Assembly: GCA_964431135.1 (NCBI GenBank)
Contig: CAYSIN010000004.1
Span: 2,445 to 66,444, forward strand
Source: an uncultured Bacteroidales bacterium
GTDB lineage: Bacteria > Bacteroidota > Bacteroidia > Bacteroidales > GWA2-32-17
Direction: 5' to 3'
DNA length: 64,000 nucleotides
Shown: positions 1 to 64,000 of the stretch, piece by piece
Numbering within the stretch: position 1 is the first letter of the stretch
Layout of the letters: every line of letters begins with the position of its first letter
Position numbers and translations under genes: made by a program
Notes under the pieces: model-generated
Seen by the model: the letters and a program-made list of their open reading frames with translations, nothing else
Databases searched by the model: none
Told to the model about the DNA's origin: nothing

Positions 1-669
1 GTTAATAATATATTTGGTGTTTTACCAAATAATATTATATGGTACGAATTGGCTTTGACTCATAAATCGGCATCCATTTATCAAAACAAGGATTATTCCA
101 TTAATAATGAACGGCTCGAATTTTTAGGTGATGCCGTATTAAATACCATCATTGCGGATTATTTATTTTTACATTATGTAAACGAAAATGAAGGATTTTT
201 GACTAATTTGCGTTCCAAAGTAGTCAATAGAAGCACGCTCAATGAAATTGCCAACCAATTAGAAATTCAAAAAATTATTAAACATCATTGCGATTTTTCC
301 GATAACAGTTCATCCAATATTTATGGGAATGCATTGGAAGCATTAATAGGTGCCATATTTATAGATAAGGGTTATAAAGTAGCCAAAAAGGTTATCCTTA
401 AAAAAATAATAGCACCTTATATTAATTGGGAATCACTAATTCAACATGATACTAATTATAAAGGTCAAATTATAGATTGGGCTCAAAAACATCATCGTCA
501 TATTGAATTTATAAGTAAAAGTGATACGTTGCAAAATAACCAGCAAGGATATTCAACAGAACTCATTATTGAAGAAAAAGTTTGGGGCACAGGAGAAGGC
601 GTTACAAAAAAAGAAGCAGAACAACAAGCATCAAAAAATGCACTTCATTGGTTAGAACAATCTAAATGA
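1..669 (+). CDS. rnc: Ribonuclease III, 5'-truncated by the window edge
   Basis: The RNase III signature ERLEFLGDAVL is present, with a C-terminal dsRBD-like GEGVTKKEAEQQASKNAL. The reading frame is open from base 1, so the true start lies upstream of the window. Confidence 0.9.
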   Translation, partial: VNNIFGVLPNNIIWYELALTHKSASIYQNKDYSINNERLEFLGDAVLNTIIADYLFLHYVNENEGFLTNLRSKVVNRSTLNEIANQLEIQKIIKHHCDFSDNSSSNIYGNALEALIGAIFIDKGYKVAKKVILKKIIAPYINWESLIQHDTNYKGQIIDWAQKHHRHIEFISKSDTLQNNQQGYSTELIIEEKVWGTGEGVTKKEAEQQASKNALHWLEQSK

Positions 670-834
670 TACTGTTTACTGCTTTAACATTAACTATATT
701 TTTACCAGAAAATATTATTATTGTTAATAAACAGATATACAAAACATTAATCATTTTATTCCTTATTAATATTATTTTTTTTGAAAAAAAAACAAATAAT
801 TACCTTAAAAAAATTTTTTCTAATAAAAAATTAT

Positions 835-842
835 TATTTTTG
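835..842 (+). promoter_or_regulatory. Candidate Bacteroidota -7 promoter box (TATTTTTG) upstream of the lipoprotein gene
   Basis: It matches TAnnTTTG about 45 nt upstream of the ATG at 887. Confidence 0.3.
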
Positions 843-886
843 TGCAGTAAAATTTTTATAGTGATTATTCCTAAATAAAATGCAAT

Positions 887-1780
887 ATGAATATTAAAAA
901 CAAGATTATCAGTATTTTAGTAGTATTTGCTTTGAGTGCATCCGTTATTTCATTCAGTGGTTGCAAAGGTGATGGTTCAAATATGGATAATTCAGAAGAC
1001 TCCACAAATATTACCGAAGAATTTAACAAAGCAAAGCAAGTAATTTATGGCATTCCATCTCCAATTGAAACGGCAATGCTTATGAAACGTGCTGGTGCAA
1101 AGTATAATCAGGATTTATTAAATCCGATTAGCAATTGTGGCAATTATACTACAACCAAAAGTATGGCTTTAAATTTAGGTGTTTATGGTGCCGATTTGAG
1201 TTTTTCAAGCATGTTTGACCAATCACAAGCAAGCATTAAATACCTTTCCATTAACAAAAAACTGGCAGATGACTTGGGCATTCTCAATGCTATTGATAAA
1301 AGCATTATTACACGAATGGAAAACAATATTAACAATCGCGACAGCGTGATGGAAATCATAAGTGAAACATTTATGAACTCCAATTCATTTCTTAAAGAAA
1401 ATGACCGTGGTGAAATTGCTGCCATTATTCTTACGGGTGGCTGGATTGAAGGATTATATCTTGGTACTCAAATTGTAAAAAACACCGCATCCAATAAAGA
1501 ACTGATGGACCGTATTGCAGACCAGCGATTGTCTTTAAATACCCTCATCAGTTTATTGAATGAATATAAAAACGATGCCAACGTGCAAGCCGTTATGACA
1601 GATATGATGCGTTTAAAAAAGATTTTTGATAAAATTCAAACGTCTTCTTCTAAAATGCAAGTAATAGAAAAAGATGGAAAAAGCATAATAACTTCTACCA
1701 CAGAAGTTAAATTTACGCAAGATGTGTTTAATGAACTTGCAGACGCAATTTCTGAAATTAGAAATAACATTATTAAATAA
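887..1780 (+). CDS. Hypothetical lipoprotein
   Basis: This is a 297-aa ORF with a signal peptide and lipobox (FSGC). I recognised no family. Confidence 0.7.
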   Translation: MNIKNKIISILVVFALSASVISFSGCKGDGSNMDNSEDSTNITEEFNKAKQVIYGIPSPIETAMLMKRAGAKYNQDLLNPISNCGNYTTTKSMALNLGVYGADLSFSSMFDQSQASIKYLSINKKLADDLGILNAIDKSIITRMENNINNRDSVMEIISETFMNSNSFLKENDRGEIAAIILTGGWIEGLYLGTQIVKNTASNKELMDRIADQRLSLNTLISLLNEYKNDANVQAVMTDMMRLKKIFDKIQTSSSKMQVIEKDGKSIITSTTEVKFTQDVFNELADAISEIRNNIIK

Positions 1781-1788
1781 CCGGAAGT

Positions 1789-2253
1789 ATGAAAAGGATA
1801 TTTATTTCAACATTGCTTATTAGTTTTCTAATGGTTGGTGTTTCTAATATAGCATCAGCCCAATGCAAAAATTTTGCTAAAAAGGTTTGTAAACTGGAAT
1901 TGCTTCCGTATGTTCACGACGGTATATATAATGCTACTGTTTTGAGTGAAGGCGAGACAGCAGAACTTTATAAAACATTTTATGCCGGACAGGAATACCG
2001 CGTTAGCGTTTGCGGCGACGAAAATTTGCCTCCTATACAATTTCAGGTACTCGATGCCGAAAGAAATGTTTTATACGACAATAAAAAACATAACTTTGCT
2101 AAAAGTTGGGATTTTAAACTTCAGGCAAGTAAGCAACTCATTATTTCTATTCAAGTACAAACTTCCGATGAATTGACCGACCAAATTCTGAGTGGATGCG
2201 TTTCGGTACTTGTTGGATTTATGAACATGGAAAATACGTTGAGACAAGAATAG
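1789..2253 (+). CDS. Hypothetical secreted protein
   Basis: This is a 154-aa ORF with an N-terminal signal peptide (ASA-Q), lying 8 nt after the preceding gene. Confidence 0.65.
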   Translation: MKRIFISTLLISFLMVGVSNIASAQCKNFAKKVCKLELLPYVHDGIYNATVLSEGETAELYKTFYAGQEYRVSVCGDENLPPIQFQVLDAERNVLYDNKKHNFAKSWDFKLQASKQLIISIQVQTSDELTDQILSGCVSVLVGFMNMENTLRQE

Positions 2254-2286
2254 GTGTTTTTTCATAATTTTTGGTTTTTAAGTTGG

Positions 2287-2316
2287 AAAACTGCCTTTTT
2301 TAAGGCAGTTTTTTTT
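2287..2316. terminator. Bidirectional rho-independent terminator
   Basis: A perfect hairpin (AAAACTGCCTT-TTTT-AAGGCAGTTTT) is flanked by an A-run and a T-run. It sits between convergent genes ending at 2253 and 2315. Confidence 0.7.
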
Positions 2317-5101
2317 ATTTTTTCAACTTCTTAGATAAATAACGACCAGTAAGCGAATACTTGTTTTGTGCTATTTGTTCTGGCGTTCCTGTTGCTATTA
2401 AATATCCGCCACGTTCTCCACCTTCAGGTCCAAGGTCTATAACCCAATCAGCATTTTTAATAATATCGAGATGATGTTCAATAACTACAATGGTATGATT
2501 ACGATGTATTAACAAAGTAAAAGCATCCAGCAAAAGTTGAATATCATGAATGTGCAAACCCGTAGAAGGTTCATCAAAAATAAATAATGTATGTGGCGTG
2601 TTTGTTTGACCAATAAAACTGGCTAATTTCAATCGTTGCACTTCTCCACCACTCAACGTTGATGTGGACTGTCCAAGTTTTAAATACCCCAAACCTACTT
2701 GTTGCAAAATCTGAAGTTTTTGAACAATATCTTTTTCGTTCGCTGTTTTGCCCTCTTCAAAAAATAGAATGGCTTCTTCTACGGTTAATTCCAATAAATC
2801 ATAAATATTTTTCCTTTTGTATTCTACTTCCAATATTTCCGGTTTAAAACGTTTACCATGGCAACTTTCGCAAACAAGTTTAACATCAGCAATAAATTGC
2901 ATTTCAATAGTAATATACCCTTCTCCCTTGCATTCTTCACAACGCCCACCATCGATATTAAATGAAAAATGTGCAGGTTTAAAACGTTGTTGCTTGGCTA
3001 ACGGTTGTTCGCTGTATAAATTTCTAATATCATCATAAATTTTCATATAGGTTAGTGCATTGGAACGAGTAGAACGGCCTATTGGATTTTGGTCAACCAA
3101 TATCGCTTGATTTATCAAGTTCCAATCGCCTGTTATATCTGAATACCCCGTAGTTTTAAAACTGTTACCCAGTTTTTTCTGCATGGCTGGATATAAAATC
3201 TCATTGATGAGTGTTGATTTTCCTGAACCACTTACTCCCGTAATAACTGTAATTACATGTAACGGTATTTCTACATTAAGATGTTTCAAATTATGTAAAT
3301 ATGCGTCTTTGATAGTAAGGCTGTTTTTCCAAGTTCTTCGTGTTGCCGGATACGGAATAAATTTTTCTCCCAATAAATACTGAGAAGTAATGCTTTGCTT
3401 TGTGGAGTATAACATATCGGGTTTGCCTGTATAAACCACCTCACCGCCTTTTGTCCCAGCACCAGGTCCCATATCTACAATAAAATCGGCTTGACGAATA
3501 ATTTCTTCATCGTGTTCCACTACCAAAACTGTATTTCCCAAATCGCGCAACTGTTTTAGCACATCTATTAATCTTTGATTGTCCGATGCATGCAAACCTA
3601 TACTGGGTTCATCCAGAATATACAATGAACCAACTAAACTGCTGCCCAATGAAGTAGATAAATGTACCCGTTGTGATTCACCTCCCGAGAGCGTGGACGA
3701 ACTGCGATTAAGCGTTAAATATCCCAATCCAACATTTATTAAATAATCAAGTCGGGTATTTATTTCAATCAAAATACGGGATGCTATTTCCTGTTCCTGT
3801 TTATTTAATTTTAAGGCTGTGAAAAAATTTTTGAGTTCCGTAATAGGCATTAGTAATATTTCGCCAAGACTTTTGCCATTTATTTTGATATATTCCGATG
3901 TTGCTTTTAATCGTTTTCCTTTGCATGCAGGGCAAAGTGTTTTTCCTCTGTATCGTGATAATAAAACACGGTATTGTATTTTATAAAGATTCTCCCTTAA
4001 AAATTCAAAAAATTGGTTAATGCCATAGAGGTCAGATGTCCCGTTCCAAAGCATAGAACGTTCGTCTTCGGTAAGTTGAAAATAAGGTTTATGAACTGGA
4101 AAGCCTGATTTATGTGCATTTTTTAAAAATTGAATTTTCCATTCCTGCATAGTTTCACTTTTCCAACACGCCACCGCATCATTAAAAACGGAAAGATTTT
4201 TATCTGGAATAACGAGGTCTTCATCAATTCCTATAATTTGTCCAAAGCCTTCACACGTGGGACAGGCACCCGCCGGGCTGTTAAAATTAAACAGTTGCGG
4301 ATGCGGCTCTTCAAAAGTAATACCATCTTGCTCAAAACGATTGGAAAATGTATGCACTTCCCATTTCCCCTTATGATTTATACCAACATAACATTCACCC
4401 TTGCCTTCAAAAAAGGCCGTTTCGATAGAATCTGCCCATCGGTCTTGCCATTCAGTAACATTAGATTTTTCAAATCTATCTACTACCACATATAGTTCTG
4501 CTTTATGGGTCAGTTGATTTACTGTTTCCAGTTTTACTATTTCATGGTTTACAAAAGCCCGAGTATAACCTTGTTGAATTAATTGCTCTATAAAAGTAGA
4601 AAAACTTAATGGCTCCATTTCTGGTTTGAAGGCAATAAATCCCATATCTTCACCAACCTGTTTCCTTATAAATTTAAGTACATCGGAGACATTATGCTTT
4701 TTTACTTCTTTTCCCGAAACAGGAGAAAATGTTTTACCTATACGGGCATATAATAATTTTAAAAACTCATGAATTTCAGTTGAAGTTCCAACGGTAGAAC
4801 GAGGATTTGAGGTGTTTGTCTTTTGCTCAATAGCAATGGCTGGTGGTATGCCACTAATAAAATCTACATCGGGTTTTGTCATTCTGTTTAAAAACTGGCG
4901 AGCATAGGAAGATAAACTTTCTACATAGCGGCGCTGACCTTCGGCAAACAACGTATCGAAAGCCAATGATGATTTTCCACTTCCTGACAAGCCTGTTATA
5001 ACAATAAATTTGTTTTGCGGGAAAGAAACTTCAATATTTTTTAAATTATTTACTCTTGCTCCTTTTATTGATATATCAGCATTTGAATTATGATAGTTCA
5101 T
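2315..5101 (-). CDS. uvrA: Excinuclease ABC subunit A
   Basis: The protein is 928 aa with two ABC ATPase modules (GLSGSGKSSLAF and GVSGSGKSTL), LSGGE signatures and zinc-finger Cys clusters. Confidence 0.95.
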   Translation of the reverse strand: MNYHNSNADISIKGARVNNLKNIEVSFPQNKFIVITGLSGSGKSSLAFDTLFAEGQRRYVESLSSYARQFLNRMTKPDVDFISGIPPAIAIEQKTNTSNPRSTVGTSTEIHEFLKLLYARIGKTFSPVSGKEVKKHNVSDVLKFIRKQVGEDMGFIAFKPEMEPLSFSTFIEQLIQQGYTRAFVNHEIVKLETVNQLTHKAELYVVVDRFEKSNVTEWQDRWADSIETAFFEGKGECYVGINHKGKWEVHTFSNRFEQDGITFEEPHPQLFNFNSPAGACPTCEGFGQIIGIDEDLVIPDKNLSVFNDAVACWKSETMQEWKIQFLKNAHKSGFPVHKPYFQLTEDERSMLWNGTSDLYGINQFFEFLRENLYKIQYRVLLSRYRGKTLCPACKGKRLKATSEYIKINGKSLGEILLMPITELKNFFTALKLNKQEQEIASRILIEINTRLDYLINVGLGYLTLNRSSSTLSGGESQRVHLSTSLGSSLVGSLYILDEPSIGLHASDNQRLIDVLKQLRDLGNTVLVVEHDEEIIRQADFIVDMGPGAGTKGGEVVYTGKPDMLYSTKQSITSQYLLGEKFIPYPATRRTWKNSLTIKDAYLHNLKHLNVEIPLHVITVITGVSGSGKSTLINEILYPAMQKKLGNSFKTTGYSDITGDWNLINQAILVDQNPIGRSTRSNALTYMKIYDDIRNLYSEQPLAKQQRFKPAHFSFNIDGGRCEECKGEGYITIEMQFIADVKLVCESCHGKRFKPEILEVEYKRKNIYDLLELTVEEAILFFEEGKTANEKDIVQKLQILQQVGLGYLKLGQSTSTLSGGEVQRLKLASFIGQTNTPHTLFIFDEPSTGLHIHDIQLLLDAFTLLIHRNHTIVVIEHHLDIIKNADWVIDLGPEGGERGGYLIATGTPEQIAQNKYSLTGRYLSKKLKK

Positions 5102-5154
5102 TCAATTAAAATTAAAACATCAAAGTTAGTGATTGATTTTTGAAACTTTATTAT

Positions 5155-5162
5155 TACCTTTG
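5155..5162 (+). promoter_or_regulatory. Candidate -7 promoter box (TACCTTTG)
   Basis: It matches TAnnTTTG about 70 nt upstream of the sigma factor ATG at 5231. The same TTATTACCTTTGC string occurs upstream of rimP. Confidence 0.35.
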
Positions 5163-5230
5163 CGTATTAATTGCAAAAAAGGAGGCTGCCTATACATTAT
5201 TTCTACCACTAAACCAAAATGTAAGTGGTT

Positions 5231-5824
5231 ATGAAAATAGAACAATGTTCCGATTATGAGTTAGTTAAGGCTTATATATCGGGCAATGAGGCAGCCGTAG
5301 AAGCCTTAATTTTAAGGTATAAAAGAAAAGTTTATACCTATATATATTATAGGATTCGCAACAAAGAAGTGACTGCCGATTTGTTTCAGGAAACCTTTAT
5401 TAAGGTTTTTCGCTCCATTAAAGAAGATAAGTATGCCGACGATGGCAAATTGGGAGCATGGATAATGCGAATAGCCCATAATTTAATTATAGACCATATT
5501 CGCAGAGAAACAAGATTGAATACAATTGCCATGGACAATTACGAATACGACTTGCTCAATAATAAAAATCTAAGCGAAAAAAACGCAGAACATCGTATTA
5601 TAAAATCGGAAACAGATAAGGAGATTCATAAATTACTGGATTGTTTACCTGAAAATCAACGAGAAATTGTTATAATGCGACATTTTTTAGGCATGAGTTT
5701 TAAGGAAATTGCCGACGAAACAAACGTAAGCATAAATACTGCGTTAGGACGTATGCGATATGCCTTGATAAATCTAAAAAAACTCATCAAGGAACATCAG
5801 TTGGAAATGGAATTGACAGAATAA
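5231..5824 (+). CDS. ECF-type RNA polymerase sigma-70 family factor
   Basis: Region 2 (FQETFIKVFRS...WIMRIAHNLIIDHIRR) and region 4 (ENQREIVIMRHFLGMSFKEIADETNVSINTALGRMRYA) are both present. I prefer the ATG at 5231 over the GTG at 5225. Confidence 0.85.
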   Translation: MKIEQCSDYELVKAYISGNEAAVEALILRYKRKVYTYIYYRIRNKEVTADLFQETFIKVFRSIKEDKYADDGKLGAWIMRIAHNLIIDHIRRETRLNTIAMDNYEYDLLNNKNLSEKNAEHRIIKSETDKEIHKLLDCLPENQREIVIMRHFLGMSFKEIADETNVSINTALGRMRYALINLKKLIKEHQLEMELTE

Positions 5825-6330
5825 TTTTACAGAAAAATACTTCTTTTAAAATAAAATCATAAAGTCATCGTTTATTTATAATAAATAATTTTTAAAACGA
5901 TGCCTATGACTATTTCTACTTTTCTTTATTTTAATGAAAATATTAATGGCGATGACGAAACCTTATATCCTTTAGAAGATACGGTAGAGTTATCAAATTT
6001 TTATATTGAACCGCCTGAATCGCTGGTACAAAAAACCATTCAAGCCGTGTTGGCACTTTAGTAACGGTTGTTTATTCTTTTACATTCAAAAGAATAAGCG
6101 CCTATGCTGTACGAGGCATCTGTATTATTTCTCTTGTCAAAGTGTTAATAAGAATTTTGACCATAGAAGATAGATTATTTGGGTTATTGTTTTTATGGCT
6201 TATTTTGTATAAATTTACACCAAAATTAACAAGTTGATTATGAAAAATGAATTATCTATTATGGATAATTTAAAAAATATTATCTGCTTGGCAACCCTAA
6301 AATAAATTTTACGTCTTAATAATTAGATTC

Positions 6331-6924
6331 ATGAAGGTAAATTGGCAAGATACGGAACAGGTACGTAAGGTAGTTGATGCATGTATCAAGGGAGACCATC
6401 TGAATCAGGAGGTTCTTTACAAGGCATTCTTCGGAAAAATGTTGGTGGTGTGCATGAGATACACATATAATAAAGAGGAGGCAGAAGATATACTGCAGGA
6501 AGGCTTTGTAAAAGTGTTTCAAAAACTGAAAGATTTTGGACACAAAGGTTCTTTGGAAGGTTGGATTAGACGAATAATGGTCAATACGGCGATTGATTTT
6601 ATCAGAAAAAGAAAAGATTTATCGTTTCCATCTAGTACGGAAAATGAAATGGATTTAATGGCAGACAGTACGTTTGAAGATGATGAGTTGGAACAGATTT
6701 TAGAAATGAAAACCGAAATGATTATCCATTTCATTCAACATCTATCGCCTGCATACAAGGCAGTATTTAACTTGTTTGTTTTTGAAAACATGACTCATGC
6801 CGAAATAGCCGAACAGTTAAATATAAATATAGGAACGTCCAAATCCAACTATGCGAAAGCAAAAAGTAAATTAAAAGAAATGGTTTTATCGTATATAAAA
6901 ACATATAAAAATGAAACGTTTTGA
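6331..6924 (+). CDS. ECF-type RNA polymerase sigma-70 family factor
   Basis: Region 2 (ILQEGFVKVFQKL...WIRRIMVNTAIDFIRKR) and region 4 (YKAVFNLFVFENMTHAEIAEQLNINIGTSKSNYAKAK) are both present. Confidence 0.85.
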   Translation: MKVNWQDTEQVRKVVDACIKGDHLNQEVLYKAFFGKMLVVCMRYTYNKEEAEDILQEGFVKVFQKLKDFGHKGSLEGWIRRIMVNTAIDFIRKRKDLSFPSSTENEMDLMADSTFEDDELEQILEMKTEMIIHFIQHLSPAYKAVFNLFVFENMTHAEIAEQLNINIGTSKSNYAKAKSKLKEMVLSYIKTYKNETF

Positions 6925-8095
6925 AGATATTATTAAGGAAAAAGTAGAGAACTTCGAATACCCTTATGAACAAGGTGCATGGGAGAACTATAACCGTCGC
7001 CGTCGTACACAAAAAATTAAAAAATGGGGATTGGCATCAACAGTTATCATTGGAATAATTACTACTGTCGTGCTTATACTCACAAAACCTGAAAAAGCCG
7101 TTATGCCATTTCATTCAAAACAAAATAATGTTATTATTACCACAAACAATTCAATTCCTCTTAACACTCAAGTTAATGAAATAAAGACCAATAAAGACAA
7201 ACAGACCCAAACAACAATTAACCATCAGGAAAATAATCAGTCAACCATAAAACAAGAAAGCCCACAAACGGTTACCAATAATATAACCGACTTATCCACT
7301 ACCATGTCCGAAAACAATGCACAAAATACGTCAACCTTAAATACGGCATCGTTTACCAAAAATAGTTCGCAGGGTTGTGCTCCACTGGAGGTACAGTTTA
7401 CTGCCATAACTACAGGTAAAAATTGTCAATACCTCTGGAATTTTGGCGACGGAACAACCGCCAATGAAAAAAATCCAATACATCTCTATAAAAAAGGAGG
7501 AAAATATAATGTCTATCTTACGGTTCAATGGAACGAAAAAGATAAATATACTACAGATGTTCAAACTATACAAGTGTATAACAAGCCAACAGCCTTGTTC
7601 GATTATTCATTAGAGAATAATACGGTGCGTTTTGAAAGCAGAACAAAACAAGCGATATCTCATAAATGGCTCATAGAAGATACAATAGTCAATGGCTCAT
7701 ATTGGAAATTTGATATCACACACAGCGGAAAATATATGGTTCAATACATAGTAGAAAATGCAGACGGCTGTTCAGATACATCCATCAAAGACATAAATGT
7801 GTCCTATAAAATGCCTGTACAGTTCGCCAATGCTTTTAGCCCTGACAACGATGGGATTAATGATTTCTTTGGACCTCAGGTTATAGATTATTCGTATTAT
7901 CAGTTTACCATGAATATTTTTAATAAAACAGGCAAATGTGTTTTTTACACAAAGGGAAGTCCCGCTTTGTGGGATGGTAACGATAAGGAAACCAAACAAT
8001 CCTGCCCTGCGGGTATTTATATCTATAAAATTATAGCAGTAGATAAAAAAGGAAATAAAAATGAATTTTCCGGTCAAATAAAATTGTTGAGATAA
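6911..8095 (+). CDS. Single-pass membrane protein, anti-sigma-like by position, with a PKD domain and a T9SS type B C-terminal sorting domain
   Basis: It overlaps the sigma gene by 14 nt. The order is a ~40-aa N-terminal segment, a TM helix (LASTVIIGIITTVVLIL), a Q/N/T-rich linker and a PKD motif (WNFGDGTTANEKNPIHLY). A canonical type B CTD follows (FANAFSPDNDGINDFF ... GIYIYKI ... GQIKLLR). Confidence 0.8.
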   Translation: MKRFEDIIKEKVENFEYPYEQGAWENYNRRRRTQKIKKWGLASTVIIGIITTVVLILTKPEKAVMPFHSKQNNVIITTNNSIPLNTQVNEIKTNKDKQTQTTINHQENNQSTIKQESPQTVTNNITDLSTTMSENNAQNTSTLNTASFTKNSSQGCAPLEVQFTAITTGKNCQYLWNFGDGTTANEKNPIHLYKKGGKYNVYLTVQWNEKDKYTTDVQTIQVYNKPTALFDYSLENNTVRFESRTKQAISHKWLIEDTIVNGSYWKFDITHSGKYMVQYIVENADGCSDTSIKDINVSYKMPVQFANAFSPDNDGINDFFGPQVIDYSYYQFTMNIFNKTGKCVFYTKGSPALWDGNDKETKQSCPAGIYIYKIIAVDKKGNKNEFSGQIKLLR

Positions 8096-8130
8096 ATAAA
8101 AAAATGTTAAATTTGCAAAAAAAAATAAAA

Positions 8131-8688
8131 ATGAGAACAACTATCGTATTTGTTTTTTCTTTAATAATCGTTACTGTTTGTTTTTCTCAAAACAGCATAG
8201 ATTTAAGTAAATGGTATGCCTATAAAATTTATACGTCGGGCATTTCTGATGCTCAAAAAGCCGATTACCTTTCCCGCTCGATAGAAAAAATGAACTTTGC
8301 CGTATTTTCTGCATTTGATGATAAAGATGAGACAGGGTATGTTATTCTTTCTGCTCCATACCAGATGCACGAAATTGAAGTCTATGTCAATAATTCTTTT
8401 TCGGATATTCATATAGAAAGCAACGAAAAATTAACCTTAGACGAGCATTTATTTTTAAGCATTTATTTTTTAAGAGGATTTATACCCAAGGAGAAACAAT
8501 CAGACATGTTGCCTGTATTTATTAATTTGGGACCAAATAAAGATTTATCCAACCAATTATATGCTCTCGCAAAATCTATTTGGATTAAAAAATATCCCGA
8601 CTCTTATAAGGCACTCACTCCTGTACCAAAACCACTTACACCCGAAGAGCAAAAGGAAGTTCAACAAAAGTTAAACAGTAAAAATTAA
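8131..8688 (+). CDS. Hypothetical secreted protein
   Basis: The ORF has a signal peptide (MRTTIVFVFSLIIVTVCFSQ). It sits between the anti-sigma-like gene and the giant adhesin gene, whose start is 3 nt after its stop. Confidence 0.6.
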   Translation: MRTTIVFVFSLIIVTVCFSQNSIDLSKWYAYKIYTSGISDAQKADYLSRSIEKMNFAVFSAFDDKDETGYVILSAPYQMHEIEVYVNNSFSDIHIESNEKLTLDEHLFLSIYFLRGFIPKEKQSDMLPVFINLGPNKDLSNQLYALAKSIWIKKYPDSYKALTPVPKPLTPEEQKEVQQKLNSKN

Positions 8689-8691
8689 TCT

Positions 8692-11600
8692 ATGAAAAAA
8701 TATACGTTATTATTATTTTTTTTAATTCTGTTTGGAATACAGTCTGTATTTCCTCAATGTACCAACTGTGATAACAATTATCCAACGGGTTTGCAAACCA
8801 TATCACCGGGTCAAACATTAACTGCTGCCACATGTGCTTATGGTGGCGAATATGCATATTACAGTGTTACTTCGGGTGTTACCTATACATGGTCCACTTG
8901 TGGTGACAGCGATTTTGATACACAATTAACCTTATTTCAAGGAGGGACATGCGGAGGTGGAACGGTACTGGGGTATAATGATGACGGATGTTCTACTCAA
9001 TCTACTATAACATGGACAGCAACCTTTACAGGAACGGTAACAGTATTAGTAAGCCAGTATAATTGTGCAAATAATTCTACTTGTATGACGGTTAACTGGA
9101 GTGCTACGGGTGGTGGAGGTGGAGGTGGTGGTGGAGCAGATTGTGCCAATGCCGACCCTTTTTGTACAGGTACTACCTATAACTTTCCCATGCAAACCGA
9201 TAATGGTTCAGCGGAGGCTGGTCCACAATATGGGTGTTTGTGTACACAACCCAATCCCGTTTGGTATTATTTGCGTATTTCCAATTCAGGACCTATCGGA
9301 ATCACTATTTCAAGTACGTGTGGTGATATAGATTATGCTGCATGGGGGCCTTTCCCTTCTTTAACTTGTGCATCTTCTGACCTTACCAGTATAAACACAG
9401 TTTGTGGCGGAAATTATTCAGCTCCCAGTGGCAATATGGTTGATTGTGCATACAGTACAGCCGCAACTGAAATATTAACTATTTCTAATGCATTGGTGGG
9501 TCAATATTATTTATTATGTATTACTAATTTTGCCAATTGTGTAGGAAATTGTGTATTCTCGCAGACAAGTGGTACGGGTGCTACCGATTGCAGTATAGTA
9601 ACATGTACTATTTCCAGCCTTACGGCTACTCCTTCGGCATGTAATCCAAGCACCAATACCTATTCTGTCAGTGGAACTATTGTGTTTAACGGCCAACCTA
9701 CTACGGGTACGTTAGTAATTACTGATAATGCAGGAAACAGTCAAACGTTTAATGCACCCTTTATCAGTCCGATAACATATACCATAACTGGAATTACAGC
9801 CAATGGTGCAGCCCATACTATTACAGCACAATTCAGTAATGCTCCTTCCTGCAATTTTACTATTAATTATACAGCACCACCAGCTTGTAATACATGTACA
9901 GCAAATGCCGGTTCCGACCAAACTGTTTGCGGGTTGTCGGGGACTTTAGCAGCAGTGTTAGGTGCAGGCTATCCTACACATTCGTGGTCGCCACAAGCAG
10001 GCATCTCATTTTCCGATGCTACTTCGCCTACAACAACTATTACGGCATCTGCACCCGGTACTTATACACTTACCTGGAACGTTACCAACACCTCAGGTGT
10101 TTCTTGTTCTGACCAAATGGTAATCACCTTTGTACAACCTGTTGCAGGATTTACATATAATGGTAATCAATGTCTTACGGGAAACAGTTTTAATTTTACC
10201 AATACTGGAACTTCTTCCGGTGCAACCTATTCATGGTCATTTCCCAGTGGAACTCCTTCCTCTTCAACTTCGCAAAACCCCTCAGGCATAACATGGTCTT
10301 CGCCAGGTGCCTATACAGTAACACAAACAGTAACCATAGGCTCTTGTGTTGCAACTTATACACAAACGATTACTGTTTACCCAAATCCCACGGTAACCAT
10401 CACCCCTACAAATGTTTTGTGTTTTGGTGCTTGTAATGGAAGTGCTATTGCTTCCGGCTCAGGTGGAAGCGGTTCATATTCCTATAACTGGTCTTCCGGG
10501 CAAAACACTGCAAGTATTACAGGGTTATGTCCCAATACTTATACTGTAACCGTAACAGATGCGTATGGCTGTAAGGGAACTAATTCTGTAACCATTACAC
10601 AACCAACCGCATTAAACCTGGTACCTACACGCACTAATCCTACCTGTAATGGACTTTGTAATGGAACAGCCAGTGTTGCCGTATCGGGAGGTATAGGACC
10701 ATTCAGTTATCTTTGGAGTAATTTGGGTACTTCTTCTACAATTAGTGGATTATGTGCTGGTACTTACACAGTAACGGTTACAGATAATGCATCACCAGGC
10801 TGTACACAAACGGCTAATGCAATTTTAACAGACCCACCGGCAATGGTATTAAGTACTTCAAAAACCGATGCCACCTGCGGAGCCAATAATGGTTCTGCTA
10901 CAGTAACGATTACTTCTGGCGGTTCTCCAAATTTCAGTTATACTTGGTCTAACGGTTCGACTACCAATAATACGGCTGCCACAACCAATACTATTACTAG
11001 TATTGGAGCCGGTTCTTATACAGTAACGGTAACGGATGCCAATGGTTGCTCTAAAACTATTACTGTAAGCGTTGGAAGCACAGGTGCACCTACGATTACT
11101 ATTACATCAAGTACAAATCCTTTGTGCAATGGACAATGCAACGGTAGTGTTACGGTGTCATTAGGTGGAACATTAAATCCTCCGTACAGTTATTTATGGT
11201 CTAATGGAGTAAATATCAGTGGAACAACTTCTACAACCAATACCAACAATACCCTTTGTAATGGCACAGCGTCAGTTACTGTTACGGATAATCTTGGCTG
11301 TAATGCGGTAACGAGTGTTAATATGATACAACCAACATCAGTAACGGCTGTTACGTCAGTGGTTAGTGCACATTGTAACCACAACGACGGTTCAGCCACG
11401 GTTACAGCAGGAGGAGGAACACCGGGATATACCTATTTATGGAGTGTTTCGGCAGGAAGCCAAACTACAGCAACTGCCAACAATCTGACACCCGGGACAT
11501 ATTCTGTTACTGTAACCGATACTCAAGGATGCACAAACATAACCAATGCAACAGTAACAAATCTTTCGGGTGTTGTTGCTTCTATTTCGGGACAAACCAA

Positions 11601-14600
11601 TGTTACCTGTAATGGAGGCACCAACGGAACGGCTACCGCCTCTGGAAGTGGTGGAAGTGTACCTTATTCGTACTTATGGAGTGCTTCAGCAGGAAGTCAA
11701 ACGACACCAACGGCTGTCGGCTTGTCCGCAGGTTCTTTTTCTGTTACTGTTACTGATGCCAATGGATGTACTTCTACGGCAAATGTTACCATAACTCAAC
11801 CTACTACGGTAACAGCGAACATTTCAGGTTTTACACCTGCTCTATGTAACGGCGCCTGTAATGGAACTGCTACAGTTGTAGGCGGCGGTGGAACATCACC
11901 CTATACCTATACATGGTCAAATACACAAACAAGTACTACGGCTACCGGTTTATGTGCTAGCACTTATAATGTAACAGTAAAGGATGCAAACAATTGCTCC
12001 GCAATTACTTCCATAACTATTACACAGCCTACGGTGCTAACCGCTTCAGCAAGTTCTACTTCTGCTCATTGTGGTCACAGCGATGGAAGTGCCTCTTCTT
12101 CTGCCACAGGTGGCACATCACCTTACAGTTTTGTATGGAGCAGTGGTCAACTTACACAAAATATTACCGGTATTTTACCGGGTACTTATATCGTAACCGC
12201 AACCGATGCCAACGGTTGTACTGCTGTTGCCAATACTGTAGTAGGGAATTTACCAGGCGGTACAGCCTCTATTGTTACTATAAATTATACTACATGTAAT
12301 GGCTCTTGCGATGGTTCAACTTCCATTTCCATGTCGGGTGGAACCACTCCTTATACATATTTATGGTCCAATGGAGCCAACACACCCTCCATTTCGGGTT
12401 TATGTGAAGCCATATACAGAGTAACGATTACGGATGCATCTGGTTGCACGGTGGTTGATTCTGTTGATATTAAATCTCCCACTCCTATATCATTAACTTT
12501 TGCCGTAAACGATATTCATTGTTTTGGACAATGTAATGGAAAGATTACAGTAACACCGTCTGGTGGAACATCACCCTATACTTATGCGTGGAGTAATACG
12601 TGTGCACTTCCTATAGATTCTAATCTATGCAGTGGGAATTATACGGTTACTGTAACCGACAGCCATGGATGTACCAATACAGGAAGTCGAACTATAAGTA
12701 CTATACCTCCCATGTCATTATCGGCTGTTTCTACCGATGCCAATTGTAATCAATCAAACGGCGCTCTCGATTTAACGGTTACCAATGGTGCAGCACCATT
12801 TACCTATCAATGGTCAAATAGTCAAACAACGGAAGACTTGTCAAACATACCTGCGGGCGTTTATAGTGTTACTGTTGCCGATATAAAAGGATGTACTGTT
12901 ACTGGAACATATACTGTTGCAAATATTAATGGTCCATCATCCAGCATTTCTTCTGTTACCCATGTCAGTTGTAATGGATTTTGCGATGGAATTGCAGTTG
13001 GCCAGGTTACCGGTGGCACTCCACCATTTTTATATTCATGGAGTAATGGTCAGATTGCTCAAACAGCAACGGGATTATGTCCAGGAACATACACGTTTAG
13101 TGTAACCGATGGTGCAGGGTGTGTATCCACCTCTCATGTAACCATAACCCAACCTACTGCGTTAAATATATTAACTATTTCTGGTACCAATCCTTCTTGC
13201 AATGGCGATTGTAATGGTACTGTTTCGGTTAGTGTAGGAGGTGGAACTACCCCTTATACTTATCAATGGACAGGTGGAAGCCCCTTCGGAGGATTAACTC
13301 CGACTGCAGCAACAACTAATGGAATTTGTAATGGTGTACTCACTGTTACTGTTACCGATGCACATGGCTGTACAGTCAATGGTTCAACGGGTGTAGTAGA
13401 GCCTGCTATATTATCCCTTGTTCCCAGTTCAACATCTGAATCATGTTCAGGAGCCAATGATGGAAGTGCCTCTGTTACACCAGCAGGAGGTACAATCCCT
13501 TATACATATCAGTGGTCTGCCAATACAGGTGGGCAGACATCATCTACTGCTCATAATCTGGGTGCAGGAAATTACTCTTGTACGGTTACGGATGCACATG
13601 GATGCACGGTTAACATTCCTGTCGCTGTTACAGGACCCAATCCCTTGGTTTTTTCTAATATAACCAGTACCGATATTCCATGCTATATGGCTAATAATGG
13701 AACTATCTCTGTAAATATCAGTGGTGGTACTCCGCCATATACTTACTATTGGACCAATTCTATTGGTACTTTTTCTTCCTCAAACCAAAATATTGGTAAT
13801 TTACCAGCAGAAACTTATTTCCTAACCGTTACTGATTCGCATGGTTGTTTTATTACTACTACTGTTGTTATTAATCAACCACCTGCATTAACGTTAAATA
13901 CTATTAAAACAGATGAAACATGTTATCAATTTTGTAATGGAACCATTCAGGCAAATGTAAATGGTGGACAAATTCCCTATACCTATTTATGGACGAACAG
14001 TCAAACAACCCCTTCACTTCAAAATCTATGTCCTGGAAATTACGGCATAACTGTTACCGACTATAACGGGTGTACCGTTTCTTCCAACGTTACCATTACA
14101 GGTCCGCCCTTATTACAAATAGATGTAGTCAGTGTTGTCCCTGCAACATGCGGACAATCTAACGGAGAAGCGACTATTAGTTTTCAGGGTGGAACCACAG
14201 GTTATAGCATTCAATGGTCAACAGGTGGAAATACTGTTCATGAAACAGGCATGCCAGCGGGCAATCATACAGTAACTTTAATTGACCAAAATGGCTGCGT
14301 AGCAACTCAACAAGTCGCCATTCAAAATCTGAACGGTCCATCCATAACTTCAATTACAGCAACACCTGTTTCCTGTGCAGGATATGCCGATGGTGTTGCC
14401 ATAGTAAGTTATACACCATCAAGCCCCCCAGCACCGCCTTATATAAGCACATGGAGCAATTCCATGACGGGTGATACCATAACAGGATTAGCCGGTGGAG
14501 TATATTATGTTACAGTACAAGATGCCGTGGGTTGTGTAACTGCTGGAAGTGTTGTAGTTCAAGAACCAACAGCATTTGTCTCTGTCGTATCAAGTACTAC

Positions 14601-16845
14601 TCATAATCACTGTTATGGAGAATGTATAGGAACAGCCAGTATATTAGCAGGAGGAGGCACACCGCCTTATACATATTCATGGTTAGGTATTGGACAAACA
14701 ACTTCAAACGCTACCAACTTGTGTGCAGGAACATATTCTGTAGTTGCTTTGGATAGTAGAGGTTGTAGCAGTACAAATACAGTGGTCATTAATGAACCAC
14801 CTGCCATTGTAGTAAATGGCACTGTAACTGATGTTATATGCAGCGGTGGCAGCAGCGGTGCTATTTCTGTTACAGTGAGTGGAGGTACACCGGTATATCA
14901 ATATGTATGGCAACCCCCTGCTTATGGAACAACTTCCAATGTTGCCAATTTACCCTCTGGTACCTATTCGGTTATTGTTACCGATAGTTGGAACTGTACT
15001 ACCCAAGCAAGTTTTACTATCAATCAGCCAGACCCAATATTAGTTTATACAAGTTCTACTCCTTCACATTGTGGTAGTAATAATGGCACAGCGACTATTG
15101 ATTCTGTAACCGGTGGTATTCCTACTTATACCTATTTATGGTCGCCCGGTAATATGAATACGACAACCGTTACCGATTTAGCAAGTGGCATTTATCAATT
15201 AATAACTACAGATGCCAATGGCTGTACTGTTATAACACCCGTACCTGTGGGTGAAATTTATCCCCCCAATCAAATTACATTCACACATACCAACGCCTTG
15301 TGTTATGGTAGTTTTGACGGTTCAGCAACAGCTACTGTAGCCGGTGGATTATCTCCTTATACATTCCAGTGGAGTGATGGTCAAACCACACCCACAGCTA
15401 CCAATCTCGGTGCAGGAACTTATACAGTAACTGTTACCGATGACAACGGTTGTACTATTGCCAATTCAGTTATTATTTCTGAACCCAATCCTGTTATAGC
15501 CATTGCCAATGGCAGTGATACTATTTGTATGGGGAATTACAGTGTTAATATTACAGCCAATGCAACAGGTGGCACACCTCCCTATTCATTTCTGTGGAGT
15601 GGTCCCAATTTATCTACTCCCACCTCACAAGTACAACTTGTATCGCCAGATACAACCACCAATTATTTTGTGAATGTATATGATGCTAATGGATGTGCCT
15701 CTTCTTCCCCAGCCAGCGTAATGGTTTACGTATATCCTCCTATAACAGTAAGTATTTCAAATGATGTGGATATTTGTAAAGGCGATTCTTATTCCATAAA
15801 TGTAACCGCACAAGGAGGTAAACCCCCATACTCCTACATTTGGAACATAGGCACAGGCAATCCCAATGTGGTTTCACCTATGGATACAACAACCTATATT
15901 GTACAAGTACATGATGCCTGTGGTACACCACCTGCCATTGATTCGATGATTATTTTTGTTCAAATGCCACCAAGTATTGTAAGAGGTCCTGTTTCGCAAA
16001 AAGGATGTGTTCCTTTATTGGCAACTTTTGATTGCATGGTTGACCCGCCCTATCCGGCACCTGCTTACTTATGGAATTTTGGTGACCCAAGTTCAGGCAT
16101 GTTAAATACTTCTACCGACAGTGTTTCTTCTCACTATTACAACTTATCTGGAAATTACAATGTGACGTTGACACTCACATCTGCTTATGGTTGTAAAACT
16201 ATTCAAACGTATTATGATTTAATTCAAGTGTATCCCTTCCCTGTGGTAGATTTTACTTATAATCCTACTGAAAATCTAACCCCCATTAATGGCGATGTAA
16301 ATTTCTCGGCTCAAACAGAATCAAACTGTCAACTTGTTTGGCAATTTGGTGATGGTGCTACGGCAGCAGGCGTGTTAAACCCATTGCATACCTATACGCA
16401 ACCGGGCGTTTATCCTGTATTACTTATTGCTCGAAACAGTGAAGGCTGTGCCGATACAGCGTTGCATTATATTAAAATCAATGAAATATACACATTGTGG
16501 GTACCAACAGCATTTACTCCGTGTAGTGGAAAAGGCAATGGATATTTTTATCCGCGAGGCTTAGGGATTGATTCGAGTGATTACTATTTAGCCATTTTTG
16601 ACCGATGGGGGCAATTGGTTTTTGAAACACACATACTTCCACCTGCTACTAATTTAACGCCTACCGAAACCATTTCCATGTCTTTATCACAACTCAACTG
16701 GGAACCCGGTGGTTGGAATGGCGGATATAAGAATGACCTCTCCAAAATAGTTCCTGTGGGTACTTATACATGGTATGTTAGAGTTAAAGAAAAAGATACC
16801 GGTTATATTCACGAAAAAACAGGACCAGTAACCGTTATTAGATAA
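8692..16845 (+). CDS. Giant cell-surface adhesin (2717 aa) with SprB-type repeats, PKD domains and a T9SS type B C-terminal sorting domain
   Basis: It has a signal peptide followed by a Cys-rich N-terminal module ending in a Gly9 tract. About 22 canonical ~77-aa repeats follow, of the form CNGxCNG...GGxxPYxYxWS...GxYxVTVTDxxGC. Two PKD motifs (WNFGDP, WQFGDG) and a CTD follow (VPTAFTP...FDRWGQLVFE...GTYTWYV...GPVTVIR). Confidence 0.92.
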   Translation: MKKYTLLLFFLILFGIQSVFPQCTNCDNNYPTGLQTISPGQTLTAATCAYGGEYAYYSVTSGVTYTWSTCGDSDFDTQLTLFQGGTCGGGTVLGYNDDGCSTQSTITWTATFTGTVTVLVSQYNCANNSTCMTVNWSATGGGGGGGGGADCANADPFCTGTTYNFPMQTDNGSAEAGPQYGCLCTQPNPVWYYLRISNSGPIGITISSTCGDIDYAAWGPFPSLTCASSDLTSINTVCGGNYSAPSGNMVDCAYSTAATEILTISNALVGQYYLLCITNFANCVGNCVFSQTSGTGATDCSIVTCTISSLTATPSACNPSTNTYSVSGTIVFNGQPTTGTLVITDNAGNSQTFNAPFISPITYTITGITANGAAHTITAQFSNAPSCNFTINYTAPPACNTCTANAGSDQTVCGLSGTLAAVLGAGYPTHSWSPQAGISFSDATSPTTTITASAPGTYTLTWNVTNTSGVSCSDQMVITFVQPVAGFTYNGNQCLTGNSFNFTNTGTSSGATYSWSFPSGTPSSSTSQNPSGITWSSPGAYTVTQTVTIGSCVATYTQTITVYPNPTVTITPTNVLCFGACNGSAIASGSGGSGSYSYNWSSGQNTASITGLCPNTYTVTVTDAYGCKGTNSVTITQPTALNLVPTRTNPTCNGLCNGTASVAVSGGIGPFSYLWSNLGTSSTISGLCAGTYTVTVTDNASPGCTQTANAILTDPPAMVLSTSKTDATCGANNGSATVTITSGGSPNFSYTWSNGSTTNNTAATTNTITSIGAGSYTVTVTDANGCSKTITVSVGSTGAPTITITSSTNPLCNGQCNGSVTVSLGGTLNPPYSYLWSNGVNISGTTSTTNTNNTLCNGTASVTVTDNLGCNAVTSVNMIQPTSVTAVTSVVSAHCNHNDGSATVTAGGGTPGYTYLWSVSAGSQTTATANNLTPGTYSVTVTDTQGCTNITNATVTNLSGVVASISGQTNVTCNGGTNGTATASGSGGSVPYSYLWSASAGSQTTPTAVGLSAGSFSVTVTDANGCTSTANVTITQPTTVTANISGFTPALCNGACNGTATVVGGGGTSPYTYTWSNTQTSTTATGLCASTYNVTVKDANNCSAITSITITQPTVLTASASSTSAHCGHSDGSASSSATGGTSPYSFVWSSGQLTQNITGILPGTYIVTATDANGCTAVANTVVGNLPGGTASIVTINYTTCNGSCDGSTSISMSGGTTPYTYLWSNGANTPSISGLCEAIYRVTITDASGCTVVDSVDIKSPTPISLTFAVNDIHCFGQCNGKITVTPSGGTSPYTYAWSNTCALPIDSNLCSGNYTVTVTDSHGCTNTGSRTISTIPPMSLSAVSTDANCNQSNGALDLTVTNGAAPFTYQWSNSQTTEDLSNIPAGVYSVTVADIKGCTVTGTYTVANINGPSSSISSVTHVSCNGFCDGIAVGQVTGGTPPFLYSWSNGQIAQTATGLCPGTYTFSVTDGAGCVSTSHVTITQPTALNILTISGTNPSCNGDCNGTVSVSVGGGTTPYTYQWTGGSPFGGLTPTAATTNGICNGVLTVTVTDAHGCTVNGSTGVVEPAILSLVPSSTSESCSGANDGSASVTPAGGTIPYTYQWSANTGGQTSSTAHNLGAGNYSCTVTDAHGCTVNIPVAVTGPNPLVFSNITSTDIPCYMANNGTISVNISGGTPPYTYYWTNSIGTFSSSNQNIGNLPAETYFLTVTDSHGCFITTTVVINQPPALTLNTIKTDETCYQFCNGTIQANVNGGQIPYTYLWTNSQTTPSLQNLCPGNYGITVTDYNGCTVSSNVTITGPPLLQIDVVSVVPATCGQSNGEATISFQGGTTGYSIQWSTGGNTVHETGMPAGNHTVTLIDQNGCVATQQVAIQNLNGPSITSITATPVSCAGYADGVAIVSYTPSSPPAPPYISTWSNSMTGDTITGLAGGVYYVTVQDAVGCVTAGSVVVQEPTAFVSVVSSTTHNHCYGECIGTASILAGGGTPPYTYSWLGIGQTTSNATNLCAGTYSVVALDSRGCSSTNTVVINEPPAIVVNGTVTDVICSGGSSGAISVTVSGGTPVYQYVWQPPAYGTTSNVANLPSGTYSVIVTDSWNCTTQASFTINQPDPILVYTSSTPSHCGSNNGTATIDSVTGGIPTYTYLWSPGNMNTTTVTDLASGIYQLITTDANGCTVITPVPVGEIYPPNQITFTHTNALCYGSFDGSATATVAGGLSPYTFQWSDGQTTPTATNLGAGTYTVTVTDDNGCTIANSVIISEPNPVIAIANGSDTICMGNYSVNITANATGGTPPYSFLWSGPNLSTPTSQVQLVSPDTTTNYFVNVYDANGCASSSPASVMVYVYPPITVSISNDVDICKGDSYSINVTAQGGKPPYSYIWNIGTGNPNVVSPMDTTTYIVQVHDACGTPPAIDSMIIFVQMPPSIVRGPVSQKGCVPLLATFDCMVDPPYPAPAYLWNFGDPSSGMLNTSTDSVSSHYYNLSGNYNVTLTLTSAYGCKTIQTYYDLIQVYPFPVVDFTYNPTENLTPINGDVNFSAQTESNCQLVWQFGDGATAAGVLNPLHTYTQPGVYPVLLIARNSEGCADTALHYIKINEIYTLWVPTAFTPCSGKGNGYFYPRGLGIDSSDYYLAIFDRWGQLVFETHILPPATNLTPTETISMSLSQLNWEPGGWNGGYKNDLSKIVPVGTYTWYVRVKEKDTGYIHEKTGPVTVIR
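10381..15972 (+). repeat. In-frame tandem array of ~232-nt coding repeats (SprB-type) inside the giant adhesin gene
   Basis: There are 22 canonical units (10381-15495) plus 2 divergent units. The repeats are diverged at the DNA level and conserved at the motif level. Confidence 0.85.
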
Positions 16846-16898
16846 TATTTTCTTTCCAACACGAAGAAAGTTATTTTCCCTTTCATCAAAAAGATTTG

Positions 16899-16906
16899 TA
16901 ATTTTG
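16899..16906 (+). promoter_or_regulatory. Candidate -7 promoter box (TAATTTTG) for mutS
   Basis: It matches TAnnTTTG 15 nt upstream of the mutS ATG, which implies a very short leader. Confidence 0.3.
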
Positions 16907-16921
16907 ATGTTTTAAAATAAC

Positions 16922-19519
16922 ATGGCTGTCGATTCAACACCACTCATGCGACAATACAATCACATCAAGGCACAATACCCTGATGCTATTTTGCTGTTTC
17001 GCGTAGGTGATTTTTATGAAACATTTGGTGACGATGCGGTAAAAACATCCTCTATACTTGGCATTACTCTTACCAGCCGAAATAACGGTTATGCATCCGA
17101 AATGCCACTGGCCGGATTTCCCTATCATGCTTTGGATACTTATCTGCCTAAACTTGTACGAGCCGGACAGCGTGTTGCCATTTGTGACCAACTGGAAGAC
17201 CCTAAACTTGCAAAAACCATTGTCAAACGAGGTGTTACCGAATTAGTAACTCCAGGTATTGTAACCAACGAAACAGTTTTAAATACCAAAGAAAATCATT
17301 TTTTGGCATCTATTTATTTTGACAAGAAATTGTTTGGCATTGCTTTACTCGACATTTCTACCGGTGAGTTTTTGGTGAATGAAGGCTCTGAAGAACAAAT
17401 TGAAAAATTACTGCAATGTTTTCAGCCCAAAGAAGTGTTGTACGAAAGAAGTAAACAAGAGCATTTTTCTGCATGGCTGGGTCAACAATATTATCTGTAT
17501 AAATTGGATGATTGGTATTTCACGTTTGAAACGGCTTCGGAACGTTTATGCAAGCAATTTAATGTACAATCGCTAAAAGGTTTTGGTATTAATGATTTTA
17601 CTGTTGCCATTTCAGCTGCCGGTGCCGTTTTACAATATTTAAACGCTACGCAACACGACAAACTGCAACATATTTCTCACATTTCTCGCTTAAATAATGA
17701 GGAATACGTGTGGATAGATAAATTTTCCTTACGTAATTTAGAGTTGTTATTTTCTTCTAATGAAAATGCCAAAACGCTGGTAGATGTCATAGACAAGACC
17801 CAGACACCTATGGGTTCACGTTTGCTGAAGCGATGGATAGCCTTCCCTATGACGGATATTCAACAAATTCAAACAAGACTTAATGCTATAGATTTTTTTC
17901 TTCAAAACGAGCAAATTGTTAATACCCTATCTGAACAATTGAAACAAACAGGCGATTTGGAACGTCTTGTATCAAAAATTTCTATAGGTAAGGCAGGTCC
18001 CAGAGACGTATTACAAATAAATAATGCCTTAATAGCAATAAAGCAGATTATTCCACTTTTTCCTATAAATTCACCTTTGGCATTATTGGTAGAACAGTTA
18101 AACGAATGTTCTTCCCTTGCTGAAAAAATTCAAAAGCAAATTAATTCTGAGGCACCCGTCTTTTTAAACAAGGGGGACGTTATTTGTTCTGGTGTTCACA
18201 GCGAACTGGACGAATTGAGAGACATACTGTATCATAGCCATGAATATCTGAATCAACTCCAAATAAAGGAAAGCCAACGTACTAATATTCCTTCTTTAAA
18301 AATAAGTTTTAATAATGTATTCGGATATTATATTGAGGTTCGAAATACGCATAAAGATAAAGTTCCAACGGAATGGATTCGCAAGCAAACACTGGTAAGT
18401 GCCGAACGATACATTACTCAGGAATTGAAAGAATATGAAGAAAAAATTTTGGGTGCCAAAGAAAAAATTTTAGAAATTGAAAATCAACTGTTTCAAAAAC
18501 TATTGGCAGAAATTCTTACGTTTGTACCAACACTTCAGTTAAATGCAACGATTTTGGCACAGTTGGATTGTTTATTATCTCTGGCCACTGTAGCCAAAGA
18601 AAACAATTATTCCAGACCAGACATCAACGAGAGTTTTATAATCGACATAAAAGAAGGCAGGCATCCTGTAATAGAAAAGCAACTACCACCCGACAAACCA
18701 TTCATTCCAAATGATATTTATCTTGATTCCGAGAATCAGCAAATAATTGTTATTACAGGTCCAAACATGTCTGGTAAATCGGCATTGCTGCGACAAACAG
18801 CCATTATTGTATTACTGGCACAAATGGGTTCGTTTGTACCTGCCAAAGAGGCTCATATAGGACTTGTAGATAAAATATTTACCCGTGTAGGTGCCAGCGA
18901 TAACATTTCTCAGGGTGAAAGTACTTTTATGGTTGAAATGATTGAAACGGCTACTATTCTAAATAATTTGTCGCCACGCAGTTTGATTTTGCTTGATGAA
19001 ATTGGACGAGGTACAAGTACCTACGATGGTATTTCTATTGCATGGGCAATTGCCGAACATATTCACGAACATGTAAACGGAAAACCAAGAACGCTATTTG
19101 CTACGCATTATCACGAATTGAACGAAATGGAAAAATCGTTTGAACGAATAAAAAATTTCCATGTAAGTGTGAAGGAAATAAATAATCAGGTTCTTTTTTT
19201 GCGAAAACTGCTCCCTGGTGGAACCGAACACAGTTTCGGCATTCATGTGGCTGAAATGGCAGGTATGCCTAAAAGTGTACTTAATCGTAGCAAAGATATT
19301 CTAAAACAACTCGAAAAAGGCAATTCAAAAAATGAATTATCAAAGCCGGTAGATAAAATTGCCGATGAACGTGAAGGCTTTCAATTGTCGATTTTTCAAC
19401 TGGATGACCCTGTACTTAAGCAAATACGCGACCAAATCAAAAACCTTGACATCAATAATCTTACTCCCATAGAAGCCCTAAACAAACTAAGCGAAATAAA
19501 AAAAATTACAGGATTGTAA
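16922..19519 (+). CDS. mutS: DNA mismatch repair protein MutS
   Basis: The protein is 865 aa with an N-terminal mismatch-binding motif (TPLMRQY...GDFYETF), a Walker A (GPNMSGKS), and DEIGRGTSTYDG and TH motifs. Confidence 0.95.
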   Translation: MAVDSTPLMRQYNHIKAQYPDAILLFRVGDFYETFGDDAVKTSSILGITLTSRNNGYASEMPLAGFPYHALDTYLPKLVRAGQRVAICDQLEDPKLAKTIVKRGVTELVTPGIVTNETVLNTKENHFLASIYFDKKLFGIALLDISTGEFLVNEGSEEQIEKLLQCFQPKEVLYERSKQEHFSAWLGQQYYLYKLDDWYFTFETASERLCKQFNVQSLKGFGINDFTVAISAAGAVLQYLNATQHDKLQHISHISRLNNEEYVWIDKFSLRNLELLFSSNENAKTLVDVIDKTQTPMGSRLLKRWIAFPMTDIQQIQTRLNAIDFFLQNEQIVNTLSEQLKQTGDLERLVSKISIGKAGPRDVLQINNALIAIKQIIPLFPINSPLALLVEQLNECSSLAEKIQKQINSEAPVFLNKGDVICSGVHSELDELRDILYHSHEYLNQLQIKESQRTNIPSLKISFNNVFGYYIEVRNTHKDKVPTEWIRKQTLVSAERYITQELKEYEEKILGAKEKILEIENQLFQKLLAEILTFVPTLQLNATILAQLDCLLSLATVAKENNYSRPDINESFIIDIKEGRHPVIEKQLPPDKPFIPNDIYLDSENQQIIVITGPNMSGKSALLRQTAIIVLLAQMGSFVPAKEAHIGLVDKIFTRVGASDNISQGESTFMVEMIETATILNNLSPRSLILLDEIGRGTSTYDGISIAWAIAEHIHEHVNGKPRTLFATHYHELNEMEKSFERIKNFHVSVKEINNQVLFLRKLLPGGTEHSFGIHVAEMAGMPKSVLNRSKDILKQLEKGNSKNELSKPVDKIADEREGFQLSIFQLDDPVLKQIRDQIKNLDINNLTPIEALNKLSEIKKITGL

Positions 19520-19616
19520 GCCCATTTGATACCTATACTTTATTCAAAAGCAATGAAAATAAATATTATTGCTTAAAAAAATAATACGGATACACACCAT
19601 TAATTAAAAAAAGTAT

Positions 19617-19624
19617 TACCTTTG
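19617..19624 (+). promoter_or_regulatory. Candidate -7 promoter box (TACCTTTG) for the rimP-nusA-infB operon
   Basis: It matches TAnnTTTG about 70 nt upstream of the rimP ATG. Confidence 0.4.
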
Positions 19625-19649
19625 CAGCAAATTCAGGGAGATTTTGGTA

Positions 19650-19676
19650 AACAGGGGACAATGTTTGTCCCCTGTT
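19650..19676 (+). promoter_or_regulatory. Perfect 12-bp GC-rich hairpin in the rimP-nusA-infB leader (candidate attenuator or leader structure)
   Basis: The hairpin is AACAGGGGACAA-TGT-TTGTCCCCTGTT, followed by GCTTTAAAT. It ends 18 nt upstream of the rimP start. Confidence 0.45.
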
Positions 19677-19694
19677 GCTTTAAATATAAATAAA

Positions 19695-20120
19695 ATGAAA
19701 GAGACTATTCGCAAAATAGCAGAACAGACTCCTTTGACAAAAAAAATGAACGTTTTTGATGTTGTCAAAGAAGGAAAGGACTCGTATGCAGTATATATCG
19801 AAAGTCTTGACGGCATTACCATTGACGATTGTTCTACAGTATCAAAATATATAAGAGACCACCTTCCAGAAAATACTCAGATTGAACTAACGGTATCGTC
19901 GGTAGGACTTGATAAACCACTTCGCTCGCCCATTCAATTTCAACAAAACATAGGACAAACGGTTGAAGTTGAAACATCGGAACATAAAAAAGTTACAGGG
20001 ACACTTATATCCTATACACCCGAATTTATAATTGTATCGGTAAAGGGGAAAAAGAAAGAAACCAAAGAATATCAATTTAATTTCAATGAAATAAAAAAAG
20101 TAAGAATAAAATTGTTTTAA
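19695..20120 (+). CDS. rimP: Ribosome maturation factor RimP
   Basis: It is ~141 aa, sits immediately upstream of nusA (conserved synteny), and has RimP-like N- and C-domain composition (LTVSSVGLDKPL). I prefer the ATG at 19695 over the upstream TTG. Confidence 0.8.
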   Translation: MKETIRKIAEQTPLTKKMNVFDVVKEGKDSYAVYIESLDGITIDDCSTVSKYIRDHLPENTQIELTVSSVGLDKPLRSPIQFQQNIGQTVEVETSEHKKVTGTLISYTPEFIIVSVKGKKKETKEYQFNFNEIKKVRIKLF

Positions 20121-20122
20121 TT

Positions 20123-21364
20123 ATGAAAAATTTGAACTTAATGGAGTTTTTTGCTGATTTCAAGGAGCAAAAAAATATTGACAGACCCACACTGATGAAG
20201 ATATTGGAAGAAGTGTTGCAAAATGCGTTAAAACGAGAATACGGTTCATCCGACAATTTTAACATTATTATCAATCCAGATAAAAACGATTTTGAAATAT
20301 GGCATAATCGCATTGTTGTTGCAGATAAGGATTTGGAAGACCCATTAAAGCAAATTCCCTTGTCGGAAGCCCAAAAAATAGATAAAGATTATGAAATTGA
20401 TGAAGAAGTTTCGGAAGCCGTTGACATTAATTCTTTCAACAGGCGTACTGTTTTATCCATGCGTCAGACCTTGCAAGCCAAAATACTGGAATACGAAAAA
20501 AGTAATGTATTTAATAAATATAAGGAAAAAATTGGTGAAATAGTATCGGGTGAAGTTTATCAAATATGGAAAAAAGAACTATTATTATTGGATGATGAAG
20601 GGAATGAACTGATATTACCACGCAGTGAACAAATTCCAACGGACTTTTTTCACAAAGGCGATACGGTTCGCGGAGTACTGATAAAAGTAGAAATGAAAAA
20701 CGAAATGCCGTATATTATTGTATCACGAACATCGCCAGTATTTTTGGAACGACTGTTTGAATTGGAAGTACCTGAAATATATGATGGACTGATTACCATA
20801 AAAAAAATTGTTCGTATTCCGGGTGAACGCGCCAAAATTGCGGTAGAATCGTACGATGAACGCATAGACCCTGTAGGTGCCTGCGTAGGTGTTAAAGGGT
20901 CTCGTATTCATGGCATTGTTCGCGAACTGCGAAATGAAAATATTGACGTTATTAATTATACTTCGAATACAGCATTGTATATTCAGCGTGCTCTTAGTCC
21001 TGCAAAAGTTTCGGACATTAAGGTTTATGAAAACGAAAAACATGCCGAAGTTTATCTTAACCCCGACCAGGTTTCGCTTGCTATTGGCAAGGGTGGCTTT
21101 AACATTAAACTTGCCAGTCAACTTACCGGATATGAAATTGATGTATTCCGCAACCTTGTAGAAGGCGAAGAAGAAGATATTGATTTGTCCGAATTTACAG
21201 ACGAAATAGATGAATGGGTTATTGAAGAATTAAAGAAAATTGGATGCGATACAGCAAAAAGTGTTTTGAAATATTCGCCCGACGAATTAGCCCGATTAAC
21301 CGATTTAGAAGATGAAACTATTCAACAACTTATTGACGTTATTAAAGCAGAATTTGAATCATAA
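20123..21364 (+). CDS. nusA: Transcription termination/antitermination factor NusA
   Basis: The protein is 413 aa with an S1 domain (GEIVSGEV) and KH domains (DPVGACVGVKGSRI, LAIGKGGFNIKLAS). Confidence 0.95.
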   Translation: MKNLNLMEFFADFKEQKNIDRPTLMKILEEVLQNALKREYGSSDNFNIIINPDKNDFEIWHNRIVVADKDLEDPLKQIPLSEAQKIDKDYEIDEEVSEAVDINSFNRRTVLSMRQTLQAKILEYEKSNVFNKYKEKIGEIVSGEVYQIWKKELLLLDDEGNELILPRSEQIPTDFFHKGDTVRGVLIKVEMKNEMPYIIVSRTSPVFLERLFELEVPEIYDGLITIKKIVRIPGERAKIAVESYDERIDPVGACVGVKGSRIHGIVRELRNENIDVINYTSNTALYIQRALSPAKVSDIKVYENEKHAEVYLNPDQVSLAIGKGGFNIKLASQLTGYEIDVFRNLVEGEEEDIDLSEFTDEIDEWVIEELKKIGCDTAKSVLKYSPDELARLTDLEDETIQQLIDVIKAEFES

Positions 21365-21405
21365 GAAATTTGTATTTTTACCGATATTCTAATTAAAGAA
21401 AGTGT

Positions 21406-24378
21406 ATGCCAGAAACTAAATCATTACGCCTAAATAAAGTAGCAACAGAATTAAATGTTGGAGTTGAAACTATTGTCGAATTTCTTAAAAACAAGAAGCA
21501 TTTTGACATAGAAAACAATCCCAATGCAAAAATAACGCAGGAAATGTACGATGAACTACTTAAGGAATTTAGTTCTGACAGCAATTTGAAAAAAAAATCA
21601 GAATCCATAGAAATTTCTACCGAGAAATCGCGTAGTATAACCATTGATGACGTAAACACTACCAAAGAACAACTTTCTACCAAAAAAGACGAGGAAGAGG
21701 AAGAAGAAGATATTATTCTTCAAAAACCGATAATATCAGGTCCAAAAATTGTTGGCAAGGTTGAACTGAATTCGCCTAAACCCAAGGAAGAAAAAAAAGA
21801 ACCTGCTCCTGAAATTAAACCAACATCGACTCAACCAAAAAACAAAAAAGAAAAAAATAAGACCGAATCATCGCCCACATCGGAATTTATTGAAACCGAA
21901 ATTCCTCAACTTAAAAATCTCAACGTTATTTCTCGTGTCAACTTAGAAGAAGAAAAAAAACACTCCAAAAAATCAGAAAAAAAATATAAAGATAAAAAAA
22001 GCCATTCCAAAGAAAAGAGTCAAAAAATAGAAGAAACGAAAGTTTTACCAGCGTTAGAAGAAGAAAAACGTGAAAAAGAAGTATCCAAACCCGAACCAAA
22101 ACCAGAAGAAATTTATCGTCCTGAAATACAAAAAATTGATGCACCCAAAGTAGTAGATAAAATAGATTTGACTCAGTTTGCTCAAAAACCTGTTCAAAAA
22201 CCCAAAGAAAAGAAATCCTCGTCTCGCCATCATCCTGACAAGAAAAAAGATAAAACACAAAAGGAAAAACCATCCAAAGAACCATCATCGCCTGTTTTTT
22301 CAACTTCCACTGAAAAAGAAGGAGAACATGCACGGAAAAAACATAAACGTAAACGCATTAATATTTCTAAAGTGCAGGATGTAAAAACCGGCACGGATGT
22401 CTTTCAAAAAAATGAACTACCTGCTAAAAAAACATTTTCCAAAAAAGATAAAAAGAAAAAACATCGATACGAAGTGGACGAAGAAGAAGTGGACCGTTCT
22501 GTAAAATCTACTTTTGCTTCCATGCTCAATAAAACCAAATCTCAGACCTCCAAATACCGTCGTGAAAAACGGGATGCTGTTAGTCAAAAAATGCAAGATG
22601 AACAGGAACAACTCGCAAAAGAAAAAAATATTATAAAAATAACAGAATTTGTGTCTGTCAATGAATTGGCAAACCTTATGAATGTTCCCGTAAACGAAGT
22701 CATTGCTACATGTATGAGTTTAGGGTTGTTTGTATCCATTAATCAACGGCTTGATGCAGATACCATTTCCATTATTGCCGATGAATTTGGTTTTAAGACT
22801 GAATTTATTACGGTAGATGTACAAACCGATTACGAAGACAAGCAGGAAGATAATCCCGATGATGTAACGTCTCGTCCACCTATTGTTACAGTAATGGGCC
22901 ATGTGGACCATGGCAAAACCAAATTGCTTGACTATATAAGAAACACGAATGTGGTTGCTGGCGAAGCCGGTGGCATAACGCAGCATATAGGTGCATACAG
23001 TGTAAAACTTGACAATGGTCGGCAAATAACTTTTTTGGACACTCCCGGTCACGAAGCCTTTACAGCAATGCGTGCGCGTGGTGCACAAGTTACCGATATA
23101 GCCATCATTGTTATTGCGGCAGACGACGGTGTTATGCCACAAACCGTTGAAGCCATTAATCATGCTCAGGCAGCTGGCGTTCCTATGATTTTTGCAATAA
23201 ATAAAATTGATAAACCGGGAGCCAATCCAGATAAAATACGAGAACAATTGTCAAAAATGAATATTTTGCTTGAAGAATGGGGCGGCAAATATCAATCGCA
23301 GGAAATTGCTGCCAAACAAGGACTAAACGTTGATTTGTTGCTCGAAAAAATATTGCTCGAAACCGATTTGCTCGAACTTAAAGCAAATCCCAAAAGGCTT
23401 GCCTCAGGCGTTGTTCTCGAATCATCGCTCGACAAGGGAAAAGGATATGTTGCCAATTGTCTTGTTAAAAATGGTACACTTCACATAGGCGATATTGTTC
23501 TGGCAGGAACTTTTTATGGTCGTATTAAAGCTATGTTTAACGAACGCAATTTACGTTTGACCGAAGCCGGTCCAGCCATACCTGTTCAGGTGCTGGGATT
23601 GAATGGCGCTCCACAAGCCGGCGACAAGTTTAATGTATTAACATCTGAGCAGGAAGCCAAAGATATTGCAACCAAACGTGGCCAGATTATACGTGAACAA
23701 GGATTACGCACACAAAAACATATTACTCTGGAAGAATTAGGTCGCCGCTTAAAAGTTGGTAATTTTAAAGAACTGAATATTATCGTTAAAGGTGATGTGG
23801 ACGGTTCTATTGAAGCATTAAGCGATTCACTCATCAAACTCAGCAACGAAGAAATACAGGTAAATGTGATTCATAAAGCCGTAGGACAAATTTCCGAATC
23901 GGATATTATGCTGGCTGCTGCTTCCGAAGCCATTATTATTGGTTTTCAGGTACGACCCTCTATCGGAGCACGCAAATTGGCAGAACAAGAACAAATCGAA
24001 ATTCGCTTGTATTCCATTATTTACGATGCCATCGAAGAAATAAAACTGGCTATGGAAGGTATGTTGTCACCTATAATTAAGGAAGAAATTTTAGGTGCTG
24101 CCGAAGTAAAAGAAATTTTCAAAATAGGCAAGGTGGGTACTATTGCCGGATGTCTTGTTCACGAAGGAAAAATTGTTAGAACAGCCAAAGTACGCCTTAT
24201 TCGTGATGGCATTGTTACCTATTCCGGTGAATTAAATTCATTGAAACGCTTTAAGGATGACGCTAAGGAAGTATCGGCAGGGTTGGAATGTGGTTTAGGA
24301 ATTGACAAATTTAACGATATAAAAGTTGGCGATATTATTGAGGCTTTTGTTGAAACAGAAATGAAGAAAAAACTGTAA
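21406..24378 (+). CDS. infB: Translation initiation factor IF-2
   Basis: The protein is 990 aa with a long K/E-rich N-terminal region. GTPase motifs are present ([17 protein letters not shown]), along with a conserved C-terminal domain. Confidence 0.95.
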
Positions 24379-24399
24379 TCTCTTTAGTTTATCGAGGGC

Positions 24400-25458
24400 A
24401 TGAAAATTTTTATTACCGGAGTCGCTGGGTTTATAGGATATCACTTAACCAAACACCTGCTTCAAAAAGATTATACCATTGTTGGCTTGGACAATATCAA
24501 CACCTATTATGATGTTGAATTGAAATACAGTCGCCTTGCTGACCTTGGTATTTCCAAAGAAAATATTTTTGAGCATAAGGAGACACAAAGTTCAACTTAT
24601 TCTTCGTTTACCTTTATCAAAGCCCATTTGGAAGATAAAGATATTATTTTTGATATATTCACTCATTTTAAGCCCGATGTTGTATGTCATTTGGCAGCAC
24701 AGGCAGGTGTTCGATATAGTTTTGAAAATCCCTATACGTATATTTCTTCCAATATTTCAGGTTTTTTAAACATATTAGAAGCATGCCGGTTTAACCCGGT
24801 AAAGCACTTACTTTTTGCCAGCAGCAGCAGTGTATATGGAATAAATAGCAAAATGCCATTGTCGGTATTGCATCATGCAGACCACCCAGCCAGTTTATAT
24901 GCAGCAACCAAAAAAAGCAATGAACTCATGGCTCATTCATACAGTTATCTGTTTCAAATTCCCTGTACCGGCTTACGTTTTTTTACAGTGTATGGACCAT
25001 GGGGACGCCCCGATATGGCGTTATTTAAATTTACCAAAAATATTCTGACTCATCAACCTATCGATGTATTCAATCATGGAGAAATGTCCCGCGATTTTAC
25101 TTATATTGATGATATTATCTATTCCGTAGAACGATTGCTGTTGCTCCCACCAAAGCCAAATCCCAATTGGAACGACAACATAAATGACGACCCTTCCCTT
25201 TCTGTAGCACCTTATCGCATTTTAAATATAGGCAACGGACATCCTGTTAAATTAATGGATTTTATTGCCGTTATTGAAAATGAATTGAACATGAAAAGTG
25301 AAATAAACTTTTTACCCTTACAGCCTGGTGATATGATATGTACATACGCCGATACTCATGCCCTTATAAAATTAACAGGTTTTAAACCCAATACGCCTAT
25401 CGAAAAAGGCATTAAAGAATTTATTACGTGGTATTTAGTACATTTCCAAAAAAAATAG
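24400..25458 (+). CDS. NAD-dependent epimerase/dehydratase (UDP-glucuronate 4-epimerase-like)
   Basis: It has a Rossmann motif (GVAGFIGYH), a catalytic YxxxK (YAATKKSNE) and the segment RFFTVYGPWGRPDMA. Confidence 0.85.
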   Translation: MKIFITGVAGFIGYHLTKHLLQKDYTIVGLDNINTYYDVELKYSRLADLGISKENIFEHKETQSSTYSSFTFIKAHLEDKDIIFDIFTHFKPDVVCHLAAQAGVRYSFENPYTYISSNISGFLNILEACRFNPVKHLLFASSSSVYGINSKMPLSVLHHADHPASLYAATKKSNELMAHSYSYLFQIPCTGLRFFTVYGPWGRPDMALFKFTKNILTHQPIDVFNHGEMSRDFTYIDDIIYSVERLLLLPPKPNPNWNDNINDDPSLSVAPYRILNIGNGHPVKLMDFIAVIENELNMKSEINFLPLQPGDMICTYADTHALIKLTGFKPNTPIEKGIKEFITWYLVHFQKK

Positions 25459-25490
25459 TTCATCCCAAAAAAAGATGAACTATTTTTTTT
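25456..25490 (+). terminator. Rho-independent terminator
   Basis: The hairpin TAGTTCATC-(9 nt)-GATGAACTA is followed by T8 and overlaps the stop codon. Confidence 0.75.
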
Positions 25491-25505
25491 ATAAAAATAC
25501 CATGA

Positions 25506-27287
25506 TTATTTAGCGTTTACTTTCTTTTTAGCACTGGAATAAGGTACTGAGAAAATTCCACTAACCGTTGCTCCCAGAGAACCTGTACCTGAGAAAACAC
25601 CTTCCATTAATTTTCCCTGTACTGCATTAAATTTGGTAAATTTAATGGTACCGTTAATCAGAGTATCAGGATCTGTCATCTGTTGCGTACCAAATTGAAT
25701 TTTAAAATCGGAAGGGATAGCATAGGTTTGATTGACCATTGGAGGCAAAGATGCATTGGCACTCATTATAGTAAACGTACCATTATTAGGTACATGAACA
25801 TAAATGTCCATATAGGGAACAGAACAGTATGATGAAATACTTGCACCATCTGGCATACCGGTAATATTAAAAATTACAGAACCGTTGACCGTTAGTTTAT
25901 TTGCTCCGGGTGTAGCAGGCATAACCATATCGGCATTTGTAGTATCTGTTGGGTAATTAATATACTTAGTAACTGAATTGGTAGCCGTTTTAGCTATCAG
26001 TGTAACATAATTTGCAGTTGCATCAACAGGTAGAACAAATTTGCCAAGGTTGTTGGTAAAGGTAATTACTTTTTGCTGTGAAGTAGAATACCATTCGGCA
26101 CTTACACATACATTAGGCAAAAGAGCACCATCGGCACTTCTTACAGTTCCTCTTAATAAAACAGTATTGCCCGAGGGAATGCTAAAGTCAACTCTGTAAC
26201 TTTGGTTATCTTGTAATCCCGTACTGAATATATAAGGATTGAATGCAACACCTGCGAATACGGGAACTACAACAATATTGTCAACGCCAGCAGGCACTTT
26301 GGCTTCGTATCGTCCATCCTGGTCCGTTATCACTATTTGTCTGCCTACGCGTACTTTCATACCAGAAACACTTACACTATCGCTGCCCACTAATTTTTTT
26401 ACATAACCATAGATGGTGGCTTTGCCAATGAATGATTTTTGACAACTCCAATATGAAAAATGCGCTACTTCACCTTGATACTTGTCACCATATTTAACAG
26501 CACTTCCTTTTTCACTTGCCATACATAAATTGGTATTGTATTCCCATAAACTGATATTGTTGGGGGCTATACTTTGCATGGCAGGCGGAATAAGCATTTT
26601 AACCGTTGCTTTTTTATTATGAACACTGTCTAACACAAGTTTGTTCCCTGAGTTGTCTGTTATAACGACATTTAATCCTGCAAAAGGGTTTAACATTACA
26701 TCCGTATTATTTATATCTTTACCATATAAATCACCTCCGAAAACAAACATGCCATAATCATCCCACGACGGATCTAAATAACATGCCTTAACGGTTACAT
26801 TTCCAGAAAAAGCAGACCCATCCGATTTAACAAACGCATTAGCAGGAAACGAAATAATACTTCCGTTGGGAAGAGTTATTGAATCGGCTTGTGTAGATGT
26901 ATAAGAAATTTGTCCTGCATACGTATAATCTGTTTCAGAAATTAATCCAACCGATAAATTAATTGGCTTGCCTGATTGTGGAATACCAGAGCGGTGCAAA
27001 GAAAAATATCCCGTTTTTTCGAAAGAAACAGAAAACCGACTTGTACTGAAAGTAACCGAAGGAATATAAAAAGCACCAAACTGATCGGTAGTTGTAGTAT
27101 ATGTACCTGCTTTAACGGTTACCGAAACAAGAGCATTCCCATATACATCTACTACGGTGCCGCTAATAGGAGCACTTATCGCTGTTGAATTTGTAGGAGT
27201 TGGCGTTTCTTCTTTGTCTTTTTTACAGGAAACAAAAAATGTGGCTGCTAAAGCCAGCAGAAACAAAAGTTTAGTTATGATTTTCAT
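25506..27287 (-). CDS. Lipoprotein with carboxypeptidase-regulatory-like (Ig-fold) domains
   Basis: The protein is 593 aa with a lipobox (FVSC). CarboxypepD_reg-like segments recur (GTVVDVYGNALVSVTV, GYVKK...VSGMKVRV, GTVRSADGALLPNVCV). Confidence 0.65.
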   Translation of the reverse strand: MKIITKLLFLLALAATFFVSCKKDKEETPTPTNSTAISAPISGTVVDVYGNALVSVTVKAGTYTTTTDQFGAFYIPSVTFSTSRFSVSFEKTGYFSLHRSGIPQSGKPINLSVGLISETDYTYAGQISYTSTQADSITLPNGSIISFPANAFVKSDGSAFSGNVTVKACYLDPSWDDYGMFVFGGDLYGKDINNTDVMLNPFAGLNVVITDNSGNKLVLDSVHNKKATVKMLIPPAMQSIAPNNISLWEYNTNLCMASEKGSAVKYGDKYQGEVAHFSYWSCQKSFIGKATIYGYVKKLVGSDSVSVSGMKVRVGRQIVITDQDGRYEAKVPAGVDNIVVVPVFAGVAFNPYIFSTGLQDNQSYRVDFSIPSGNTVLLRGTVRSADGALLPNVCVSAEWYSTSQQKVITFTNNLGKFVLPVDATANYVTLIAKTATNSVTKYINYPTDTTNADMVMPATPGANKLTVNGSVIFNITGMPDGASISSYCSVPYMDIYVHVPNNGTFTIMSANASLPPMVNQTYAIPSDFKIQFGTQQMTDPDTLINGTIKFTKFNAVQGKLMEGVFSGTGSLGATVSGIFSVPYSSAKKKVNAK

Positions 27288-27363
27288 ACATCAATTTTTT
27301 TAAGTTTATTGGCAGCAAAGATATGCCTTATTTTTTATTCTGCCAAATGATTTTTGGATGCGT

Positions 27364-27774
27364 TTAGGAATTTGCAACACCTATCGAGCGTTTTAACTGT
27401 TCTATATTACAATTCCATAAAACAACATTGTCTTCCTGTTCAGAGACTTCTGAAAAATCTGTTATTTTAAATAATGTTTCACTTCCATTACTTATAGATA
27501 AAATAGAAAATTCTATAAAGCATCCGTTATTTTCGTCGATATCTTCCTGCCACGAAAATTTTAAGTATTTACAATCCTTATATCCCAGAATAATAGCATT
27601 ATGCTGACTGTTGGACCATACAAATGTTATTGTTTTATTTTTAATATAAACTTTATCGGCAAACCATTTTGCCAATCCTTCTTCCGTAGCGATATGGCTA
27701 AAAAGAAGTTTAGGACTAACCGGTATTATATATTCCAATTCATATTGTGATTTCATGGTAAAAATATTTTTCAT
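27364..27774 (-). CDS. SRPBCC/START (AHSA1-like) domain protein
   Basis: The protein is 136 aa. The N-terminal pattern (P..LF..IATEEGLAKWFADKV) is typical of the Aha1/SRPBCC family. Confidence 0.6.
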   Translation of the reverse strand: MKNIFTMKSQYELEYIIPVSPKLLFSHIATEEGLAKWFADKVYIKNKTITFVWSNSQHNAIILGYKDCKYLKFSWQEDIDENNGCFIEFSILSISNGSETLFKITDFSEVSEQEDNVVLWNCNIEQLKRSIGVANS

Positions 27775-27807
27775 TATAAATTAAAACCTACTTACTTCAT
27801 GTTTGAC

Positions 27808-28656
27808 CTATGGTTGTTTTGGTAATATCCATAAACTGACATCACCAGCATTTTGCTGTGTGGTTAACATCACTCGAATGCGTGTTCCAATGGCATTTGC
27901 ATTACATGCTTCGGTAGCACTCAATACAAGGTATTCATATACTTTTTCGTTTACACCATTTTGTAGTTGCAATTGAAACTTATAACACCCTTCGTTGATG
28001 CAATTTTTAATCATCCCATTTAATTCGTCCCATTTTTGTTGTGCTTCTGCTTTAGTGCCTTTATAATATGTTCCGGAATAGCCATTTTGGTCATGTATAG
28101 AAACAGTGGTTAATTCCTTAATGGGTAAAGTGCAATAGTATTCATCCTTAATATAGGCACTAACATTATCACCTTTGACTTCACTAAAATTATTGCTACT
28201 GGCAACAATGATGGAAAATAATGTCTGACAAAATGAATAAGGTTCTTCCACTTTAAATTCTTCAAATTCGGCTGATTCCAAGAATCTATCATTTTCCCAC
28301 TTCCCTTTTTCCTTATAGGTTTGTGAATAGTATTGTGTGCCTAAGCCATTCCGTTTTCCATCCTTAAATTCGCCAATATATTTTGTTCCATCTGTTCTTT
28401 TAAACATTCCCACACCATTGTACTTATCATCCTTAAAATTGCCTGTATATACATTGCCGCGTGCATCAGTCAATTTGCCAAAACCGTCCATATGATTTTT
28501 TACAAAATTGCCTACATAAATGCTACCATCAGAAAATTTATACGTTCCCTTGCCATTATCACAATTCCCAGAAACGCATCCTGCATTTTGAGAATAACCA
28601 TTAATCCCTGTGCATAATAACATCGTTATTAAACTAATAAAACAAATATATTTCAT
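27808..28656 (-). CDS. Secreted MORN-repeat protein
   Basis: It has a signal peptide and at least 4 tandem MORN repeats (YVGNFVKNHMDGFG, YTGNFKDDKYNGVG, YIGEFKDGKRNGLG). I prefer the ATG at 28656. Confidence 0.8.
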   Translation of the reverse strand: MKYICFISLITMLLCTGINGYSQNAGCVSGNCDNGKGTYKFSDGSIYVGNFVKNHMDGFGKLTDARGNVYTGNFKDDKYNGVGMFKRTDGTKYIGEFKDGKRNGLGTQYYSQTYKEKGKWENDRFLESAEFEEFKVEEPYSFCQTLFSIIVASSNNFSEVKGDNVSAYIKDEYYCTLPIKELTTVSIHDQNGYSGTYYKGTKAEAQQKWDELNGMIKNCINEGCYKFQLQLQNGVNEKVYEYLVLSATEACNANAIGTRIRVMLTTQQNAGDVSLWILPKQP

Positions 28657-28782
28657 ACCCAACTGTTTTAATGGACAAATATACATGAATTTTTTTAATT
28701 AGCATATAAACAAATTAAATAGTCGTCCCTTAAAAACTCATTTTAATCTTTCTTGTACTTTTCTTTTTTTTCGCAAAAAAGA

Positions 28783-28822
28783 AAAAACTCGTCTCGTCAT
28801 TGCTGACGAGACACGTACGGTT
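28783..28822 (-). terminator. Rho-independent terminator formed by one copy of the GTCTCGTCA...TGACGAGAC hairpin family
   Basis: On the minus strand a 9-bp GC-rich stem is followed by GAGTTTTTTCTTTTTT. It lies 29 nt downstream of the GNAT gene stop. Confidence 0.6.
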
Positions 28823-28850
28823 TTAAAAAATACAAATTTTAGAAGTTCTT

Positions 28851-29927
28851 TTAAGTAAAGACAGCATCACCATCACCATCATAAATAATACAAAGTGCTT
28901 GCCATTGAATTTCTTTGGATATAAGATATGCACGAGCAATATTTTTTGAATACACCCCAAACAGTTTTAAATTATTAAGCAAAGGTTGATTAAATAATGT
29001 GATATACGAAACATCATTCGCAATGGCAGTATGCTTAATAACACGAACTATATCGTTTACATCATCGGGTTTGAAAAAGGCATAAGGGATTTTTAAATGC
29101 CCATTCCTCCATACAAATATTAATATCCCCATAAGATGTTGGTTTTTTCTTATTTCGTACATCATTGTTTTAAACTGTTTTTCTTCTGAAGAAAAATAAT
29201 ATCGCATCCGCTCTTCAGAAAACTTTTTTGTTTGCACAATCCACGGATAGGAAGTAATCCATTTTAATTCGTCGGCAGACCGATGAAAAATGCTGGTATT
29301 GGTTTCGTTGATAAATTCAGATAATTCGTTACTCCAATCTGTTATTTCTTTGACTTGAACCGATGTCAGCGTAGCATGTGATTTATCTATCCATAATATA
29401 GATTCCCAAAAAAAATTAAAAATTCCATCCCATATAGTTAACAAAGGAGTTATTGATTTCATTTTTGGGTATCTTTTAGGAAGAATTTTTGACAGGCACA
29501 TTTTTCTATAGATGCGTATTCCTGTTAACGTTGTTAAGGGTTCAAAATAACCCAATTTATAATATAAATGTTCGGCTTCTTTAGTATAATTAGTAATAAT
29601 AATAGCATGATGATAGGCTTGGTATGCCATGTCAACCATTTGTTTTGCAATTCCTTTTCCACGGGCATTCGGGCTTGTCCAAATGCAACTCAGCCAACCG
29701 ACATGAATACTATTTTGCAGGGTATCGGGTAAAATACCCAGATAACCGAGCAGTTCATCGTCTTGATATGCCAATATCAACAATATATCTTCTGACAGGG
29801 CTCTGGGATTATTAATATGCGACATGGCTCTATGTCGTGATATGGGTATAACAGGCATTTCACCGTATTCACGGCTTTCAATAAAAGACTTTAATTGCTC
29901 TTTGTTCAACGTTTTGAAATATATCAT
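28851..29927 (-). CDS. GNAT-family N-acetyltransferase with an uncharacterised ~200-aa C-terminal extension
   Basis: The acetyl-CoA binding motif ARGKGIAKQMV lies in the N-terminal half. The gene overlaps the upstream gene by 4 nt. Confidence 0.65.
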   Translation of the reverse strand: MIYFKTLNKEQLKSFIESREYGEMPVIPISRHRAMSHINNPRALSEDILLILAYQDDELLGYLGILPDTLQNSIHVGWLSCIWTSPNARGKGIAKQMVDMAYQAYHHAIIITNYTKEAEHLYYKLGYFEPLTTLTGIRIYRKMCLSKILPKRYPKMKSITPLLTIWDGIFNFFWESILWIDKSHATLTSVQVKEITDWSNELSEFINETNTSIFHRSADELKWITSYPWIVQTKKFSEERMRYYFSSEEKQFKTMMYEIRKNQHLMGILIFVWRNGHLKIPYAFFKPDDVNDIVRVIKHTAIANDVSYITLFNQPLLNNLKLFGVYSKNIARAYLISKEIQWQALCIIYDGDGDAVFT

Positions 29928-30961
29928 CGTTTTACGTGTCCTTTGCCAATAATTTTTTTGGAAAAATAATACAAATATTCTTTAGTTATTACTTCTTTGG
30001 CTGAATGAACATAGTTTTTTTCCATAGGTATTCGTTGCAGGTGGCTTTTAATAATATCCTTATACATACCTGCTCCGCCAAATGACAAGTCCACCAATTT
30101 TTTCTTTTCTATCAAATAAAACCATTCGGCAGAAAGCCCATTATCGGTAAAGGGATACGCAAACAATTTTAATGGAGGCGAGAATTGCTCTTTTACCTCA
30201 TTTACCGACTGTTCCAGTTGAAACAATTTTTCTTCTGTGGATAATGAAGAAAATTCAGGATGGTCAACGCCATGTGCACCTATAACAAAATCGTGTTTAG
30301 ACAGTTCGAGCAATTGGGTTGTAGTTAAATATGGTTGATGTACTTGCAAATATTGGTTTACATCTATATCACAAACGGGAAGAATTTTATTCAATACTAT
30401 TCGCTGTTCATAAGAAATGTTCATTAATGACGAAAAAACATTTTCACCTGAAATATTATTATCTTTTAGCAGCGCGAATATCAATCGATTTAATGCAAGT
30501 TGCTGTAAAATAGATTCGTATATCAATGAAATTTTAAATCGATAAAAAAGGTCTTTATTGTCGATAAAAGAGGTATTGACAAATACAACGGCAGGAATTC
30601 CCTTTTTCTGCAAAATGGGATAAATAACAGTATATACCTCTGATAATCCATCGTCAAATGAAAGCAGAAATGAGGGTTTTCTGGGTATGGTATTATTAAT
30701 AGTATGTTGGTAAACGTCTTGAACCGATATGGGTTCGAAGTGCTTCAACAGGAAGTCCAAATCATGTGTAAATCGTGAAACAGTCAACGGAGTATAAAGG
30801 TGGGCTATGTGTGGTAAATATTGGTCAGAAACTACGTGATAAAAAGGGAAAATAATTTTTTGTGTAGTAATTTTGTTTAAAACATTAATAGGTGTAAGCA
30901 GTGAAATGGGCGTTATCACTCTAAAAAAATTTTTTTTATAGTTGTTATGTTGAGCCTTCAT
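29924..30961 (-). CDS. Polysaccharide deacetylase family protein
   Basis: NodB-like motifs are present (SFDDGLSEVY and GIPAVVFVNT, then HGVDHPEF). Confidence 0.75.
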   Translation of the reverse strand: MKAQHNNYKKNFFRVITPISLLTPINVLNKITTQKIIFPFYHVVSDQYLPHIAHLYTPLTVSRFTHDLDFLLKHFEPISVQDVYQHTINNTIPRKPSFLLSFDDGLSEVYTVIYPILQKKGIPAVVFVNTSFIDNKDLFYRFKISLIYESILQQLALNRLIFALLKDNNISGENVFSSLMNISYEQRIVLNKILPVCDIDVNQYLQVHQPYLTTTQLLELSKHDFVIGAHGVDHPEFSSLSTEEKLFQLEQSVNEVKEQFSPPLKLFAYPFTDNGLSAEWFYLIEKKKLVDLSFGGAGMYKDIIKSHLQRIPMEKNYVHSAKEVITKEYLYYFSKKIIGKGHVKR

Positions 30962-30965
30962 AATG

Positions 30966-31892
30966 TTAACAGATGTTTACCATATGGGTACGAATAAATG
31001 CTTTTATTTCTTCTGGCTGATTAATATCAAACCATTGGTATTGCTGGTCTCTACGAAACCATGTTTGTTGTTTTCGGGCATAATGTCGTGTATGTTGTTT
31101 TATAAGTTCAATGGCTTCGGTAAGTGTTGTTTTTCCGTCAAAATAATCAAAAAGTTCTTTATAGCCTACGGTTTTCAATGCGGTTAAATCACGATAAGGA
31201 AAAAGTTGATGGGCTTCTGCTTCCAATCCTTCTTGAATCATATTGTTTACACGCTGATTGATACGCTGATATAATTGTTCACGCGGCAGCGTGAGCATTA
31301 TTTTCAATACATTGAAATTTCTTTTTTTAGGTTCGTTTTTTAAAAAAGAAGAATATGGCTTTCCTGTCAGAAGACAAACTTCAACAGCACGCAGTACTCT
31401 GTTTTTATTGTTCAAGTCTATTTTCTTATAAGTTTCCATATCCAACTGTTGAAGTAAGGTTCGTAGCCATGTAATGCCTTTTTGATGAAGTTGTTCAACC
31501 AGATTTTGTCGAAGTTCGCTGTCGTAATCTGGCATATCGTCTATACCGGAACAAACAGCGTCTATATATAAACCGGAGCCACCTACTAAAAAAACAACAG
31601 GTTGTTGCGTAAACAATGAATTCAATTGGTTTAATACATCCTGTTCATATAAACTTACATTATAATAATCGTGTATGGAGAGGAATTGAACAAAATAATG
31701 CGGAACCGTTTTCAATTGAGAGATAGAAGGTGGCGATGTGCCAATTTGAAGTTCCTTGTAAAACTGACGACTGTCGCAGCCAATGATGGATGTATGATAT
31801 TCCTTTGCTACAGAAATTGCAAAATCTGTTTTTCCTACTCCTGTAGGTCCAGATAGAACGACCAATGTTGATAAAGCCTTGTTAGGCATCAT
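30966..31892 (-). CDS. miaA: tRNA dimethylallyltransferase
   Basis: It has a P-loop (GPTGVGKT) and a conserved MiaA core (IGTSPPS, GGSGLYI, YARKQQTWFRR). Confidence 0.93.
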   Translation of the reverse strand: MMPNKALSTLVVLSGPTGVGKTDFAISVAKEYHTSIIGCDSRQFYKELQIGTSPPSISQLKTVPHYFVQFLSIHDYYNVSLYEQDVLNQLNSLFTQQPVVFLVGGSGLYIDAVCSGIDDMPDYDSELRQNLVEQLHQKGITWLRTLLQQLDMETYKKIDLNNKNRVLRAVEVCLLTGKPYSSFLKNEPKKRNFNVLKIMLTLPREQLYQRINQRVNNMIQEGLEAEAHQLFPYRDLTALKTVGYKELFDYFDGKTTLTEAIELIKQHTRHYARKQQTWFRRDQQYQWFDINQPEEIKAFIRTHMVNIC

Positions 31893-32581
31893 TATTCATC
31901 ATCTTCAGGAATATCATCTACATTATCTAAATCAAAACCTTCATCTTCCAAATCGTTTTCCATTTTGTCAATATCTTCTTCCTCTTCCTTATAAATAGAA
32001 TTTTCATCTATAGGCTCTTCTTCCATACTAAGTTTAATCGATTCTTCTGTTTCCTTGTCTAAGGGTTCGGGAATATCATCTAAAAATTCATCCAACTGGG
32101 GTACAGTTTTTCTGGATGAAAGTAAACCGGCATCTTCATCTTCATCATCAAAAATCTTTTTGGTAGTTTTTTTACCAATTTGTGAAGGGATATCTCCGCC
32201 AAAATCGGTACAAACAGGATAATACATACCCGGTGCTTCGGGCTTGGTTTCGATTAGTTCAATAAAAAAGCCACGGTCATTGACATAATCAAATATGTAT
32301 ATAAATTTTTGATGTGCATCTTTAACATATTTGCCAAGCACCGCATTATCCATTGTTTCGAGTTTAGTAGCCTTTTTCCCCTTTCTGTTCATAAGCGGTA
32401 TTTCCTTTGTTCGTTGCCAACTGTGGCTGGCTACAAAAAAAGAAGCCAAGTGACTTCGGTCAAATTCAAGTTCTTCCTGAATTAAATCGTGCAAGTCATA
32501 AAACGTTTGACTTGAAAGGATTTCAATATCCATGTAAAATTTGTCGTCTTCGTCTGACAATACTTTGAATTTATATACCAT
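31892..32581 (-). CDS. Hypothetical protein with a pRiA4b ORF-3-like N-terminal domain and a highly acidic C-terminal tail
   Basis: The N-terminus (YKFKV...FYDLHDLIQEELEFDRSHLASFF) resembles the PRiA4_ORF3 fold pattern. The C-terminal ~80 aa are D/E-rich. Its stop overlaps the miaA start. Confidence 0.5.
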   Translation of the reverse strand: MVYKFKVLSDEDDKFYMDIEILSSQTFYDLHDLIQEELEFDRSHLASFFVASHSWQRTKEIPLMNRKGKKATKLETMDNAVLGKYVKDAHQKFIYIFDYVNDRGFFIELIETKPEAPGMYYPVCTDFGGDIPSQIGKKTTKKIFDDEDEDAGLLSSRKTVPQLDEFLDDIPEPLDKETEESIKLSMEEEPIDENSIYKEEEEDIDKMENDLEDEGFDLDNVDDIPEDDE

Positions 32582-32584
32582 AAA

Positions 32585-33646
32585 TTAAATATGATTTAAA
32601 AAATTAATAATATCCATATTATCGGCATAATCCCATAATTGGGGTTGCTGACTTTCTCCAAAAGAAACACTTTCTTCTATGACTTTATTTTTGCTCACTA
32701 TACACTGAATTTGGTCAGAATATGCCTTAAATTTGGGGGCTAAATTACAAAGTTCTGAATAATACTCATAATAAATTATACCCAAAGATGAAAAAATTTT
32801 TTCTGATTCACATAATATCACAAAGCCATTGTCAATAAAGGGCTCTTTGTTGATAATGGCCATGGATTTTTGATAATCATAATTATTTATATAGGAATGA
32901 TGATAGAAAATGTGATTCCATTTTTGCATGGCTTTCAGCAATGGTGAAAAGTCATATCCTTGTGGGACGTATATTTTACAAACATTTCTACATCCCAAAC
33001 CAAAATAAAGAAAAATATCGTCCGAAAGTTTTTCAAGTTCTTTTTCCGATTCGTTTCCTGTCAATATGGCAACGCCGCTTTTATGTTGACGAAATAGATG
33101 CGGATATTTTCCAAAATACGTTTCAAAATAGCGATTAGTATTGTTGCTGCCCGTAGCAATAACGGCATCTATTTTTTCCCATTTTCCATCTCTAAAATCT
33201 ATGCTATTGCATACATCTTGTTCTTTTTTTTCAAGAATGCTAAACAGAAAAGGCGTTAAATGCTGGTCTTTGGATGATAATTTAACGGTGACTTTATGAC
33301 CGCACAAAAAAACAGAAAGAATATCGTGCAACGAAACCATCGGAATATTTCCGGCGGCTATTATGCCCACTGTTTTGGACTTAGTTTCTTTTATAGACGA
33401 TTGATAGGGAGCAAGCCACGATTCGAGCATTGTATTAGTCAAATGAGTTGCCCAATAAGTAAGGGCATAATTTATATTATCAGCGGTAAACCATGGATTA
33501 TAATTTTTTTCATCTTCGACCAGATGAAAAAACTTTTCTTCATCCGAATTTAATAGAACCTTGTGTCCAGAACTTGTTTTTTGAATATACGTTCTGAGCC
33601 ATTCACCTAAAAAACCAACTGCTTCGACCCTTTCTTCAAATGTCAT
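32585..33646 (-). CDS. LuxC-like acyl-CoA reductase family protein
   Basis: The protein is 353 aa. A segment (GIIAAGNIPMVSLHDILSVFLCGHKVTVKLSSKD) and the overall layout are typical of the Bacteroidota LuxC family. Confidence 0.65.
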   Translation of the reverse strand: MTFEERVEAVGFLGEWLRTYIQKTSSGHKVLLNSDEEKFFHLVEDEKNYNPWFTADNINYALTYWATHLTNTMLESWLAPYQSSIKETKSKTVGIIAAGNIPMVSLHDILSVFLCGHKVTVKLSSKDQHLTPFLFSILEKKEQDVCNSIDFRDGKWEKIDAVIATGSNNTNRYFETYFGKYPHLFRQHKSGVAILTGNESEKELEKLSDDIFLYFGLGCRNVCKIYVPQGYDFSPLLKAMQKWNHIFYHHSYINNYDYQKSMAIINKEPFIDNGFVILCESEKIFSSLGIIYYEYYSELCNLAPKFKAYSDQIQCIVSKNKVIEESVSFGESQQPQLWDYADNMDIINFLNHI

Positions 33647-33652
33647 TCCTTA

Positions 33653-34018
33653 TTAATAATTAATGCTATTCCATGGGAAAGTAGTAAAAATAGTTGACAA
33701 CGCTGCACCTGCAATAATAATATAAATAATGATGGCAATTAAATATAATGCCGACAAACAAAGTCCAATAATGGCACAGATATAGCCCGCATTCATATTT
33801 TTATATGATGCCAGCGTATATTTTTGCGGCTCAGCAGCATATAATTTTTTTGACTTGTTTGCCAATACAATTGAAATAATGCCCAAAGTTATACCTACAA
33901 TTCCATAACACCAGCATAAAGCAATTGAAATAATTCCCATAACAAGCACTGCCGTAGAATTTGGTAATGGTAATTGGGGAACATTTACGTTAGTTGATTG
34001 ATTTTCATTCGTTTCCAT
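33653..34018 (-). CDS. Small membrane protein (DUF4190-like)
   Basis: The protein is 121 aa with two hydrophobic hairpin segments (GIISIALCWCYGIVGITLGIISIVLANKSKK). Confidence 0.6.
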   Translation of the reverse strand: METNENQSTNVNVPQLPLPNSTAVLVMGIISIALCWCYGIVGITLGIISIVLANKSKKLYAAEPQKYTLASYKNMNAGYICAIIGLCLSALYLIAIIIYIIIAGAALSTIFTTFPWNSINY

Positions 34019-34140
34019 AAAAATAAATTTAATTTTAATTTACAAAAAAAGCAACTTTTTTTCACAGTATCAACTTTTTTAAAAAATATTTTTCCCTATT
34101 TTATTAATCGGGATTGAAAATAAATAATTAATTTTGAAAA

Positions 34141-35262
34141 ATGAAAAATGAAAAAATAATATACAGACAATGTACACGTTGTGTAATGGACACATCAGAC
34201 CCCTTTATCACGTTTGATGAAAACGGATACTGCAATCATTGTAGAGATTATTTTTCAAATCTTTCAAAACGAACCTATCAAGGTAAAGTCAGTGATGATA
34301 AATTTGCACGGCTAATCCATAAAATTAAGAAATCGGGAAAGAATCATAAATACGATTGCCTGATTGGTCTGAGTGGTGGAATAGACAGTTGCTATACAGC
34401 CTATGTTGCAAAACAGTGTGGTTTACGGGCATTGATTGTTCATTTGGATAACGGTTGGGATTCCGAAATAGCCAAATCTAATATTCAAAAAGTGGTAACA
34501 AAACTAAATTTTGATTTCATCAATTATACACTCAATGAAAAAGAATTTAAAGATATGCAGCGTTCGTTCCTCAGAGCCTCTGTCCCGGAAATTGAAACCC
34601 CTACCGATATTGCTATTTTAGCCGTTAATCATAAAGTGGCTGTCGAAAATAAGATTAAATACATTATTGGCGGTGGCAATTTTATTACGGAAGGAATATT
34701 GCCCAAAAGTTGGCATTACGACGTTAAGGACTATAAATATATAAATGCTATTCAAAAGCAATTTGGAACAAAAATAGTGAAAGAATTTCCATCGTTCGAC
34801 TATAAAAGCGAAATGTATTACAAATTTATTAAAGGAATTCGAATTATTTACATCCTGAATTATATTAACTATAATCCTAACGATGCCCTAAAAATATTGG
34901 AAGAACAATTCGGATGGAAATACTATGAAAGAAAACATTACGAATCCGTTTATACCAGATTTGTTCAATCTTATATATTACCCAAAAAGTTTAACTTAGA
35001 TTATAGAAAAGTTACCTTATCTTCTAAAATTTGTTCAGGATTAGTAACACGGAAAGAAGCACTTGAAGAATTGAAAAATGCGCCTTATAACCAAAATTAT
35101 GTTGATGAAATTACACCTATTATTTGCAAACAACTTGAAATAACTACGGAAGAATTTGATGCAATCATGAAAACTCCTCCTAAAACGCATTTTGATTATC
35201 CCAACGCACAAAAAAAATTAGAATTTATTTACAGCGTTTACAAAAAGTTATTTTACCACTGA
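34141..35262 (+). CDS. N-acetyl sugar amidotransferase (PP-loop ATPase, WbuX/LfnA-like)
   Basis: It has an N-terminal Cys4 motif (CTRCVMDTSDP...CNHC) and a PP-loop (GLSGGIDS). A TAATTTTG box lies 5 nt upstream, so the mRNA may be leaderless. Confidence 0.8.
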   Translation: MKNEKIIYRQCTRCVMDTSDPFITFDENGYCNHCRDYFSNLSKRTYQGKVSDDKFARLIHKIKKSGKNHKYDCLIGLSGGIDSCYTAYVAKQCGLRALIVHLDNGWDSEIAKSNIQKVVTKLNFDFINYTLNEKEFKDMQRSFLRASVPEIETPTDIAILAVNHKVAVENKIKYIIGGGNFITEGILPKSWHYDVKDYKYINAIQKQFGTKIVKEFPSFDYKSEMYYKFIKGIRIIYILNYINYNPNDALKILEEQFGWKYYERKHYESVYTRFVQSYILPKKFNLDYRKVTLSSKICSGLVTRKEALEELKNAPYNQNYVDEITPIICKQLEITTEEFDAIMKTPPKTHFDYPNAQKKLEFIYSVYKKLFYH

Positions 35263-36390
35263 GAAAAAAGATAGGTAAATATGTTCAATGCTTTTTATTT
35301 TTTTATCAAATGTGAATTCTCTTTTTACCTCTATAGACGCACTTTCCATGTTATTTACACATTCTTTGTAATGACTTAAAATGTAAATCATGGCATCGAA
35401 TATTTCATGGTCATTCATATAATCAATCACGTTGGCATATTTTTTAAACAGTTCACAGTCGTATGCAATTCCCGAAAGCGTGATAACCGAAGGGATTTTC
35501 AGGGCAAATGCTTCTACATAAATCTGACCAAATGTTTCTGCATCTTTTGAAATAGGTACGTGCACAAAAATATTGAAGGTAGAAAATAAGGCATAAATAT
35601 CTTTCTCAAATTTTATAATGCGATAATTTTTAGTCGGAATTTGTTTCAATAAATTCAAAATTTCTGTTTCGTAATCCCCGCCTACGCCTGCTAAAACTAA
35701 AATAGCATCGGGATATTTCTCCAAAATTCTTTCAAATGCTTTTATGGTAAACTGCACACCTTTCCATTCTGTAAATCTCGAAACAACACCTATTAATGGA
35801 AATCCAGTTAATTTATATTTCTGCATTATTTCAATTTTATCATTCTCATTTACAATAAAATCATCAAAATCAAATCCATGACGTATAACGGTAATCTTAC
35901 GTTCAGTTACATTTTCTTTTTCTATCAAAAGTGCCTTTGTCTGTTCCGAGGGGCAGATAATCTTTTTCGAAAGAAGATTAATCCATCTATCATATTTAAC
36001 TGCCTGTGGATGATATTTATGATGAATATCCGAATGATGACGTGTATGGAGTCTGTTTTTATAACCCGCAAGCCATGCAGCTGTTAAAGCAATGAACGAG
36101 GCATCAAACAATTGAGGATGTATAATATCGGGTTTTATTATGTTTAACAACCTTATAGTTTTGAGTAAAGTTCTTAGCACATCTTTCTTTCCGCTATAAT
36201 CAATTAGATAACAGGGTATTCCTAATGCGGCTATTTTTTTTTGCACAGGTGTTTCCGCAGGGTTTAAAAATATACAGTGCAGTTCAAATATGGAGGAATT
36301 CAAATAATGGGCATACCAATAAAATTCATTGGCATGCTCAATGAGCGAAAAAACGGCAACAACCTTAATTTTTCTTTGTGTATTCGGCAT
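35248..36390 (-). CDS. Glycosyltransferase family 4 (GT-B)
   Basis: The C-terminal half has the EX7E-type region (ETFGQIYVEAFALKIP). I prefer the start at 36390, and the 3' end overlaps the convergent amidotransferase gene by 15 nt. Confidence 0.8.
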   Translation of the reverse strand: MPNTQRKIKVVAVFSLIEHANEFYWYAHYLNSSIFELHCIFLNPAETPVQKKIAALGIPCYLIDYSGKKDVLRTLLKTIRLLNIIKPDIIHPQLFDASFIALTAAWLAGYKNRLHTRHHSDIHHKYHPQAVKYDRWINLLSKKIICPSEQTKALLIEKENVTERKITVIRHGFDFDDFIVNENDKIEIMQKYKLTGFPLIGVVSRFTEWKGVQFTIKAFERILEKYPDAILVLAGVGGDYETEILNLLKQIPTKNYRIIKFEKDIYALFSTFNIFVHVPISKDAETFGQIYVEAFALKIPSVITLSGIAYDCELFKKYANVIDYMNDHEIFDAMIYILSHYKECVNNMESASIEVKREFTFDKKIKSIEHIYLSFFSVVK

Positions 36391-37300
36391 AACCTTTCCA
36401 AATATAAGCACCGGCAAGTGCATTAAACAGTATAAAAGAAATTCGGTCAAACTTCACAGAAATATTTAGCCTACGAGTTATAAATATTAAAAATCTGTGC
36501 AAGTTATAGATGATGTAAAAAACTACTTTTTTAATAAACGAAGGTTGAATTATCATGGATGGGTCATGGGTAAGTTTTACATATACGGCTCTGGTTGCCC
36601 CTTCGCGATAGCGCCGCTGAAGCCAGTTTTCAGGAAATACTCTGTCTTCTTCATTATGATACATGCAAACCTTTGTATTTAAAAGTACCTTCATTCCACT
36701 TTGATGAACACGCATGGAAAAATCGTAATCTTCAAATCCGCTAAACGGGTAAATTTCATTATAGCCACCCACATAAATAAAATTTTCTTTGGTTAAGGCA
36801 AGTCCATAAGAAGCCAGATGCGGGACAATAAACTCATCGTTATTTTTCCATGTTTGTCCTTTCATCCATCCTTTCATATCAATATAATTTATATGAATAA
36901 GAAATCTTCCAAAGTTATTTCTCTGACATTGTTTAATAAGTTCTTCAGGAAACTTCCAATGAACATTTAAGCAATACATTTTTGATTTTTCGGGATTAGT
37001 AAAAAAATCCATAAAACAATTTATGGCATCAAAGGTCAAAAGTATATCGTCATCTAAAAATAAAAGATGGTCATAAGCCGATAACGAAACGCCATAATTT
37101 CTGGCAGAGGCTACACCCTTCTTGATATTTTTAAATATTTTTACGGATGGATGTTCAAATAAAATTTCGTCTTGTCCATCATTAATAACCAATATTTCAT
37201 AATTTGATGTAATTTTAGCCAAATTTTCTAATGCAATGGATATGGTTTTTAAAACTATAGATTTGCGATTGCAAGTTGGTATAATGACAGAAATACCCAT
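36365..37300 (-). CDS. Glycosyltransferase family 2
   Basis: N-terminal GT-A motifs are present (ISVIIPTCNR, VINDGQDE, LFLDDDI). Confidence 0.85.
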   Translation of the reverse strand: MGISVIIPTCNRKSIVLKTISIALENLAKITSNYEILVINDGQDEILFEHPSVKIFKNIKKGVASARNYGVSLSAYDHLLFLDDDILLTFDAINCFMDFFTNPEKSKMYCLNVHWKFPEELIKQCQRNNFGRFLIHINYIDMKGWMKGQTWKNNDEFIVPHLASYGLALTKENFIYVGGYNEIYPFSGFEDYDFSMRVHQSGMKVLLNTKVCMYHNEEDRVFPENWLQRRYREGATRAVYVKLTHDPSMIIQPSFIKKVVFYIIYNLHRFLIFITRRLNISVKFDRISFILFNALAGAYIWKGYAEYTKKN

Positions 37301-37384
37301 TTATTTTTGTCTCAAAATTATATATATTTTTATGAAAATGCACGTTTCGCCAAAATCTTGTTATTAATTTTCAATGAAACATCT

Positions 37385-38770
37385 ATGTCTGAATTTATAA
37401 CATGGAAATATACACTAAGCGTATGGGATGCTATTTTGCCGCCTTTTTACTTACTTTTTATATTATTATATGCATACACGGTAAAACTAAGAAAAATTAA
37501 TCGTTACAATGAATACAAGTTTTATATATCAGGATTATCTATAAAGATTGCTGGTGGATTATTTTTTGCATTTATTTATCTATTTCATTATGATGGAGGT
37601 GATACTACTGAATATTTTAGAAGTTCATTAAGTTTATTAAATTTGGCAAAAGTTGATTTTGGTAAATATTTCAGTATTATGTTGGGGCACCTCACTCCCG
37701 AAAATGCCAGTCTTTTTGGACCAAAAATTGGGGATTGTCCATATTACAGCGATTATCAATCTTATGCTGTGGTTCGTTTTTCAAGTATTTTTGTTTTTCT
37801 GGCTGGTAAAAGTTATATTACTACTACCATTCTAATAGCGGCATTTACATTTAGCGGGCTTTGGAGTTTATTTAGACTTTTATATTATCAATTCCCTAAA
37901 AATAAAGCCACTTCTGCATTTGCTGTATTGTTTATTCCTTCTACACTTTTTTGGGGTAGCGGTATATTAAAAGATTCATATACATTGATGGGCACTTGTT
38001 TGTTGTTTGTCTCATTTTATAAAATGAGTGTCTTGCATAAAAATATTTTTAAAAATATATTAATAATGTTATTTGCTGCTTATCTGCTACTTTCCATAAA
38101 GCCGTATATCTTTTTTGCTTTGGCAGCGTCTTTTATTTTAGTTCTGATTTATATGAATATTACACTAATTAAGAATAAAGTTTTAAGAATAACGGTTGTT
38201 CCTGTTTCTATTATTATTGTTCTTATTATTGGTATAAATTTATTATTAAAAACAGGTGAAACCATTGGTGGACAATACTCGTCGCTGGAAAATATGCTTA
38301 AAAAAGCATCCATTAATCAATATGATTTAAAACAAGCCTATTATGGTGGGAACTCCTTTGATATAGGCTCTTTTGAGCCTACTATTGCGGGTGTTGCTTC
38401 CAAAATACCCAAAGCGGTTATAGCAGGGCTATTTAGACCATATATTTGGGAAAGCAAGAATATGGTTATGTTTATATCAGGATTGGAAAACAGTATTTTT
38501 CTTTTTCTTTCCTTGTATGTTGTCTTTTTATCCTTTTTTACATGGCGGAAATATGGGTTTAAATACATGAGGCAAGTCTTGTTGAGCGATGTATTTATTG
38601 TTTTTAGCCTATCGTTTTGTTTTATTTTTTCTTTTTTTATCGGTATCAGTACAGCCAATTTTGGTGCACTGGTAAGGTATAAAATTCCACTCATACCGTT
38701 TTTTATGGCATCTCTCTTTATTATTGTACAAAATTTCAATATTGAAAAAGAAGAAAAAAAGACTTCCTGA
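37385..38770 (+). CDS. Multi-pass membrane protein, possibly a polysaccharide polymerase or membrane glycosyltransferase
   Basis: It has about 10 or more predicted TM segments and no family motif I recognise. It is divergent from the GT2 gene. I chose the ATG at 37385 because the TTG at 37307 leaves no promoter space. Confidence 0.55.
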   Translation: MSEFITWKYTLSVWDAILPPFYLLFILLYAYTVKLRKINRYNEYKFYISGLSIKIAGGLFFAFIYLFHYDGGDTTEYFRSSLSLLNLAKVDFGKYFSIMLGHLTPENASLFGPKIGDCPYYSDYQSYAVVRFSSIFVFLAGKSYITTTILIAAFTFSGLWSLFRLLYYQFPKNKATSAFAVLFIPSTLFWGSGILKDSYTLMGTCLLFVSFYKMSVLHKNIFKNILIMLFAAYLLLSIKPYIFFALAASFILVLIYMNITLIKNKVLRITVVPVSIIIVLIIGINLLLKTGETIGGQYSSLENMLKKASINQYDLKQAYYGGNSFDIGSFEPTIAGVASKIPKAVIAGLFRPYIWESKNMVMFISGLENSIFLFLSLYVVFLSFFTWRKYGFKYMRQVLLSDVFIVFSLSFCFIFSFFIGISTANFGALVRYKIPLIPFFMASLFIIVQNFNIEKEEKKTS

Positions 38771-38775
38771 CGTTA

Positions 38776-38852
38776 ATACCGGCTTGCTAACAAAAAAATA
38801 ATTTAGTCGCTCTTTAAAAATCGTTTTTTGGTCTCGTCATTGCTGACGAGAC
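38776..38852 (+). repeat. Intergenic repeat copy: box 1 (ATACCGGCTTGCTAACAA), box 2 (AGTCGCTCTTTAAAAA), then hairpin GTCTCGTCA-TTGC-TGACGAGAC
   Basis: Related copies are at 28721-28822, 48405-48491 and 56517-56624. This copy starts 5 nt after the stop at 38770. Confidence 0.7.
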
Positions 38853-38885
38853 GAGATTGGAGTTTGACAAGATTTTCTTTTTCGT

Positions 38886-38893
38886 TATTTTTG
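38886..38893 (+). promoter_or_regulatory. Candidate -7 promoter box (TATTTTTG) for the S41 peptidase gene
   Basis: It matches TAnnTTTG 20 nt upstream of the ATG at 38913. Confidence 0.35.
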
Positions 38894-38912
38894 CCGTGAA
38901 AATTTTTGATAT

Positions 38913-40586
38913 ATGAAAGAGAAAAAAAATAAAGTCCGCCGACGTATTAAAACGTGGATAACCCTGCTTGTTATTGTCATATCTATACCTTCTTTTATTG
39001 CTTTCAGTGATGATGATGTTAATTTTGAAATAGTCAAAAATCTGGACATTTATTATTCTCTGTTTCGTGAAATGAATGTGTATTATGTGGACGAAATAAA
39101 ACCGTCGGAGGCTATCAAAAAAAGTATTGATGCCATGTTGAGCACACTTGACCCGTACACGGTTTTTATTCCCGAATCGCAAATAGAAGACCTTCGTTTC
39201 ATGACAACAGGACAATATGGAGGCGTAGGAGCATTAATAAGACAACGGGGTAAAGAGAATATGATTTCCGAAACGTATGAAGGGTTTCCAGCACAAAAAA
39301 ACAATCTTCATCCGGGTGATGTGGTTTTAGAAGTGGATGGTAACAACATTGAAGGAAAGAATTATGAAGAAGTGAGTGAATTGTTGAAAGGACAACCCAA
39401 TACCAGTGTTACAGTAAAAATTAGAAGAGCCGTAACAAATATCATAGAAACAAAAACCATTACCCGTGAAGAGATAAAAATCAGCAATGTCCCTTATTTT
39501 GGCGTATTGGAAGACAACATTGGCTATATTTATCTGTCCAATTTTACCGAAAATGCATCTGCCGAAGTTACCAAAGCATTTAAGGAATTGAAGTCGCAAG
39601 GAATAAAACAATTGGTACTGGATTTACGAAGCAACCCCGGCGGTTTGCTTATGGAAGCAGTAAACATGATGAGTTTGTTTGTGCCTAAGGGAACGCTGAT
39701 TGTTAGTACCAAAGGACGTATTAAAGATTGGGAAAAATCGTATCTTTCTACCGGTCAGCCATTGGATACGGAGATACCTATCGTAGTATTGGTAAACAGC
39801 GGTTCGGCATCGGCATCCGAAATTATTGCCGGTGCCATGCAAGATTTGGACCGTGGTATTATTATCGGACAGCGTACCTTTGGAAAGGGGCTTGTTCAAA
39901 CAACCCGTGATTTAAGTTATAACGCCAAACTGAAAATTACGACAGCAAAATATTATACTCCTTCGGGCAGATGTATTCAGGCTTTAGATTATTCACATCG
40001 CAATCCCGACGGAAGTGTAGGTAAAATTGCCGATTCGCTCATGCATCCTTTTAAAACCAAAGTCGGTAGAGTAGTTTATGATGGCGGCGGTATTGCTCCC
40101 GATTTTTCTATTACTCCCGATGAACTAAGTCCATTGGCGAGCGCACTTTTAATGAACGATATTATTTTTGATTACGCCAATGTATATTTTTCTAAGCATC
40201 CTACCATGTCCGGATTAAACAATGTTGTGATTAATGAAGAAATGTATAACGATTTTATTCAATTTACATCTACCAAAAAATTCAGTTATAAAACACAAAG
40301 CGAAGAAATAGTAAGCGATTTAGCAGAATCATTAAAGAAAGAGAAATATTATGATATACTAAAAGGAGATATTGAACATTTGCAAAAAGAACTGTCGCAA
40401 AATAAAGAAAACGATTTTAAACTTTTCGAAAAAGAAATAAAGCAATTGCTTTATGAAGAAATTGCCAGCCGATATTTTTATCAAAAAGGCAGATTGCTTG
40501 CCATGCTCAAAGATGACCCTGCACTTGGCAAAGCCAAAGAAGTCTTAAAAAACGACAAAGAATACAAAAGCATCTTGAAAAAATAA
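38913..40586 (+). CDS. S41 family C-terminal processing (tail-specific) peptidase
   Basis: It has a PDZ region and S41 motifs (DLRSNPGGLL, VLVNSGSASASEI, GQRTFGKG). Confidence 0.9.
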   Translation: MKEKKNKVRRRIKTWITLLVIVISIPSFIAFSDDDVNFEIVKNLDIYYSLFREMNVYYVDEIKPSEAIKKSIDAMLSTLDPYTVFIPESQIEDLRFMTTGQYGGVGALIRQRGKENMISETYEGFPAQKNNLHPGDVVLEVDGNNIEGKNYEEVSELLKGQPNTSVTVKIRRAVTNIIETKTITREEIKISNVPYFGVLEDNIGYIYLSNFTENASAEVTKAFKELKSQGIKQLVLDLRSNPGGLLMEAVNMMSLFVPKGTLIVSTKGRIKDWEKSYLSTGQPLDTEIPIVVLVNSGSASASEIIAGAMQDLDRGIIIGQRTFGKGLVQTTRDLSYNAKLKITTAKYYTPSGRCIQALDYSHRNPDGSVGKIADSLMHPFKTKVGRVVYDGGGIAPDFSITPDELSPLASALLMNDIIFDYANVYFSKHPTMSGLNNVVINEEMYNDFIQFTSTKKFSYKTQSEEIVSDLAESLKKEKYYDILKGDIEHLQKELSQNKENDFKLFEKEIKQLLYEEIASRYFYQKGRLLAMLKDDPALGKAKEVLKNDKEYKSILKK

Positions 40587-40624
40587 AGGATGGTTATATA
40601 GTTATTTCTTAAAAAATAGATTTT

Positions 40625-41062
40625 ATGGCATTGTTCGCCTCGTCAAAAATTCTTATTCTTTGTACCGGAAATAGTTGTCGCAGTCAAATGGCAGAAGCAT
40701 TTTTAAAATCGTTTGACAACACACTGCAGGTTTTTTCGGCAGGTACAGAACCTGCAAATCAGATAAACCCGTTTACCATTAAAGTAATGGCAGAAGTTGG
40801 TATTCATATAGATAATACGATACGCCCTAAACATGTGAATCTGTTTTTAAATGATGCATTTGATTACCTGATAACAGTTTGTGATGATGCAAAAGAATCA
40901 TGTCCTGTTTTTTATGGTCAGGTAACCTATCGACTGCATTTTGGATTTGAAGACCCTGCCAACGCTAAGGGAAACGAAGAAGATATACTTAATTCTTTTC
41001 GAAAAGTTCGTGATGAAATAAAAACTGTTTTTTTTAAGTGGTATTTGGAAATAAAAAATTAG
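40625..41062 (+). CDS. arsC: Arsenate reductase (LMW-PTP type)
   Basis: It has the CX5R P-loop ([13 protein letters not shown]) and downstream Cys residues ([10 protein letters not shown]). Confidence 0.88.
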
Positions 41063-41064
41063 TT

Positions 41065-42126
41065 ATGAAATCAACTAAACGTTTAAGTTTTTTAGACAGG
41101 TATTTAACCCTATGGATTTTTTTAGCCATGACTTTGGGTGTAATAATGGGATATTTTTCCCCATCGATAGCAGTTTTTTGGGATTCGCTTAAACCCAATC
41201 CACAAAGTACCACCAACATTCCCATTGCTATAGGATTAATCTTAATGATGTTTCCACCACTGGCAAAAGTGAGATACGAAGAACTGGGCGATGTGTTTAA
41301 GAATTACAAAGTGCTTGGATTATCGTTAGTGCAAAACTGGATAATTGGACCTGTACTGATGTTTTTACTGGGTATTTTGTTTTTTAAACTATTCCCTGGT
41401 GAAAACAACGCCAATCTGTCTTATATGTATGGCATTATTATGATTGGACTTGCACGCTGCATTGCTATGGTTATTGTATGGAACGATTTAGCCAAAGGTG
41501 ATACGCAATATGCCGCCGGACTGGTAGCATTTAATTCTATTTTTCAAGTGATTTTCTATTCATTATATGCCTATTTGTTTATTGCCATTTTGCCGGGTTG
41601 GTTTGGGATTCCTACGAACAATATTGTTGAAAATATTACGATAGGACAAATTGCTAAAAGTGTATTTATATATTTAGGCATTCCCTTTATGGCAGGTTTT
41701 TTAACTCGTTTTATTCTTATTCGCATCAAAGACAAGGAATGGTATCATACCACGTTTATTCCTAAAATTAGCCCTCTCACCTTAATAGCATTGCTGTTTA
41801 CTATTATTGTCATGTTCTCTATGAAAGGGGAATATATTATTAAAATCCCCATGGATGTATTGATAATAGCCCTTCCACTTCTTTTATATTTTGTTATAAT
41901 GTTTTTTACTTCCTTTTACATCAGCAAAAAAACAGGTGCAACCTACGAACAGTCGGTAACGTTATCGTTTACTGCTGCAAGCAACAATTTTGAATTAGCC
42001 ATTGCGGTGGCTATTGCTATTTTTGGAATGAACTCGGGCGAAGCCTTTGCTGCCGTTATTGGACCCTTGGTCGAAGTACCGGTTATGATTGGATTGGTCA
42101 ATGTGGCGCTGCGATTCAAGAAATAA
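41065..42126 (+). CDS. acr3: Arsenite efflux transporter, ACR3 family
   Basis: It is a ~10-TM protein with typical ACR3 N-terminal features ([13 protein letters not shown]) and the motif ARCIAMV. It lies 2 nt after arsC. Confidence 0.88.
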
Positions 42127-43105
42127 TTTTTGTTCCACATTTTTGGCAACATCCATTTATCAGATTTTTTAACGTTGTATGATAGTATTTTCTTTCTATA
42201 ACCAATGTATGACAAAACGGACAATAGGTATTGTTGTCGGCATCATTCAAATTACCGCTATAAGCATAAAGCATGCCTTTGGATGTTGCCAATTTTACGG
42301 CTTCAACAATATGTTCGGCAGGTGTAGGCAACAAATGTTCCAGTTGATAAGCAGGGAAAAAACGTGAAAAATGTAACGGTACAAAGGTTAATTTATTTTC
42401 TAACAGCCAATCTATAAAAGCCATTATTTGTTTTGTATCATCCGAAAAAGATGGCACTAGCAAGTAAGTCAACTCTATATGTACTTTTTGCTGTGTCAAT
42501 GTTTTTATAGTTTCGAGTATTGGTTGCAATGAGCCTCCGGTCAAATTTCTATAGACTTTTTCATCAAATGCCTTTACATCAATATTGACAGCATCCATAA
42601 ACGGAATAAGATGCAACAACGGTGCTTGATTAATAAAACCATTCGAAACCATAATGTTTTTTAATCCATGTTTATGAGCAAGTTCGGCTGTTTCAAGCAT
42701 GTACTCATAAAAAATAGTTGGTTCGGTATAAGTATAGGAAATAGAAGGACATTTTTTTGAAATAGCATTTTCTACTATATACGAGGGTGAAAAATGGTAA
42801 CCCGTATGCTCTGTTTCCTGAGAAATATGGCTGTTCTGGCAATTTTTACATTTAAGATTACAGCCAGCCATAGCAATAGAAAACGTTGCTGTGCTATGCA
42901 TAAAATGATATAGCGGTTTTTTTTCAATGGGGTCTATGGCAATGGCACAAATATTATTATACGCATGCGTTATCAGTTTTTGCTGCACATTTTGTCTCAC
43001 CCCACAAATACCGTTTTGCCCTTCCTTTAACAAGCACTGATGTGGACAAAGAAGACATTGAACGTTCTTGTTTTCTTTTTGCCAGTATAATGCTTCGTGT
43101 TCCAT
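42116..43105 (-). CDS. amrS: AmmeMemoRadiSam system radical SAM enzyme (AmrS-like)
   Basis: N-terminal family pattern is present ([34 protein letters not shown]). It also has a radical SAM cluster ([10 protein letters not shown]) and a C-terminal Cys pair region (CPFC...CQKCG). Confidence 0.85.
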
Positions 43106-43108
43106 ATT

Positions 43109-44227
43109 TTATTCAGCAATGCTTAATCCTGCTTCTATATATGAATAGACATCTGCATTAAAATGCCCTTTGTACTCTTTGGAAGTACGATGTCCTAAAC
43201 GAACAATCACTAAATTTTTATCGGGAATCATAATAATATATTGTCCATACAAGCCGCAAGCCATCGTTATTTTCATATTCTTATACGTCATCATCCACCA
43301 TTGATAACCGTAAAAGTCCACACTGTTGCCATATCGGTCAGTAAGATTTTTGGCAGGGGTAAAACTCTGTTTTATATATTCTTTAGAAAGCAATGGTTTC
43401 GATTTCCATTCTCCCTGATGAAGGCAAAATATGCCGATGCGTGCAAAATCGTGTGCGGTAGCATAAAAATTACAGTATGCTTTTTCGTTACCTTCTTTTT
43501 GGTCAAGGCTCCAAAGGGCATCATGTTCAGCACCCAGCGGTTGCCATAATTTTTCTTCCGCATATTGACTAAGCGACTTGCCAGTAGCTTTTTCAAGCAA
43601 TAATCCTAACAGTTGCGTGTTGGCACTTAAATAACGAAATGTATAACCGGGTGTCTGTTCTATTTTTAATCGCATCATCTGGCTGTACAAATGGCGACCA
43701 TAATATGCTTTTGCCGTTTGTCCAAATGGATTAATGTAATTTTCTTTCCACGCAATGCCACTGCTCATGGTTAATAAATCACGTACACGCAGATGCTTGC
43801 TACAGCCATCTTCAAAATTGGGCAAATACTCACAAACAAACTGGTCAACCGATTTTATATAACCATCCTGCAAGGCAAATCCAACGAGTAAACTTACAAT
43901 ACTCTTGGACATGGAAAACGAACTTGATATAACATCTGCCCCACCTTCGTTCCAGTATTTTTCAAATAAAACCGAATCGTTTTTAATAACCAGATATGCT
44001 GTTGTTTTTAATTGCTCCAGCATGGGAAATAGTGATGCGGGATATTCTTTGGTATTATAAAATACCGAACAGGGCAATGAATCGGGATGCGAGGATGCTT
44101 TTATTACATGGTTGGGAAATATTTTATAATCGTAAATACCTGCTGTTTGATAAAGCAAAATTCTACCCACATAACAACCTTGGAATAAAAACGCAATCAT
44201 CAAGAAAAAACAGATTTTTTTAATCAT
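43109..44227 (-). CDS. Beta-lactamase-fold serine hydrolase (class C / S12-like)
   Basis: It has a signal or lipoprotein N-terminus (FQGC) and an SxxK motif (SMSKS). Confidence 0.75.
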   Translation of the reverse strand: MIKKICFFLMIAFLFQGCYVGRILLYQTAGIYDYKIFPNHVIKASSHPDSLPCSVFYNTKEYPASLFPMLEQLKTTAYLVIKNDSVLFEKYWNEGGADVISSSFSMSKSIVSLLVGFALQDGYIKSVDQFVCEYLPNFEDGCSKHLRVRDLLTMSSGIAWKENYINPFGQTAKAYYGRHLYSQMMRLKIEQTPGYTFRYLSANTQLLGLLLEKATGKSLSQYAEEKLWQPLGAEHDALWSLDQKEGNEKAYCNFYATAHDFARIGIFCLHQGEWKSKPLLSKEYIKQSFTPAKNLTDRYGNSVDFYGYQWWMMTYKNMKITMACGLYGQYIIMIPDKNLVIVRLGHRTSKEYKGHFNADVYSYIEAGLSIAE

Positions 44228-44234
44228 GGTACAT

Positions 44235-44810
44235 TTATTTAATGGGTGTATTATCTTTTTGAGACCTTACATATATTCTATAAGAAGAGAAAAAGTTGGT
44301 ATCGGCAAAATGCTGTAGTATAAACGATTTATAAGAATGCTGTTTTGATACTTGCGATGAAACTTTATCGGTATAATATCCCCAAAAACACAAGGTATCT
44401 TTGCTAAATGTAAAAGGATAATACACATATTCATGGCTTGTTTTATTAAATAAAAGTTGCACGTTAGCAATGTTTTTATCTTTACATCGACTTATAAAGG
44501 CTCTGAAAAGAATAGGAGATGATGATTGATTGGTATCGTACGAATTATAAACACACAATACATATTCATGCTGATTGAAAGGAGTAATATATAAATAGTG
44601 TGAATCAACGGTCATATTGAAATGGTTATAATTGGTGCATCCTGTATATTTCCATACACCGGTAATGCCGGTATCTATTTTGGATTGGCCAACACGAGAT
44701 AATGGTTTGTTACCACTCAATTCCTGACACGAAAGTAACACTATAAGAAAAATACCTTTGGCTGTTTCTGATAAAATTTTTCTACCTGAATAAGGTAACA
44801 TGTGCATCAC
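44235..44810 (-). CDS. Hypothetical lipoprotein
   Basis: This is a 191-aa ORF with a lipobox-like LLSC. It overlaps the upstream gene by 4 nt, and its start is uncertain. Confidence 0.55.
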   Translation of the reverse strand: MMHMLPYSGRKILSETAKGIFLIVLLSCQELSGNKPLSRVGQSKIDTGITGVWKYTGCTNYNHFNMTVDSHYLYITPFNQHEYVLCVYNSYDTNQSSSPILFRAFISRCKDKNIANVQLLFNKTSHEYVYYPFTFSKDTLCFWGYYTDKVSSQVSKQHSYKSFILQHFADTNFFSSYRIYVRSQKDNTPIK

Positions 44811-45220
44811 ATTTTAGTATAAACGGCTGTATAAGATTCAGGACCATTTCCCTCGTCGATAGTATAGTTCCAACTTATGGAATTGAAGTTGGCAGCAATA
44901 CTGCCATTGCCATTCACCAGAAAAGATTCAATATATTGATTGTTAATAGTAATGGTTTGACCGCTAACTACGGCTGTAATATGCTTACCCTGTCCCAGAT
45001 TAGAAAAATTATCAATAAAAACACGTTGAGCAATAGTATCCTTAATAATATCTACTATATAATTTTGCGTACCAAATGGAGCAGAATTTTCCTGACATTT
45101 CCAGCCACCGGTAATTTTATCACGTATGTCGCTTGTATTATTGGTTTCTGAATCATCAGGGTTACATCCTACTACTGCTAATATAATAATGATACATAAG
45201 AAATAAAATGTTCGTTTCAT
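44807..45220 (-). CDS. Hypothetical lipoprotein
   Basis: It has a signal peptide plus lipobox (AVVGC). I prefer the ATG at 45220. Confidence 0.6.
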   Translation of the reverse strand: MKRTFYFLCIIIILAVVGCNPDDSETNNTSDIRDKITGGWKCQENSAPFGTQNYIVDIIKDTIAQRVFIDNFSNLGQGKHITAVVSGQTITINNQYIESFLVNGNGSIAANFNSISWNYTIDEGNGPESYTAVYTKM

Positions 45221-45367
45221 AAAAAAATCTTTTAGCAAATATACATAAAATATTTTACATACACAGAAAATAATTTTTTTTTCTATGAATTCATACCGAT
45301 ACGTATTCGATTTTTGATTTGTAACCCCTCTTGTAATGCGACTTGGTATAATATTTTAACGAATTTT

Positions 45368-46939
45368 TTAGGGTCCAAAGAATTTTACGTGAAGGATGAT
45401 TAATCCCAAACGGTAAAGGTTATATGCAGTAAAAGATTTAGATTTACTCTCCTGTCCCACGACACCGAAGTTTGAGCAAGGCAGAACGCTTGAATTACCA
45501 TTGAACCACTTATTGCTATAGACTTTGTTGGCTATAGTACTTGTATTCATAATTAAAAAATCATCATTTTCAAACACTTTATTGAATGATAAAGTCATTT
45601 TATTCAAATCTACATTAGAATGCTTATTGATAACAATAAATTTACATTTACGACTAATGATTTTATTAATGTATGAAGTATCTGATAATTGTTCATCCGT
45701 GCAATTCCAACCTTTTCGATGTGATAAATAAATCATTTGTGGATTACCATTTCCATTAAGTAATATCAAATCATCTCTAGTTGAAACCTTATCCATTATT
45801 TGTTCAATGCTCATTTTATATTTTTCTGATTCTTTTATAAAAAAATCATGTTGTTGATTAGCAATACTTTCTCCAACACCTAAAAATAGAACTGTTAAAA
45901 AAATCCATTGTTTTTTAATTAGAGAAAGAGTGTATCCCGCTATAAGTGCCATAATTGGCACAAATGGAATTATATAATAGTTGTGATGATAAAAATAAAA
46001 TCCTGACTTAAATATATACAATATAAAAATTACAAAAGGCAAAAGAAATGTTATAATCATTTTTCTATCTTTTTTGATGACCATTAGAACAAGACCAATA
46101 ATAAATAATGTAAAAACAATATAACTTGCAAAAGCGTCAAAGTAAAAATTATGTAATGTTTTATCAATATTTTCAATAATTTCAACAAATCCAGTTTTAA
46201 ATGATTTACCTGAATTATACCAGTTACCAAACTCACTTGACAGTTTGAAATTCCATTTAAAGTACCACAAATATGATAGGACTAAAGACGGGATAGTAGA
46301 TACTGCTAAAATAACTTTTTCTTTTAATGCAATTCTATTGTTTAGCAAATATAGTACAGGAAATACAAGGTAAATACATGCTGGTATTTTTGACAAAACG
46401 GCTAAGGATCCAAAAATCATATATAGAAAAATTTGATATGTCTTTTTCTCTTCTAAATATCTTAATCCATAATAAAGTCCAATAAACATAATTGAAATAC
46501 AATATGTATCAGGCATCATTTTTCTTGAAAATGAAAACCAAATGGATGTCGTTAAAAAAATAGTAGAAATAAAGGCAATACGTTCTTTGAAATTTGCCAA
46601 GCAAATCAATTTGTAAAAGAAAAATAACCCAAGAGAAGAAATTATAAGATTAATAAGTCTGCCATACCAATGAGTGTATCCAAATATTTTTGCCAACATA
46701 AAATAAATATAATTCATTGAAGGGAATTCCATTCCTATGATACCTGTATTTCCATTATTATCATCTATTCTTGGATATAAAATATTTGCATCTACTTCAA
46801 GAAAATTTCTTGCTACCATTAATCCTGTTACTTGTCGCCAATTATGACCTATTTCTAAAGGTGGATTTGTAATACCAATTAGTCTAATGAAAAAGAAAAT
46901 AAAAATCCAAAATTCAATTCTCTGATAAAACTTTTTCAT
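45368..46939 (-). CDS. GT39/GT83 (ArnT/PMT-like) membrane glycosyltransferase family protein
   Basis: The protein is 523 aa and multi-pass. The N-terminal pattern (NPPL..GHNWRQ..GLMVARNF...EFP..NY) is typical of the family. The gene is visibly AT-richer than its core neighbours. Confidence 0.6.
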   Translation of the reverse strand: MKKFYQRIEFWIFIFFFIRLIGITNPPLEIGHNWRQVTGLMVARNFLEVDANILYPRIDDNNGNTGIIGMEFPSMNYIYFMLAKIFGYTHWYGRLINLIISSLGLFFFYKLICLANFKERIAFISTIFLTTSIWFSFSRKMMPDTYCISIMFIGLYYGLRYLEEKKTYQIFLYMIFGSLAVLSKIPACIYLVFPVLYLLNNRIALKEKVILAVSTIPSLVLSYLWYFKWNFKLSSEFGNWYNSGKSFKTGFVEIIENIDKTLHNFYFDAFASYIVFTLFIIGLVLMVIKKDRKMIITFLLPFVIFILYIFKSGFYFYHHNYYIIPFVPIMALIAGYTLSLIKKQWIFLTVLFLGVGESIANQQHDFFIKESEKYKMSIEQIMDKVSTRDDLILLNGNGNPQMIYLSHRKGWNCTDEQLSDTSYINKIISRKCKFIVINKHSNVDLNKMTLSFNKVFENDDFLIMNTSTIANKVYSNKWFNGNSSVLPCSNFGVVGQESKSKSFTAYNLYRLGLIILHVKFFGP

Positions 46940-46955
46940 ATCATATCTTGTGTCT

Positions 46956-47055
46956 TTATGGTCTTGTCGATATTTCGATTTTCTGTCCTTTCACAATAGT
47001 TTACTCTCTATTTTGGTTCTGTTGTCTGTCTTTTTACACTTGGCGGTAACGGTTG
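46956..47055 (-). repeat. Conserved ~100-nt 3' element, copy B1
   Basis: It is about 85% identical to the reverse complement of 57583-57683, judged by eye alignment. It lies between the T9SS-cargo gene stop (47181) and the GT39-like gene start (46939). Confidence 0.8.
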
Positions 47056-47180
47056 AATGCAAAATTTGGCGAGCATTTTTCCTTGCAGTTCTTTGTCAAA
47101 CCGCTACGAACTATATTCCTTGCAGTCTTTGTCATAATGTGCCCGAGCCCGCTAAATATTTGCACGTTGTTACTATCAGT

Positions 47181-48116
47181 TTATTTTACTAGAATTTTAC
47201 CGGTAAATAATTTGCTTGTATTAAATAACTTATAAAAATAAACTCCTTTATTCAAATTCGAACCGAATAAAATAAACTTATTTGTTCTAATGTTGTCTTT
47301 TTCTAAAATTAGATTCCCAAGATTATCAAAAAGTTCAATTTTAAAGCATTCACTATATGGATTATGAAAAGTAAAATTAAAATAATCTCGTCCGGGGTTA
47401 GGATAAATATTAACCGGAGAATTGATTATTTTATCATTTACATTTCCTGTAACTTGATACCCGTTAAATAATATATGGTCAATTAGCCAACCTTCTTTAT
47501 TATTGTTGATAGAATCACTTTTAAAATAGAATCTAACAATTAATGAATCTTGTGGCCAATCTTTAGTAAGACCATTCCAAAACCAATAAATTTGAGAAAA
47601 AGTCCACTCATTATTGTAGCCGCTGAAAGCTGGAATATTTCCTTTTATTGTATCCGTTGAGGAATAAAAATTTGTTGGTATTGTCCAAATTGCGATAGAA
47701 TCATTTATTACGTTCTTCCAAATATTCCCTCCATCATATGAAACTGTAATATAACCTCCATCTAATAAAGAATCGGTATCATATTTATGCCAAAATCCCA
47801 ATATTCCTTCACCCCAGCCAAACCATCCGTATTGAGTGTCTTTGATAATAAGGTCAAAGTATGAATAATTATTGTTTGGATAATATCCAGTGTCAGTAAA
47901 TATTGCATTAGGATGAGAATAGGAGCTGTTGAAAAAGGTTTTTGAAGGAATTCCAACTTTCCAAATACTACCACTTTGAGATGTGTCAATACGTAGATTA
48001 GTACTATGGGGAGACTCAAAAGAAACTGTATCTGTAAATACTAATGGTCCCCATTGTCCATTTGCTATTGAACTTGTAAGAATTAGACCTAAAAGAAGTA
48101 AAACGTTATTTTTCAT
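47181..48116 (-). CDS. Secreted protein with a T9SS type A C-terminal sorting domain
   Basis: It has a signal peptide and a C-terminal Por_Secre_tail pattern (NIYPNPGRDYFNFTF ... KGVYFYKL ... GKILVK). The N-terminal domain is unrecognised. Confidence 0.8.
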   Translation of the reverse strand: MKNNVLLLLGLILTSSIANGQWGPLVFTDTVSFESPHSTNLRIDTSQSGSIWKVGIPSKTFFNSSYSHPNAIFTDTGYYPNNNYSYFDLIIKDTQYGWFGWGEGILGFWHKYDTDSLLDGGYITVSYDGGNIWKNVINDSIAIWTIPTNFYSSTDTIKGNIPAFSGYNNEWTFSQIYWFWNGLTKDWPQDSLIVRFYFKSDSINNNKEGWLIDHILFNGYQVTGNVNDKIINSPVNIYPNPGRDYFNFTFHNPYSECFKIELFDNLGNLILEKDNIRTNKFILFGSNLNKGVYFYKLFNTSKLFTGKILVK

Positions 48117-48136
48117 ACTATTTTTTGTTTAATAAA

Positions 48137-48294
48137 TTGCTGGTAACATCTATGTAAACTTACAATTACGTTTATATCTTCATTATCCATAGTGGAGTTG
48201 TTTTGATAAAATGCTGTTATGTGAGCAATATTGAATATGTGTCTTAAATAGTTCATTTTGTAACTCCTTATATAAATATACATGCACAAATATA
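48137..48294 (-). ncRNA. Conserved promoter plus ~150-nt 5' leader, copy A1 (candidate cis-regulatory RNA or uORF leader)
   Basis: It starts with a TATATTTG -7 box. It is about 91% identical to 56690-56847 in the opposite orientation. It lies directly upstream of the gene starting at 48116. Confidence 0.55.
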
Positions 48295-48404
48295 TATAAA
48301 AAATAATTCAAAACAAAACTATTTTGGGTTAAAAATTATTTTGAGGTGCTATTATTTTTTTTAAGACCTTTGTGTAAATTCAATTCATTTACATAGTCAT
48401 CCCT

Positions 48405-48491
48405 TAAAAAGTACATATTCTACCTCGTCCTCGTTTGCAACGAGGACGCACATTTTCATTCTTTTGTCAGCGGTTTGGTATAAGATTCCAA
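48405..48491 (+). repeat. Intergenic repeat copy: box 2 (AGTCATCCCTTAAAAA), hairpin CGTCCTCGTT-TGC-AACGAGGACG, and inverted box 1 (TTTTGTCAGCGGTTTGGTAT)
   Basis: The layout matches the 28.8, 38.8 and 56.6 kb copies. The stem sequence differs, but base pairing is preserved. Confidence 0.65.
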
Positions 48492-48498
48492 AAATTTA

Positions 48499-49347
48499 TT
48501 ACTGTAAACTGAACTTGTATGTAATGCTACCGCGCTGTATTTCAGGAGCATCCAATTTACGGTCAAATCTGGTTTTCATAGCGGCATCATACGCAACATC
48601 CAAATATTCTTTGGATAACAAAGTGGAACCTTTTACGCCGGGATTGGCTTTTACAACCACTCCGTTTTGGTCCACAAATATTTCAACTACGACTTTCCCT
48701 TGCAAGTTGCCCGGATAACTGGGTTTTGGAAAATGCTTTACCTGACGGTCTCCCAAACTGTATTGATTGCCATTCCCCGGTCCATTGCCTGTACCTGTTC
48801 CAGTGCCTCCATTACCCGGTGTATTTCCTGTACCGGGATTGCCGTAATGATTTTTGGCATTGGGGTCGCCAAATGGATTTCCCTGATCGCCGGGTTTTCC
48901 TGTTTCCCCTTCGCTTCCACCTTGACTCCCTTTGTACAAGGCATTGGGATTGACAACCGGTTCGCTCAATTGAATAATCTGATTATTTTTTTCAGCCGTC
49001 CATTTGCTTGTATCTTTATTATGATTACTTTTTACAGACTCAGCATCTTCGTAATTTTGTGTCAATACAGTGTTATTATTATTTTTCTGTATTTTATTGA
49101 CTTGTTCCAGTTGCTGCTTTTCGTTATTGGGAGTAGGATTGGGATTATAATAGTTTGGTTGAATATCGCCTGTGCCTTCCTGTGAAAAACCGAGATTAAC
49201 TTCCATACCTTGTCCGCCACCTTCAGGATAAGGAGGAATAGGTGTACGCAAAATGATAAGTAAAAACAATAATATCAGTATTGCATGAGTAAGAAGCGAA
49301 AGTAAGGCAGGAAGCCAGACGCTGGTATGTTCATTATTACTAACCAT
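48499..49347 (-). CDS. tonB: Energy transducer TonB family protein
   Basis: It has an N-terminal TM anchor, a G/N/P-rich linker and a C-terminal TonB domain (GKVVVEIFVDQNGVVVKA...). It lies downstream of exbB and exbD. Confidence 0.8.
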   Translation of the reverse strand: MVSNNEHTSVWLPALLSLLTHAILILLFLLIILRTPIPPYPEGGGQGMEVNLGFSQEGTGDIQPNYYNPNPTPNNEKQQLEQVNKIQKNNNNTVLTQNYEDAESVKSNHNKDTSKWTAEKNNQIIQLSEPVVNPNALYKGSQGGSEGETGKPGDQGNPFGDPNAKNHYGNPGTGNTPGNGGTGTGTGNGPGNGNQYSLGDRQVKHFPKPSYPGNLQGKVVVEIFVDQNGVVVKANPGVKGSTLLSKEYLDVAYDAAMKTRFDRKLDAPEIQRGSITYKFSLQ

Positions 49348-49350
49348 GAA

Positions 49351-49755
49351 CTAATTATTGACATGTTTGGTTGCCAATACCATTTTTATTTGCATCTTTG
49401 TTCCGATTTGCAAAACATCTACTAAATCCTGAACCGACAAACTGCTATCGAAACGCAAAATAATAGTAGGGCTTGGAATATTTGCTATTGCTTTTTTGAT
49501 TTCTGCTTCCAAATTTTCTAAGGGCACCTGTACATTGTTCAGATAATAGTTTTTATTTTTATCTACCGATAGTGTAACTTGCATTTTGCTTACGGTTGTA
49601 GAGGCGCTGGCTTTTGGGAGCAATAATTTTATTACCGATGGATTTACTAGCGTAGATACAATTAAAAAGAACAGCAGAAGAAAAAACATAATATCATTCA
49701 GCGAACTGGTATAAACTTCTACCTGAAATGATGAACGTCTGTCTTTTAAATTCAT
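49351..49755 (-). CDS. exbD: Biopolymer transport protein ExbD/TolR
   Basis: The protein is 134 aa with an N-terminal TM segment (LNDIMFFLLLFFLIV) and a periplasmic domain. Confidence 0.88.
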   Translation of the reverse strand: MNLKDRRSSFQVEVYTSSLNDIMFFLLLFFLIVSTLVNPSVIKLLLPKASASTTVSKMQVTLSVDKNKNYYLNNVQVPLENLEAEIKKAIANIPSPTIILRFDSSLSVQDLVDVLQIGTKMQIKMVLATKHVNN

Positions 49756-49757
49756 AG

Positions 49758-50495
49758 TTATGCTTCTTTTTGAATGGTTTCAAGAAATTCCATAGCGTTA
49801 GTTTCCATGGTGATGGTAACTTTATCAATCAGCATATTGATATAATGATAGCCAATGTATGCTAACACGCCAATAGTAAGCCCGGAAGCACTGGTAATCA
49901 TTTTTTCATACAGCCCGCTTGAAATTAGTCCTATGCTGATATTATCTGCCAAAGAAATATTATAAAATATTTTGATTACCCCCATAATGGTTCCGATAAA
50001 GCCGAGCATGGGAGCAATGCTGGCAATAATTCCCAATATTCTCAAATTTCGGTCGAGTTTTGACAATTCCGTTTTTCCCACCGATTCCATGCTTTTTTCA
50101 ATTTCAGATACGGGCTTTCCTATTTTGCTCAGCCCTTTTTCAATCATTTTGGATGAAGGAGTATTGATAGATTCACAATACGTTTTGGCATTATCAAACT
50201 TCATTTCTACCGTATATTCTTTTATACGCTGCATAAAATCCTTGTCTTTTTTTCTGACTTTTAACACGGCTATCAGCCTGTCAATAAAAACATATACACC
50301 AATAAGTGATAAAAGAACAATAGGAATCATAATCCAACCGCCCTTTACTAACAAGTCGAAAAGAGATAACGAATCGACATTGAGCGAAGGTGCTGGTGCT
50401 GGAGTTGTTGTTGGAATTTGCGATACGGCATTGGCTACCGAATCTTGTACCGCACCCGGCGTTGTAATAATTTGTAATAATGTCATACCTTTCAA
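49758..50495 (-). CDS. exbB: MotA/TolQ/ExbB proton channel family protein
   Basis: It has three TM segments and a conserved C-terminal channel region (IASIAPMLGFIGTIMGVIKIF). Confidence 0.88.
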   Translation of the reverse strand: MKGMTLLQIITTPGAVQDSVANAVSQIPTTTPAPAPSLNVDSLSLFDLLVKGGWIMIPIVLLSLIGVYVFIDRLIAVLKVRKKDKDFMQRIKEYTVEMKFDNAKTYCESINTPSSKMIEKGLSKIGKPVSEIEKSMESVGKTELSKLDRNLRILGIIASIAPMLGFIGTIMGVIKIFYNISLADNISIGLISSGLYEKMITSASGLTIGVLAYIGYHYINMLIDKVTITMETNAMEFLETIQKEA

Positions 50496-50602
50496 AATTT
50501 AATTAAATAAACGCACTAAGATACATATCAAGAATTAACGTAAATTTATTGAAAAATATTATTTATTAACATTTAATTGTTAACGAAGAAAGTAAACCTG
50601 CC

Positions 50603-51640
50603 TTATGCTTTTTTCATTTCGTCTATTTGCTTTCTTAGTTCTTGCAATTGTTCGATAATTTCTGGCAAATGTTTAAAATGAATATACGATTTTTGATAAT
50701 TTTTCAAATTAAAAGCGGGTGAGCCTTGAATAGTTTCTCCCACTTGGGTTATACTTGTTCCAATGCCCGATTGTGCAGCAATTTTTACTTCTTCCGCAAT
50801 AGTCAAATGTCCAGCAATACCTACCTGACCGCCTATCATACAATTTTTCCCTAATTTGGTAGAACCTGAAATACCTGTTTGAGCTGCTATTACTGTGTTT
50901 TCATCTATTTCAACATTATGGGCAATTTGAATAAGATTATCTATTTTTACCCCTTTATGAATAAGCGTGCTCCCCATGGTGGCTCTATCTATGCATGTAT
51001 TGGCACCTATTTCTACATCCTCTTCTATAACCACGTTGCCTATTTGGGGTATTTTTTTGTACGATTGAGCATCGGCAGCAAAACCAAAACCATCGGCACC
51101 TATTACCGTATTGGAATGAATAATACAACGATTTCCAACAACGCAATCTTTATAAATTCTAACACCAGAATAAATAATAGTATCTTCGCCTATGGTTACA
51201 TTTTCACCTAAAAAAACATTGGGATAAATTTTGGTGTTACTTCCAATTTTTACATTTTTGGAAATATAGGCAAAGGCTCCGACATAGACACTTCTACCAA
51301 ACGAAACATTGTTATTAATATAATTTGGATATTCTATGCCAGCAGGATGATGATTTTCTTCCTTATTGCACAATTCCAATAATTGAGCAAACGATTTATA
51401 GGCGTTTTCTACTTTTATAAGTGTGGCATCAATAGGTTTAGAAGTTTGAAAATCTTTATTTACCAATACTATGCTTGACTGGGTGGTATAAATATATTTT
51501 TCGTACAGCAAGTTTGCCATAAATGAAATACATCCCGGTTTCCCATCTTCTATTTTGGCTACTCCGTTCACTTCTATTTTTTCATTGCCAATAACTTCAC
51601 CATGGAAGAGTTCTGCTATTTCCTTTGCGGTCAATTTCAT
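50603..51640 (-). CDS. lpxD: UDP-3-O-acylglucosamine N-acyltransferase
   Basis: The protein is 345 aa with left-handed beta-helix hexapeptide repeats. LpxD N- and C-terminal patterns are present ([11 protein letters not shown]..., [10 protein letters not shown]). Confidence 0.92.
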
Positions 51641-51688
51641 AGATTTTTTTTACAAAAATACAACATAAATTTGAATCATCAAACCATT

Positions 51689-52924
51689 TTATGAACGTAT
51701 GGCTTCCTGCATAAAACAGATAAAATACTTTATTACGTTTTTAGATATAACTTCCGTATTTAAAATATCCGACGCTTCAGAAATATCAAGTATGCGACCA
51801 TCTTTATACAAAATATTTATTTTATCGTCGGTAATGCTGTATGCATGATTTTCGGCTGAGTCGGAAAAAACCAAAAATGATGCATCAAAGGCAGAAAGGT
51901 GAAATTTTTTCATGGTTTTGTTTCGATAATCTTCCAACTTGCTGGTTGGAATAGGTGTCCGTTGCATTTCTATTTTGAACAATTTGCGTTGAATAAAATT
52001 TTGCGATAAAAAGGATAAAATAAAATCGGTATGTTGTGCCCATTGCTTTATCCATACCCATATTTCCGAATCGTCGAGTTGTGAAAATAATTGAATGAGT
52101 TCTATATTTTCGTTCAACTCTTTTGCCGAAATTGGATTGTTCCAAAATCTGTTCAACGTATCGGGAAGAATAAGTTGTTTATTTTTATATAAAAAGTGTA
52201 CTCGTTTAAATATAGAAATCAGCATTTGTTCCGCTGCCAATACGGTTTTATGAAGATATACCTGCCAATACATCAGCCTGCGGGCTATTAAGAATTTTTC
52301 AATAGAATATATTCCTTTTTCTTCAACGGCAAGACTGTCTTTGGCGATTGTTAGCATTTTTATAATACGTTCGGTACCGATAACACCTTCGGAAACGCCC
52401 GTAAAAAAACTGTCTCGCTTTAAATAATCCAATCTGTCCATATCTAATTGGCTTGATATGAGTTGATGTAAAAAATGTTTGGAATAACGATTATTCATAA
52501 TGTCTATGGCTAAACGAAGTTCGCCATCGAACAAATTATTAAAATGGTGCATATAGGCAAGTGTTATTTGCTCATGACTAATGTGTGGCAAAATAATCTT
52601 TTCCAAGGTATGCGAAAAGGGACCATGACCTATATCGTGTAGCAGTACTGCTAAACTAACGGCTTCCGATTCAATAGGGGTGATTTCATTTTTCTTTGTG
52701 ATAAGAACATCTATGGCTTGCTGTGCCAGATAATAAGCACCAAGTGAATGTTGAAACCGAGTATGTACCGCCCCCGGATATATAAAATATGCTACCCCCA
52801 ATTGTTTTATGTTTCGCAATCGTTGAAACCACGGATGTTCTACTATCTGCAACCCAAGTCCTAATGGCAATTGAATAAATCCCAACACCGGGTCATTCAC
52901 TATTTTTATTTTTTTCTCCATCAT
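51689..52924 (-). CDS. HD-domain phosphohydrolase (dNTP triphosphohydrolase/SAMHD1-like)
   Basis: HD motifs are present (HTRFQHSLG, LLHDIGHGPFSH, DMDRLDYLKRD). Confidence 0.85.
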   Translation of the reverse strand: MMEKKIKIVNDPVLGFIQLPLGLGLQIVEHPWFQRLRNIKQLGVAYFIYPGAVHTRFQHSLGAYYLAQQAIDVLITKKNEITPIESEAVSLAVLLHDIGHGPFSHTLEKIILPHISHEQITLAYMHHFNNLFDGELRLAIDIMNNRYSKHFLHQLISSQLDMDRLDYLKRDSFFTGVSEGVIGTERIIKMLTIAKDSLAVEEKGIYSIEKFLIARRLMYWQVYLHKTVLAAEQMLISIFKRVHFLYKNKQLILPDTLNRFWNNPISAKELNENIELIQLFSQLDDSEIWVWIKQWAQHTDFILSFLSQNFIQRKLFKIEMQRTPIPTSKLEDYRNKTMKKFHLSAFDASFLVFSDSAENHAYSITDDKINILYKDGRILDISEASDILNTEVISKNVIKYFICFMQEAIRS

Positions 52925-53051
52925 TTTTTATGAAAATTTTATACAAAGGTTATAGTTTTTATTCAAATAATAATCAATTGTTGAAACAAAAAAAAGAATA
53001 ACACCGTATAATCCAACAAGAAAAATGCTTAACTCTTAAAAAATAAAAATT

Positions 53052-53258
53052 ATGATGTTAGATTTTTCCAAAATGATTTTAAGTAAAGTAAGTTTCGACC
53101 CACTGCTCTTCCATAAGGAACTGAGAAAACTAATTTTATGGATTGGCGACGACCTTGACGAAATTAACTGCCTGCATGAATGGTGTGAAGAAAATTATGG
53201 CGAACTTTATGGCGAAATTATTGCAGAGGAGTTTAAAGATTATGGTCGTTACGACTAA
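53052..53258 (+). CDS. Small hypothetical protein (68 aa)
   Basis: The ORF is followed by a strong terminator. I recognised no family. Confidence 0.45.
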   Translation: MMLDFSKMILSKVSFDPLLFHKELRKLILWIGDDLDEINCLHEWCEENYGELYGEIIAEEFKDYGRYD

Positions 53259-53304
53259 CAACAGTTATAGCATGGGTTGATTTACCTACTTTAAAAAACT
53301 TGGC

Positions 53305-53336
53305 AAAGGGCACAATCAAATTGTGCCCTTTTTTTT
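53305..53336 (+). terminator. Rho-independent terminator
   Basis: The hairpin AAAGGGCACAAT-CAA-ATTGTGCCCTTT runs into a T-run. Confidence 0.8.
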
Positions 53337-53391
53337 GCCACAAAAAAGAGATACCCACTCATAATAAACAGCCACTATAATTTATTTTTTG

Positions 53392-53399
53392 TAATTTTG
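53392..53399 (+). promoter_or_regulatory. Candidate -7 promoter box (TAATTTTG) for hutU
   Basis: It matches TAnnTTTG 16 nt upstream of the ATG at 53415. Confidence 0.35.
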
Positions 53400-53414
53400 C
53401 TTCAAAAAAAAGTT

Positions 53415-55427
53415 ATGACTACCAAAGAAGAATTTCAGCGTTTGATAATTCAGGGCATACCCGACGAATTGCCCAATCCAAAACCTTATGATACAACAGT
53501 CAATCATGCTCCCAAAAGAAAAGATGTTCTTTCCAAAGAAGAAAAAAAACTGGCATTAAAAAATGCGTTGCGTTATTTTCCACCTAAACATCACGCTGTG
53601 CTGGCACCCGAATTTTTGAATGAATTGAATACTTACGGAAGAATATACATGTATCGTTTTCGTCCCGATTACGAAATATATGCACGCCCCATAGATGAAT
53701 ATCCGTGCCATTCCAAGCAGGCTGCATCTATTATGTTGATGATACAAAACAATTTGAACAAGGCTGTAGCCCAGCATCCTCACGAATTGATTATATACGG
53801 TGGCAATGGCTCCATATTTCAGAATTGGGCACAATACTTGCTTACCATGAAATATTTAAGTGAAGTTACCGACGAGCAAACACTGGTCATGTATTCCGGT
53901 CATCCACTGGGCATATTTCCATCCAAAAAAGACGCCCCCCGCATGGTTGTTACCAATGGCATGGTTATTCCAAATTATTCATCCAAAGACCTATATGAAA
54001 AATTTAATGCCATGGGTGTATCTCAATATGGGCAAATGACGGCTGGTTCGTATATGTATATTGGTCCACAGGGTATTGTTCACGGCACTACTATAACTAT
54101 ACTGAATGCCGGTAGAATTATCAATCCTTCGAGTCAAGACCTTCGTGGAAAATTATTTGTATCGAGTGGATTGGGTGGCATGTCGGGAGCACAAGCCAAA
54201 GCAGCAGTGATTGCCGGAGCAGTGGGCGTTATTGCCGAAATAAACCCCAAGGCTATCCATACACGTCATTCGCAAGGCTGGGTAGAAGAAGTGATAGATA
54301 ACCTTGATGAATTGATGAGTCGCATTCGTCAGGCAAAAAAAGAACAAAAACCTGTATCTATAGCCTATCAGGGTAATATTGTTGACTTGTGGGAACGATT
54401 AGCAAAAGAAGATATTCCCGTTGAACTTGGCAGCGACCAGACTTCATTGCACAATCCGTTTGCCGGTGGCTATTATCCCGTTGGAATATCGTTTGATGAA
54501 GCCAATGTGATGATGGCAAAAGAACCCGACCGCTTTAAGGAAATGGTTTATGCATCGTTGCGACGTCAAATTGGTGCTATAAATACTTTATGTCAGCGTG
54601 GCATGTATTTCTTTGATTACGGAAATGCCTTTTTACTCGAATCAAGCCGTGCCAAAGCCGATGTATTGAAGCCCGATGGCTCGTTTAAATATCCATCGTA
54701 TGTGCAGGACATTATGGGCCCCTTGTATTTTGATTATGGCTTTGGTCCTTTTCGCTGGGTTTGTACGTCGTGCAACCCCGATGATTTGGACATTACAGAC
54801 CGCATAGCCTGTGAGGTGCTTCAAAAAATTATAACACACGCTCCTGACGAAATAAAACAGCAATTGCTGGACAATTTGAAATGGATACAGGATGCCAAAA
54901 AGAATAAACTGGTAGTAGGCAGTCAGGCGCGTATTCTTTATGCCGATGCCGAAGGTCGCAGGGAAATAGCCCTTGCCTTTAACGAAGCCATTCGCAAAGG
55001 GAAACTATCTGCTCCGGTGGTGTTAGGTCGCGACCATCACGATGTGTCGGGTACTGATTCTCCTTTTCGTGAAACGTCCAATATTTACGACGGTTCGCAA
55101 TTTACTGCCGATATGGCGGTGCAAAATGTTATCGGCGATGCGTTTCGCGGTGCAACTTGGGTTTCACTTCACAACGGCGGCGGCGTAGGATGGGGCGAAG
55201 TTATCAACGGTGGATTTGGTATGGTGATTGATGGCTCTGCCGAATCTGAAAATAAGATTAATTCCATGCTTCCATGGGATGTAAACAATGGACTTACGCG
55301 ACGCAGTTGGGCTCGTAACAAAGGTGCCATTTTCTCAATAAACAGGGCTATGGAAAAAGAACCACGGTTAAAAGTTACGTTACCCTATTTTGCCGATGAT
55401 TCGTTAATTAATAACGTCTTATCGTGA
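53415..55427 (+). CDS. hutU: Urocanate hydratase
   Basis: The protein is ~670 aa with urocanase patterns throughout (GGNGSIFQNWAQY, GGMSGAQAKAAVIAG, GRDHHDVSGTDSPFRETSN). Confidence 0.95.
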   Translation: MTTKEEFQRLIIQGIPDELPNPKPYDTTVNHAPKRKDVLSKEEKKLALKNALRYFPPKHHAVLAPEFLNELNTYGRIYMYRFRPDYEIYARPIDEYPCHSKQAASIMLMIQNNLNKAVAQHPHELIIYGGNGSIFQNWAQYLLTMKYLSEVTDEQTLVMYSGHPLGIFPSKKDAPRMVVTNGMVIPNYSSKDLYEKFNAMGVSQYGQMTAGSYMYIGPQGIVHGTTITILNAGRIINPSSQDLRGKLFVSSGLGGMSGAQAKAAVIAGAVGVIAEINPKAIHTRHSQGWVEEVIDNLDELMSRIRQAKKEQKPVSIAYQGNIVDLWERLAKEDIPVELGSDQTSLHNPFAGGYYPVGISFDEANVMMAKEPDRFKEMVYASLRRQIGAINTLCQRGMYFFDYGNAFLLESSRAKADVLKPDGSFKYPSYVQDIMGPLYFDYGFGPFRWVCTSCNPDDLDITDRIACEVLQKIITHAPDEIKQQLLDNLKWIQDAKKNKLVVGSQARILYADAEGRREIALAFNEAIRKGKLSAPVVLGRDHHDVSGTDSPFRETSNIYDGSQFTADMAVQNVIGDAFRGATWVSLHNGGGVGWGEVINGGFGMVIDGSAESENKINSMLPWDVNNGLTRRSWARNKGAIFSINRAMEKEPRLKVTLPYFADDSLINNVLS

Positions 55428-56431
55428 TAAAGCGTTGTTTTCTTTTTTTTATTGTCATTACTTTTATTACGTCTGCTTGCCAAAGAACACGCCCGGTATT
55501 TGTTTCTATAACAGGATATACACAGGGAGGCAGTTTTCATATTAAATACCAGCCCAATACCGATTCTGTTTCATCCGAAGAAATATATCAACTGCTGAAC
55601 GATATTTCGCATTCGCTTTCTATTTATGATACAAACTCTATTATCTGTCATATCAACCGAAACGATACGCTTGTAAAGTTAGACCGTTATTTTTGTGAAA
55701 TTTTTCAGAAAGCCTATCATATATATCAGCAAACAGACGGATTATTTGATATAACCGTGGCACCGCTTGTTAAGCATTGGGGCTTTATACCCAAAGACAG
55801 CATTGTTGACCAATACAAGCCCACAGACAGTTTGCTTGACCTAATCGGTATGAACAAAATTCGTATGGAAAATAACCGGTTAATAAAGAAAAATAAAAAT
55901 ATGCAGATAGATGTCAATGCTATTGCACAGGGTTATACGGTGGACAAACTTGCCCTGCTTTTGGAATCAAAAGGAATAAAAAATTATATGATAGAAGTTG
56001 GTGGCGAAGTTCGCGTTAATGGCGTAAATGATAAAGGTGAGCCATGGAACGTAGGCATAGACAAACCCATAGAACAGAGCGACGAAACAAACCGAGAATT
56101 GCAAACCATCGTGAGCATTACCAATACATCGCTGGCTACCAGCGGCAATTATCGCAAGTTTATTGAAATAAATGGCGTTAAATATTCACATATTATCAAT
56201 CCAAAAACAGGAATGCCTGTACACCAGCGATTGTTGAGCGTTACCGTTGTAATGCCCTCTTGTACGGATGCCGATGCGCTGGCTACGGCTATTATGGTGA
56301 TGGGGCTTGAAAAAGGAAAATCGTTTGTATTGCAGCATTCGTCGCTGGATGCGTATTTTATTTATTCGGACGAAAAAGGCAACCTGCAAACATGGATGAC
56401 CAAAGGATTAGAAAAAAATTGCACTGAATAA
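55424..56431 (+). CDS. apbE: FAD:protein FMN transferase (ApbE family lipoprotein)
   Basis: It has a lipobox (ITSAC) and ApbE motifs (FDITVAPLV, NAIAQGYTVD, TSGNYRKF, HIINPKTG, DADALATA). Its GTG start overlaps the hutU stop (GTGA). Confidence 0.9.
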   Translation: MIKRCFLFFIVITFITSACQRTRPVFVSITGYTQGGSFHIKYQPNTDSVSSEEIYQLLNDISHSLSIYDTNSIICHINRNDTLVKLDRYFCEIFQKAYHIYQQTDGLFDITVAPLVKHWGFIPKDSIVDQYKPTDSLLDLIGMNKIRMENNRLIKKNKNMQIDVNAIAQGYTVDKLALLLESKGIKNYMIEVGGEVRVNGVNDKGEPWNVGIDKPIEQSDETNRELQTIVSITNTSLATSGNYRKFIEINGVKYSHIINPKTGMPVHQRLLSVTVVMPSCTDADALATAIMVMGLEKGKSFVLQHSSLDAYFIYSDEKGNLQTWMTKGLEKNCTE

Positions 56432-56516
56432 AAGATGTACAACTTTTTTACGCTATAAAACGGATGTTCACACTAATAGAATATTGATAAAACGCCGAAA
56501 GTGATTGATAATGTTC

Positions 56517-56624
56517 ATACCGACTTGCTAACAAGATAATTAAAACCATTCGCTTCGCTTTTTTTAGTCTGTCGGCATTAACCAAAACACGCAAATCCAG
56601 ACCATCTCGTCAATTATGACGAGA
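56517..56624 (+). repeat. Intergenic repeat copy: box 1 (ATACCGACTTGCTAACAA), a box 2-like AGTCTGTC segment, and hairpin TCTCGTCA-ATTA-TGACGAGA
   Basis: It belongs to the same family as 38776-38852. An inverted half-box (CGGTTTGGT) follows at about 56633-56641. Confidence 0.65.
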
Positions 56625-56689
56625 CGGGATTATCGGTTTGGTTTGAAAACTTTTTTAAAATAAAATTTGGTGGAATGAAAAAAAAGTTA

Positions 56690-56847
56690 TATCTTTGTGC
56701 GTGTAAAATTATATACGGAGTTACAAAATGAACTATTTAATACACACATTCAATATTGCTCACATGAACAGCATTTTATAAAAACAATCGACTATGGATA
56801 ATGAAGATATAAACGTAATCGTAAGTTTACACAGATGTTACCTGCAA
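56690..56847 (+). ncRNA. Conserved promoter plus ~150-nt 5' leader, copy A2 (candidate cis-regulatory RNA or uORF leader)
   Basis: It starts with a TATCTTTG -7 box and has TTTG about 26 nt upstream. It is about 91% identical to the reverse complement of 48137-48294. It lies upstream of the gene starting at 56894. Confidence 0.55.
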
Positions 56848-56893
56848 GGTTGAAAAAACGATTTAAACTACGAAACATTAAATAAATATTTAA

Positions 56894-57454
56894 ATGAAAT
56901 TTGGAAATATATTAGTTATTGTACTTATATTTTTGACAAGTTGTGCTACACAAAGAACAAGTACTATTGTAGGATGTGATTATGATAAAAATAAAAACCA
57001 AACGGATTATTTTGTTTTTCCATATGGTTCTGTTTCTATTCCAGGAGAATGGAAAAAAACATCATATAATCAAATAGCCAAACAACAATTCTTTAAAAAT
57101 TCAGATAGTATAACAATAGCAATTGCATTTGGACCTTGTGATAAATACGAGTTTAATGCAACTAATCCCAAGAAAGGTTTTGAATTTGTTAAAGCATTCT
57201 ATGAATGGGACTCTGAATTTTTTGTAAAAAATTATCGTTTGACTCAAGAATTAGTTGAATCTAACGAAAATGATAATTTTATAATATGGAGAGCATTTGG
57301 AGAAAATAATAATACATATTGGGACACGTATTTTCTGTTTGGAGAAAAAAATGGTTTTGCAAATAATTTTTCTGTTATGACAACTGACAAATGGACAAAA
57401 GAAGATAAAGTGACCTTTTTAAAAAAAATATACTTACAGGAGAAAACAGAATAA
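56894..57454 (+). CDS. Hypothetical lipoprotein (186 aa)
   Basis: It has a signal peptide plus lipobox (LTSC). The gene is very AT-rich, and I recognised no family. Confidence 0.7.
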   Translation: MKFGNILVIVLIFLTSCATQRTSTIVGCDYDKNKNQTDYFVFPYGSVSIPGEWKKTSYNQIAKQQFFKNSDSITIAIAFGPCDKYEFNATNPKKGFEFVKAFYEWDSEFFVKNYRLTQELVESNENDNFIIWRAFGENNNTYWDTYFLFGEKNGFANNFSVMTTDKWTKEDKVTFLKKIYLQEKTE

Positions 57455-57582
57455 CAACCCAGCAGGTAACATGCGGTCATACGCAATGCGGGGTGCTGTG
57501 CCTGTTTTTATATCAGCTCATTTATTAACCATTGCAGTAACTCGACAAGTGAGCGACCTGAATCCCGCACTGCGCATACCGC

Positions 57583-57683
57583 CAGCCGTTACCGCCAAGT
57601 GTAAAAACCAATACGACAGGACTAAAATAGAAAGTAATCCATTGTGAAAGGACAGAAAAAAAGAAATATTGACAAGACCATAA
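57583..57683 (+). repeat. Conserved ~100-nt 3' element, copy B2
   Basis: It is about 85% identical to the reverse complement of 46956-47055. It lies between convergent genes ending at 57454 and 57763. Confidence 0.8.
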
Positions 57684-57762
57684 CCCAACCCACATGCTGA
57701 CCCGAGTTTTTTTATTTTAAACCCATCACACAAAACTGATATTCCCTATAATTAGTCGTCCG

Positions 57763-60198
57763 TTAAAACGATGCAATAATTTTTATATTCAACCGACGTG
57801 ACGAAAGGTAATTTGGTACAGCATACTGATGACTACTGATATCACTTACCCATTGGTACGATACCGTATTGTCTATATCGAGCAGGTTAAATACTTCCAA
57901 CCCTATCCACAGTTTGCTGAAATATTTCAATACACTCTTGTTTACTTTTTTTTCTGGTGAAGTAATGATTTTAGCAAAACCTATATCCACACGCCTGTAT
58001 GCAGGCATACGGTATATTGCTTCATAACGGGGCGATTTGGGTGGCCCAAACGGTAAGCCGCTGCCAAACAACAAACTCAACTGCATGGTATAAGTAGGGT
58101 CCATAGGCAAGTAATCCTGAAAAAACAAACCCACATTTACACGCTGGTCGGTAGGACGTGGTATATAACCCGGTTCTACACGTTTGGTAACGCCATTTTC
58201 CGTTTTATAATAATAATCGTCTGTTAGGTCTTCCATGGTTTTAAGCAACGATACGCTTGCCCACGATTCTACACCGGGCACAAACTGTCCGTTAATTTTC
58301 ATGTCAAGTCCAGCCACATATCCATTGGAATTATTGTTTCCCAGATAAACTATTCGCACATTTTCTATCTGATAGGGAATTAAATGCGTATATTTTTTAT
58401 AGTATAATTCGCTTATAAAACGGAATGGTCTGTCCCATGCCAAAAAGGTATAATCACTGCCAAGTACAAAATGAAGGGACTTCTGAGAAATCAATGTTTG
58501 CGACAGGGAACCATTGGGCAGACGAGTCTCTTTATACGATGGTGGCTGATAATAATATCCTGTTGCAAATTTAAACCTTATATTACTTTTCCAGTTGGGC
58601 TTATAAAAAAAGGATGCACGTGGACTTATTAACACTTCGTCTATATAGGTGGTATAAGTTTCACGAATACCAATGGTGTAGGATAGTTCACTGCTGTCCA
58701 TTTCTATACAACTTGAATACTGTTGAAAAGAAGACAATTCATTTTGAGTAAAATCATTTTTTCCATAAATTAACGAATACATGCCAACAATAGAATCGGT
58801 ATAGGGAAGTGAATAGCCTGCCGAATCTATCATTTCCCATTCGTGAAGATTGTTTTGTGTAGATTCATGCTGCATAGAAATGCCCCACATCAAGGTACCA
58901 TTGTTATTGTATGAAATTTTTCCTATATGTTGTGCATTAATATGAATAGAGTTCAAATAATTGCGTGCATGGTTCAGGAATGTGCCTACACCAATATTCA
59001 TCAGGCTGTCGCCCATCGTGTTTGAACCAAGTTGCTGGTCCAATTCATTTAAAAAATACTGACCCAAAATATCAAATCGTTCCTGTTCGTCTGAATAATA
59101 TGCCGATATGGTAAACGAAAGTTTTGTTTGCTCATTAGGAAAATGTGTTAAGGTAAATGCTCCCATCGACGTTGTATAGCGGTCATTTTCCTGACCGTCA
59201 AAATAAATTTTTAATTTAAGTGCTTCGTCTATGGTGCCAAACGATGTTTCGCGTGTTTGAGGAACAAAGCGATAATCGTTTTGAGAAATATTTCCCAGAA
59301 AACTAAGTTCTGTCTTTTCGGTAATATCATAAGTCAGGTATGTTTGATAGTCAAAAAAACGAGGTTTGTAGTCGCCTTTGGTGTCCATAGAATTTAAAAG
59401 ATATTGCGATGTTTTGTAACGAAATCCGCTGATATGAGTAAACCGGTGATTACGACTGCAATTTTCCAAAGTAAAGGACGCACCCAATAAACTTGCCATT
59501 ACATCCACGGCATTTTTGGTAGGTTTTTTATATTGTATATCCAATACCGACGACATTTTATCGCCATAATTGGCATCAAATCCACCGGACGAAAAATAAA
59601 TATTGGAAACCATGTCAGGGTTTACAAAACTTAATCCTTCCTGCTGCCCGCTACGAATAAGGGTAGGTCTATACACCTCAATATTATTCACATACACTAG
59701 ATTTTCATCAAAATTACCTCCACGAACGGAATATTGTGAACTAAGTTCATTCGTTTTGGAAACTCCCGGCATACCCTTCAATGTGGCTTCTATTCCGCCA
59801 GACACATCGGGTATAACGTTAATTAATTTTGGGTCCAGATGTTGCATCTGTATATGTTGTTCTTTATTTTCAGTAATAGTAAACGTGGGAAGTTCTTCTA
59901 CTTTTTCGGTAAGATGAATATAAACCGAAGATGTTTTTAAAAGATTTATTTGCACTAGCGTATCACTGTATTCTACATGAGTTATGGATAAGGTGTATAT
60001 TTTTTTTTCAGGAAGTTTTAATTCAAATTTTCCTTCGCTATTAGTTACGGTACCTGTATTTCCAAGTTCCTTTACCAGTATATTGACATCATGCAATGGC
60101 TGATTATTTTTTCCTGATATAATTCCTTTAATAACGAAAGGCTGAGCACACAAGTTTAATGAAAAAAAAAGTATAACAATGCTGGTAAAAAATTTCAT
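57763..60198 (-). CDS. TonB-dependent receptor with an N-terminal carboxypeptidase-regulatory-like domain
   Basis: The protein is 811 aa with a signal peptide and a CarboxypepD_reg segment (IKGIISGKNNQPLHDVNILV). A plug region (SVRGGNFDENLVYVNNIEVY) and a terminal Phe (beta-barrel signature) are present. Confidence 0.85.
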   Translation of the reverse strand: MKFFTSIVILFFSLNLCAQPFVIKGIISGKNNQPLHDVNILVKELGNTGTVTNSEGKFELKLPEKKIYTLSITHVEYSDTLVQINLLKTSSVYIHLTEKVEELPTFTITENKEQHIQMQHLDPKLINVIPDVSGGIEATLKGMPGVSKTNELSSQYSVRGGNFDENLVYVNNIEVYRPTLIRSGQQEGLSFVNPDMVSNIYFSSGGFDANYGDKMSSVLDIQYKKPTKNAVDVMASLLGASFTLENCSRNHRFTHISGFRYKTSQYLLNSMDTKGDYKPRFFDYQTYLTYDITEKTELSFLGNISQNDYRFVPQTRETSFGTIDEALKLKIYFDGQENDRYTTSMGAFTLTHFPNEQTKLSFTISAYYSDEQERFDILGQYFLNELDQQLGSNTMGDSLMNIGVGTFLNHARNYLNSIHINAQHIGKISYNNNGTLMWGISMQHESTQNNLHEWEMIDSAGYSLPYTDSIVGMYSLIYGKNDFTQNELSSFQQYSSCIEMDSSELSYTIGIRETYTTYIDEVLISPRASFFYKPNWKSNIRFKFATGYYYQPPSYKETRLPNGSLSQTLISQKSLHFVLGSDYTFLAWDRPFRFISELYYKKYTHLIPYQIENVRIVYLGNNNSNGYVAGLDMKINGQFVPGVESWASVSLLKTMEDLTDDYYYKTENGVTKRVEPGYIPRPTDQRVNVGLFFQDYLPMDPTYTMQLSLLFGSGLPFGPPKSPRYEAIYRMPAYRRVDIGFAKIITSPEKKVNKSVLKYFSKLWIGLEVFNLLDIDNTVSYQWVSDISSHQYAVPNYLSSRRLNIKIIASF

Positions 60199-60236
60199 TC
60201 GAAAAAGTTTAACACAATAACGGTACAGTCAAAAAA

Positions 60237-61910
60237 TTATTGCAATCCCAATACTTCTTTGCCCTGTTCAAATTTGATATCAATAGGAATACCTGCTTTG
60301 CTAATTTTCTGAATATCCTTTTGCAGTTCGGGAGACATGGTGCCATATATTTCAATCCACGATTTTGCCGTATTGTAATCGCCTTCGGCTAAAACGGTAA
60401 GTATATTTTTGGTTATCTTAATAATTACTTCTTTCATTTTGTCTGGATTTACTTTGTATGTGCCAGTTGTACTGTCCCTCTCAAATGCTTTCATTTTATA
60501 AAGCATGTTAAATGCCATAATATTGGACGACCCTTGCGAAAAAGCAGCCCCAAAACGGACTGACCGAAGTACATTGGCAATAAAAATTACATAATTGTCT
60601 AATAGCGTTGCTTCACTAATAACGTTTTTTTCTTGCAATTGAGTAAGAATATACATATTTAAAATATCTGCCTTGAGCGAATTAATGGTAGGAAAATAAT
60701 CTTTCAATGCATCTTTAACAGCACCCTTGCCATTGACGGTGGTTTTTACCATAATGGCATCGGCTATTTCGTAAGTAACATTATTAATAAAAAATCCTTC
60801 AAACTTAACATTCTCTCGTTCATTTTTATCAATAAGAATATCTGAAATAGGTTTAAGAATCTTATCAAATTTAGCTTTCATGCTGTTTTTAAATTGAAGT
60901 TTGCGACCGCCTTTCTCCATCAAAATTCTACCATCTTTGGGGCGATTGGTAGATATTTGCTTAGGACCGGCATTTGGCCAGCCAGCATAATAAATAGCAT
61001 CAAACACACCAATATTGGTATTGGCAAGAACAATTTGGCTTTTATAGTTTTCTGGAATGTCAAAACTGTTCTTTATTTCTGGAAGATATTTGGAATAGGT
61101 TTCCAGTTTTTTGCTCCATGCTTTATCTTTTATCATTAAAATAGCTTCATAAGCGGCTTTAGTATTGATAAATCTGTCATCTTCAAATTCGAAAGGACCA
61201 ATGTCCAAATCGTACGTTGAGTTTAAGTCAACCCACAACAAATCGCTGGCATAAAAATCATCGGTTAATAATGCCGTAGCACGTTTTTGTAAAAAGTTAG
61301 CAAAGGCTTTATCGGGCGATTTTTGAGCAGCCTTTCTCAATAATTCGGCAGCCTGTTTTAAATAAGATTCATACGCTACATGATAAGGTTGTGTATATAG
61401 GGAACCATCATCGGAGCGTTTAATTACAGTAAACATACTGAGTTTATCTTCAAACTTCATGTCAATAAAAGGAAAATATTTGATGTCGCTTGGATAAAAA
61501 CCTGCACCCATAGGCTTTTTACCAACTCCCTCTATAAAAGGTTCATTATCATTTAATCTATCCCAGGGTCCATAATTTATTTCGCAATATTCTTTTTCTT
61601 CAGGAGTTTTAAGTTTTGGAAACAATGTATCTTTATTACCATACGTTTGAAGCCAGTATATTTCATCCATAATTTTGGCAGCATCGATTAATAAACTCAG
61701 CATTTCCTTTTCCTGTTTGCTGTATTGATTTAAATCAGTGGTCAATGTAAAAGAAGCGTACTGATTAAGTCGTTCCTTAATGGTTAATTTTTTAACGGTA
61801 ATCGTGTCTTCAGCAGTAAGGTTATTTCTCTGACTTGTATTGGAGTTACAGGCAATAAAAAATACCATTGAGACAAAGATAAAAAAAACTATATTTTTCA
61901 TACACATCAT
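60237..61910 (-). CDS. Lipoprotein of the short DPP3-like (M49-related) family with degenerate metal-binding motifs
   Basis: It has a lipobox (FIAC). Family-like blocks are present (IGPFEFEDDRFINTKAAYEA, LKADILNMY, LRSVRFG), but there is only one His in 557 aa and no HExxH or HExxxH. The start may be at 61901. Confidence 0.65.
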   Translation of the reverse strand: MMCMKNIVFFIFVSMVFFIACNSNTSQRNNLTAEDTITVKKLTIKERLNQYASFTLTTDLNQYSKQEKEMLSLLIDAAKIMDEIYWLQTYGNKDTLFPKLKTPEEKEYCEINYGPWDRLNDNEPFIEGVGKKPMGAGFYPSDIKYFPFIDMKFEDKLSMFTVIKRSDDGSLYTQPYHVAYESYLKQAAELLRKAAQKSPDKAFANFLQKRATALLTDDFYASDLLWVDLNSTYDLDIGPFEFEDDRFINTKAAYEAILMIKDKAWSKKLETYSKYLPEIKNSFDIPENYKSQIVLANTNIGVFDAIYYAGWPNAGPKQISTNRPKDGRILMEKGGRKLQFKNSMKAKFDKILKPISDILIDKNERENVKFEGFFINNVTYEIADAIMVKTTVNGKGAVKDALKDYFPTINSLKADILNMYILTQLQEKNVISEATLLDNYVIFIANVLRSVRFGAAFSQGSSNIMAFNMLYKMKAFERDSTTGTYKVNPDKMKEVIIKITKNILTVLAEGDYNTAKSWIEIYGTMSPELQKDIQKISKAGIPIDIKFEQGKEVLGLQ

Positions 61911-61921
61911 AATTCTTTTAT

Positions 61922-62614
61922 TTAAATACTGGTATCATTTTTATAAAATTGAAAACCTAAACGTTTTGCCGATTGAGATTTAACTTTATTAATAATGAGT
62001 TTTATTTGTTCAACCGTAATAATACTTACATCTTCGTAAGGTGGCACAAGCATTTCAAAATCAAGACAATAAAGTATAGCCGATTGAACAATCTTGATAA
62101 AATCATCTATAGACGATAGATTGGCAGCAAAATCGTTATATAAAAATCCCAACTGTCGCTTGCCTTCTACAAAATAATGATTTTCCTGATTGATAAAAAT
62201 ACGGGCAATTAAATAGCCTACATCTTCACTTTGATTATTGATAAACGAATCGCGTAAAAAATTATGAACAGAAATTATCCCAACAAAGGCATGAAGTGGA
62301 TTATCCTGAATATACGAATGAGACCAGATAGAATGACTTTTGTCTATTTCAAAAACAATATTTTGATAACTGAATACAATTACTTCTGTACCAAAAAAAA
62401 GTTCGATATGAGTTGGTTCTATAGTGCATTCCAGTTTTTGATTATTGGACACTTCTTTAAGACTGCTGTTATAGTCATTCGTTATTTCCAGCACCGCTTT
62501 TTTTAAAAACTCAAAAGAAGTATTCAACGATTGAAACACTTCTTTTTTTACAAGAATTTTGTCTTGTAATGTATTTAATATCAGCGATTTTGTTTTTGTG
62601 CCGTTAGAATTCAT
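61922..62614 (-). CDS. Hypothetical protein (230 aa)
   Basis: The ORF is long and well spaced from its neighbours. It has no signal peptide, and I recognised no family. Confidence 0.55.
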   Translation of the reverse strand: MNSNGTKTKSLILNTLQDKILVKKEVFQSLNTSFEFLKKAVLEITNDYNSSLKEVSNNQKLECTIEPTHIELFFGTEVIVFSYQNIVFEIDKSHSIWSHSYIQDNPLHAFVGIISVHNFLRDSFINNQSEDVGYLIARIFINQENHYFVEGKRQLGFLYNDFAANLSSIDDFIKIVQSAILYCLDFEMLVPPYEDVSIITVEQIKLIINKVKSQSAKRLGFQFYKNDTSI

Positions 62615-62663
62615 TTATTAAAAATTAGTGCCAAACAATGAAAGCATAAAATTAATAAAAATA

Positions 62664-64000
62664 TTAATAAGATTTTGCAACAATCACTCTTTTTTTTGAC
62701 GGCTTTCCCGAAACAATGCATTTACCGTCTTCTTCAGGTTGATTAAGTGGAATACAACGTATAGTTGCCTTCAATTCCTCATTAAATTTTTGTTCTGTTT
62801 CTGATGTTCCGTCCCAATGGACACTAAAAAATCCACCGCTATCTATCCTTTCTTTCAATTCAGCATAATCATCTACTTGATAAGTATGCTCATTTCTAAA
62901 CGTGAATGCTTTTTGATAAATATTTTTTTGAATGTCCGATAATAATTGTTTAACCTCAGATACAATGTTCTGACGTGGTACATTTACTTTTTCCAGTGTA
63001 TCTCTTCGTGCCAGTTCAACCGAATTCTGTTGAATATCTTTGGGTCCTACCGAAATTCTTACAGGCACTCCTTTTAATTCATATTCGGCAAATTTCCAAC
63101 CGGGTTTATGAGTGTCGCGGTCATCCAATTTTACCGTAATGTCCTCATTTTTTAACTCATCAAAAAGTTGCTTACCATGCTGGCAAACAATATTTTTTTC
63201 CTCATCTGTACGATAAATAGGAACAATAACAACTTGCAAAGGAGCAATATTGGGAGGAAGAATTAATCCGTTATTATCGCTGTGCGCCATAATTAATGCA
63301 CCAATAAGACGTGTAGAAACACCCCACGATGTTGCCCATACGTACTCTTGCTCGCCTTTTTGATTGAGAAATTTTACATCAAACGCTTTGGCAAAATTTT
63401 GTCCTAAGAAATGAGAGGTGCCTGCCTGCAATGCTTTTCCATCTTGCATCATAGCTTCTATGGAATAGGTATGTATGGCACCGGCAAAACGTTCGGTCTC
63501 TGTTTTTTCGCCGGCAATAACAGGAATACCTAAATATTGTTCGGCAAATGTTGTATAAACATTCATCATTCTTATGGCTTCTTCCATGGCTTCTTCTTGT
63601 GTGGCATGTGCGGTATGCCCTTCCTGCCATAAAAATTCCGATGTTCTTAAAAATAACCTTGTGCGCATTTCCCAGCGTACCACGTTTGCCCATTGATTAA
63701 TAAGCAGCGGTAAATCACGATACGACTGTATCCAGTTTTTATAGGTATTCCATATTATGGTTTCGGAAGTAGGTCTTACTATCAATTCTTCTTCAAGTTT
63801 TGCTTCTTCATCCACAACAACACCTTTGCCGTCGTTGCTGTTTTTTAAACGATAATGCGTAACCACAGCACATTCTTTGGCAAAGCCTTCTACATGGCTT
63901 GCTTCTCTACTAAAATATGATTTTGGTATGAATAACGGGAAATAAGCATTTACATGACCGGTTTCCTTAAACATTCGGTCCAGTGTTTGTTGAATTTTTT
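62664..64000 (-). CDS. proS: Proline--tRNA ligase (archaeal/eukaryotic-type), 5'-truncated by the window edge
   Basis: Class II aaRS motifs are present ([30 protein letters not shown]) with a C-terminal Zn-like domain ending in ...VIVAKSY. The frame stays open past the annotated Met to base 64000. Confidence 0.92.

Follow-up and report, generated by a model that had tools for sequence, protein, structure and literature searches.

Two modules with shared flanks and different cargo in an uncultured Bacteroidales bacterium are probably integron-like units

Two modules within a 64-kb window, the whole stretch of DNA analysed here, share their flanking repeats but enclose unrelated genes, which raises the question of whether they belong to a gene-exchange system or descend from an old duplication. 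The upstream repeat A was detected by blastn self-matching at 48137-48296 on the minus strand and at 56688-56847 on the plus strand; its copies are 160 nt long and 85% identical without gaps, or 91% identical with two 1-nt indels. The downstream repeat B was found in the same way at 46956-47055 (minus strand) and 57583-57683 (plus strand), with copies of 101 nt that share 85% identity. Both repeats occur exactly twice in the window, with E-values (1e-59 for A and 1e-26 for B) far beyond chance, and both pairs are inverted. The arrangement of two modules with like flanks and different cargo, which had been proposed from a sequence-only reading of this DNA, is thus borne out.

Repeat A is a dispersed element and not a two-copy duplication. 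An exact 21-mer from A is present in 26 copies across the window and 24 metagenome loci, a count that covers those copies matching the 21-mer searched. In the source sample, words from A reach depths of ~400-1400 compared to 11 for the flanks, which is about 35-130 times the flanking value. Among 25 distinct aligned A copies, conservation extends up to ...CA(C/T)AGATG|TT; it stops exactly at ...CAGATG|TT and is followed by at least 22 different continuations. The extent originally assigned to A had to be corrected accordingly, as its final 10 nt are cassette sequence: the boundary lies between G48147 and T48146 in module 1 and between G56837 and T56838 in module 2. The platform of module 1 (A1, 48147..48296, minus strand) comprises a promoter, TTTG ... 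TATATTTG, a ~150-nt leader and an attI-like site whose last nucleotide, G48147, is the crossover position. That of module 2 (A2, 56650..56837, plus strand) comprises the promoter TTTG-N20-TATCTTTG, a leader and an attI-like site with G56837 as its final, crossover nucleotide. The promoter of A is of the Bacteroidota type, and a small ORF in its leader is disrupted by indels. An RNA contig from a metatranscriptome (47684-48182) runs from the cassette of module 1 across the junction into A.

A box 1 and a hairpin repeat had also been counted as components of the modules, but they represent an unrelated, hyperabundant MITE, as shown by its length, its own terminal inverted repeats and its copy number. 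MITE units are 129-152 nt long and bounded by ATACCGACTTGCTAACAAGA and inverted ATACCAAACCGCTAACAAAA. Their terminal repeats were found 35 times in 306 kb of loci, and MITE words reach a depth of up to ~4000 versus 11 for the flank (up to ~370-fold). Upstream of A2, such an element is located at 56516..56646 (plus strand) with the terminal inverted repeats ATACCGACTTGCTAACAAGA and inverted ATACCAAACCG. A partial MITE upstream of A1 (48350..48482, minus strand) consists of one terminal repeat, TATACCAAACCGCTGACAAAA, and the hairpin, with loose ends at 48483 setting its boundary. MITEs adjoin many A copies of type ii.

Across loci, each cassette terminates in an imperfect palindrome of ~138 nt of the attC type. 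These sites were detected with R1, a covariance model built in this analysis, and not with the attC model of IntegronFinder. They follow the inverse-core rule (R'' ..AAC, R' GTT.., crossover between G and TT), with the core GTTA(G/C)C or GTTG.., which is one position off GTTRRRY, and with the motifs CATAC.C..ACCG|TTAGC around the crossover. In 21 of 27 cassettes, R'' is a perfect 9/9 complement of the first nine nucleotides of its own cassette, whereas a match of at least 8/9 to the start of the neighbouring cassette was found in only one of the 27; the mean match is 8.4 for the own start versus 5.8 for the neighbour's. The isolate Winogradskyella ursingii HL4150 follows this boundary rule perfectly, and perfect 9/9 boundaries with differing cassettes were also found on orphan platforms (L007, L010, L011, L024 and module 2 of the window). 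An alignment of 11 sites (alignment A2) shows compensatory, double-sided changes at all 17 L-stem pairs, and 91% of the cells in the stem alignment are paired, compared to 65% after shuffling and 33-37% when partners are slid. This covariation agrees with the attC trait that structure and not sequence is conserved in the L''/L' stems. The unpaired R-L spacer is asymmetric, its 5' side having 2 nt and its 3' side 5-6 nt, and 1x1 and 1x2 mismatches are present. Covariation is the one line of evidence that carries the case for a hairpin; the predicted ssDNA folding energies of the window sites are no better than those of shuffles (z = -0.6 to -1.4).

Three R1 matches (111, 78 and 54 bits) lie in the window. 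Cassette 2 (56838..57588, plus strand, 751 nt) consists of the ORF 56894-57454 (plus strand), encoding a 186-aa lipoprotein with no Pfam match, and an attC-like site (57462..57599, plus strand; R1 111 bits, E = 2e-24) with R''/R' and L''/L' stems in the fold of either strand. Its R'', GCAGGTAAC, is a perfect 9/9 complement of the cassette start GTTACCTGC. Cassette 1 (47050..48146, minus strand, 1097 nt) consists of the ORF 47181-48116 (minus strand), encoding a 311-aa T9SS-secreted protein with a Por_Secre_tail domain (2.9e-11), and an attC-like site (47039..47177, minus strand; R'' GTAAC ... R' G|TTACC; R1 77.9 bits, E = 1.4e-16), the predicted fold of which shows R and L stems. Here, R'' GATAGTAAC matches the cassette start GTTACCAGC at 7/9 positions. 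The third site (45399..45535, minus strand; R1 53.7 bits, E = 7e-11) is degenerate, has lost its hairpin fold and is located in the 3' end of an ORF for a PMT_2-family glycosyltransferase (45368..46939, minus strand; PMT_2 match 6e-12). This ORF is probably the former second cassette of module 1; its match under the boundary rule is 4/9. Neither excision nor alternative-cassette polymorphism was seen at the two window loci in the source sample. The suggested likeness to gene-cassette systems is borne out by these findings and can be stated more specifically: cargo and 3' site together form an integron-type cassette placed at the fixed G|TT of a promoter-bearing, attI-like platform.

Repeat B, in turn, had been taken as the 3' element that accompanies A in general, but it is a trailing segment of low copy number found behind some arrays only. 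B1 (46956..47049, minus strand) is conserved to the right of the crossover and lies directly before the glycosyltransferase gene; B2 (57589..57683, plus strand) is the trailing segment to the right of the other crossover, and its homology to locus L002 extends to ~57770. In locus L023, A is joined directly to B, which makes this locus an empty site.

No recombinase was found in the window by tblastn (E <= 1e-3), so its two platforms are orphans. The expectation that a recombinase would be encoded elsewhere proved correct, as such a gene adjoins A in related elements. An identical gene for a 541-aa tyrosine recombinase is present in six loci in the same orientation as A, and its end lies ~45 nt upstream of that repeat. 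The six loci show 100% identity over >3.3 kb and then continue into four different first cassettes. The recombinase with an adjacent platform of attI and promoter is found in L003, L012, L014, L016, L018, L020 and L022, with a remnant in L023 and analogues in L025, L026, L037 and L038. A full-length recombinase gene (~96% identical) occurs at a depth of 21 in the source sample of the window, a match at the level of the sample.

The recombinase passes the model NF040815 for XerA/integron integrases with 241 bits (cutoff 220). TIGR02249 matches in two stretches with 230 bits, below its cutoff of 265. In its catalytic domain the enzyme most resembles IntI and XerA, aligning end to end with XerA (5hxy), and the best PDB match of the protein is IntI4 (2a3v). 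Residues 182-245 of IntI4 are left unmatched; the single protein has 21 residues in place of these 64, and the family profile has 19 in place of 62. An AF2 model shows no helix at the position of the IntI-specific insertion, and the same short linker is present in all Bacteroidota relatives inspected. Thus, the additional domain around patch III by which IntI is defined, the I2 helix, is absent. Where this domain is treated in PMC9668308 (citing Messier and Roy 2001) and PMC7790495, it is reported to be necessary for IntI activity on folded attC sites, and an integron mechanism is therefore not simply to be assumed for a recombinase without it. The N-terminus carries 0-4 repeated modules with weak similarity to HARP.

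The architecture of recombinase plus array is found across Bacteroidota, cultured isolates included. R1 sites were found only beside Bacteroidota recombinases, at 13 loci, with 22 of 25 matches downstream on the same strand, and no match was obtained in ~55 non-Bacteroidota loci. The same cassettes occupy different array positions in L013 compared to L018 and L014; cassette circle junctions were not seen in the contigs. The cargo across loci includes T9SS/surface proteins, type III restriction-modification, a PLD-SNF2 helicase, an Mrr-like nuclease, SPFH-SHOCT, a SecB-like protein and unknowns, a spectrum typical of integrons. Most of the supporting loci are short-read metagenome contigs and A is a repeat, so that assembly chimeras may account for some joins between platform and cassette. 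The isolate genomes and the recurrence of two of the platform-cassette arrangements in independent samples argue against chimeras being general.

Each module is probably an integron-like unit, that is, a platform with inserted cassettes belonging to a tyrosine recombinase specific to Bacteroidota. According to this model, A would be the platform, with a sigma-A-type promoter of Bacteroidota, the leader of ~150 nt and the attI-like site at its 3' end. A cassette would consist of a promoterless gene or small operon with its attC-like palindrome and would enter at the G|TT end of A; being downstream of A, it would be transcribed from the A promoter. B would be the original right neighbour of the empty site, displaced downstream by insertion. 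In related elements, the recombinase gene lies directly upstream of A on the same strand, and the orphan platforms of the window would be copies of one that became dispersed over many chromosomal positions in the uncultured Bacteroidales lineage studied here. The anatomy of the sites, the exact cassette boundaries, the stem covariation, the differing array positions of cassettes and the phylum-wide linkage of recombinase and array are observed directly. From these sequence comparisons, the recombinase is presumed to insert cassettes by attI x attC recombination and to excise them by attC x attC recombination, with circular cassettes as the intermediate, and to serve orphan platforms in trans, with attC probably acting as a folded strand.

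Some other readings of the modules have to be weighed. They may be relics, built by a past cassette system and dispersed either through duplication or along with MITEs, and now be fixed genes that share a promoter without ongoing exchange. This is an unlikely outcome, though one to be taken seriously, given that the window holds neither a recombinase nor polymorphism at its two loci in the source sample, that R'' of module 1 matches at only 7/9 and its second attC no longer folds, and that many type-ii A copies are abutted by MITEs. However, a great variety of cassettes with perfect 9/9 boundaries sits on orphan platforms in the related metagenome, the source sample of the window contains a full-length recombinase gene, and A and the attC of module 2 are intact (111 bits). 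It is also conceivable, if rather doubtful, that the system is real but acts like Xer/dif on double-stranded sites, the palindrome being two conventional core sites and not a folded strand. Such a mechanism would suit a recombinase without the I2 helix by which IntI reads extrahelical bases and with a catalytic domain that aligns end to end with XerA, and the hairpins are thermodynamically unexceptional while sequence motifs flank the crossover. It does not account easily for the covariation of 17/17 stem pairs located ~100 nt apart, for which selection for intramolecular pairing is the simplest explanation, or for asymmetric unpaired spacers like those of structured attC sites, and the N-terminal weak-HARP modules could supply recognition of DNA structure.

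The promoter and conserved transcribed leader of A, the secretion of several cargo proteins and the RNA contig covering leader and gene would also be expected if A were a regulatory 5' leader or RNA element of a secreted-protein regulon and B a common 3' UTR, with no mobility of DNA. This is very improbable: no Rfam family matches, the cargo also comprises restriction-modification, helicases and cytoplasmic proteins, the small leader ORF is broken, and the recombinase gene adjoins A. Moreover, conservation stops at one exact nucleotide, which is also the one given by the cassette-end rule, and this boundary rule already contradicts the regulon. Recombination between the inverted A copies, or between the MITE ends, might instead invert the 8.4-kb tonB-exbD-exbB-lpxD-HD-hutU-apbE segment as a switch, as inverted repeats of 160 nt and 91% identity flank it and two inverted attI-like sites could in principle recombine. 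Inversion is highly unlikely, since no high-stringency read or contig has the other orientation (among short-read unitigs, which are broken at repeats), and low-stringency joints on opposite strands are explained by the MITE terminal repeats; the enclosed housekeeping genes have their own promoters, so that turning the segment round would not obviously switch anything. The only point in favour of an old duplication into two copies that then diverged, or of a replacement hotspot based on homologous recombination, is that the window itself holds two copies. Both can practically be dismissed, including the duplication that the sequence-only reading had kept as the opposing scenario: dozens of A copies elsewhere carry unrelated cargo with nucleotide-exact boundaries, this copy number and the boundary rule refute them, and the modules are missing from relatives with 76-81% identical LpxD.

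As integron-like units, the modules are closest to integrons, especially the sedentary chromosomal "inverted-integrase" type (Treponema, Chlorobi) with species-specific attC families such as VCRs. Shared features are a promoter and attI platform immediately beside the recombinase gene (in the related loci, the window platforms being orphan), arrays of co-oriented, mostly promoterless cassettes, cassette-end palindromes with inverse cores (...AAC / GTT...) and a G|TT crossover, an R'' complementary to the own cassette start, L stems of variable sequence that compensatory changes preserve, a long attC family that is homogeneous within the lineage, and cargo made up of surface proteins, defence systems and unknowns. 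They differ from integrons in the missing I2 helix and the weakly HARP-like N-terminal repeats of the recombinase, in the asymmetric R-L spacer (2 vs 5-6 nt), in a core that is not strictly GTTRRRY, and in having, in this lineage, many orphan platforms of attI and promoter with one or two cassettes each in place of one platform with one long array. CALIN and SALIN denote attC clusters and single attC sites without an integron integrase (IntegronFinder terminology, PMC9024848). The window modules resemble these as attC-bearing cassettes with no integrase nearby, as called with the model R1, but keep a full attI-like platform and promoter, which is not required of CALINs. With XerA-XerC/D and the Xer-dependent dif modules (pdif) of Acinetobacter plasmids they have in common the XerA-aligned catalytic domain and the principle of cargo delimited by Xer-type sites; that class is ruled out by structured palindromes of 138 nt in place of 28-bp dif sites, by directional cassettes under the inverse-core rule and by a dedicated recombinase adjacent to the array. 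Invertible promoters and shufflons of Bacteroides (Tsr tyrosine recombinases) are similar in phylum, recombinase type and surface-protein variation, whereas no promoter lies between short inverted repeats here and variation would come from the insertion and excision of whole genes.

The I2 domain is regarded as the decisive innovation behind the recombination of folded attC sites. There is an even chance that the systems described here form a large, hitherto undescribed Bacteroidota lineage of integron type, in which the recombinase never had I2 or lost it and the N-terminal weak-HARP modules may serve to read DNA structure. A "distributed integron" would then exist in some Bacteroidales, made up of dozens of orphan landing pads of attI and promoter that are served by one recombinase in trans and give each cassette its own promoter.

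The two modules of the window share their flanks and differ in their cargo, as the sequence-only reading had proposed, and sequence comparison bears out both parts of this description. The platform A, which comprises a promoter, a leader, and an attI-like 3' end, is present as an inverted pair of 160 nt at 48137-48296 and 56688-56847 (85% complementary ungapped, 91% with two single-base indels). Segment B, on the right side of the crossover, forms a second inverted pair at 46956-47055 and 57583-57683 (101 nt at 85%), and no further copies of A or B occur within the 64-kb window. The two cargo genes are unrelated: the 311-aa product of module 1 carries the C-terminal sorting domain of type IX secretion, and module 2 encodes a 186-aa lipoprotein without a match in a Pfam search. 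Exact-protein look-ups of the cargo proteins yielded short contigs that all match the window exactly and no alternative contexts. The 8.4 kb separating the A copies encode a tonB-like gene, exbD, exbB, lpxD, an HD hydrolase, hutU, and apbE. By its LpxD homologues, the window belongs to an uncultured Bacteroidales lineage; the best named match is from a Bacteroidales MAG (76%), and Labilibaculum/Marinifilaceae proteins reach ~62%. The HD-lpxD-exbB-exbD-tonB block is kept in relatives with 76-81% identical LpxD, and neither A nor attC was found near it in these relatives; the window modules are therefore lineage-specific insertions. No tRNA genes that could serve as integration targets were found in the window. 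The intergenic stretch 53035-53307 upstream of hutU gives the strongest metatranscriptome signal of the region (contig depth 21 and 42 in two datasets versus ~3 elsewhere); it contains a 68-aa ORF (53052-53258) without annotation or credible Rfam match.

Platform A is a dispersed element. When contigs of the source run, which derives from activated sludge, were compared with the region and word depth was read per element, the flanks had a depth of ~11, A of 400-1400, B of ~70-115, and the repeat upstream of A, earlier called box 1, of up to ~4000; contigs end exactly at these three elements. A 21-mer from A retrieved 24 loci from public metagenome contigs, of which 12 lie on 11 contigs of one metagenome and none overlaps the window. 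The same 21-mer had no match in GTDB genomes, the lineage being absent from the species representatives. Counting the copies of A thus revealed dozens of loci with varied downstream content, and the alternative of an old duplication with only two copies does not hold. Aligning 25 distinct copies of A showed that conservation extends to ...TTTACACAGATG|TT and then gives way to at least 22 different continuations. In filled modules the left junction reads GATG|TTACC(A/T)GCAA and the right junction ...CAACCG|TTACCGCCAAG, followed by B. Locus L023 represents an empty site in which A directly adjoins B, and the empty A|B junction is also found as loose ends in DNA and RNA runs. By its consensus (TTTG, 19-20 nt, TAnnTTTG), the promoter of A is a good Bacteroidota promoter. 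A metatranscriptome contig spans cassette 1, the junction, and A, although DNA carry-over is possible for this contig. A leader peptide in A (58-aa ORF, 48113-48289) was rejected as a candidate, as module 2 does not keep the frame intact and indels disrupt it in other copies. L004 (2745-4156 and 9777) and L024 (7540-7676) also have attC-like sites upstream of A and in its orientation, so that platforms can sit after or inside other arrays; these sites may reflect tandem platforms or internal promoter restarts.

Each cargo stop codon is separated from the right junction by an imperfect palindrome of ~138 nt that starts with (G/C)TAACA and ends with CCG|TTA(G/C)C. RNAalifold analysis of 11 aligned sites yielded 17 stem pairs, every one of which shows compensatory double changes. 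With the pairs of inverse core (R'') and core (R') added, 91.3% of the cells in the 11 sites are paired, compared to 65% in shuffles and 33-37% with slid partners, and none of 500 shuffles reached the observed pairing on any measure. The single-strand folding energies of the window sites are no better than those of shuffles (z = -0.6 to -1.4). Because of this, the evidence for the predicted attC-type structure is comparative, resting on covariation, and not thermodynamic. A covariance model built from the aligned sites (R1) detects the sites of cassette 2 (57462-57599, plus strand, 111 bits) and cassette 1 (47039-47177, minus strand, 78 bits), a third, degenerate site (45399-45535, minus strand, 54 bits), and ~30 further sites in related loci, often several consecutive ones on one strand. 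A generic palindrome finder was abandoned because of its many false positives. An Rfam search of the whole window at the gathering threshold, and of both modules at permissive settings, gave nothing credible. The third site no longer folds and lies within the last ~55 codons of a 523-aa PMT_2 glycosyltransferase ORF, which probably reads through a decayed recombination site. This gene is located 3' of the B copy of module 1, and the boundary rule described below fails there (4/9), so that the gene can at most be the decayed remains of a cassette. Many cassettes open with a similar A-rich leader, TTA.....CA...(T)AAAAAGACAG..ACGACAG (e.g., window 47049-47020; also L005, L009, and L019), indicating that the conserved portion of the recombination site, or else a common translation leader, extends ~30-40 nt beyond R'.

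The proposed mechanism makes a specific prediction for the cassette boundaries. A cassette circle would form by joining both ends at G|TT, and the inverse core of the attC-type site should then pair with the first bases of its own cassette and not with the next element of the array; for cassette 2, the circle junction would read ...CCGCCAGCCG joined to TTACCTGCAAGG. In a set of 27 cassettes bounded by consecutive junctions, the R'' 9-mer is a perfect complement of its own start in 21 and matches in at least eight of nine positions in 23, while it reaches 8/9 with the start of the neighbour in only one. The mean match is 8.4 for the own start versus 5.8 for the neighbour. Variants of R'' and start covary, for instance ACGCACAAC occurring with GTTGTGCGT and GCCCATAAC with GTTATGGGC. 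Module 2 matches perfectly (GCAGGTAAC with GTTACCTGC), and module 1 in 7/9 positions. From this own-start rule, the cassettes of the window are placed at 48146..47050 (minus strand, 1097 nt) and 56838..57588 (plus strand, 751 nt). The rule, together with the fixed G|TT crossover, upholds the earlier suggestion of gene cassettes.

The candidate enzyme for this exchange is a tyrosine recombinase, encoded in eight loci of other sludge and digester metagenomes by a gene that is co-oriented with A and ends ~45 nt upstream of it. An identical 541-aa recombinase is found in six loci; L012 encodes a 364-aa variant, in L017 only the last 68 residues are left by the contig start, and L023 has a dead remnant. 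The six loci with the identical protein are 100% identical over >3.3 kb up to the crossover and then continue with four different first cassettes; for two of these arrangements, independent samples show the same order. One multi-gene cassette occupies the first position in L018 and the second in L013, and another cassette has different preceding neighbours in L013 and L014.

The recombinase protein combines a SAM-like domain with a catalytic domain, as in other tyrosine recombinases. It passes the NCBIfam model NF040815 "tyrosine recombinase/integron integrase" (241 bits, cutoff 220) and remains below the cutoff of TIGR02249 "integron integrase" (230 versus 265 bits, split into two stretches). 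Its best solved relatives are VchIntIA (2a3v) and XerA (5hxy). XerA aligns end to end, and the alignment to IntI4 breaks at the IntI-specific domain, with residues 182-245 of IntI4 facing 21 residues of the recombinase; for a family profile built from 41 members, 62 residues face 19. As the single-sequence AlphaFold model was unusable (pLDDT 42), an MSA-based model (pLDDT 73) was used instead. It has no helix at the position of the IntI-specific domain, and a fold search again retrieved XerA and IntI4. All inspected intact recombinases (280-675 aa) have a short Xer-type linker and differ in their N-termini, which have none to several repeats. The MSA-based model shows three N-terminal beta-beta-alpha-beta-beta-alpha repeats; in the L018 gene these modules are located at residues 1-60, 98-155, and 180-238 with a conserved W...W.IPY motif and marginal similarity to HARP, and relatives contain zero to about four of them. 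The Pfam HARP model scores 25.3 bits on these repeats in one homologue (cutoff 25) and 15 bits in the 541-aa protein. A 280-aa relative without N-terminal repeats is encoded in L056 (7947-8786, plus strand) along with three attC-like matches upstream on the minus strand (3918-5743). This layout is that of a classical divergent integron, whereas the longer recombinases are co-oriented with the attC-like sites.

The system is not restricted to sludge metagenomes. Among the matches listed, >120 full-length homologues of the recombinase have 55-65% identity and are annotated only as "site-specific integrase" or "XerD". In the Bacteroidota MAG GCA_026391355.1, at least six small cassettes (Fic, TrmO_N, PIN, and unknowns) lie downstream of the recombinase gene in the same orientation. 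Each ends in an attC of ~130 nt with R''/R' such as GCTGCTAAC and GTTAGGC or GTTATGC, and every complete readable pair follows the own-start rule. The same recombinase-then-array architecture is found in a Cytophagales MAG. Self-BLAST for direct repeats downstream of such relatives was partly informative, and the covariance model performed better. Scanning GTDB species representatives with conserved recombinase motifs yielded 80 Xer- or IntI-like loci from many phyla. R1 matches were found in 13 of these, 12 labelled Bacteroidota and one an unclassified MAG, and there was no match in the ~55 loci of non-Bacteroidota phyla. Downstream of the recombinase gene and on its strand lie 22 of the 25 R1 matches. 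Cultured carriers are Winogradskyella ursingii HL4150, Flavobacteriaceae bacterium S0862, Aquiflexum sp. TKW24L, and Alkalitalea saponilacus DSM 24412; a further carrier is an uncultured Pontibacter record with a disrupted recombinase gene. In W. ursingii, four successive cassettes follow the rule perfectly, starting from an attI reading ...ATCCAATTG|TTGTAGCC. The pattern as a whole is therefore not an artefact of metagenome assembly.

No tyrosine recombinase is detectable in the window, in agreement with the sequence-only reading, and its two platforms are therefore orphans. They are two of many promoter-plus-attI copies in the lineage that carry one or two cassettes each. The Ga0302253 loci are likewise without a tyrosine recombinase apart from the remnant in L023. 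In the related metagenome, the orphan platforms L007, L010, L011, and L024 hold differing cassettes whose boundaries are perfect, so that insertion happened at the orphans or the orphans exchange cassettes with the platform next to the recombinase gene. A full-length recombinase gene that is ~96% identical to the gene in L018 (region compared, 3900-6100) is present in the source sample at ~2x window depth, which does not imply linkage to the window's genome. In run X3, a fragment of the recombinase 3' end has a depth of ~174-280, which suggests multiplied gene remnants.

Other parts of the module organization originally proposed were not confirmed. In the empty site, B is the sequence on the right side of the crossover. 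It is found again behind the final attC of module 2 and of L002, is partial in L021, follows A directly in L023, and has at least three different upstream partners in the source sample. Being far less abundant than A, B is no general component of the modules. The repeat described as "box 1 and hairpin" does not belong to the module either, being a MITE of 129-152 nt with the terminal inverted repeats ATACCGACTTGCTAACAAGA and ATACCAAACCGCTAACAAAA and an internal hairpin. It is hyperabundant: 35 terminal repeats were counted across 306 kb of loci, and its word depth in the source sample is up to ~370x that of the flanks. The MITE often lies just upstream of one A subtype. The MITE or parts of it are located at 56516-56646, 48350-48482, 38775-38795, and ~45330-45352 in the window and at many positions in L001-L024. 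A match to Staphylococcus sRNA71 at 48354-48456 (E = 0.016) lies inside the MITE hairpin and was taken as chance. The inverted A copies had also raised the possibility of an inversion of the 8.4-kb core. A putative inversion switch is unlikely: joints between opposite strands at low stringency are accounted for by the MITE, and at 97% identity no supporting joint was found among the short-read unitigs, which cannot verify the assembled orientation of the core. A low-stringency joint from 47053 to 48145, considered as precise excision of cassette 1, is likewise gone at 97% identity and stems from a paralogous empty A|B site like that of L023.

The cassette system resembles integrons in its platform, which has a promoter and an attI, in the shared orientation of its cassettes, and in its structured attC sites, its crossover at G|TT, and its typical cargo, and judged from sequence it would be an integron in function and architecture. 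The difference lies in the recombinase, in which the additional domain that marks IntI integrases was not found. This domain has been described as the defining feature and key innovation of IntI and as necessary (PMC9668308, PMC7790495). Integrons are considered all but absent in Bacteroidota, where IntegronFinder 2.0 reported only In0 elements and one complete integron (PMC9024848). No description of such a system was found in the literature on integrons in Bacteroidota or on HARP with tyrosine recombinases, the coverage of which was incomplete, so that a prior account is possible. The attC-type system described here combines the exact integron boundary rule with a recombinase family lacking the IntI-specific domain.

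The cassette system is found throughout the phylum, also in cultured Flavobacteriaceae, Cyclobacteriaceae, and Marinilabiliales. Standard detection with an IntI HMM and an attC model would then overlook a major pool of mobile cassettes in a phylum that is dominant in the environment and in the gut. With tractable isolates at hand, the family offers a natural test of the requirement for the IntI-specific I2 helix in structured-site recombination. The orphan platforms suggest a different organization of cassettes, with many single-cassette sites that have their own promoter versus one long, largely silent array. The cargo of T9SS and surface proteins, restriction-modification, and other defence functions points to surface variation and phage defence.

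Follow-up and report, generated by a model that had tools for sequence, protein, structure and literature searches.

Chromosomal integrons, the closest described systems, are organized with a tyrosine recombinase gene beside a fixed insertion site with a G|TT crossover, followed by co-oriented, mostly promoterless cassettes toward which a promoter ahead of that site is directed. An imperfect hairpin closes each cassette and contains conserved ..AAC/GTT.. triplets, R and L boxes, and an unpaired spacer; R'' is complementary to the first bases of its own cassette, cassettes are reshuffled between arrays, and array contents differ within a population and break short-read assemblies. In chromosomal integrons of the Treponema and Chlorobi type the integrase points the same way as the cassettes, and the attI1 site of class 1 integrons contains ORF-11, a short open reading frame (ORF) that enhances translation of the first cassette. 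Xer/dif modules (pdif of Acinetobacter plasmids, archaeal XerA) are flanked by 28-bp double-stranded dif-like sites and alternate in orientation. The definition of Mazel 2006 and IntegronFinder includes an integrase (IntI) with an additional domain around patch III, attC sites of ∼57 to 141 nt, and extrahelical bases that govern the choice of strand when the bottom strand is folded. The attC sites without an integron integrase are termed CALIN when clustered and SALIN when single (PMC9024848). The IntegronFinder 2.0 paper reports one complete Bacteroidota integron, in Salinibacter (PMC9024848), and a 2024 preprint places Bacteroidota among clades "previously found without any integrons."

The window, the whole 64-kb stretch of DNA analyzed here, contains two copies (W1 and W2) of a leader that precede unrelated genes. 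This shared leader is very probably the fixed attI/promoter platform of an integron-like gene-capture system and both window genes are captured cassettes; capture of both at copies of one platform for insertion and expression would then explain the sharing. The reading draws on the observed junction positions, an attC structure with covariation, cassette reuse, the link between recombinase and array, and a circular-cassette signature. Such an attI/promoter platform with captured cassettes is a variant of a known system and shares the chromosomal integron organization described above, with a putative promoter, but the recombinase lacks the IntI-specific domain and has one to three N-terminal repeat domains instead; the hairpins have two 1x1 A.C mismatches, no obvious extrahelical bases, and an asymmetric 2-nt/5-nt spacer; the candidate promoter matches the Bacteroidetes -33/-7 pattern and is located past the integrase stop; and the platforms of the window and of metagenomic loci L010 and L022 lie at several chromosomal sites without an adjacent recombinase. 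With two plus one attC-like sites, cassettes, and no integrase nearby, the window also resembles a CALIN/SALIN, although a CALIN is defined without attI and each window group begins with an attI/promoter platform that is integrase-proximal in relatives. A CALIN comprises at least two attC sites within about 4 kb, and the two W1-side attC-like sites, 1.5 kb apart with no recombinase in the window, would be classed as one, as scored by our own covariance model (R1, described below) rather than the canonical one. As in Xer/dif modules, the recombinase is nearest to XerA/XerC/XerD and has no IntI insertion, but the hairpins are ∼135 nt with a variable center and a G|TT crossover, and the arrays are polar by the recombinase.

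The first-pass annotation described a two-copy repeat of ∼158 nt at ∼91% identity, and this is real: a repeat search of the window recovers arms at 48137-48296 and 56688-56847 (160 nt, 85% complementary ungapped), and gapped blastn of the two leader copies gives 161 columns at 91.3% identity (E 1e-58), with no third copy in the window. In the MAFFT alignment of the copies, a +1 indel falls on the G of CATGAAC and is followed after 22 nt by a -1 indel; the alignment agrees that similarity fades past GATGTTACC(A/T)GCAA. The downstream genes are unrelated as stated, with a Por_Secre_tail match in the 311-aa product, and no Pfam match and a lipoprotein-like N terminus in the 186-aa product; a promoter-like element and a ∼150-nt transcribed-looking leader common to two unrelated genes is thus supported. 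Both copies match TTTG-N15-23-TAnnTTTG, a pattern that by itself is unenriched in the window (10 matches versus 8.5 expected), and the -7 box is retained in four of five leader variants, with the "nn" positions free. Judged from this consensus match, the platform promoter would drive the cassettes, as Pc does in integrons. Coordinates of the window features are collected in Table 1.

Table 1. Features of the two platforms and their cassettes in the 64-kb window
Feature	Coordinates	Strand	Basis or remark
Platform copy 1 (W1): promoter-like element, leader, attI-type left half	48137..48340	-	91.3% to copy 2 over 48137-48296
Bacteroidetes-type promoter match, copy 1 (-33 TTTG, -7 TAtaTTTG)	48287..48317	-	Pattern TTTG-N15-23-TAnnTTTG; putative function
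Leader ORF, copy 1, 47 codons: MNYLRHIF...MDNEDINVIVSLHRC|YQQFIKQKIV	48113..48256	-	Sequence; spans crossover
Cassette A, T48146 (after G48147|TT) to G47050	47050..48146	-	Leader junction and attC crossover
311-aa T9SS-sorted protein gene, in cassette A	47181-48116	-	Por_Secre_tail match
attC-like hairpin, cassette A (R'' GATAGTAAC, R' G|TTACCG)	47042..47177	-	R1 63.6 bits, E 2e-11; seed member
Tail copy 1, begins exactly at attC G|TT	46956..47049	-	85% to tail copy 2; glycosyltransferase gene starts 17 nt on
523-aa PMT_2-family glycosyltransferase gene	45368..46939	-	PF13231 match; between tail and third attC-like site
Third, degenerate attC-like site; crossover G45411|T45410	45403..45535	-	R1 49.1 bits, E 2e-8; not in training set
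Platform copy 2 (W2, type 2); fixed part stops at G56837	56645..56837	+	93.5% to L010, 89.8% to L022, ∼200 nt
Promoter-like match, copy 2 (-33 TTTG, -7 TAtcTTTG)	56666..56697	+	Pattern match
Interrupted leader ORF, copy 2: MNYLIHTFNIAHMNSIL and stop (56728-56781), then MDNEDINVIVSLHRC|YLQG and stop (56794-56853)	56728..56853	+	
Cassette with 186-aa lipoprotein-like gene (gene 2, 56894-57454)	56838..57588	+	Reused elsewhere
attC-like hairpin, gene 2 cassette; crossover G57588|T57589	57462..57596	+	R1 96.9 bits; seed member
Tail copy 2, resident right flank of attI-type site	57589..57683	+	85% to tail copy 1

Platform similarity ends at the recombination crossover, ...AGATG|TTA; the fixed part of W1 stops at G48147, and 48146-48137 (TTACCAGCAA) is already cassette DNA. 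From 48340 onward W1 is 84.5% identical to the leader that adjoins a recombinase gene in L004, L012, L016, and L019, and the platforms of L010 and L022, the nearest relatives of W2, have different chromosomal surroundings (one follows a primase-like ORF, the other adjoins a divergent aminoacyl-tRNA-synthetase-like ORF). No consistent G|TT and no target duplication were found at the 5' edge of the type 2 platforms (W2, L010, and L022). A second segment common to both window loci, missed by the first-pass annotation, lies 3' of each gene (46956-47055 and 57583-57683; 101 nt, 85%). Tail copy 1 aligns to the post-attI region of L024 (z 6.7), and tail copy 2, together with the next ∼80 nt, aligns to the L024 sequence right after the recombinase-side crossover (z 12.8). 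The opposite-strand ORFs of the tails (80 and 71 aa, with GTG and TTG starts) were rejected as genes, being mere translations of conserved DNA. A tRNA scan of the window found none, and viral contigs scanned with the leader pattern plus the tail pattern gave no matches.

Thirteen leader homologues were found in metagenomes. The upstream sequence is identical, for at least 170 nt unless cut by a contig end, in L004, L006, L008, L011-L016, L018, L019, and L023, and these loci diverge abruptly after ...CACAGATG| into GTTGTAG, GTTAGCG, GTTAGCA, GTTACCT, GTTATGG, GTTGGCA, and others. At this one exact nucleotide the recombinase-adjacent leader meets no fewer than 10 different cassettes, and those behind the leaders of L010, L022, W1, and W2 come in addition. 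A G|TT crossover beside a recombinase gene and followed by variable first cassettes, the hallmark of attI, is thus found in the relatives, and the site occurs twice in the window without a recombinase gene. In L011, co-oriented cassettes extend over more than 10 kb, and between one and the next is a hairpin whose ends are R''..AAC and G|TT. One five-gene cassette holds the first place in both L016 and L018 and the second place in L011; some of the first cassettes in L024 and L028 look like phage defense genes. Representative genome contigs scanned with the leader peptide yielded no confirmed locus; in such genomes the leader is either uncommon or missing from the assemblies. Similarly, blastn against 80 genome loci with recombinase relatives plus L024, L026, and L028 found no window-type leader and no extended tail homology, with the exception of one weak 27-nt tail match in L028 (E 0.004); other matches there are short (27 to 61 nt), and those of the tail fall on attC sites or next to them. 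It follows that the leader sequence is confined to a subclade, even though the architecture is general.

The recombinase gene of the relatives codes for a protein of 544 aa (L004 group) or 367 aa (L008), and stops ∼180 nt short of the junction, in the same orientation. The product matches NF040815 ("tyrosine recombinase/integron integrase") at 241 bits, passing the cutoff of 220, and matches TIGR02249 at 230 and 211 bits, under the cutoff of 265 and in two stretches. Compared with VchIntIA (2a3v), it has 17 residues where chain residues 184-242 (59 residues) stand and thus lacks the IntI-specific additional domain, and the 80 genome relatives have no obvious insertion relative to this recombinase, as judged by tblastn match length versus query residues covered. 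The closest proteins by sequence are XerA, XerC, and XerD (PDB 4a8e, E 6e-42; 5hxy), and one to three N-terminal repeat domains can be seen by eye. Canonical integrases depend on the IntI-specific domain for attC recognition; since this recombinase has none, its mechanism may differ from that of integrons. The same recombinase finds no tblastn match in the 64-kb window (E above 2), so activity at the W1 and W2 sites is only putative; the two recombinase-less platforms would be served in trans, now or once, and may be relics.

The hairpin sites are 130 to 141 nt long with invariant AAC and GTT, in line with attC sites. In the hairpin alignment 86% of cells are paired, versus 63% in shuffles (0 of 500 reach the observed value) and 33 to 44% in slid controls, and 16 of the 17 L-stem pairs show compensatory changes; this covariation supports an imperfect hairpin of ∼135 nt, delimited by R'' (..AAC) and R' (G|TT..), behind each window gene. 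Single-sequence DNA folding of the attC regions gives modest z-scores (-0.3 to -1.2), so the support comes from covariation and not from single-sequence energy. A rigid geometric attC finder gave no signal separable from shuffles in the window and was replaced by R1, a covariance model of the hairpin whose seed includes two of the window attC sites. R1 also recovers the unseeded third window site and an unseeded one in L028 (85 bits), and it finds 133 sites in the 80 genome loci, which are named Bacteroidota and Ignavibacteria. All of these are on the recombinase strand, with 132 downstream (358 kb searched) versus 1 upstream (687 kb searched), and of the 53 loci whose downstream sequence reaches 1 kb or more, 47 have at least one.

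Strand asymmetry of the hairpins is of another kind than in integrons. No conserved extrahelical bulges were seen in 16 hairpin sites, but two 1x1 A.C mismatches of the top strand (G.T wobbles on the bottom strand) are conserved in 15 and 9 of the 16, and the bottom strand folds more stably in 13. At the W2 attC, for example, the bottom strand folds at -23.8 versus -20.2 kcal/mol. In the integron-like reading, attC would take part in recombination as the folded bottom strand. When reverse-complemented, the R'' extension agrees with the first 7 nt of its own cassette at a mean of 5.39/7 positions, with 52 of 75 cassettes at 6 or more, versus 3.27/7 against the resident downstream sequence, with 5 of 75 at 6 or more. 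Such complementarity to the cassette's own start, seen across 75 cassettes, implies a circular intermediate.

The attC R'' of the gene 2 cassette (GCAGGTAAC) is the exact complement of its own cassette start (GTTACCTGC; 9/9). Elsewhere, in L109-L115, this cassette follows three other attC sites with the joint at G|TTACCTGCAAGG, giving four different left neighbors with every joint exactly at G|TTACCTGC; the 186-aa protein belongs to a 90%-identity cluster of 49 members. The R'' of the cassette A attC matches its own cassette start at 7/9 positions and resident sequence at 6/9, which is barely lower. The third attC-like site overlaps the 3' end of the glycosyltransferase ORF, and its center resembles attC L012_5658 by eye. 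The glycosyltransferase gene is probably part of a second array unit (unit B), but the third attC R'' does not match the tail start (4/9), so the cassette status of unit B is uncertain.

These elements can be assembled into a simple model. The platform would consist of an outward-facing promoter, a short leader ORF, and an attI-type left half, and the tyrosine recombinase, encoded just upstream of the same leader in relatives, would insert circular cassettes at the G|TT of the leader end. Each cassette would comprise a 5' untranslated region, one or more ORFs, and the ∼135-nt attC-like hairpin, with the tail that resumes at the attC G|TT representing the original right-hand side of the site. 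Copy 1 would then hold two units, the T9SS-protein cassette and one made up of tail, glycosyltransferase gene, and degenerate attC, and copy 2 would hold the lipoprotein cassette.

The first-pass annotation proposed that the leader is a riboswitch-like or upstream ORF-based element, and the two parts of this proposal fare differently. That it is a riboswitch-like cis-regulatory RNA for functionally linked secreted-protein genes would account for the conservation of ∼150 nt, probably transcribed, from a promoter-like box to a start codon, and for one compensatory G-C to A-T change between the window copies, but it is most improbable. The minimum-free-energy folds of the leader RNAs are weaker than those of their own shuffles (z +1.56 and +0.76), so that the stable, covariation-backed structure of a cis-regulatory RNA is not seen, and the proposed long-range GTGTAAA/TTTACAC pairing is lost in the L004 and L022 variants. 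The leader is without a known RNA family, as had been noted, with an Rfam gathering scan of the whole window giving 0 matches (Rfam has no attC family). Furthermore, no fewer than 14 unrelated cassettes follow this leader, which in relatives adjoins a recombinase gene, and its conservation ends at the crossover and not at the start codon.

A reading in which the element acts mainly through the leader ORF, as a small protein or as an upstream ORF that couples or attenuates first-cassette translation, with the DNA site secondary, is unlikely but carries considerably more weight. The ORF is open, at 38 to 47 codons, in four of five variants (W1, the L004 type, L010, and L022), with frame-restoring indel pairs in two lineages (+1/-1 and -4/+1), and in GTTAG-type junctions the crossover core itself provides its stop (AGA TG|T TAG). 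The W1 stop does overlap the cassette ATG (ATGA, 48116-48113), as first annotated. The MNYL ORF, described earlier as broken, is interrupted in W2, where a TCA-to-TAA change relative to L010 creates the stop, but in W1 it continues in frame through MDNED... as a single 47-codon ORF; similarly, the third "substitution" (Q/L) reported for the downstream mini-ORF lies beyond the crossover and is cassette DNA. The suggestion that a leader ORF may matter is supported by the open variants. Against a role as the main function, the ORF is broken in W2, an indel-bounded stretch of the leader is conserved as DNA while its encoded peptide is wholly different, indicating no amino acid selection there, and as a protein query the ORF finds only 2 clusters among 5.8 billion. 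The five variants were gathered with a pattern that lies inside the leader ORF, which biases the apparent conservation of that stretch. No comparable ORF is present in the attI regions of the wider family (L024, L028, and L029-L051). The putative leader ORF is like ORF-11 in starting in the platform, reading to or across the crossover, and ending near or overlapping the first-cassette start, and by this analogy it may aid first-cassette translation, but it is longer than the 11 codons of ORF-11 and is absent from most of the wider family.

Two further explanations invoke the repeats themselves. The copies could mark the termini of a composite transposon or of an invertible segment, or stem from a recent segmental duplication, with leader and tail as long terminal inverted repeats of an 8.4- to 10.7-kb segment; two nested inverted-repeat pairs (I1 and I2/I4) do flank 46956-57683, and short-read assemblies break at the repeats (L001 and L003). 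The enclosed genes, however, are core housekeeping genes (ExbB/D, LpxD, HutU, and ApbE) with no transposase, and within each module the variable part is enclosed by the repeats, with G|TT and attC as its limits. The copies are also only 85 to 91% identical and are different subtypes, each closer to sequences at other loci in other metagenomes, contrary to a duplication lacking other homologues, and this explanation can hardly be correct. Slightly less remote, although still improbable, is cassette exchange by homologous recombination across the leader and tail flanks rather than by site-specific recombination. Conserved flanks of 100 to 200 nt would permit allelic replacement after transformation, and no recombinase is encoded in the window, but all junctions fall on one nucleotide (G|TT), the complementarity of R'' to its own cassette start points to a circular intermediate, the hairpins show covariation and strand asymmetry, and the arrays are polar and adjoin a recombinase gene. 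Homologous exchange may nonetheless contribute on top of site-specific recombination.

With site-specific capture at an attI/promoter platform as the preferred reading, related systems are common in Bacteroidota, a phylum treated in the integron literature as nearly integron-free, and a search of that literature found no description of these arrays. Somewhat tentatively, and short of an even chance in our estimation, they may constitute a widespread, unrecognized class of integrons in Bacteroidota and Ignavibacteriota (including cultured Flavobacterium, Bacteroidales, Cyclobacteriaceae, and Sphingobacteriales), with a Xer-like integrase without the IntI-specific domain, ∼136-nt attC sites in which G.T/A.C asymmetry replaces extrahelical bases, and dispersed solo attI/promoter platforms, two of them here, that capture in trans and so provide several expression-ready insertion points per genome.

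The 47 of 53 informative loci have polar attC-like arrays behind a recombinase that integron profiles reject, and the window cassettes code for a secreted T9SS-sorted protein, a lipoprotein-like protein, and probably a glycosyltransferase. If this holds, gene cassette capture would be far more widespread than thought, the extra domain of IntI would not be strictly required for cassette recombination at hairpin sites, and solo attI platforms would extend integron architecture in a new way. Much of the strain-level variation among environmental and digester Bacteroidota may then come from these arrays.

The repeat described in the first-pass annotation as about 158 nt long at about 91% identity is genuine. 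Gapped blastn aligns 48137-48296 (minus strand) with 56688-56847 (plus strand) at 91.3% identity over 161 columns (E about 1e-58), a repeat search of the window finds the same 160 nt to be 85% complementary without gaps, and blastn returns exactly two copies within the 64 kb. A MAFFT alignment places two indels between the copies, +1 and -1, at a distance of 22 nt. As had been claimed, the genes that follow are not related to each other: that of copy 1 (W1) codes for a 311-aa protein ending in a T9SS sorting domain, and that of copy 2 (W2), gene 2, for a 186-aa Pfam-less protein with a lipoprotein-like N terminus. A second inverted-repeat pair, overlooked earlier, lies 3' of the two genes (46956-47055 and 57583-57683, 101 nt, 85%); both genes are therefore flanked by a common 5' block, the leader or platform, and a common 3' block, the tail, with approximately 130 nt of variable, imperfectly palindromic sequence between stop codon and tail. 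The 8.4 kb separating the modules is ordinary core genome, coding for a TonB-like ORF, ExbD, ExbB, LpxD, an HD protein, urocanase, and ApbE.

The repeats are very probably the attI/promoter platforms of an integron-like system with captured cassettes, and each module reads as a platform with a cassette inserted between the platform's two halves. The W2 tail and ~80 nt beyond it align to the sequence immediately after the crossover beside a recombinase gene in locus L024 (GCA_013314715.1; score 94 against a shuffle maximum of 45, z 12.8), which makes the tail the resident right half of an attI-type site. The similarity of the two copies does run to GATGTTACC[A/T]GCAA as first noted, but the real boundary is 10 nt earlier, the two cassettes having similar R' cores. 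A third, degenerate attC-like site, whose R'' matches the tail start at only 4/9 positions, overlaps the 3' end of a PMT_2 glycosyltransferase ORF, which suggests that this housekeeping-looking gene is, or was, part of a cassette array.

Features of the two window modules and their surroundings; R1 is the covariance model built from an alignment of 16 attC-like sites
Feature	Coordinates	Strand	Details
Platform copy 2	56645-56837	+	crossover G56837|T56838
Copy-2 cassette	56838-57588	+	R'' GCAGGTAAC, exact complement of own start GTTACCTGC; crossover G57588|T57589
attC-like site, copy 2	57462-57596	+	R1 96.9 bits; in R1 seed
Tail copy 2	57589-57683	+	
Platform copy 1	48340-48147	-	crossover G48147|T48146
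Cassette A (copy 1)	T48146 to G47050	-	
attC-like site, copy 1	47042-47177	-	R1 63.6 bits; in R1 seed
Tail copy 1	47049-46956	-	
PMT_2 glycosyltransferase gene	46939-45368	-	3' end overlaps third attC-like site
Third attC-like site, degenerate	45403-45535	-	R1 49.1 bits, E 2e-8; outside training set; crossover G45411|T45410

The TonB-like ORF and platform copy 1 are separated by a GC-rich hairpin (GTGCGTCCTCGTTGCAAACGAGGACGAG; 48400-48460, minus strand), and a similar short hairpin (TCGTCAATTATGACGA) precedes platform copy 2; both are probably terminators insulating the platforms from upstream transcription. A 107-nt direct repeat elsewhere in the window (11428-11534 and 11665-11771, 71% identity, 237 nt apart) is unrelated to the platforms.

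A leader pattern scan of metagenomes returned 19 loci, 13 of them true homologues. W1 groups with L004, L006, L008, L011 to L016, L018, L019, and the later find L023 (subtype 1), and W2 with L010 and L022 (subtype 2). The metagenomic loci grouped with W1 have one and the same sequence 5' of the leader wherever it is present (at least 170 nt in loci not truncated by a contig end), and they part at one nucleotide, with ...GTAAGTTTACACAGATG followed by TTGTAGGC, TTAGCGTTC, TTAGCAGTT, TTAGCGGGC, TTAGCGGTA, TTATGGGC, TTACCTGC, TTAGCAGCA, TTGGCAC, and others. These junctions fit G|TTRRRY, the pattern of integron crossovers. A tyrosine recombinase gene in the same orientation lies immediately 5' of the leader and stops ~180 nt short of the junction; its product has 544 aa and three N-terminal repeats of a ~55-aa domain (recognized by eye) in the L004 group, and 367 aa and one such repeat in L008. 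The L004 (1928-3562) and L008 (205-1308, analysis orientation) recombinases are mosaic, being 48% identical overall with identical last ~45 residues and following leader, which suggests that the platform and recombinase C terminus are exchanged as a unit.

No recombinase gene was found around the two platforms within the 64-kb window, nor in the available sequence of L010, where the platform follows a primase-like ORF, or L022, where it lies beside a divergent aminoacyl-tRNA-synthetase-like ORF. Such platforms would either be served in trans by a recombinase encoded elsewhere or be relics. The orphan type-2 platform of L010 (Ga0302253, 1709-2806) is followed by a small LytTR-like protein (by eye) and by two ~71-aa peptides whose leader is of a bacteriocin-like double-glycine type (LVTGG). 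In two short-read contigs from the same organism as the window (Logan SRR8476420; L001, 8107 nt, and L003, 1156 nt), the assembly breaks off within the leader and tail repeats; MAGs will therefore systematically fragment or miss platforms and cassettes of this kind.

In L011 the junction is followed by over 10 kb of ORF groups that all face the same way, separated by ~135-nt imperfect hairpins that start ..nnCTAAC and end CCG|TTAGCnn. A five-gene cassette that opens the arrays of L016 and L018 takes second place in L011, further cassettes are common to L011, L012, and L013, and the order varies between arrays. Cassettes follow a circular-permutation rule in which the start corresponds to the R'' (start TTGTGGCTA with R'' TAGCCACAAC, start TTATGCCTT with R'' AAGGCATAAC), as do three consecutive cassettes in L015. 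When 16 sites were aligned (alignment A3) and a hand-drawn structure imposed, 86% of cells paired, compared with 63% in column shuffles (0/500 reaching 86%) and 33 to 44% with a slid partner column; 16 of 17 L-stem pairs have compensatory double changes, and AAC and GTT never vary. At 13 of the 16 sites the bottom strand gives the more stable fold, and a top-strand A.C mismatch, a bottom-strand G.T wobble, is present in 15/16, with a second such position in 9/16; this asymmetry is as expected if a single DNA strand folds and recombines.

Gene 2 itself is mobile, and we regard the following as proof: the same DNA, beginning at G56837 of G|TTACCTGCAAGG in all of L109 to L115, is joined behind different attC sites, namely that of an alpha/beta-hydrolase cassette (L109, L110, L114, and L115), that of a 279-aa cassette (L113), and a third attC (L111 and L112). 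At 90% identity the 186-aa protein falls into a cluster of 49 sequences, which come from MAGs of Bacteroidales and Paludibacteraceae. In L116 to L123 the gene (>90% identical) follows folB, lacks an attC, and has a TAnnTTTG box of its own, as at L116 5850-6700 (Bacteroidales MAG GCA_012519885.1), where it lies between folB and a convergent M23 peptidase gene; this copy is either a fixed (domesticated) cassette or the chromosomal source of the cassette.

The repeat had been put forward as a candidate riboswitch-like or uORF-based leader. A structured leader RNA is rejected, as an Rfam scan of the window gave no match, the folds of both leaders are weaker than those of dinucleotide shuffles (z +1.56 and +0.76), and the proposed GTGTAAA/TTTACAC helix, intact in W2 and L010, is mismatched in W1, L004, and L022. 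The promoter and uORF survive as secondary features of the platform. The -7 box is present in four of five leader variants with its nn positions free, although the TTTG/TAnnTTTG pattern by itself is not enriched in the window, and the platform promoter would transcribe whichever cassette stands first. The leader ORF (38 to 47 codons) is open in 4/5 variants, with frame-restoring indel pairs (+1/-1 and -4/+1), and stops at a TAG made by the GTTAG core or, in W1, overlapping the cassette ATG. It might help to translate the first cassette, but we consider this rather unlikely because the peptide shows no conservation in the stretch between the indels and the ORF is broken in W2 and absent from the wider recombinase family.

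That family is large, with at least 7,996 proteins at E below 1e-30. The best matches are from Tenuifilum, Tenuifilaceae, and Bacteroidales, some named 'site-specific tyrosine recombinase/integron integrase' by PGAP. A genome scan gave 403 relatives, and the best 80 loci of these (1.13 Mb) include cultured Flavobacterium (F. psychrophilum DSM 3660, F. saccharophilum, F. denitrificans, F. flavipigmentatum, and others) as well as Bacteroidales, Ignavibacteria, Cyclobacteriaceae, Sphingobacteriales, and Vicingaceae. R1 finds 133 sites in these 80 loci (E <=0.01), every one on the recombinase strand, with 132 in 358 kb downstream of the recombinase versus 1 in 687 kb upstream; of the 53 loci that extend 1 kb or more downstream, 47 have at least one. 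Of the 80 loci, 24 stop within 600 nt of the recombinase gene, many at a contig end, as expected if a variable array breaks assembly. In 75 cassettes between two R1 sites, the R'' extension agrees on average with 5.39 of the 7 nt that open its own cassette, and with 3.27 of 7 in the resident downstream sequence. The attI regions of the best 80 loci have a common layout, in which the stop codon is followed by a TAnnTTTG box, a pair of palindromic units, and then TATAAAC(G/A)AG|TT; the window-type leader sequence and its ORF were not found in them.

Within the first ~150 nt after the recombinase stop in L029 to L051, the palindromic unit is, for example, GTATGAT-N4-5-ATCATAC, or GTCTGAC..GTCAGAC in Flavobacterium; its arms co-vary between taxa, and the palindromes are thus probably recombinase-binding sites. 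A non-coding unit of roughly 300 to 450 nt comes first after the crossover in several arrays (L024 11250-11530, L034, L039, and L049), with motifs including GCCAACCC, CACATTTGGTTTTGCC, and AAAAGAGC; the tails in the window are similar to its 5' portion, and it could be a non-coding RNA or regulatory unit. The first cassettes of L024 (11533-21064; HTH, ResIII helicase, N6_N4 methyltransferase, AAA_23, and SLFN/AlbA_2) and L028 (11302-15504; Eco57I-like and AAA_15, with an attC at 13492-13627) are likely phage-defence genes.

The recombinases differ from canonical IntI. Against TIGR02249 they reach 230 and 211 bits, short of the 265-bit cutoff, and match it in two stretches with the central part of the model left out; 17 residues stand in place of chain residues 184-242 of VchIntIA (2a3v), the region of the IntI-specific insertion; and the closest solved relatives are archaeal XerA proteins. 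The extra domain is treated as defining in integron papers (PMC9668308), and Smyshlyaev et al. describe the insertion as 'not fully conserved' in their integron-like subgroup (PMC8138268). The Bacteroidota system has a fixed crossover, covarying hairpin sites, a circular-cassette signature, cassette reuse, polarity, and recombinase linkage. It is functionally an integron, but its recombinase falls outside IntI, and its hairpins show A.C mismatches (G.T on the other strand) in place of obvious extrahelical bases; we therefore file it as a variant set beside integrons, not inside them. The IntegronFinder 2.0 paper (PMC9024848) counts a single complete integron in Bacteroidetes, and in a 2024 preprint Bacteroidota figure among the clades where no integrons had been seen before. 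Full-text literature searches returned no description of such Bacteroidota arrays, an absence that is not proof of novelty. These arrays represent a widespread and, it appears, unreported integron-like class in Bacteroidota, alongside which solo attI platforms occur.
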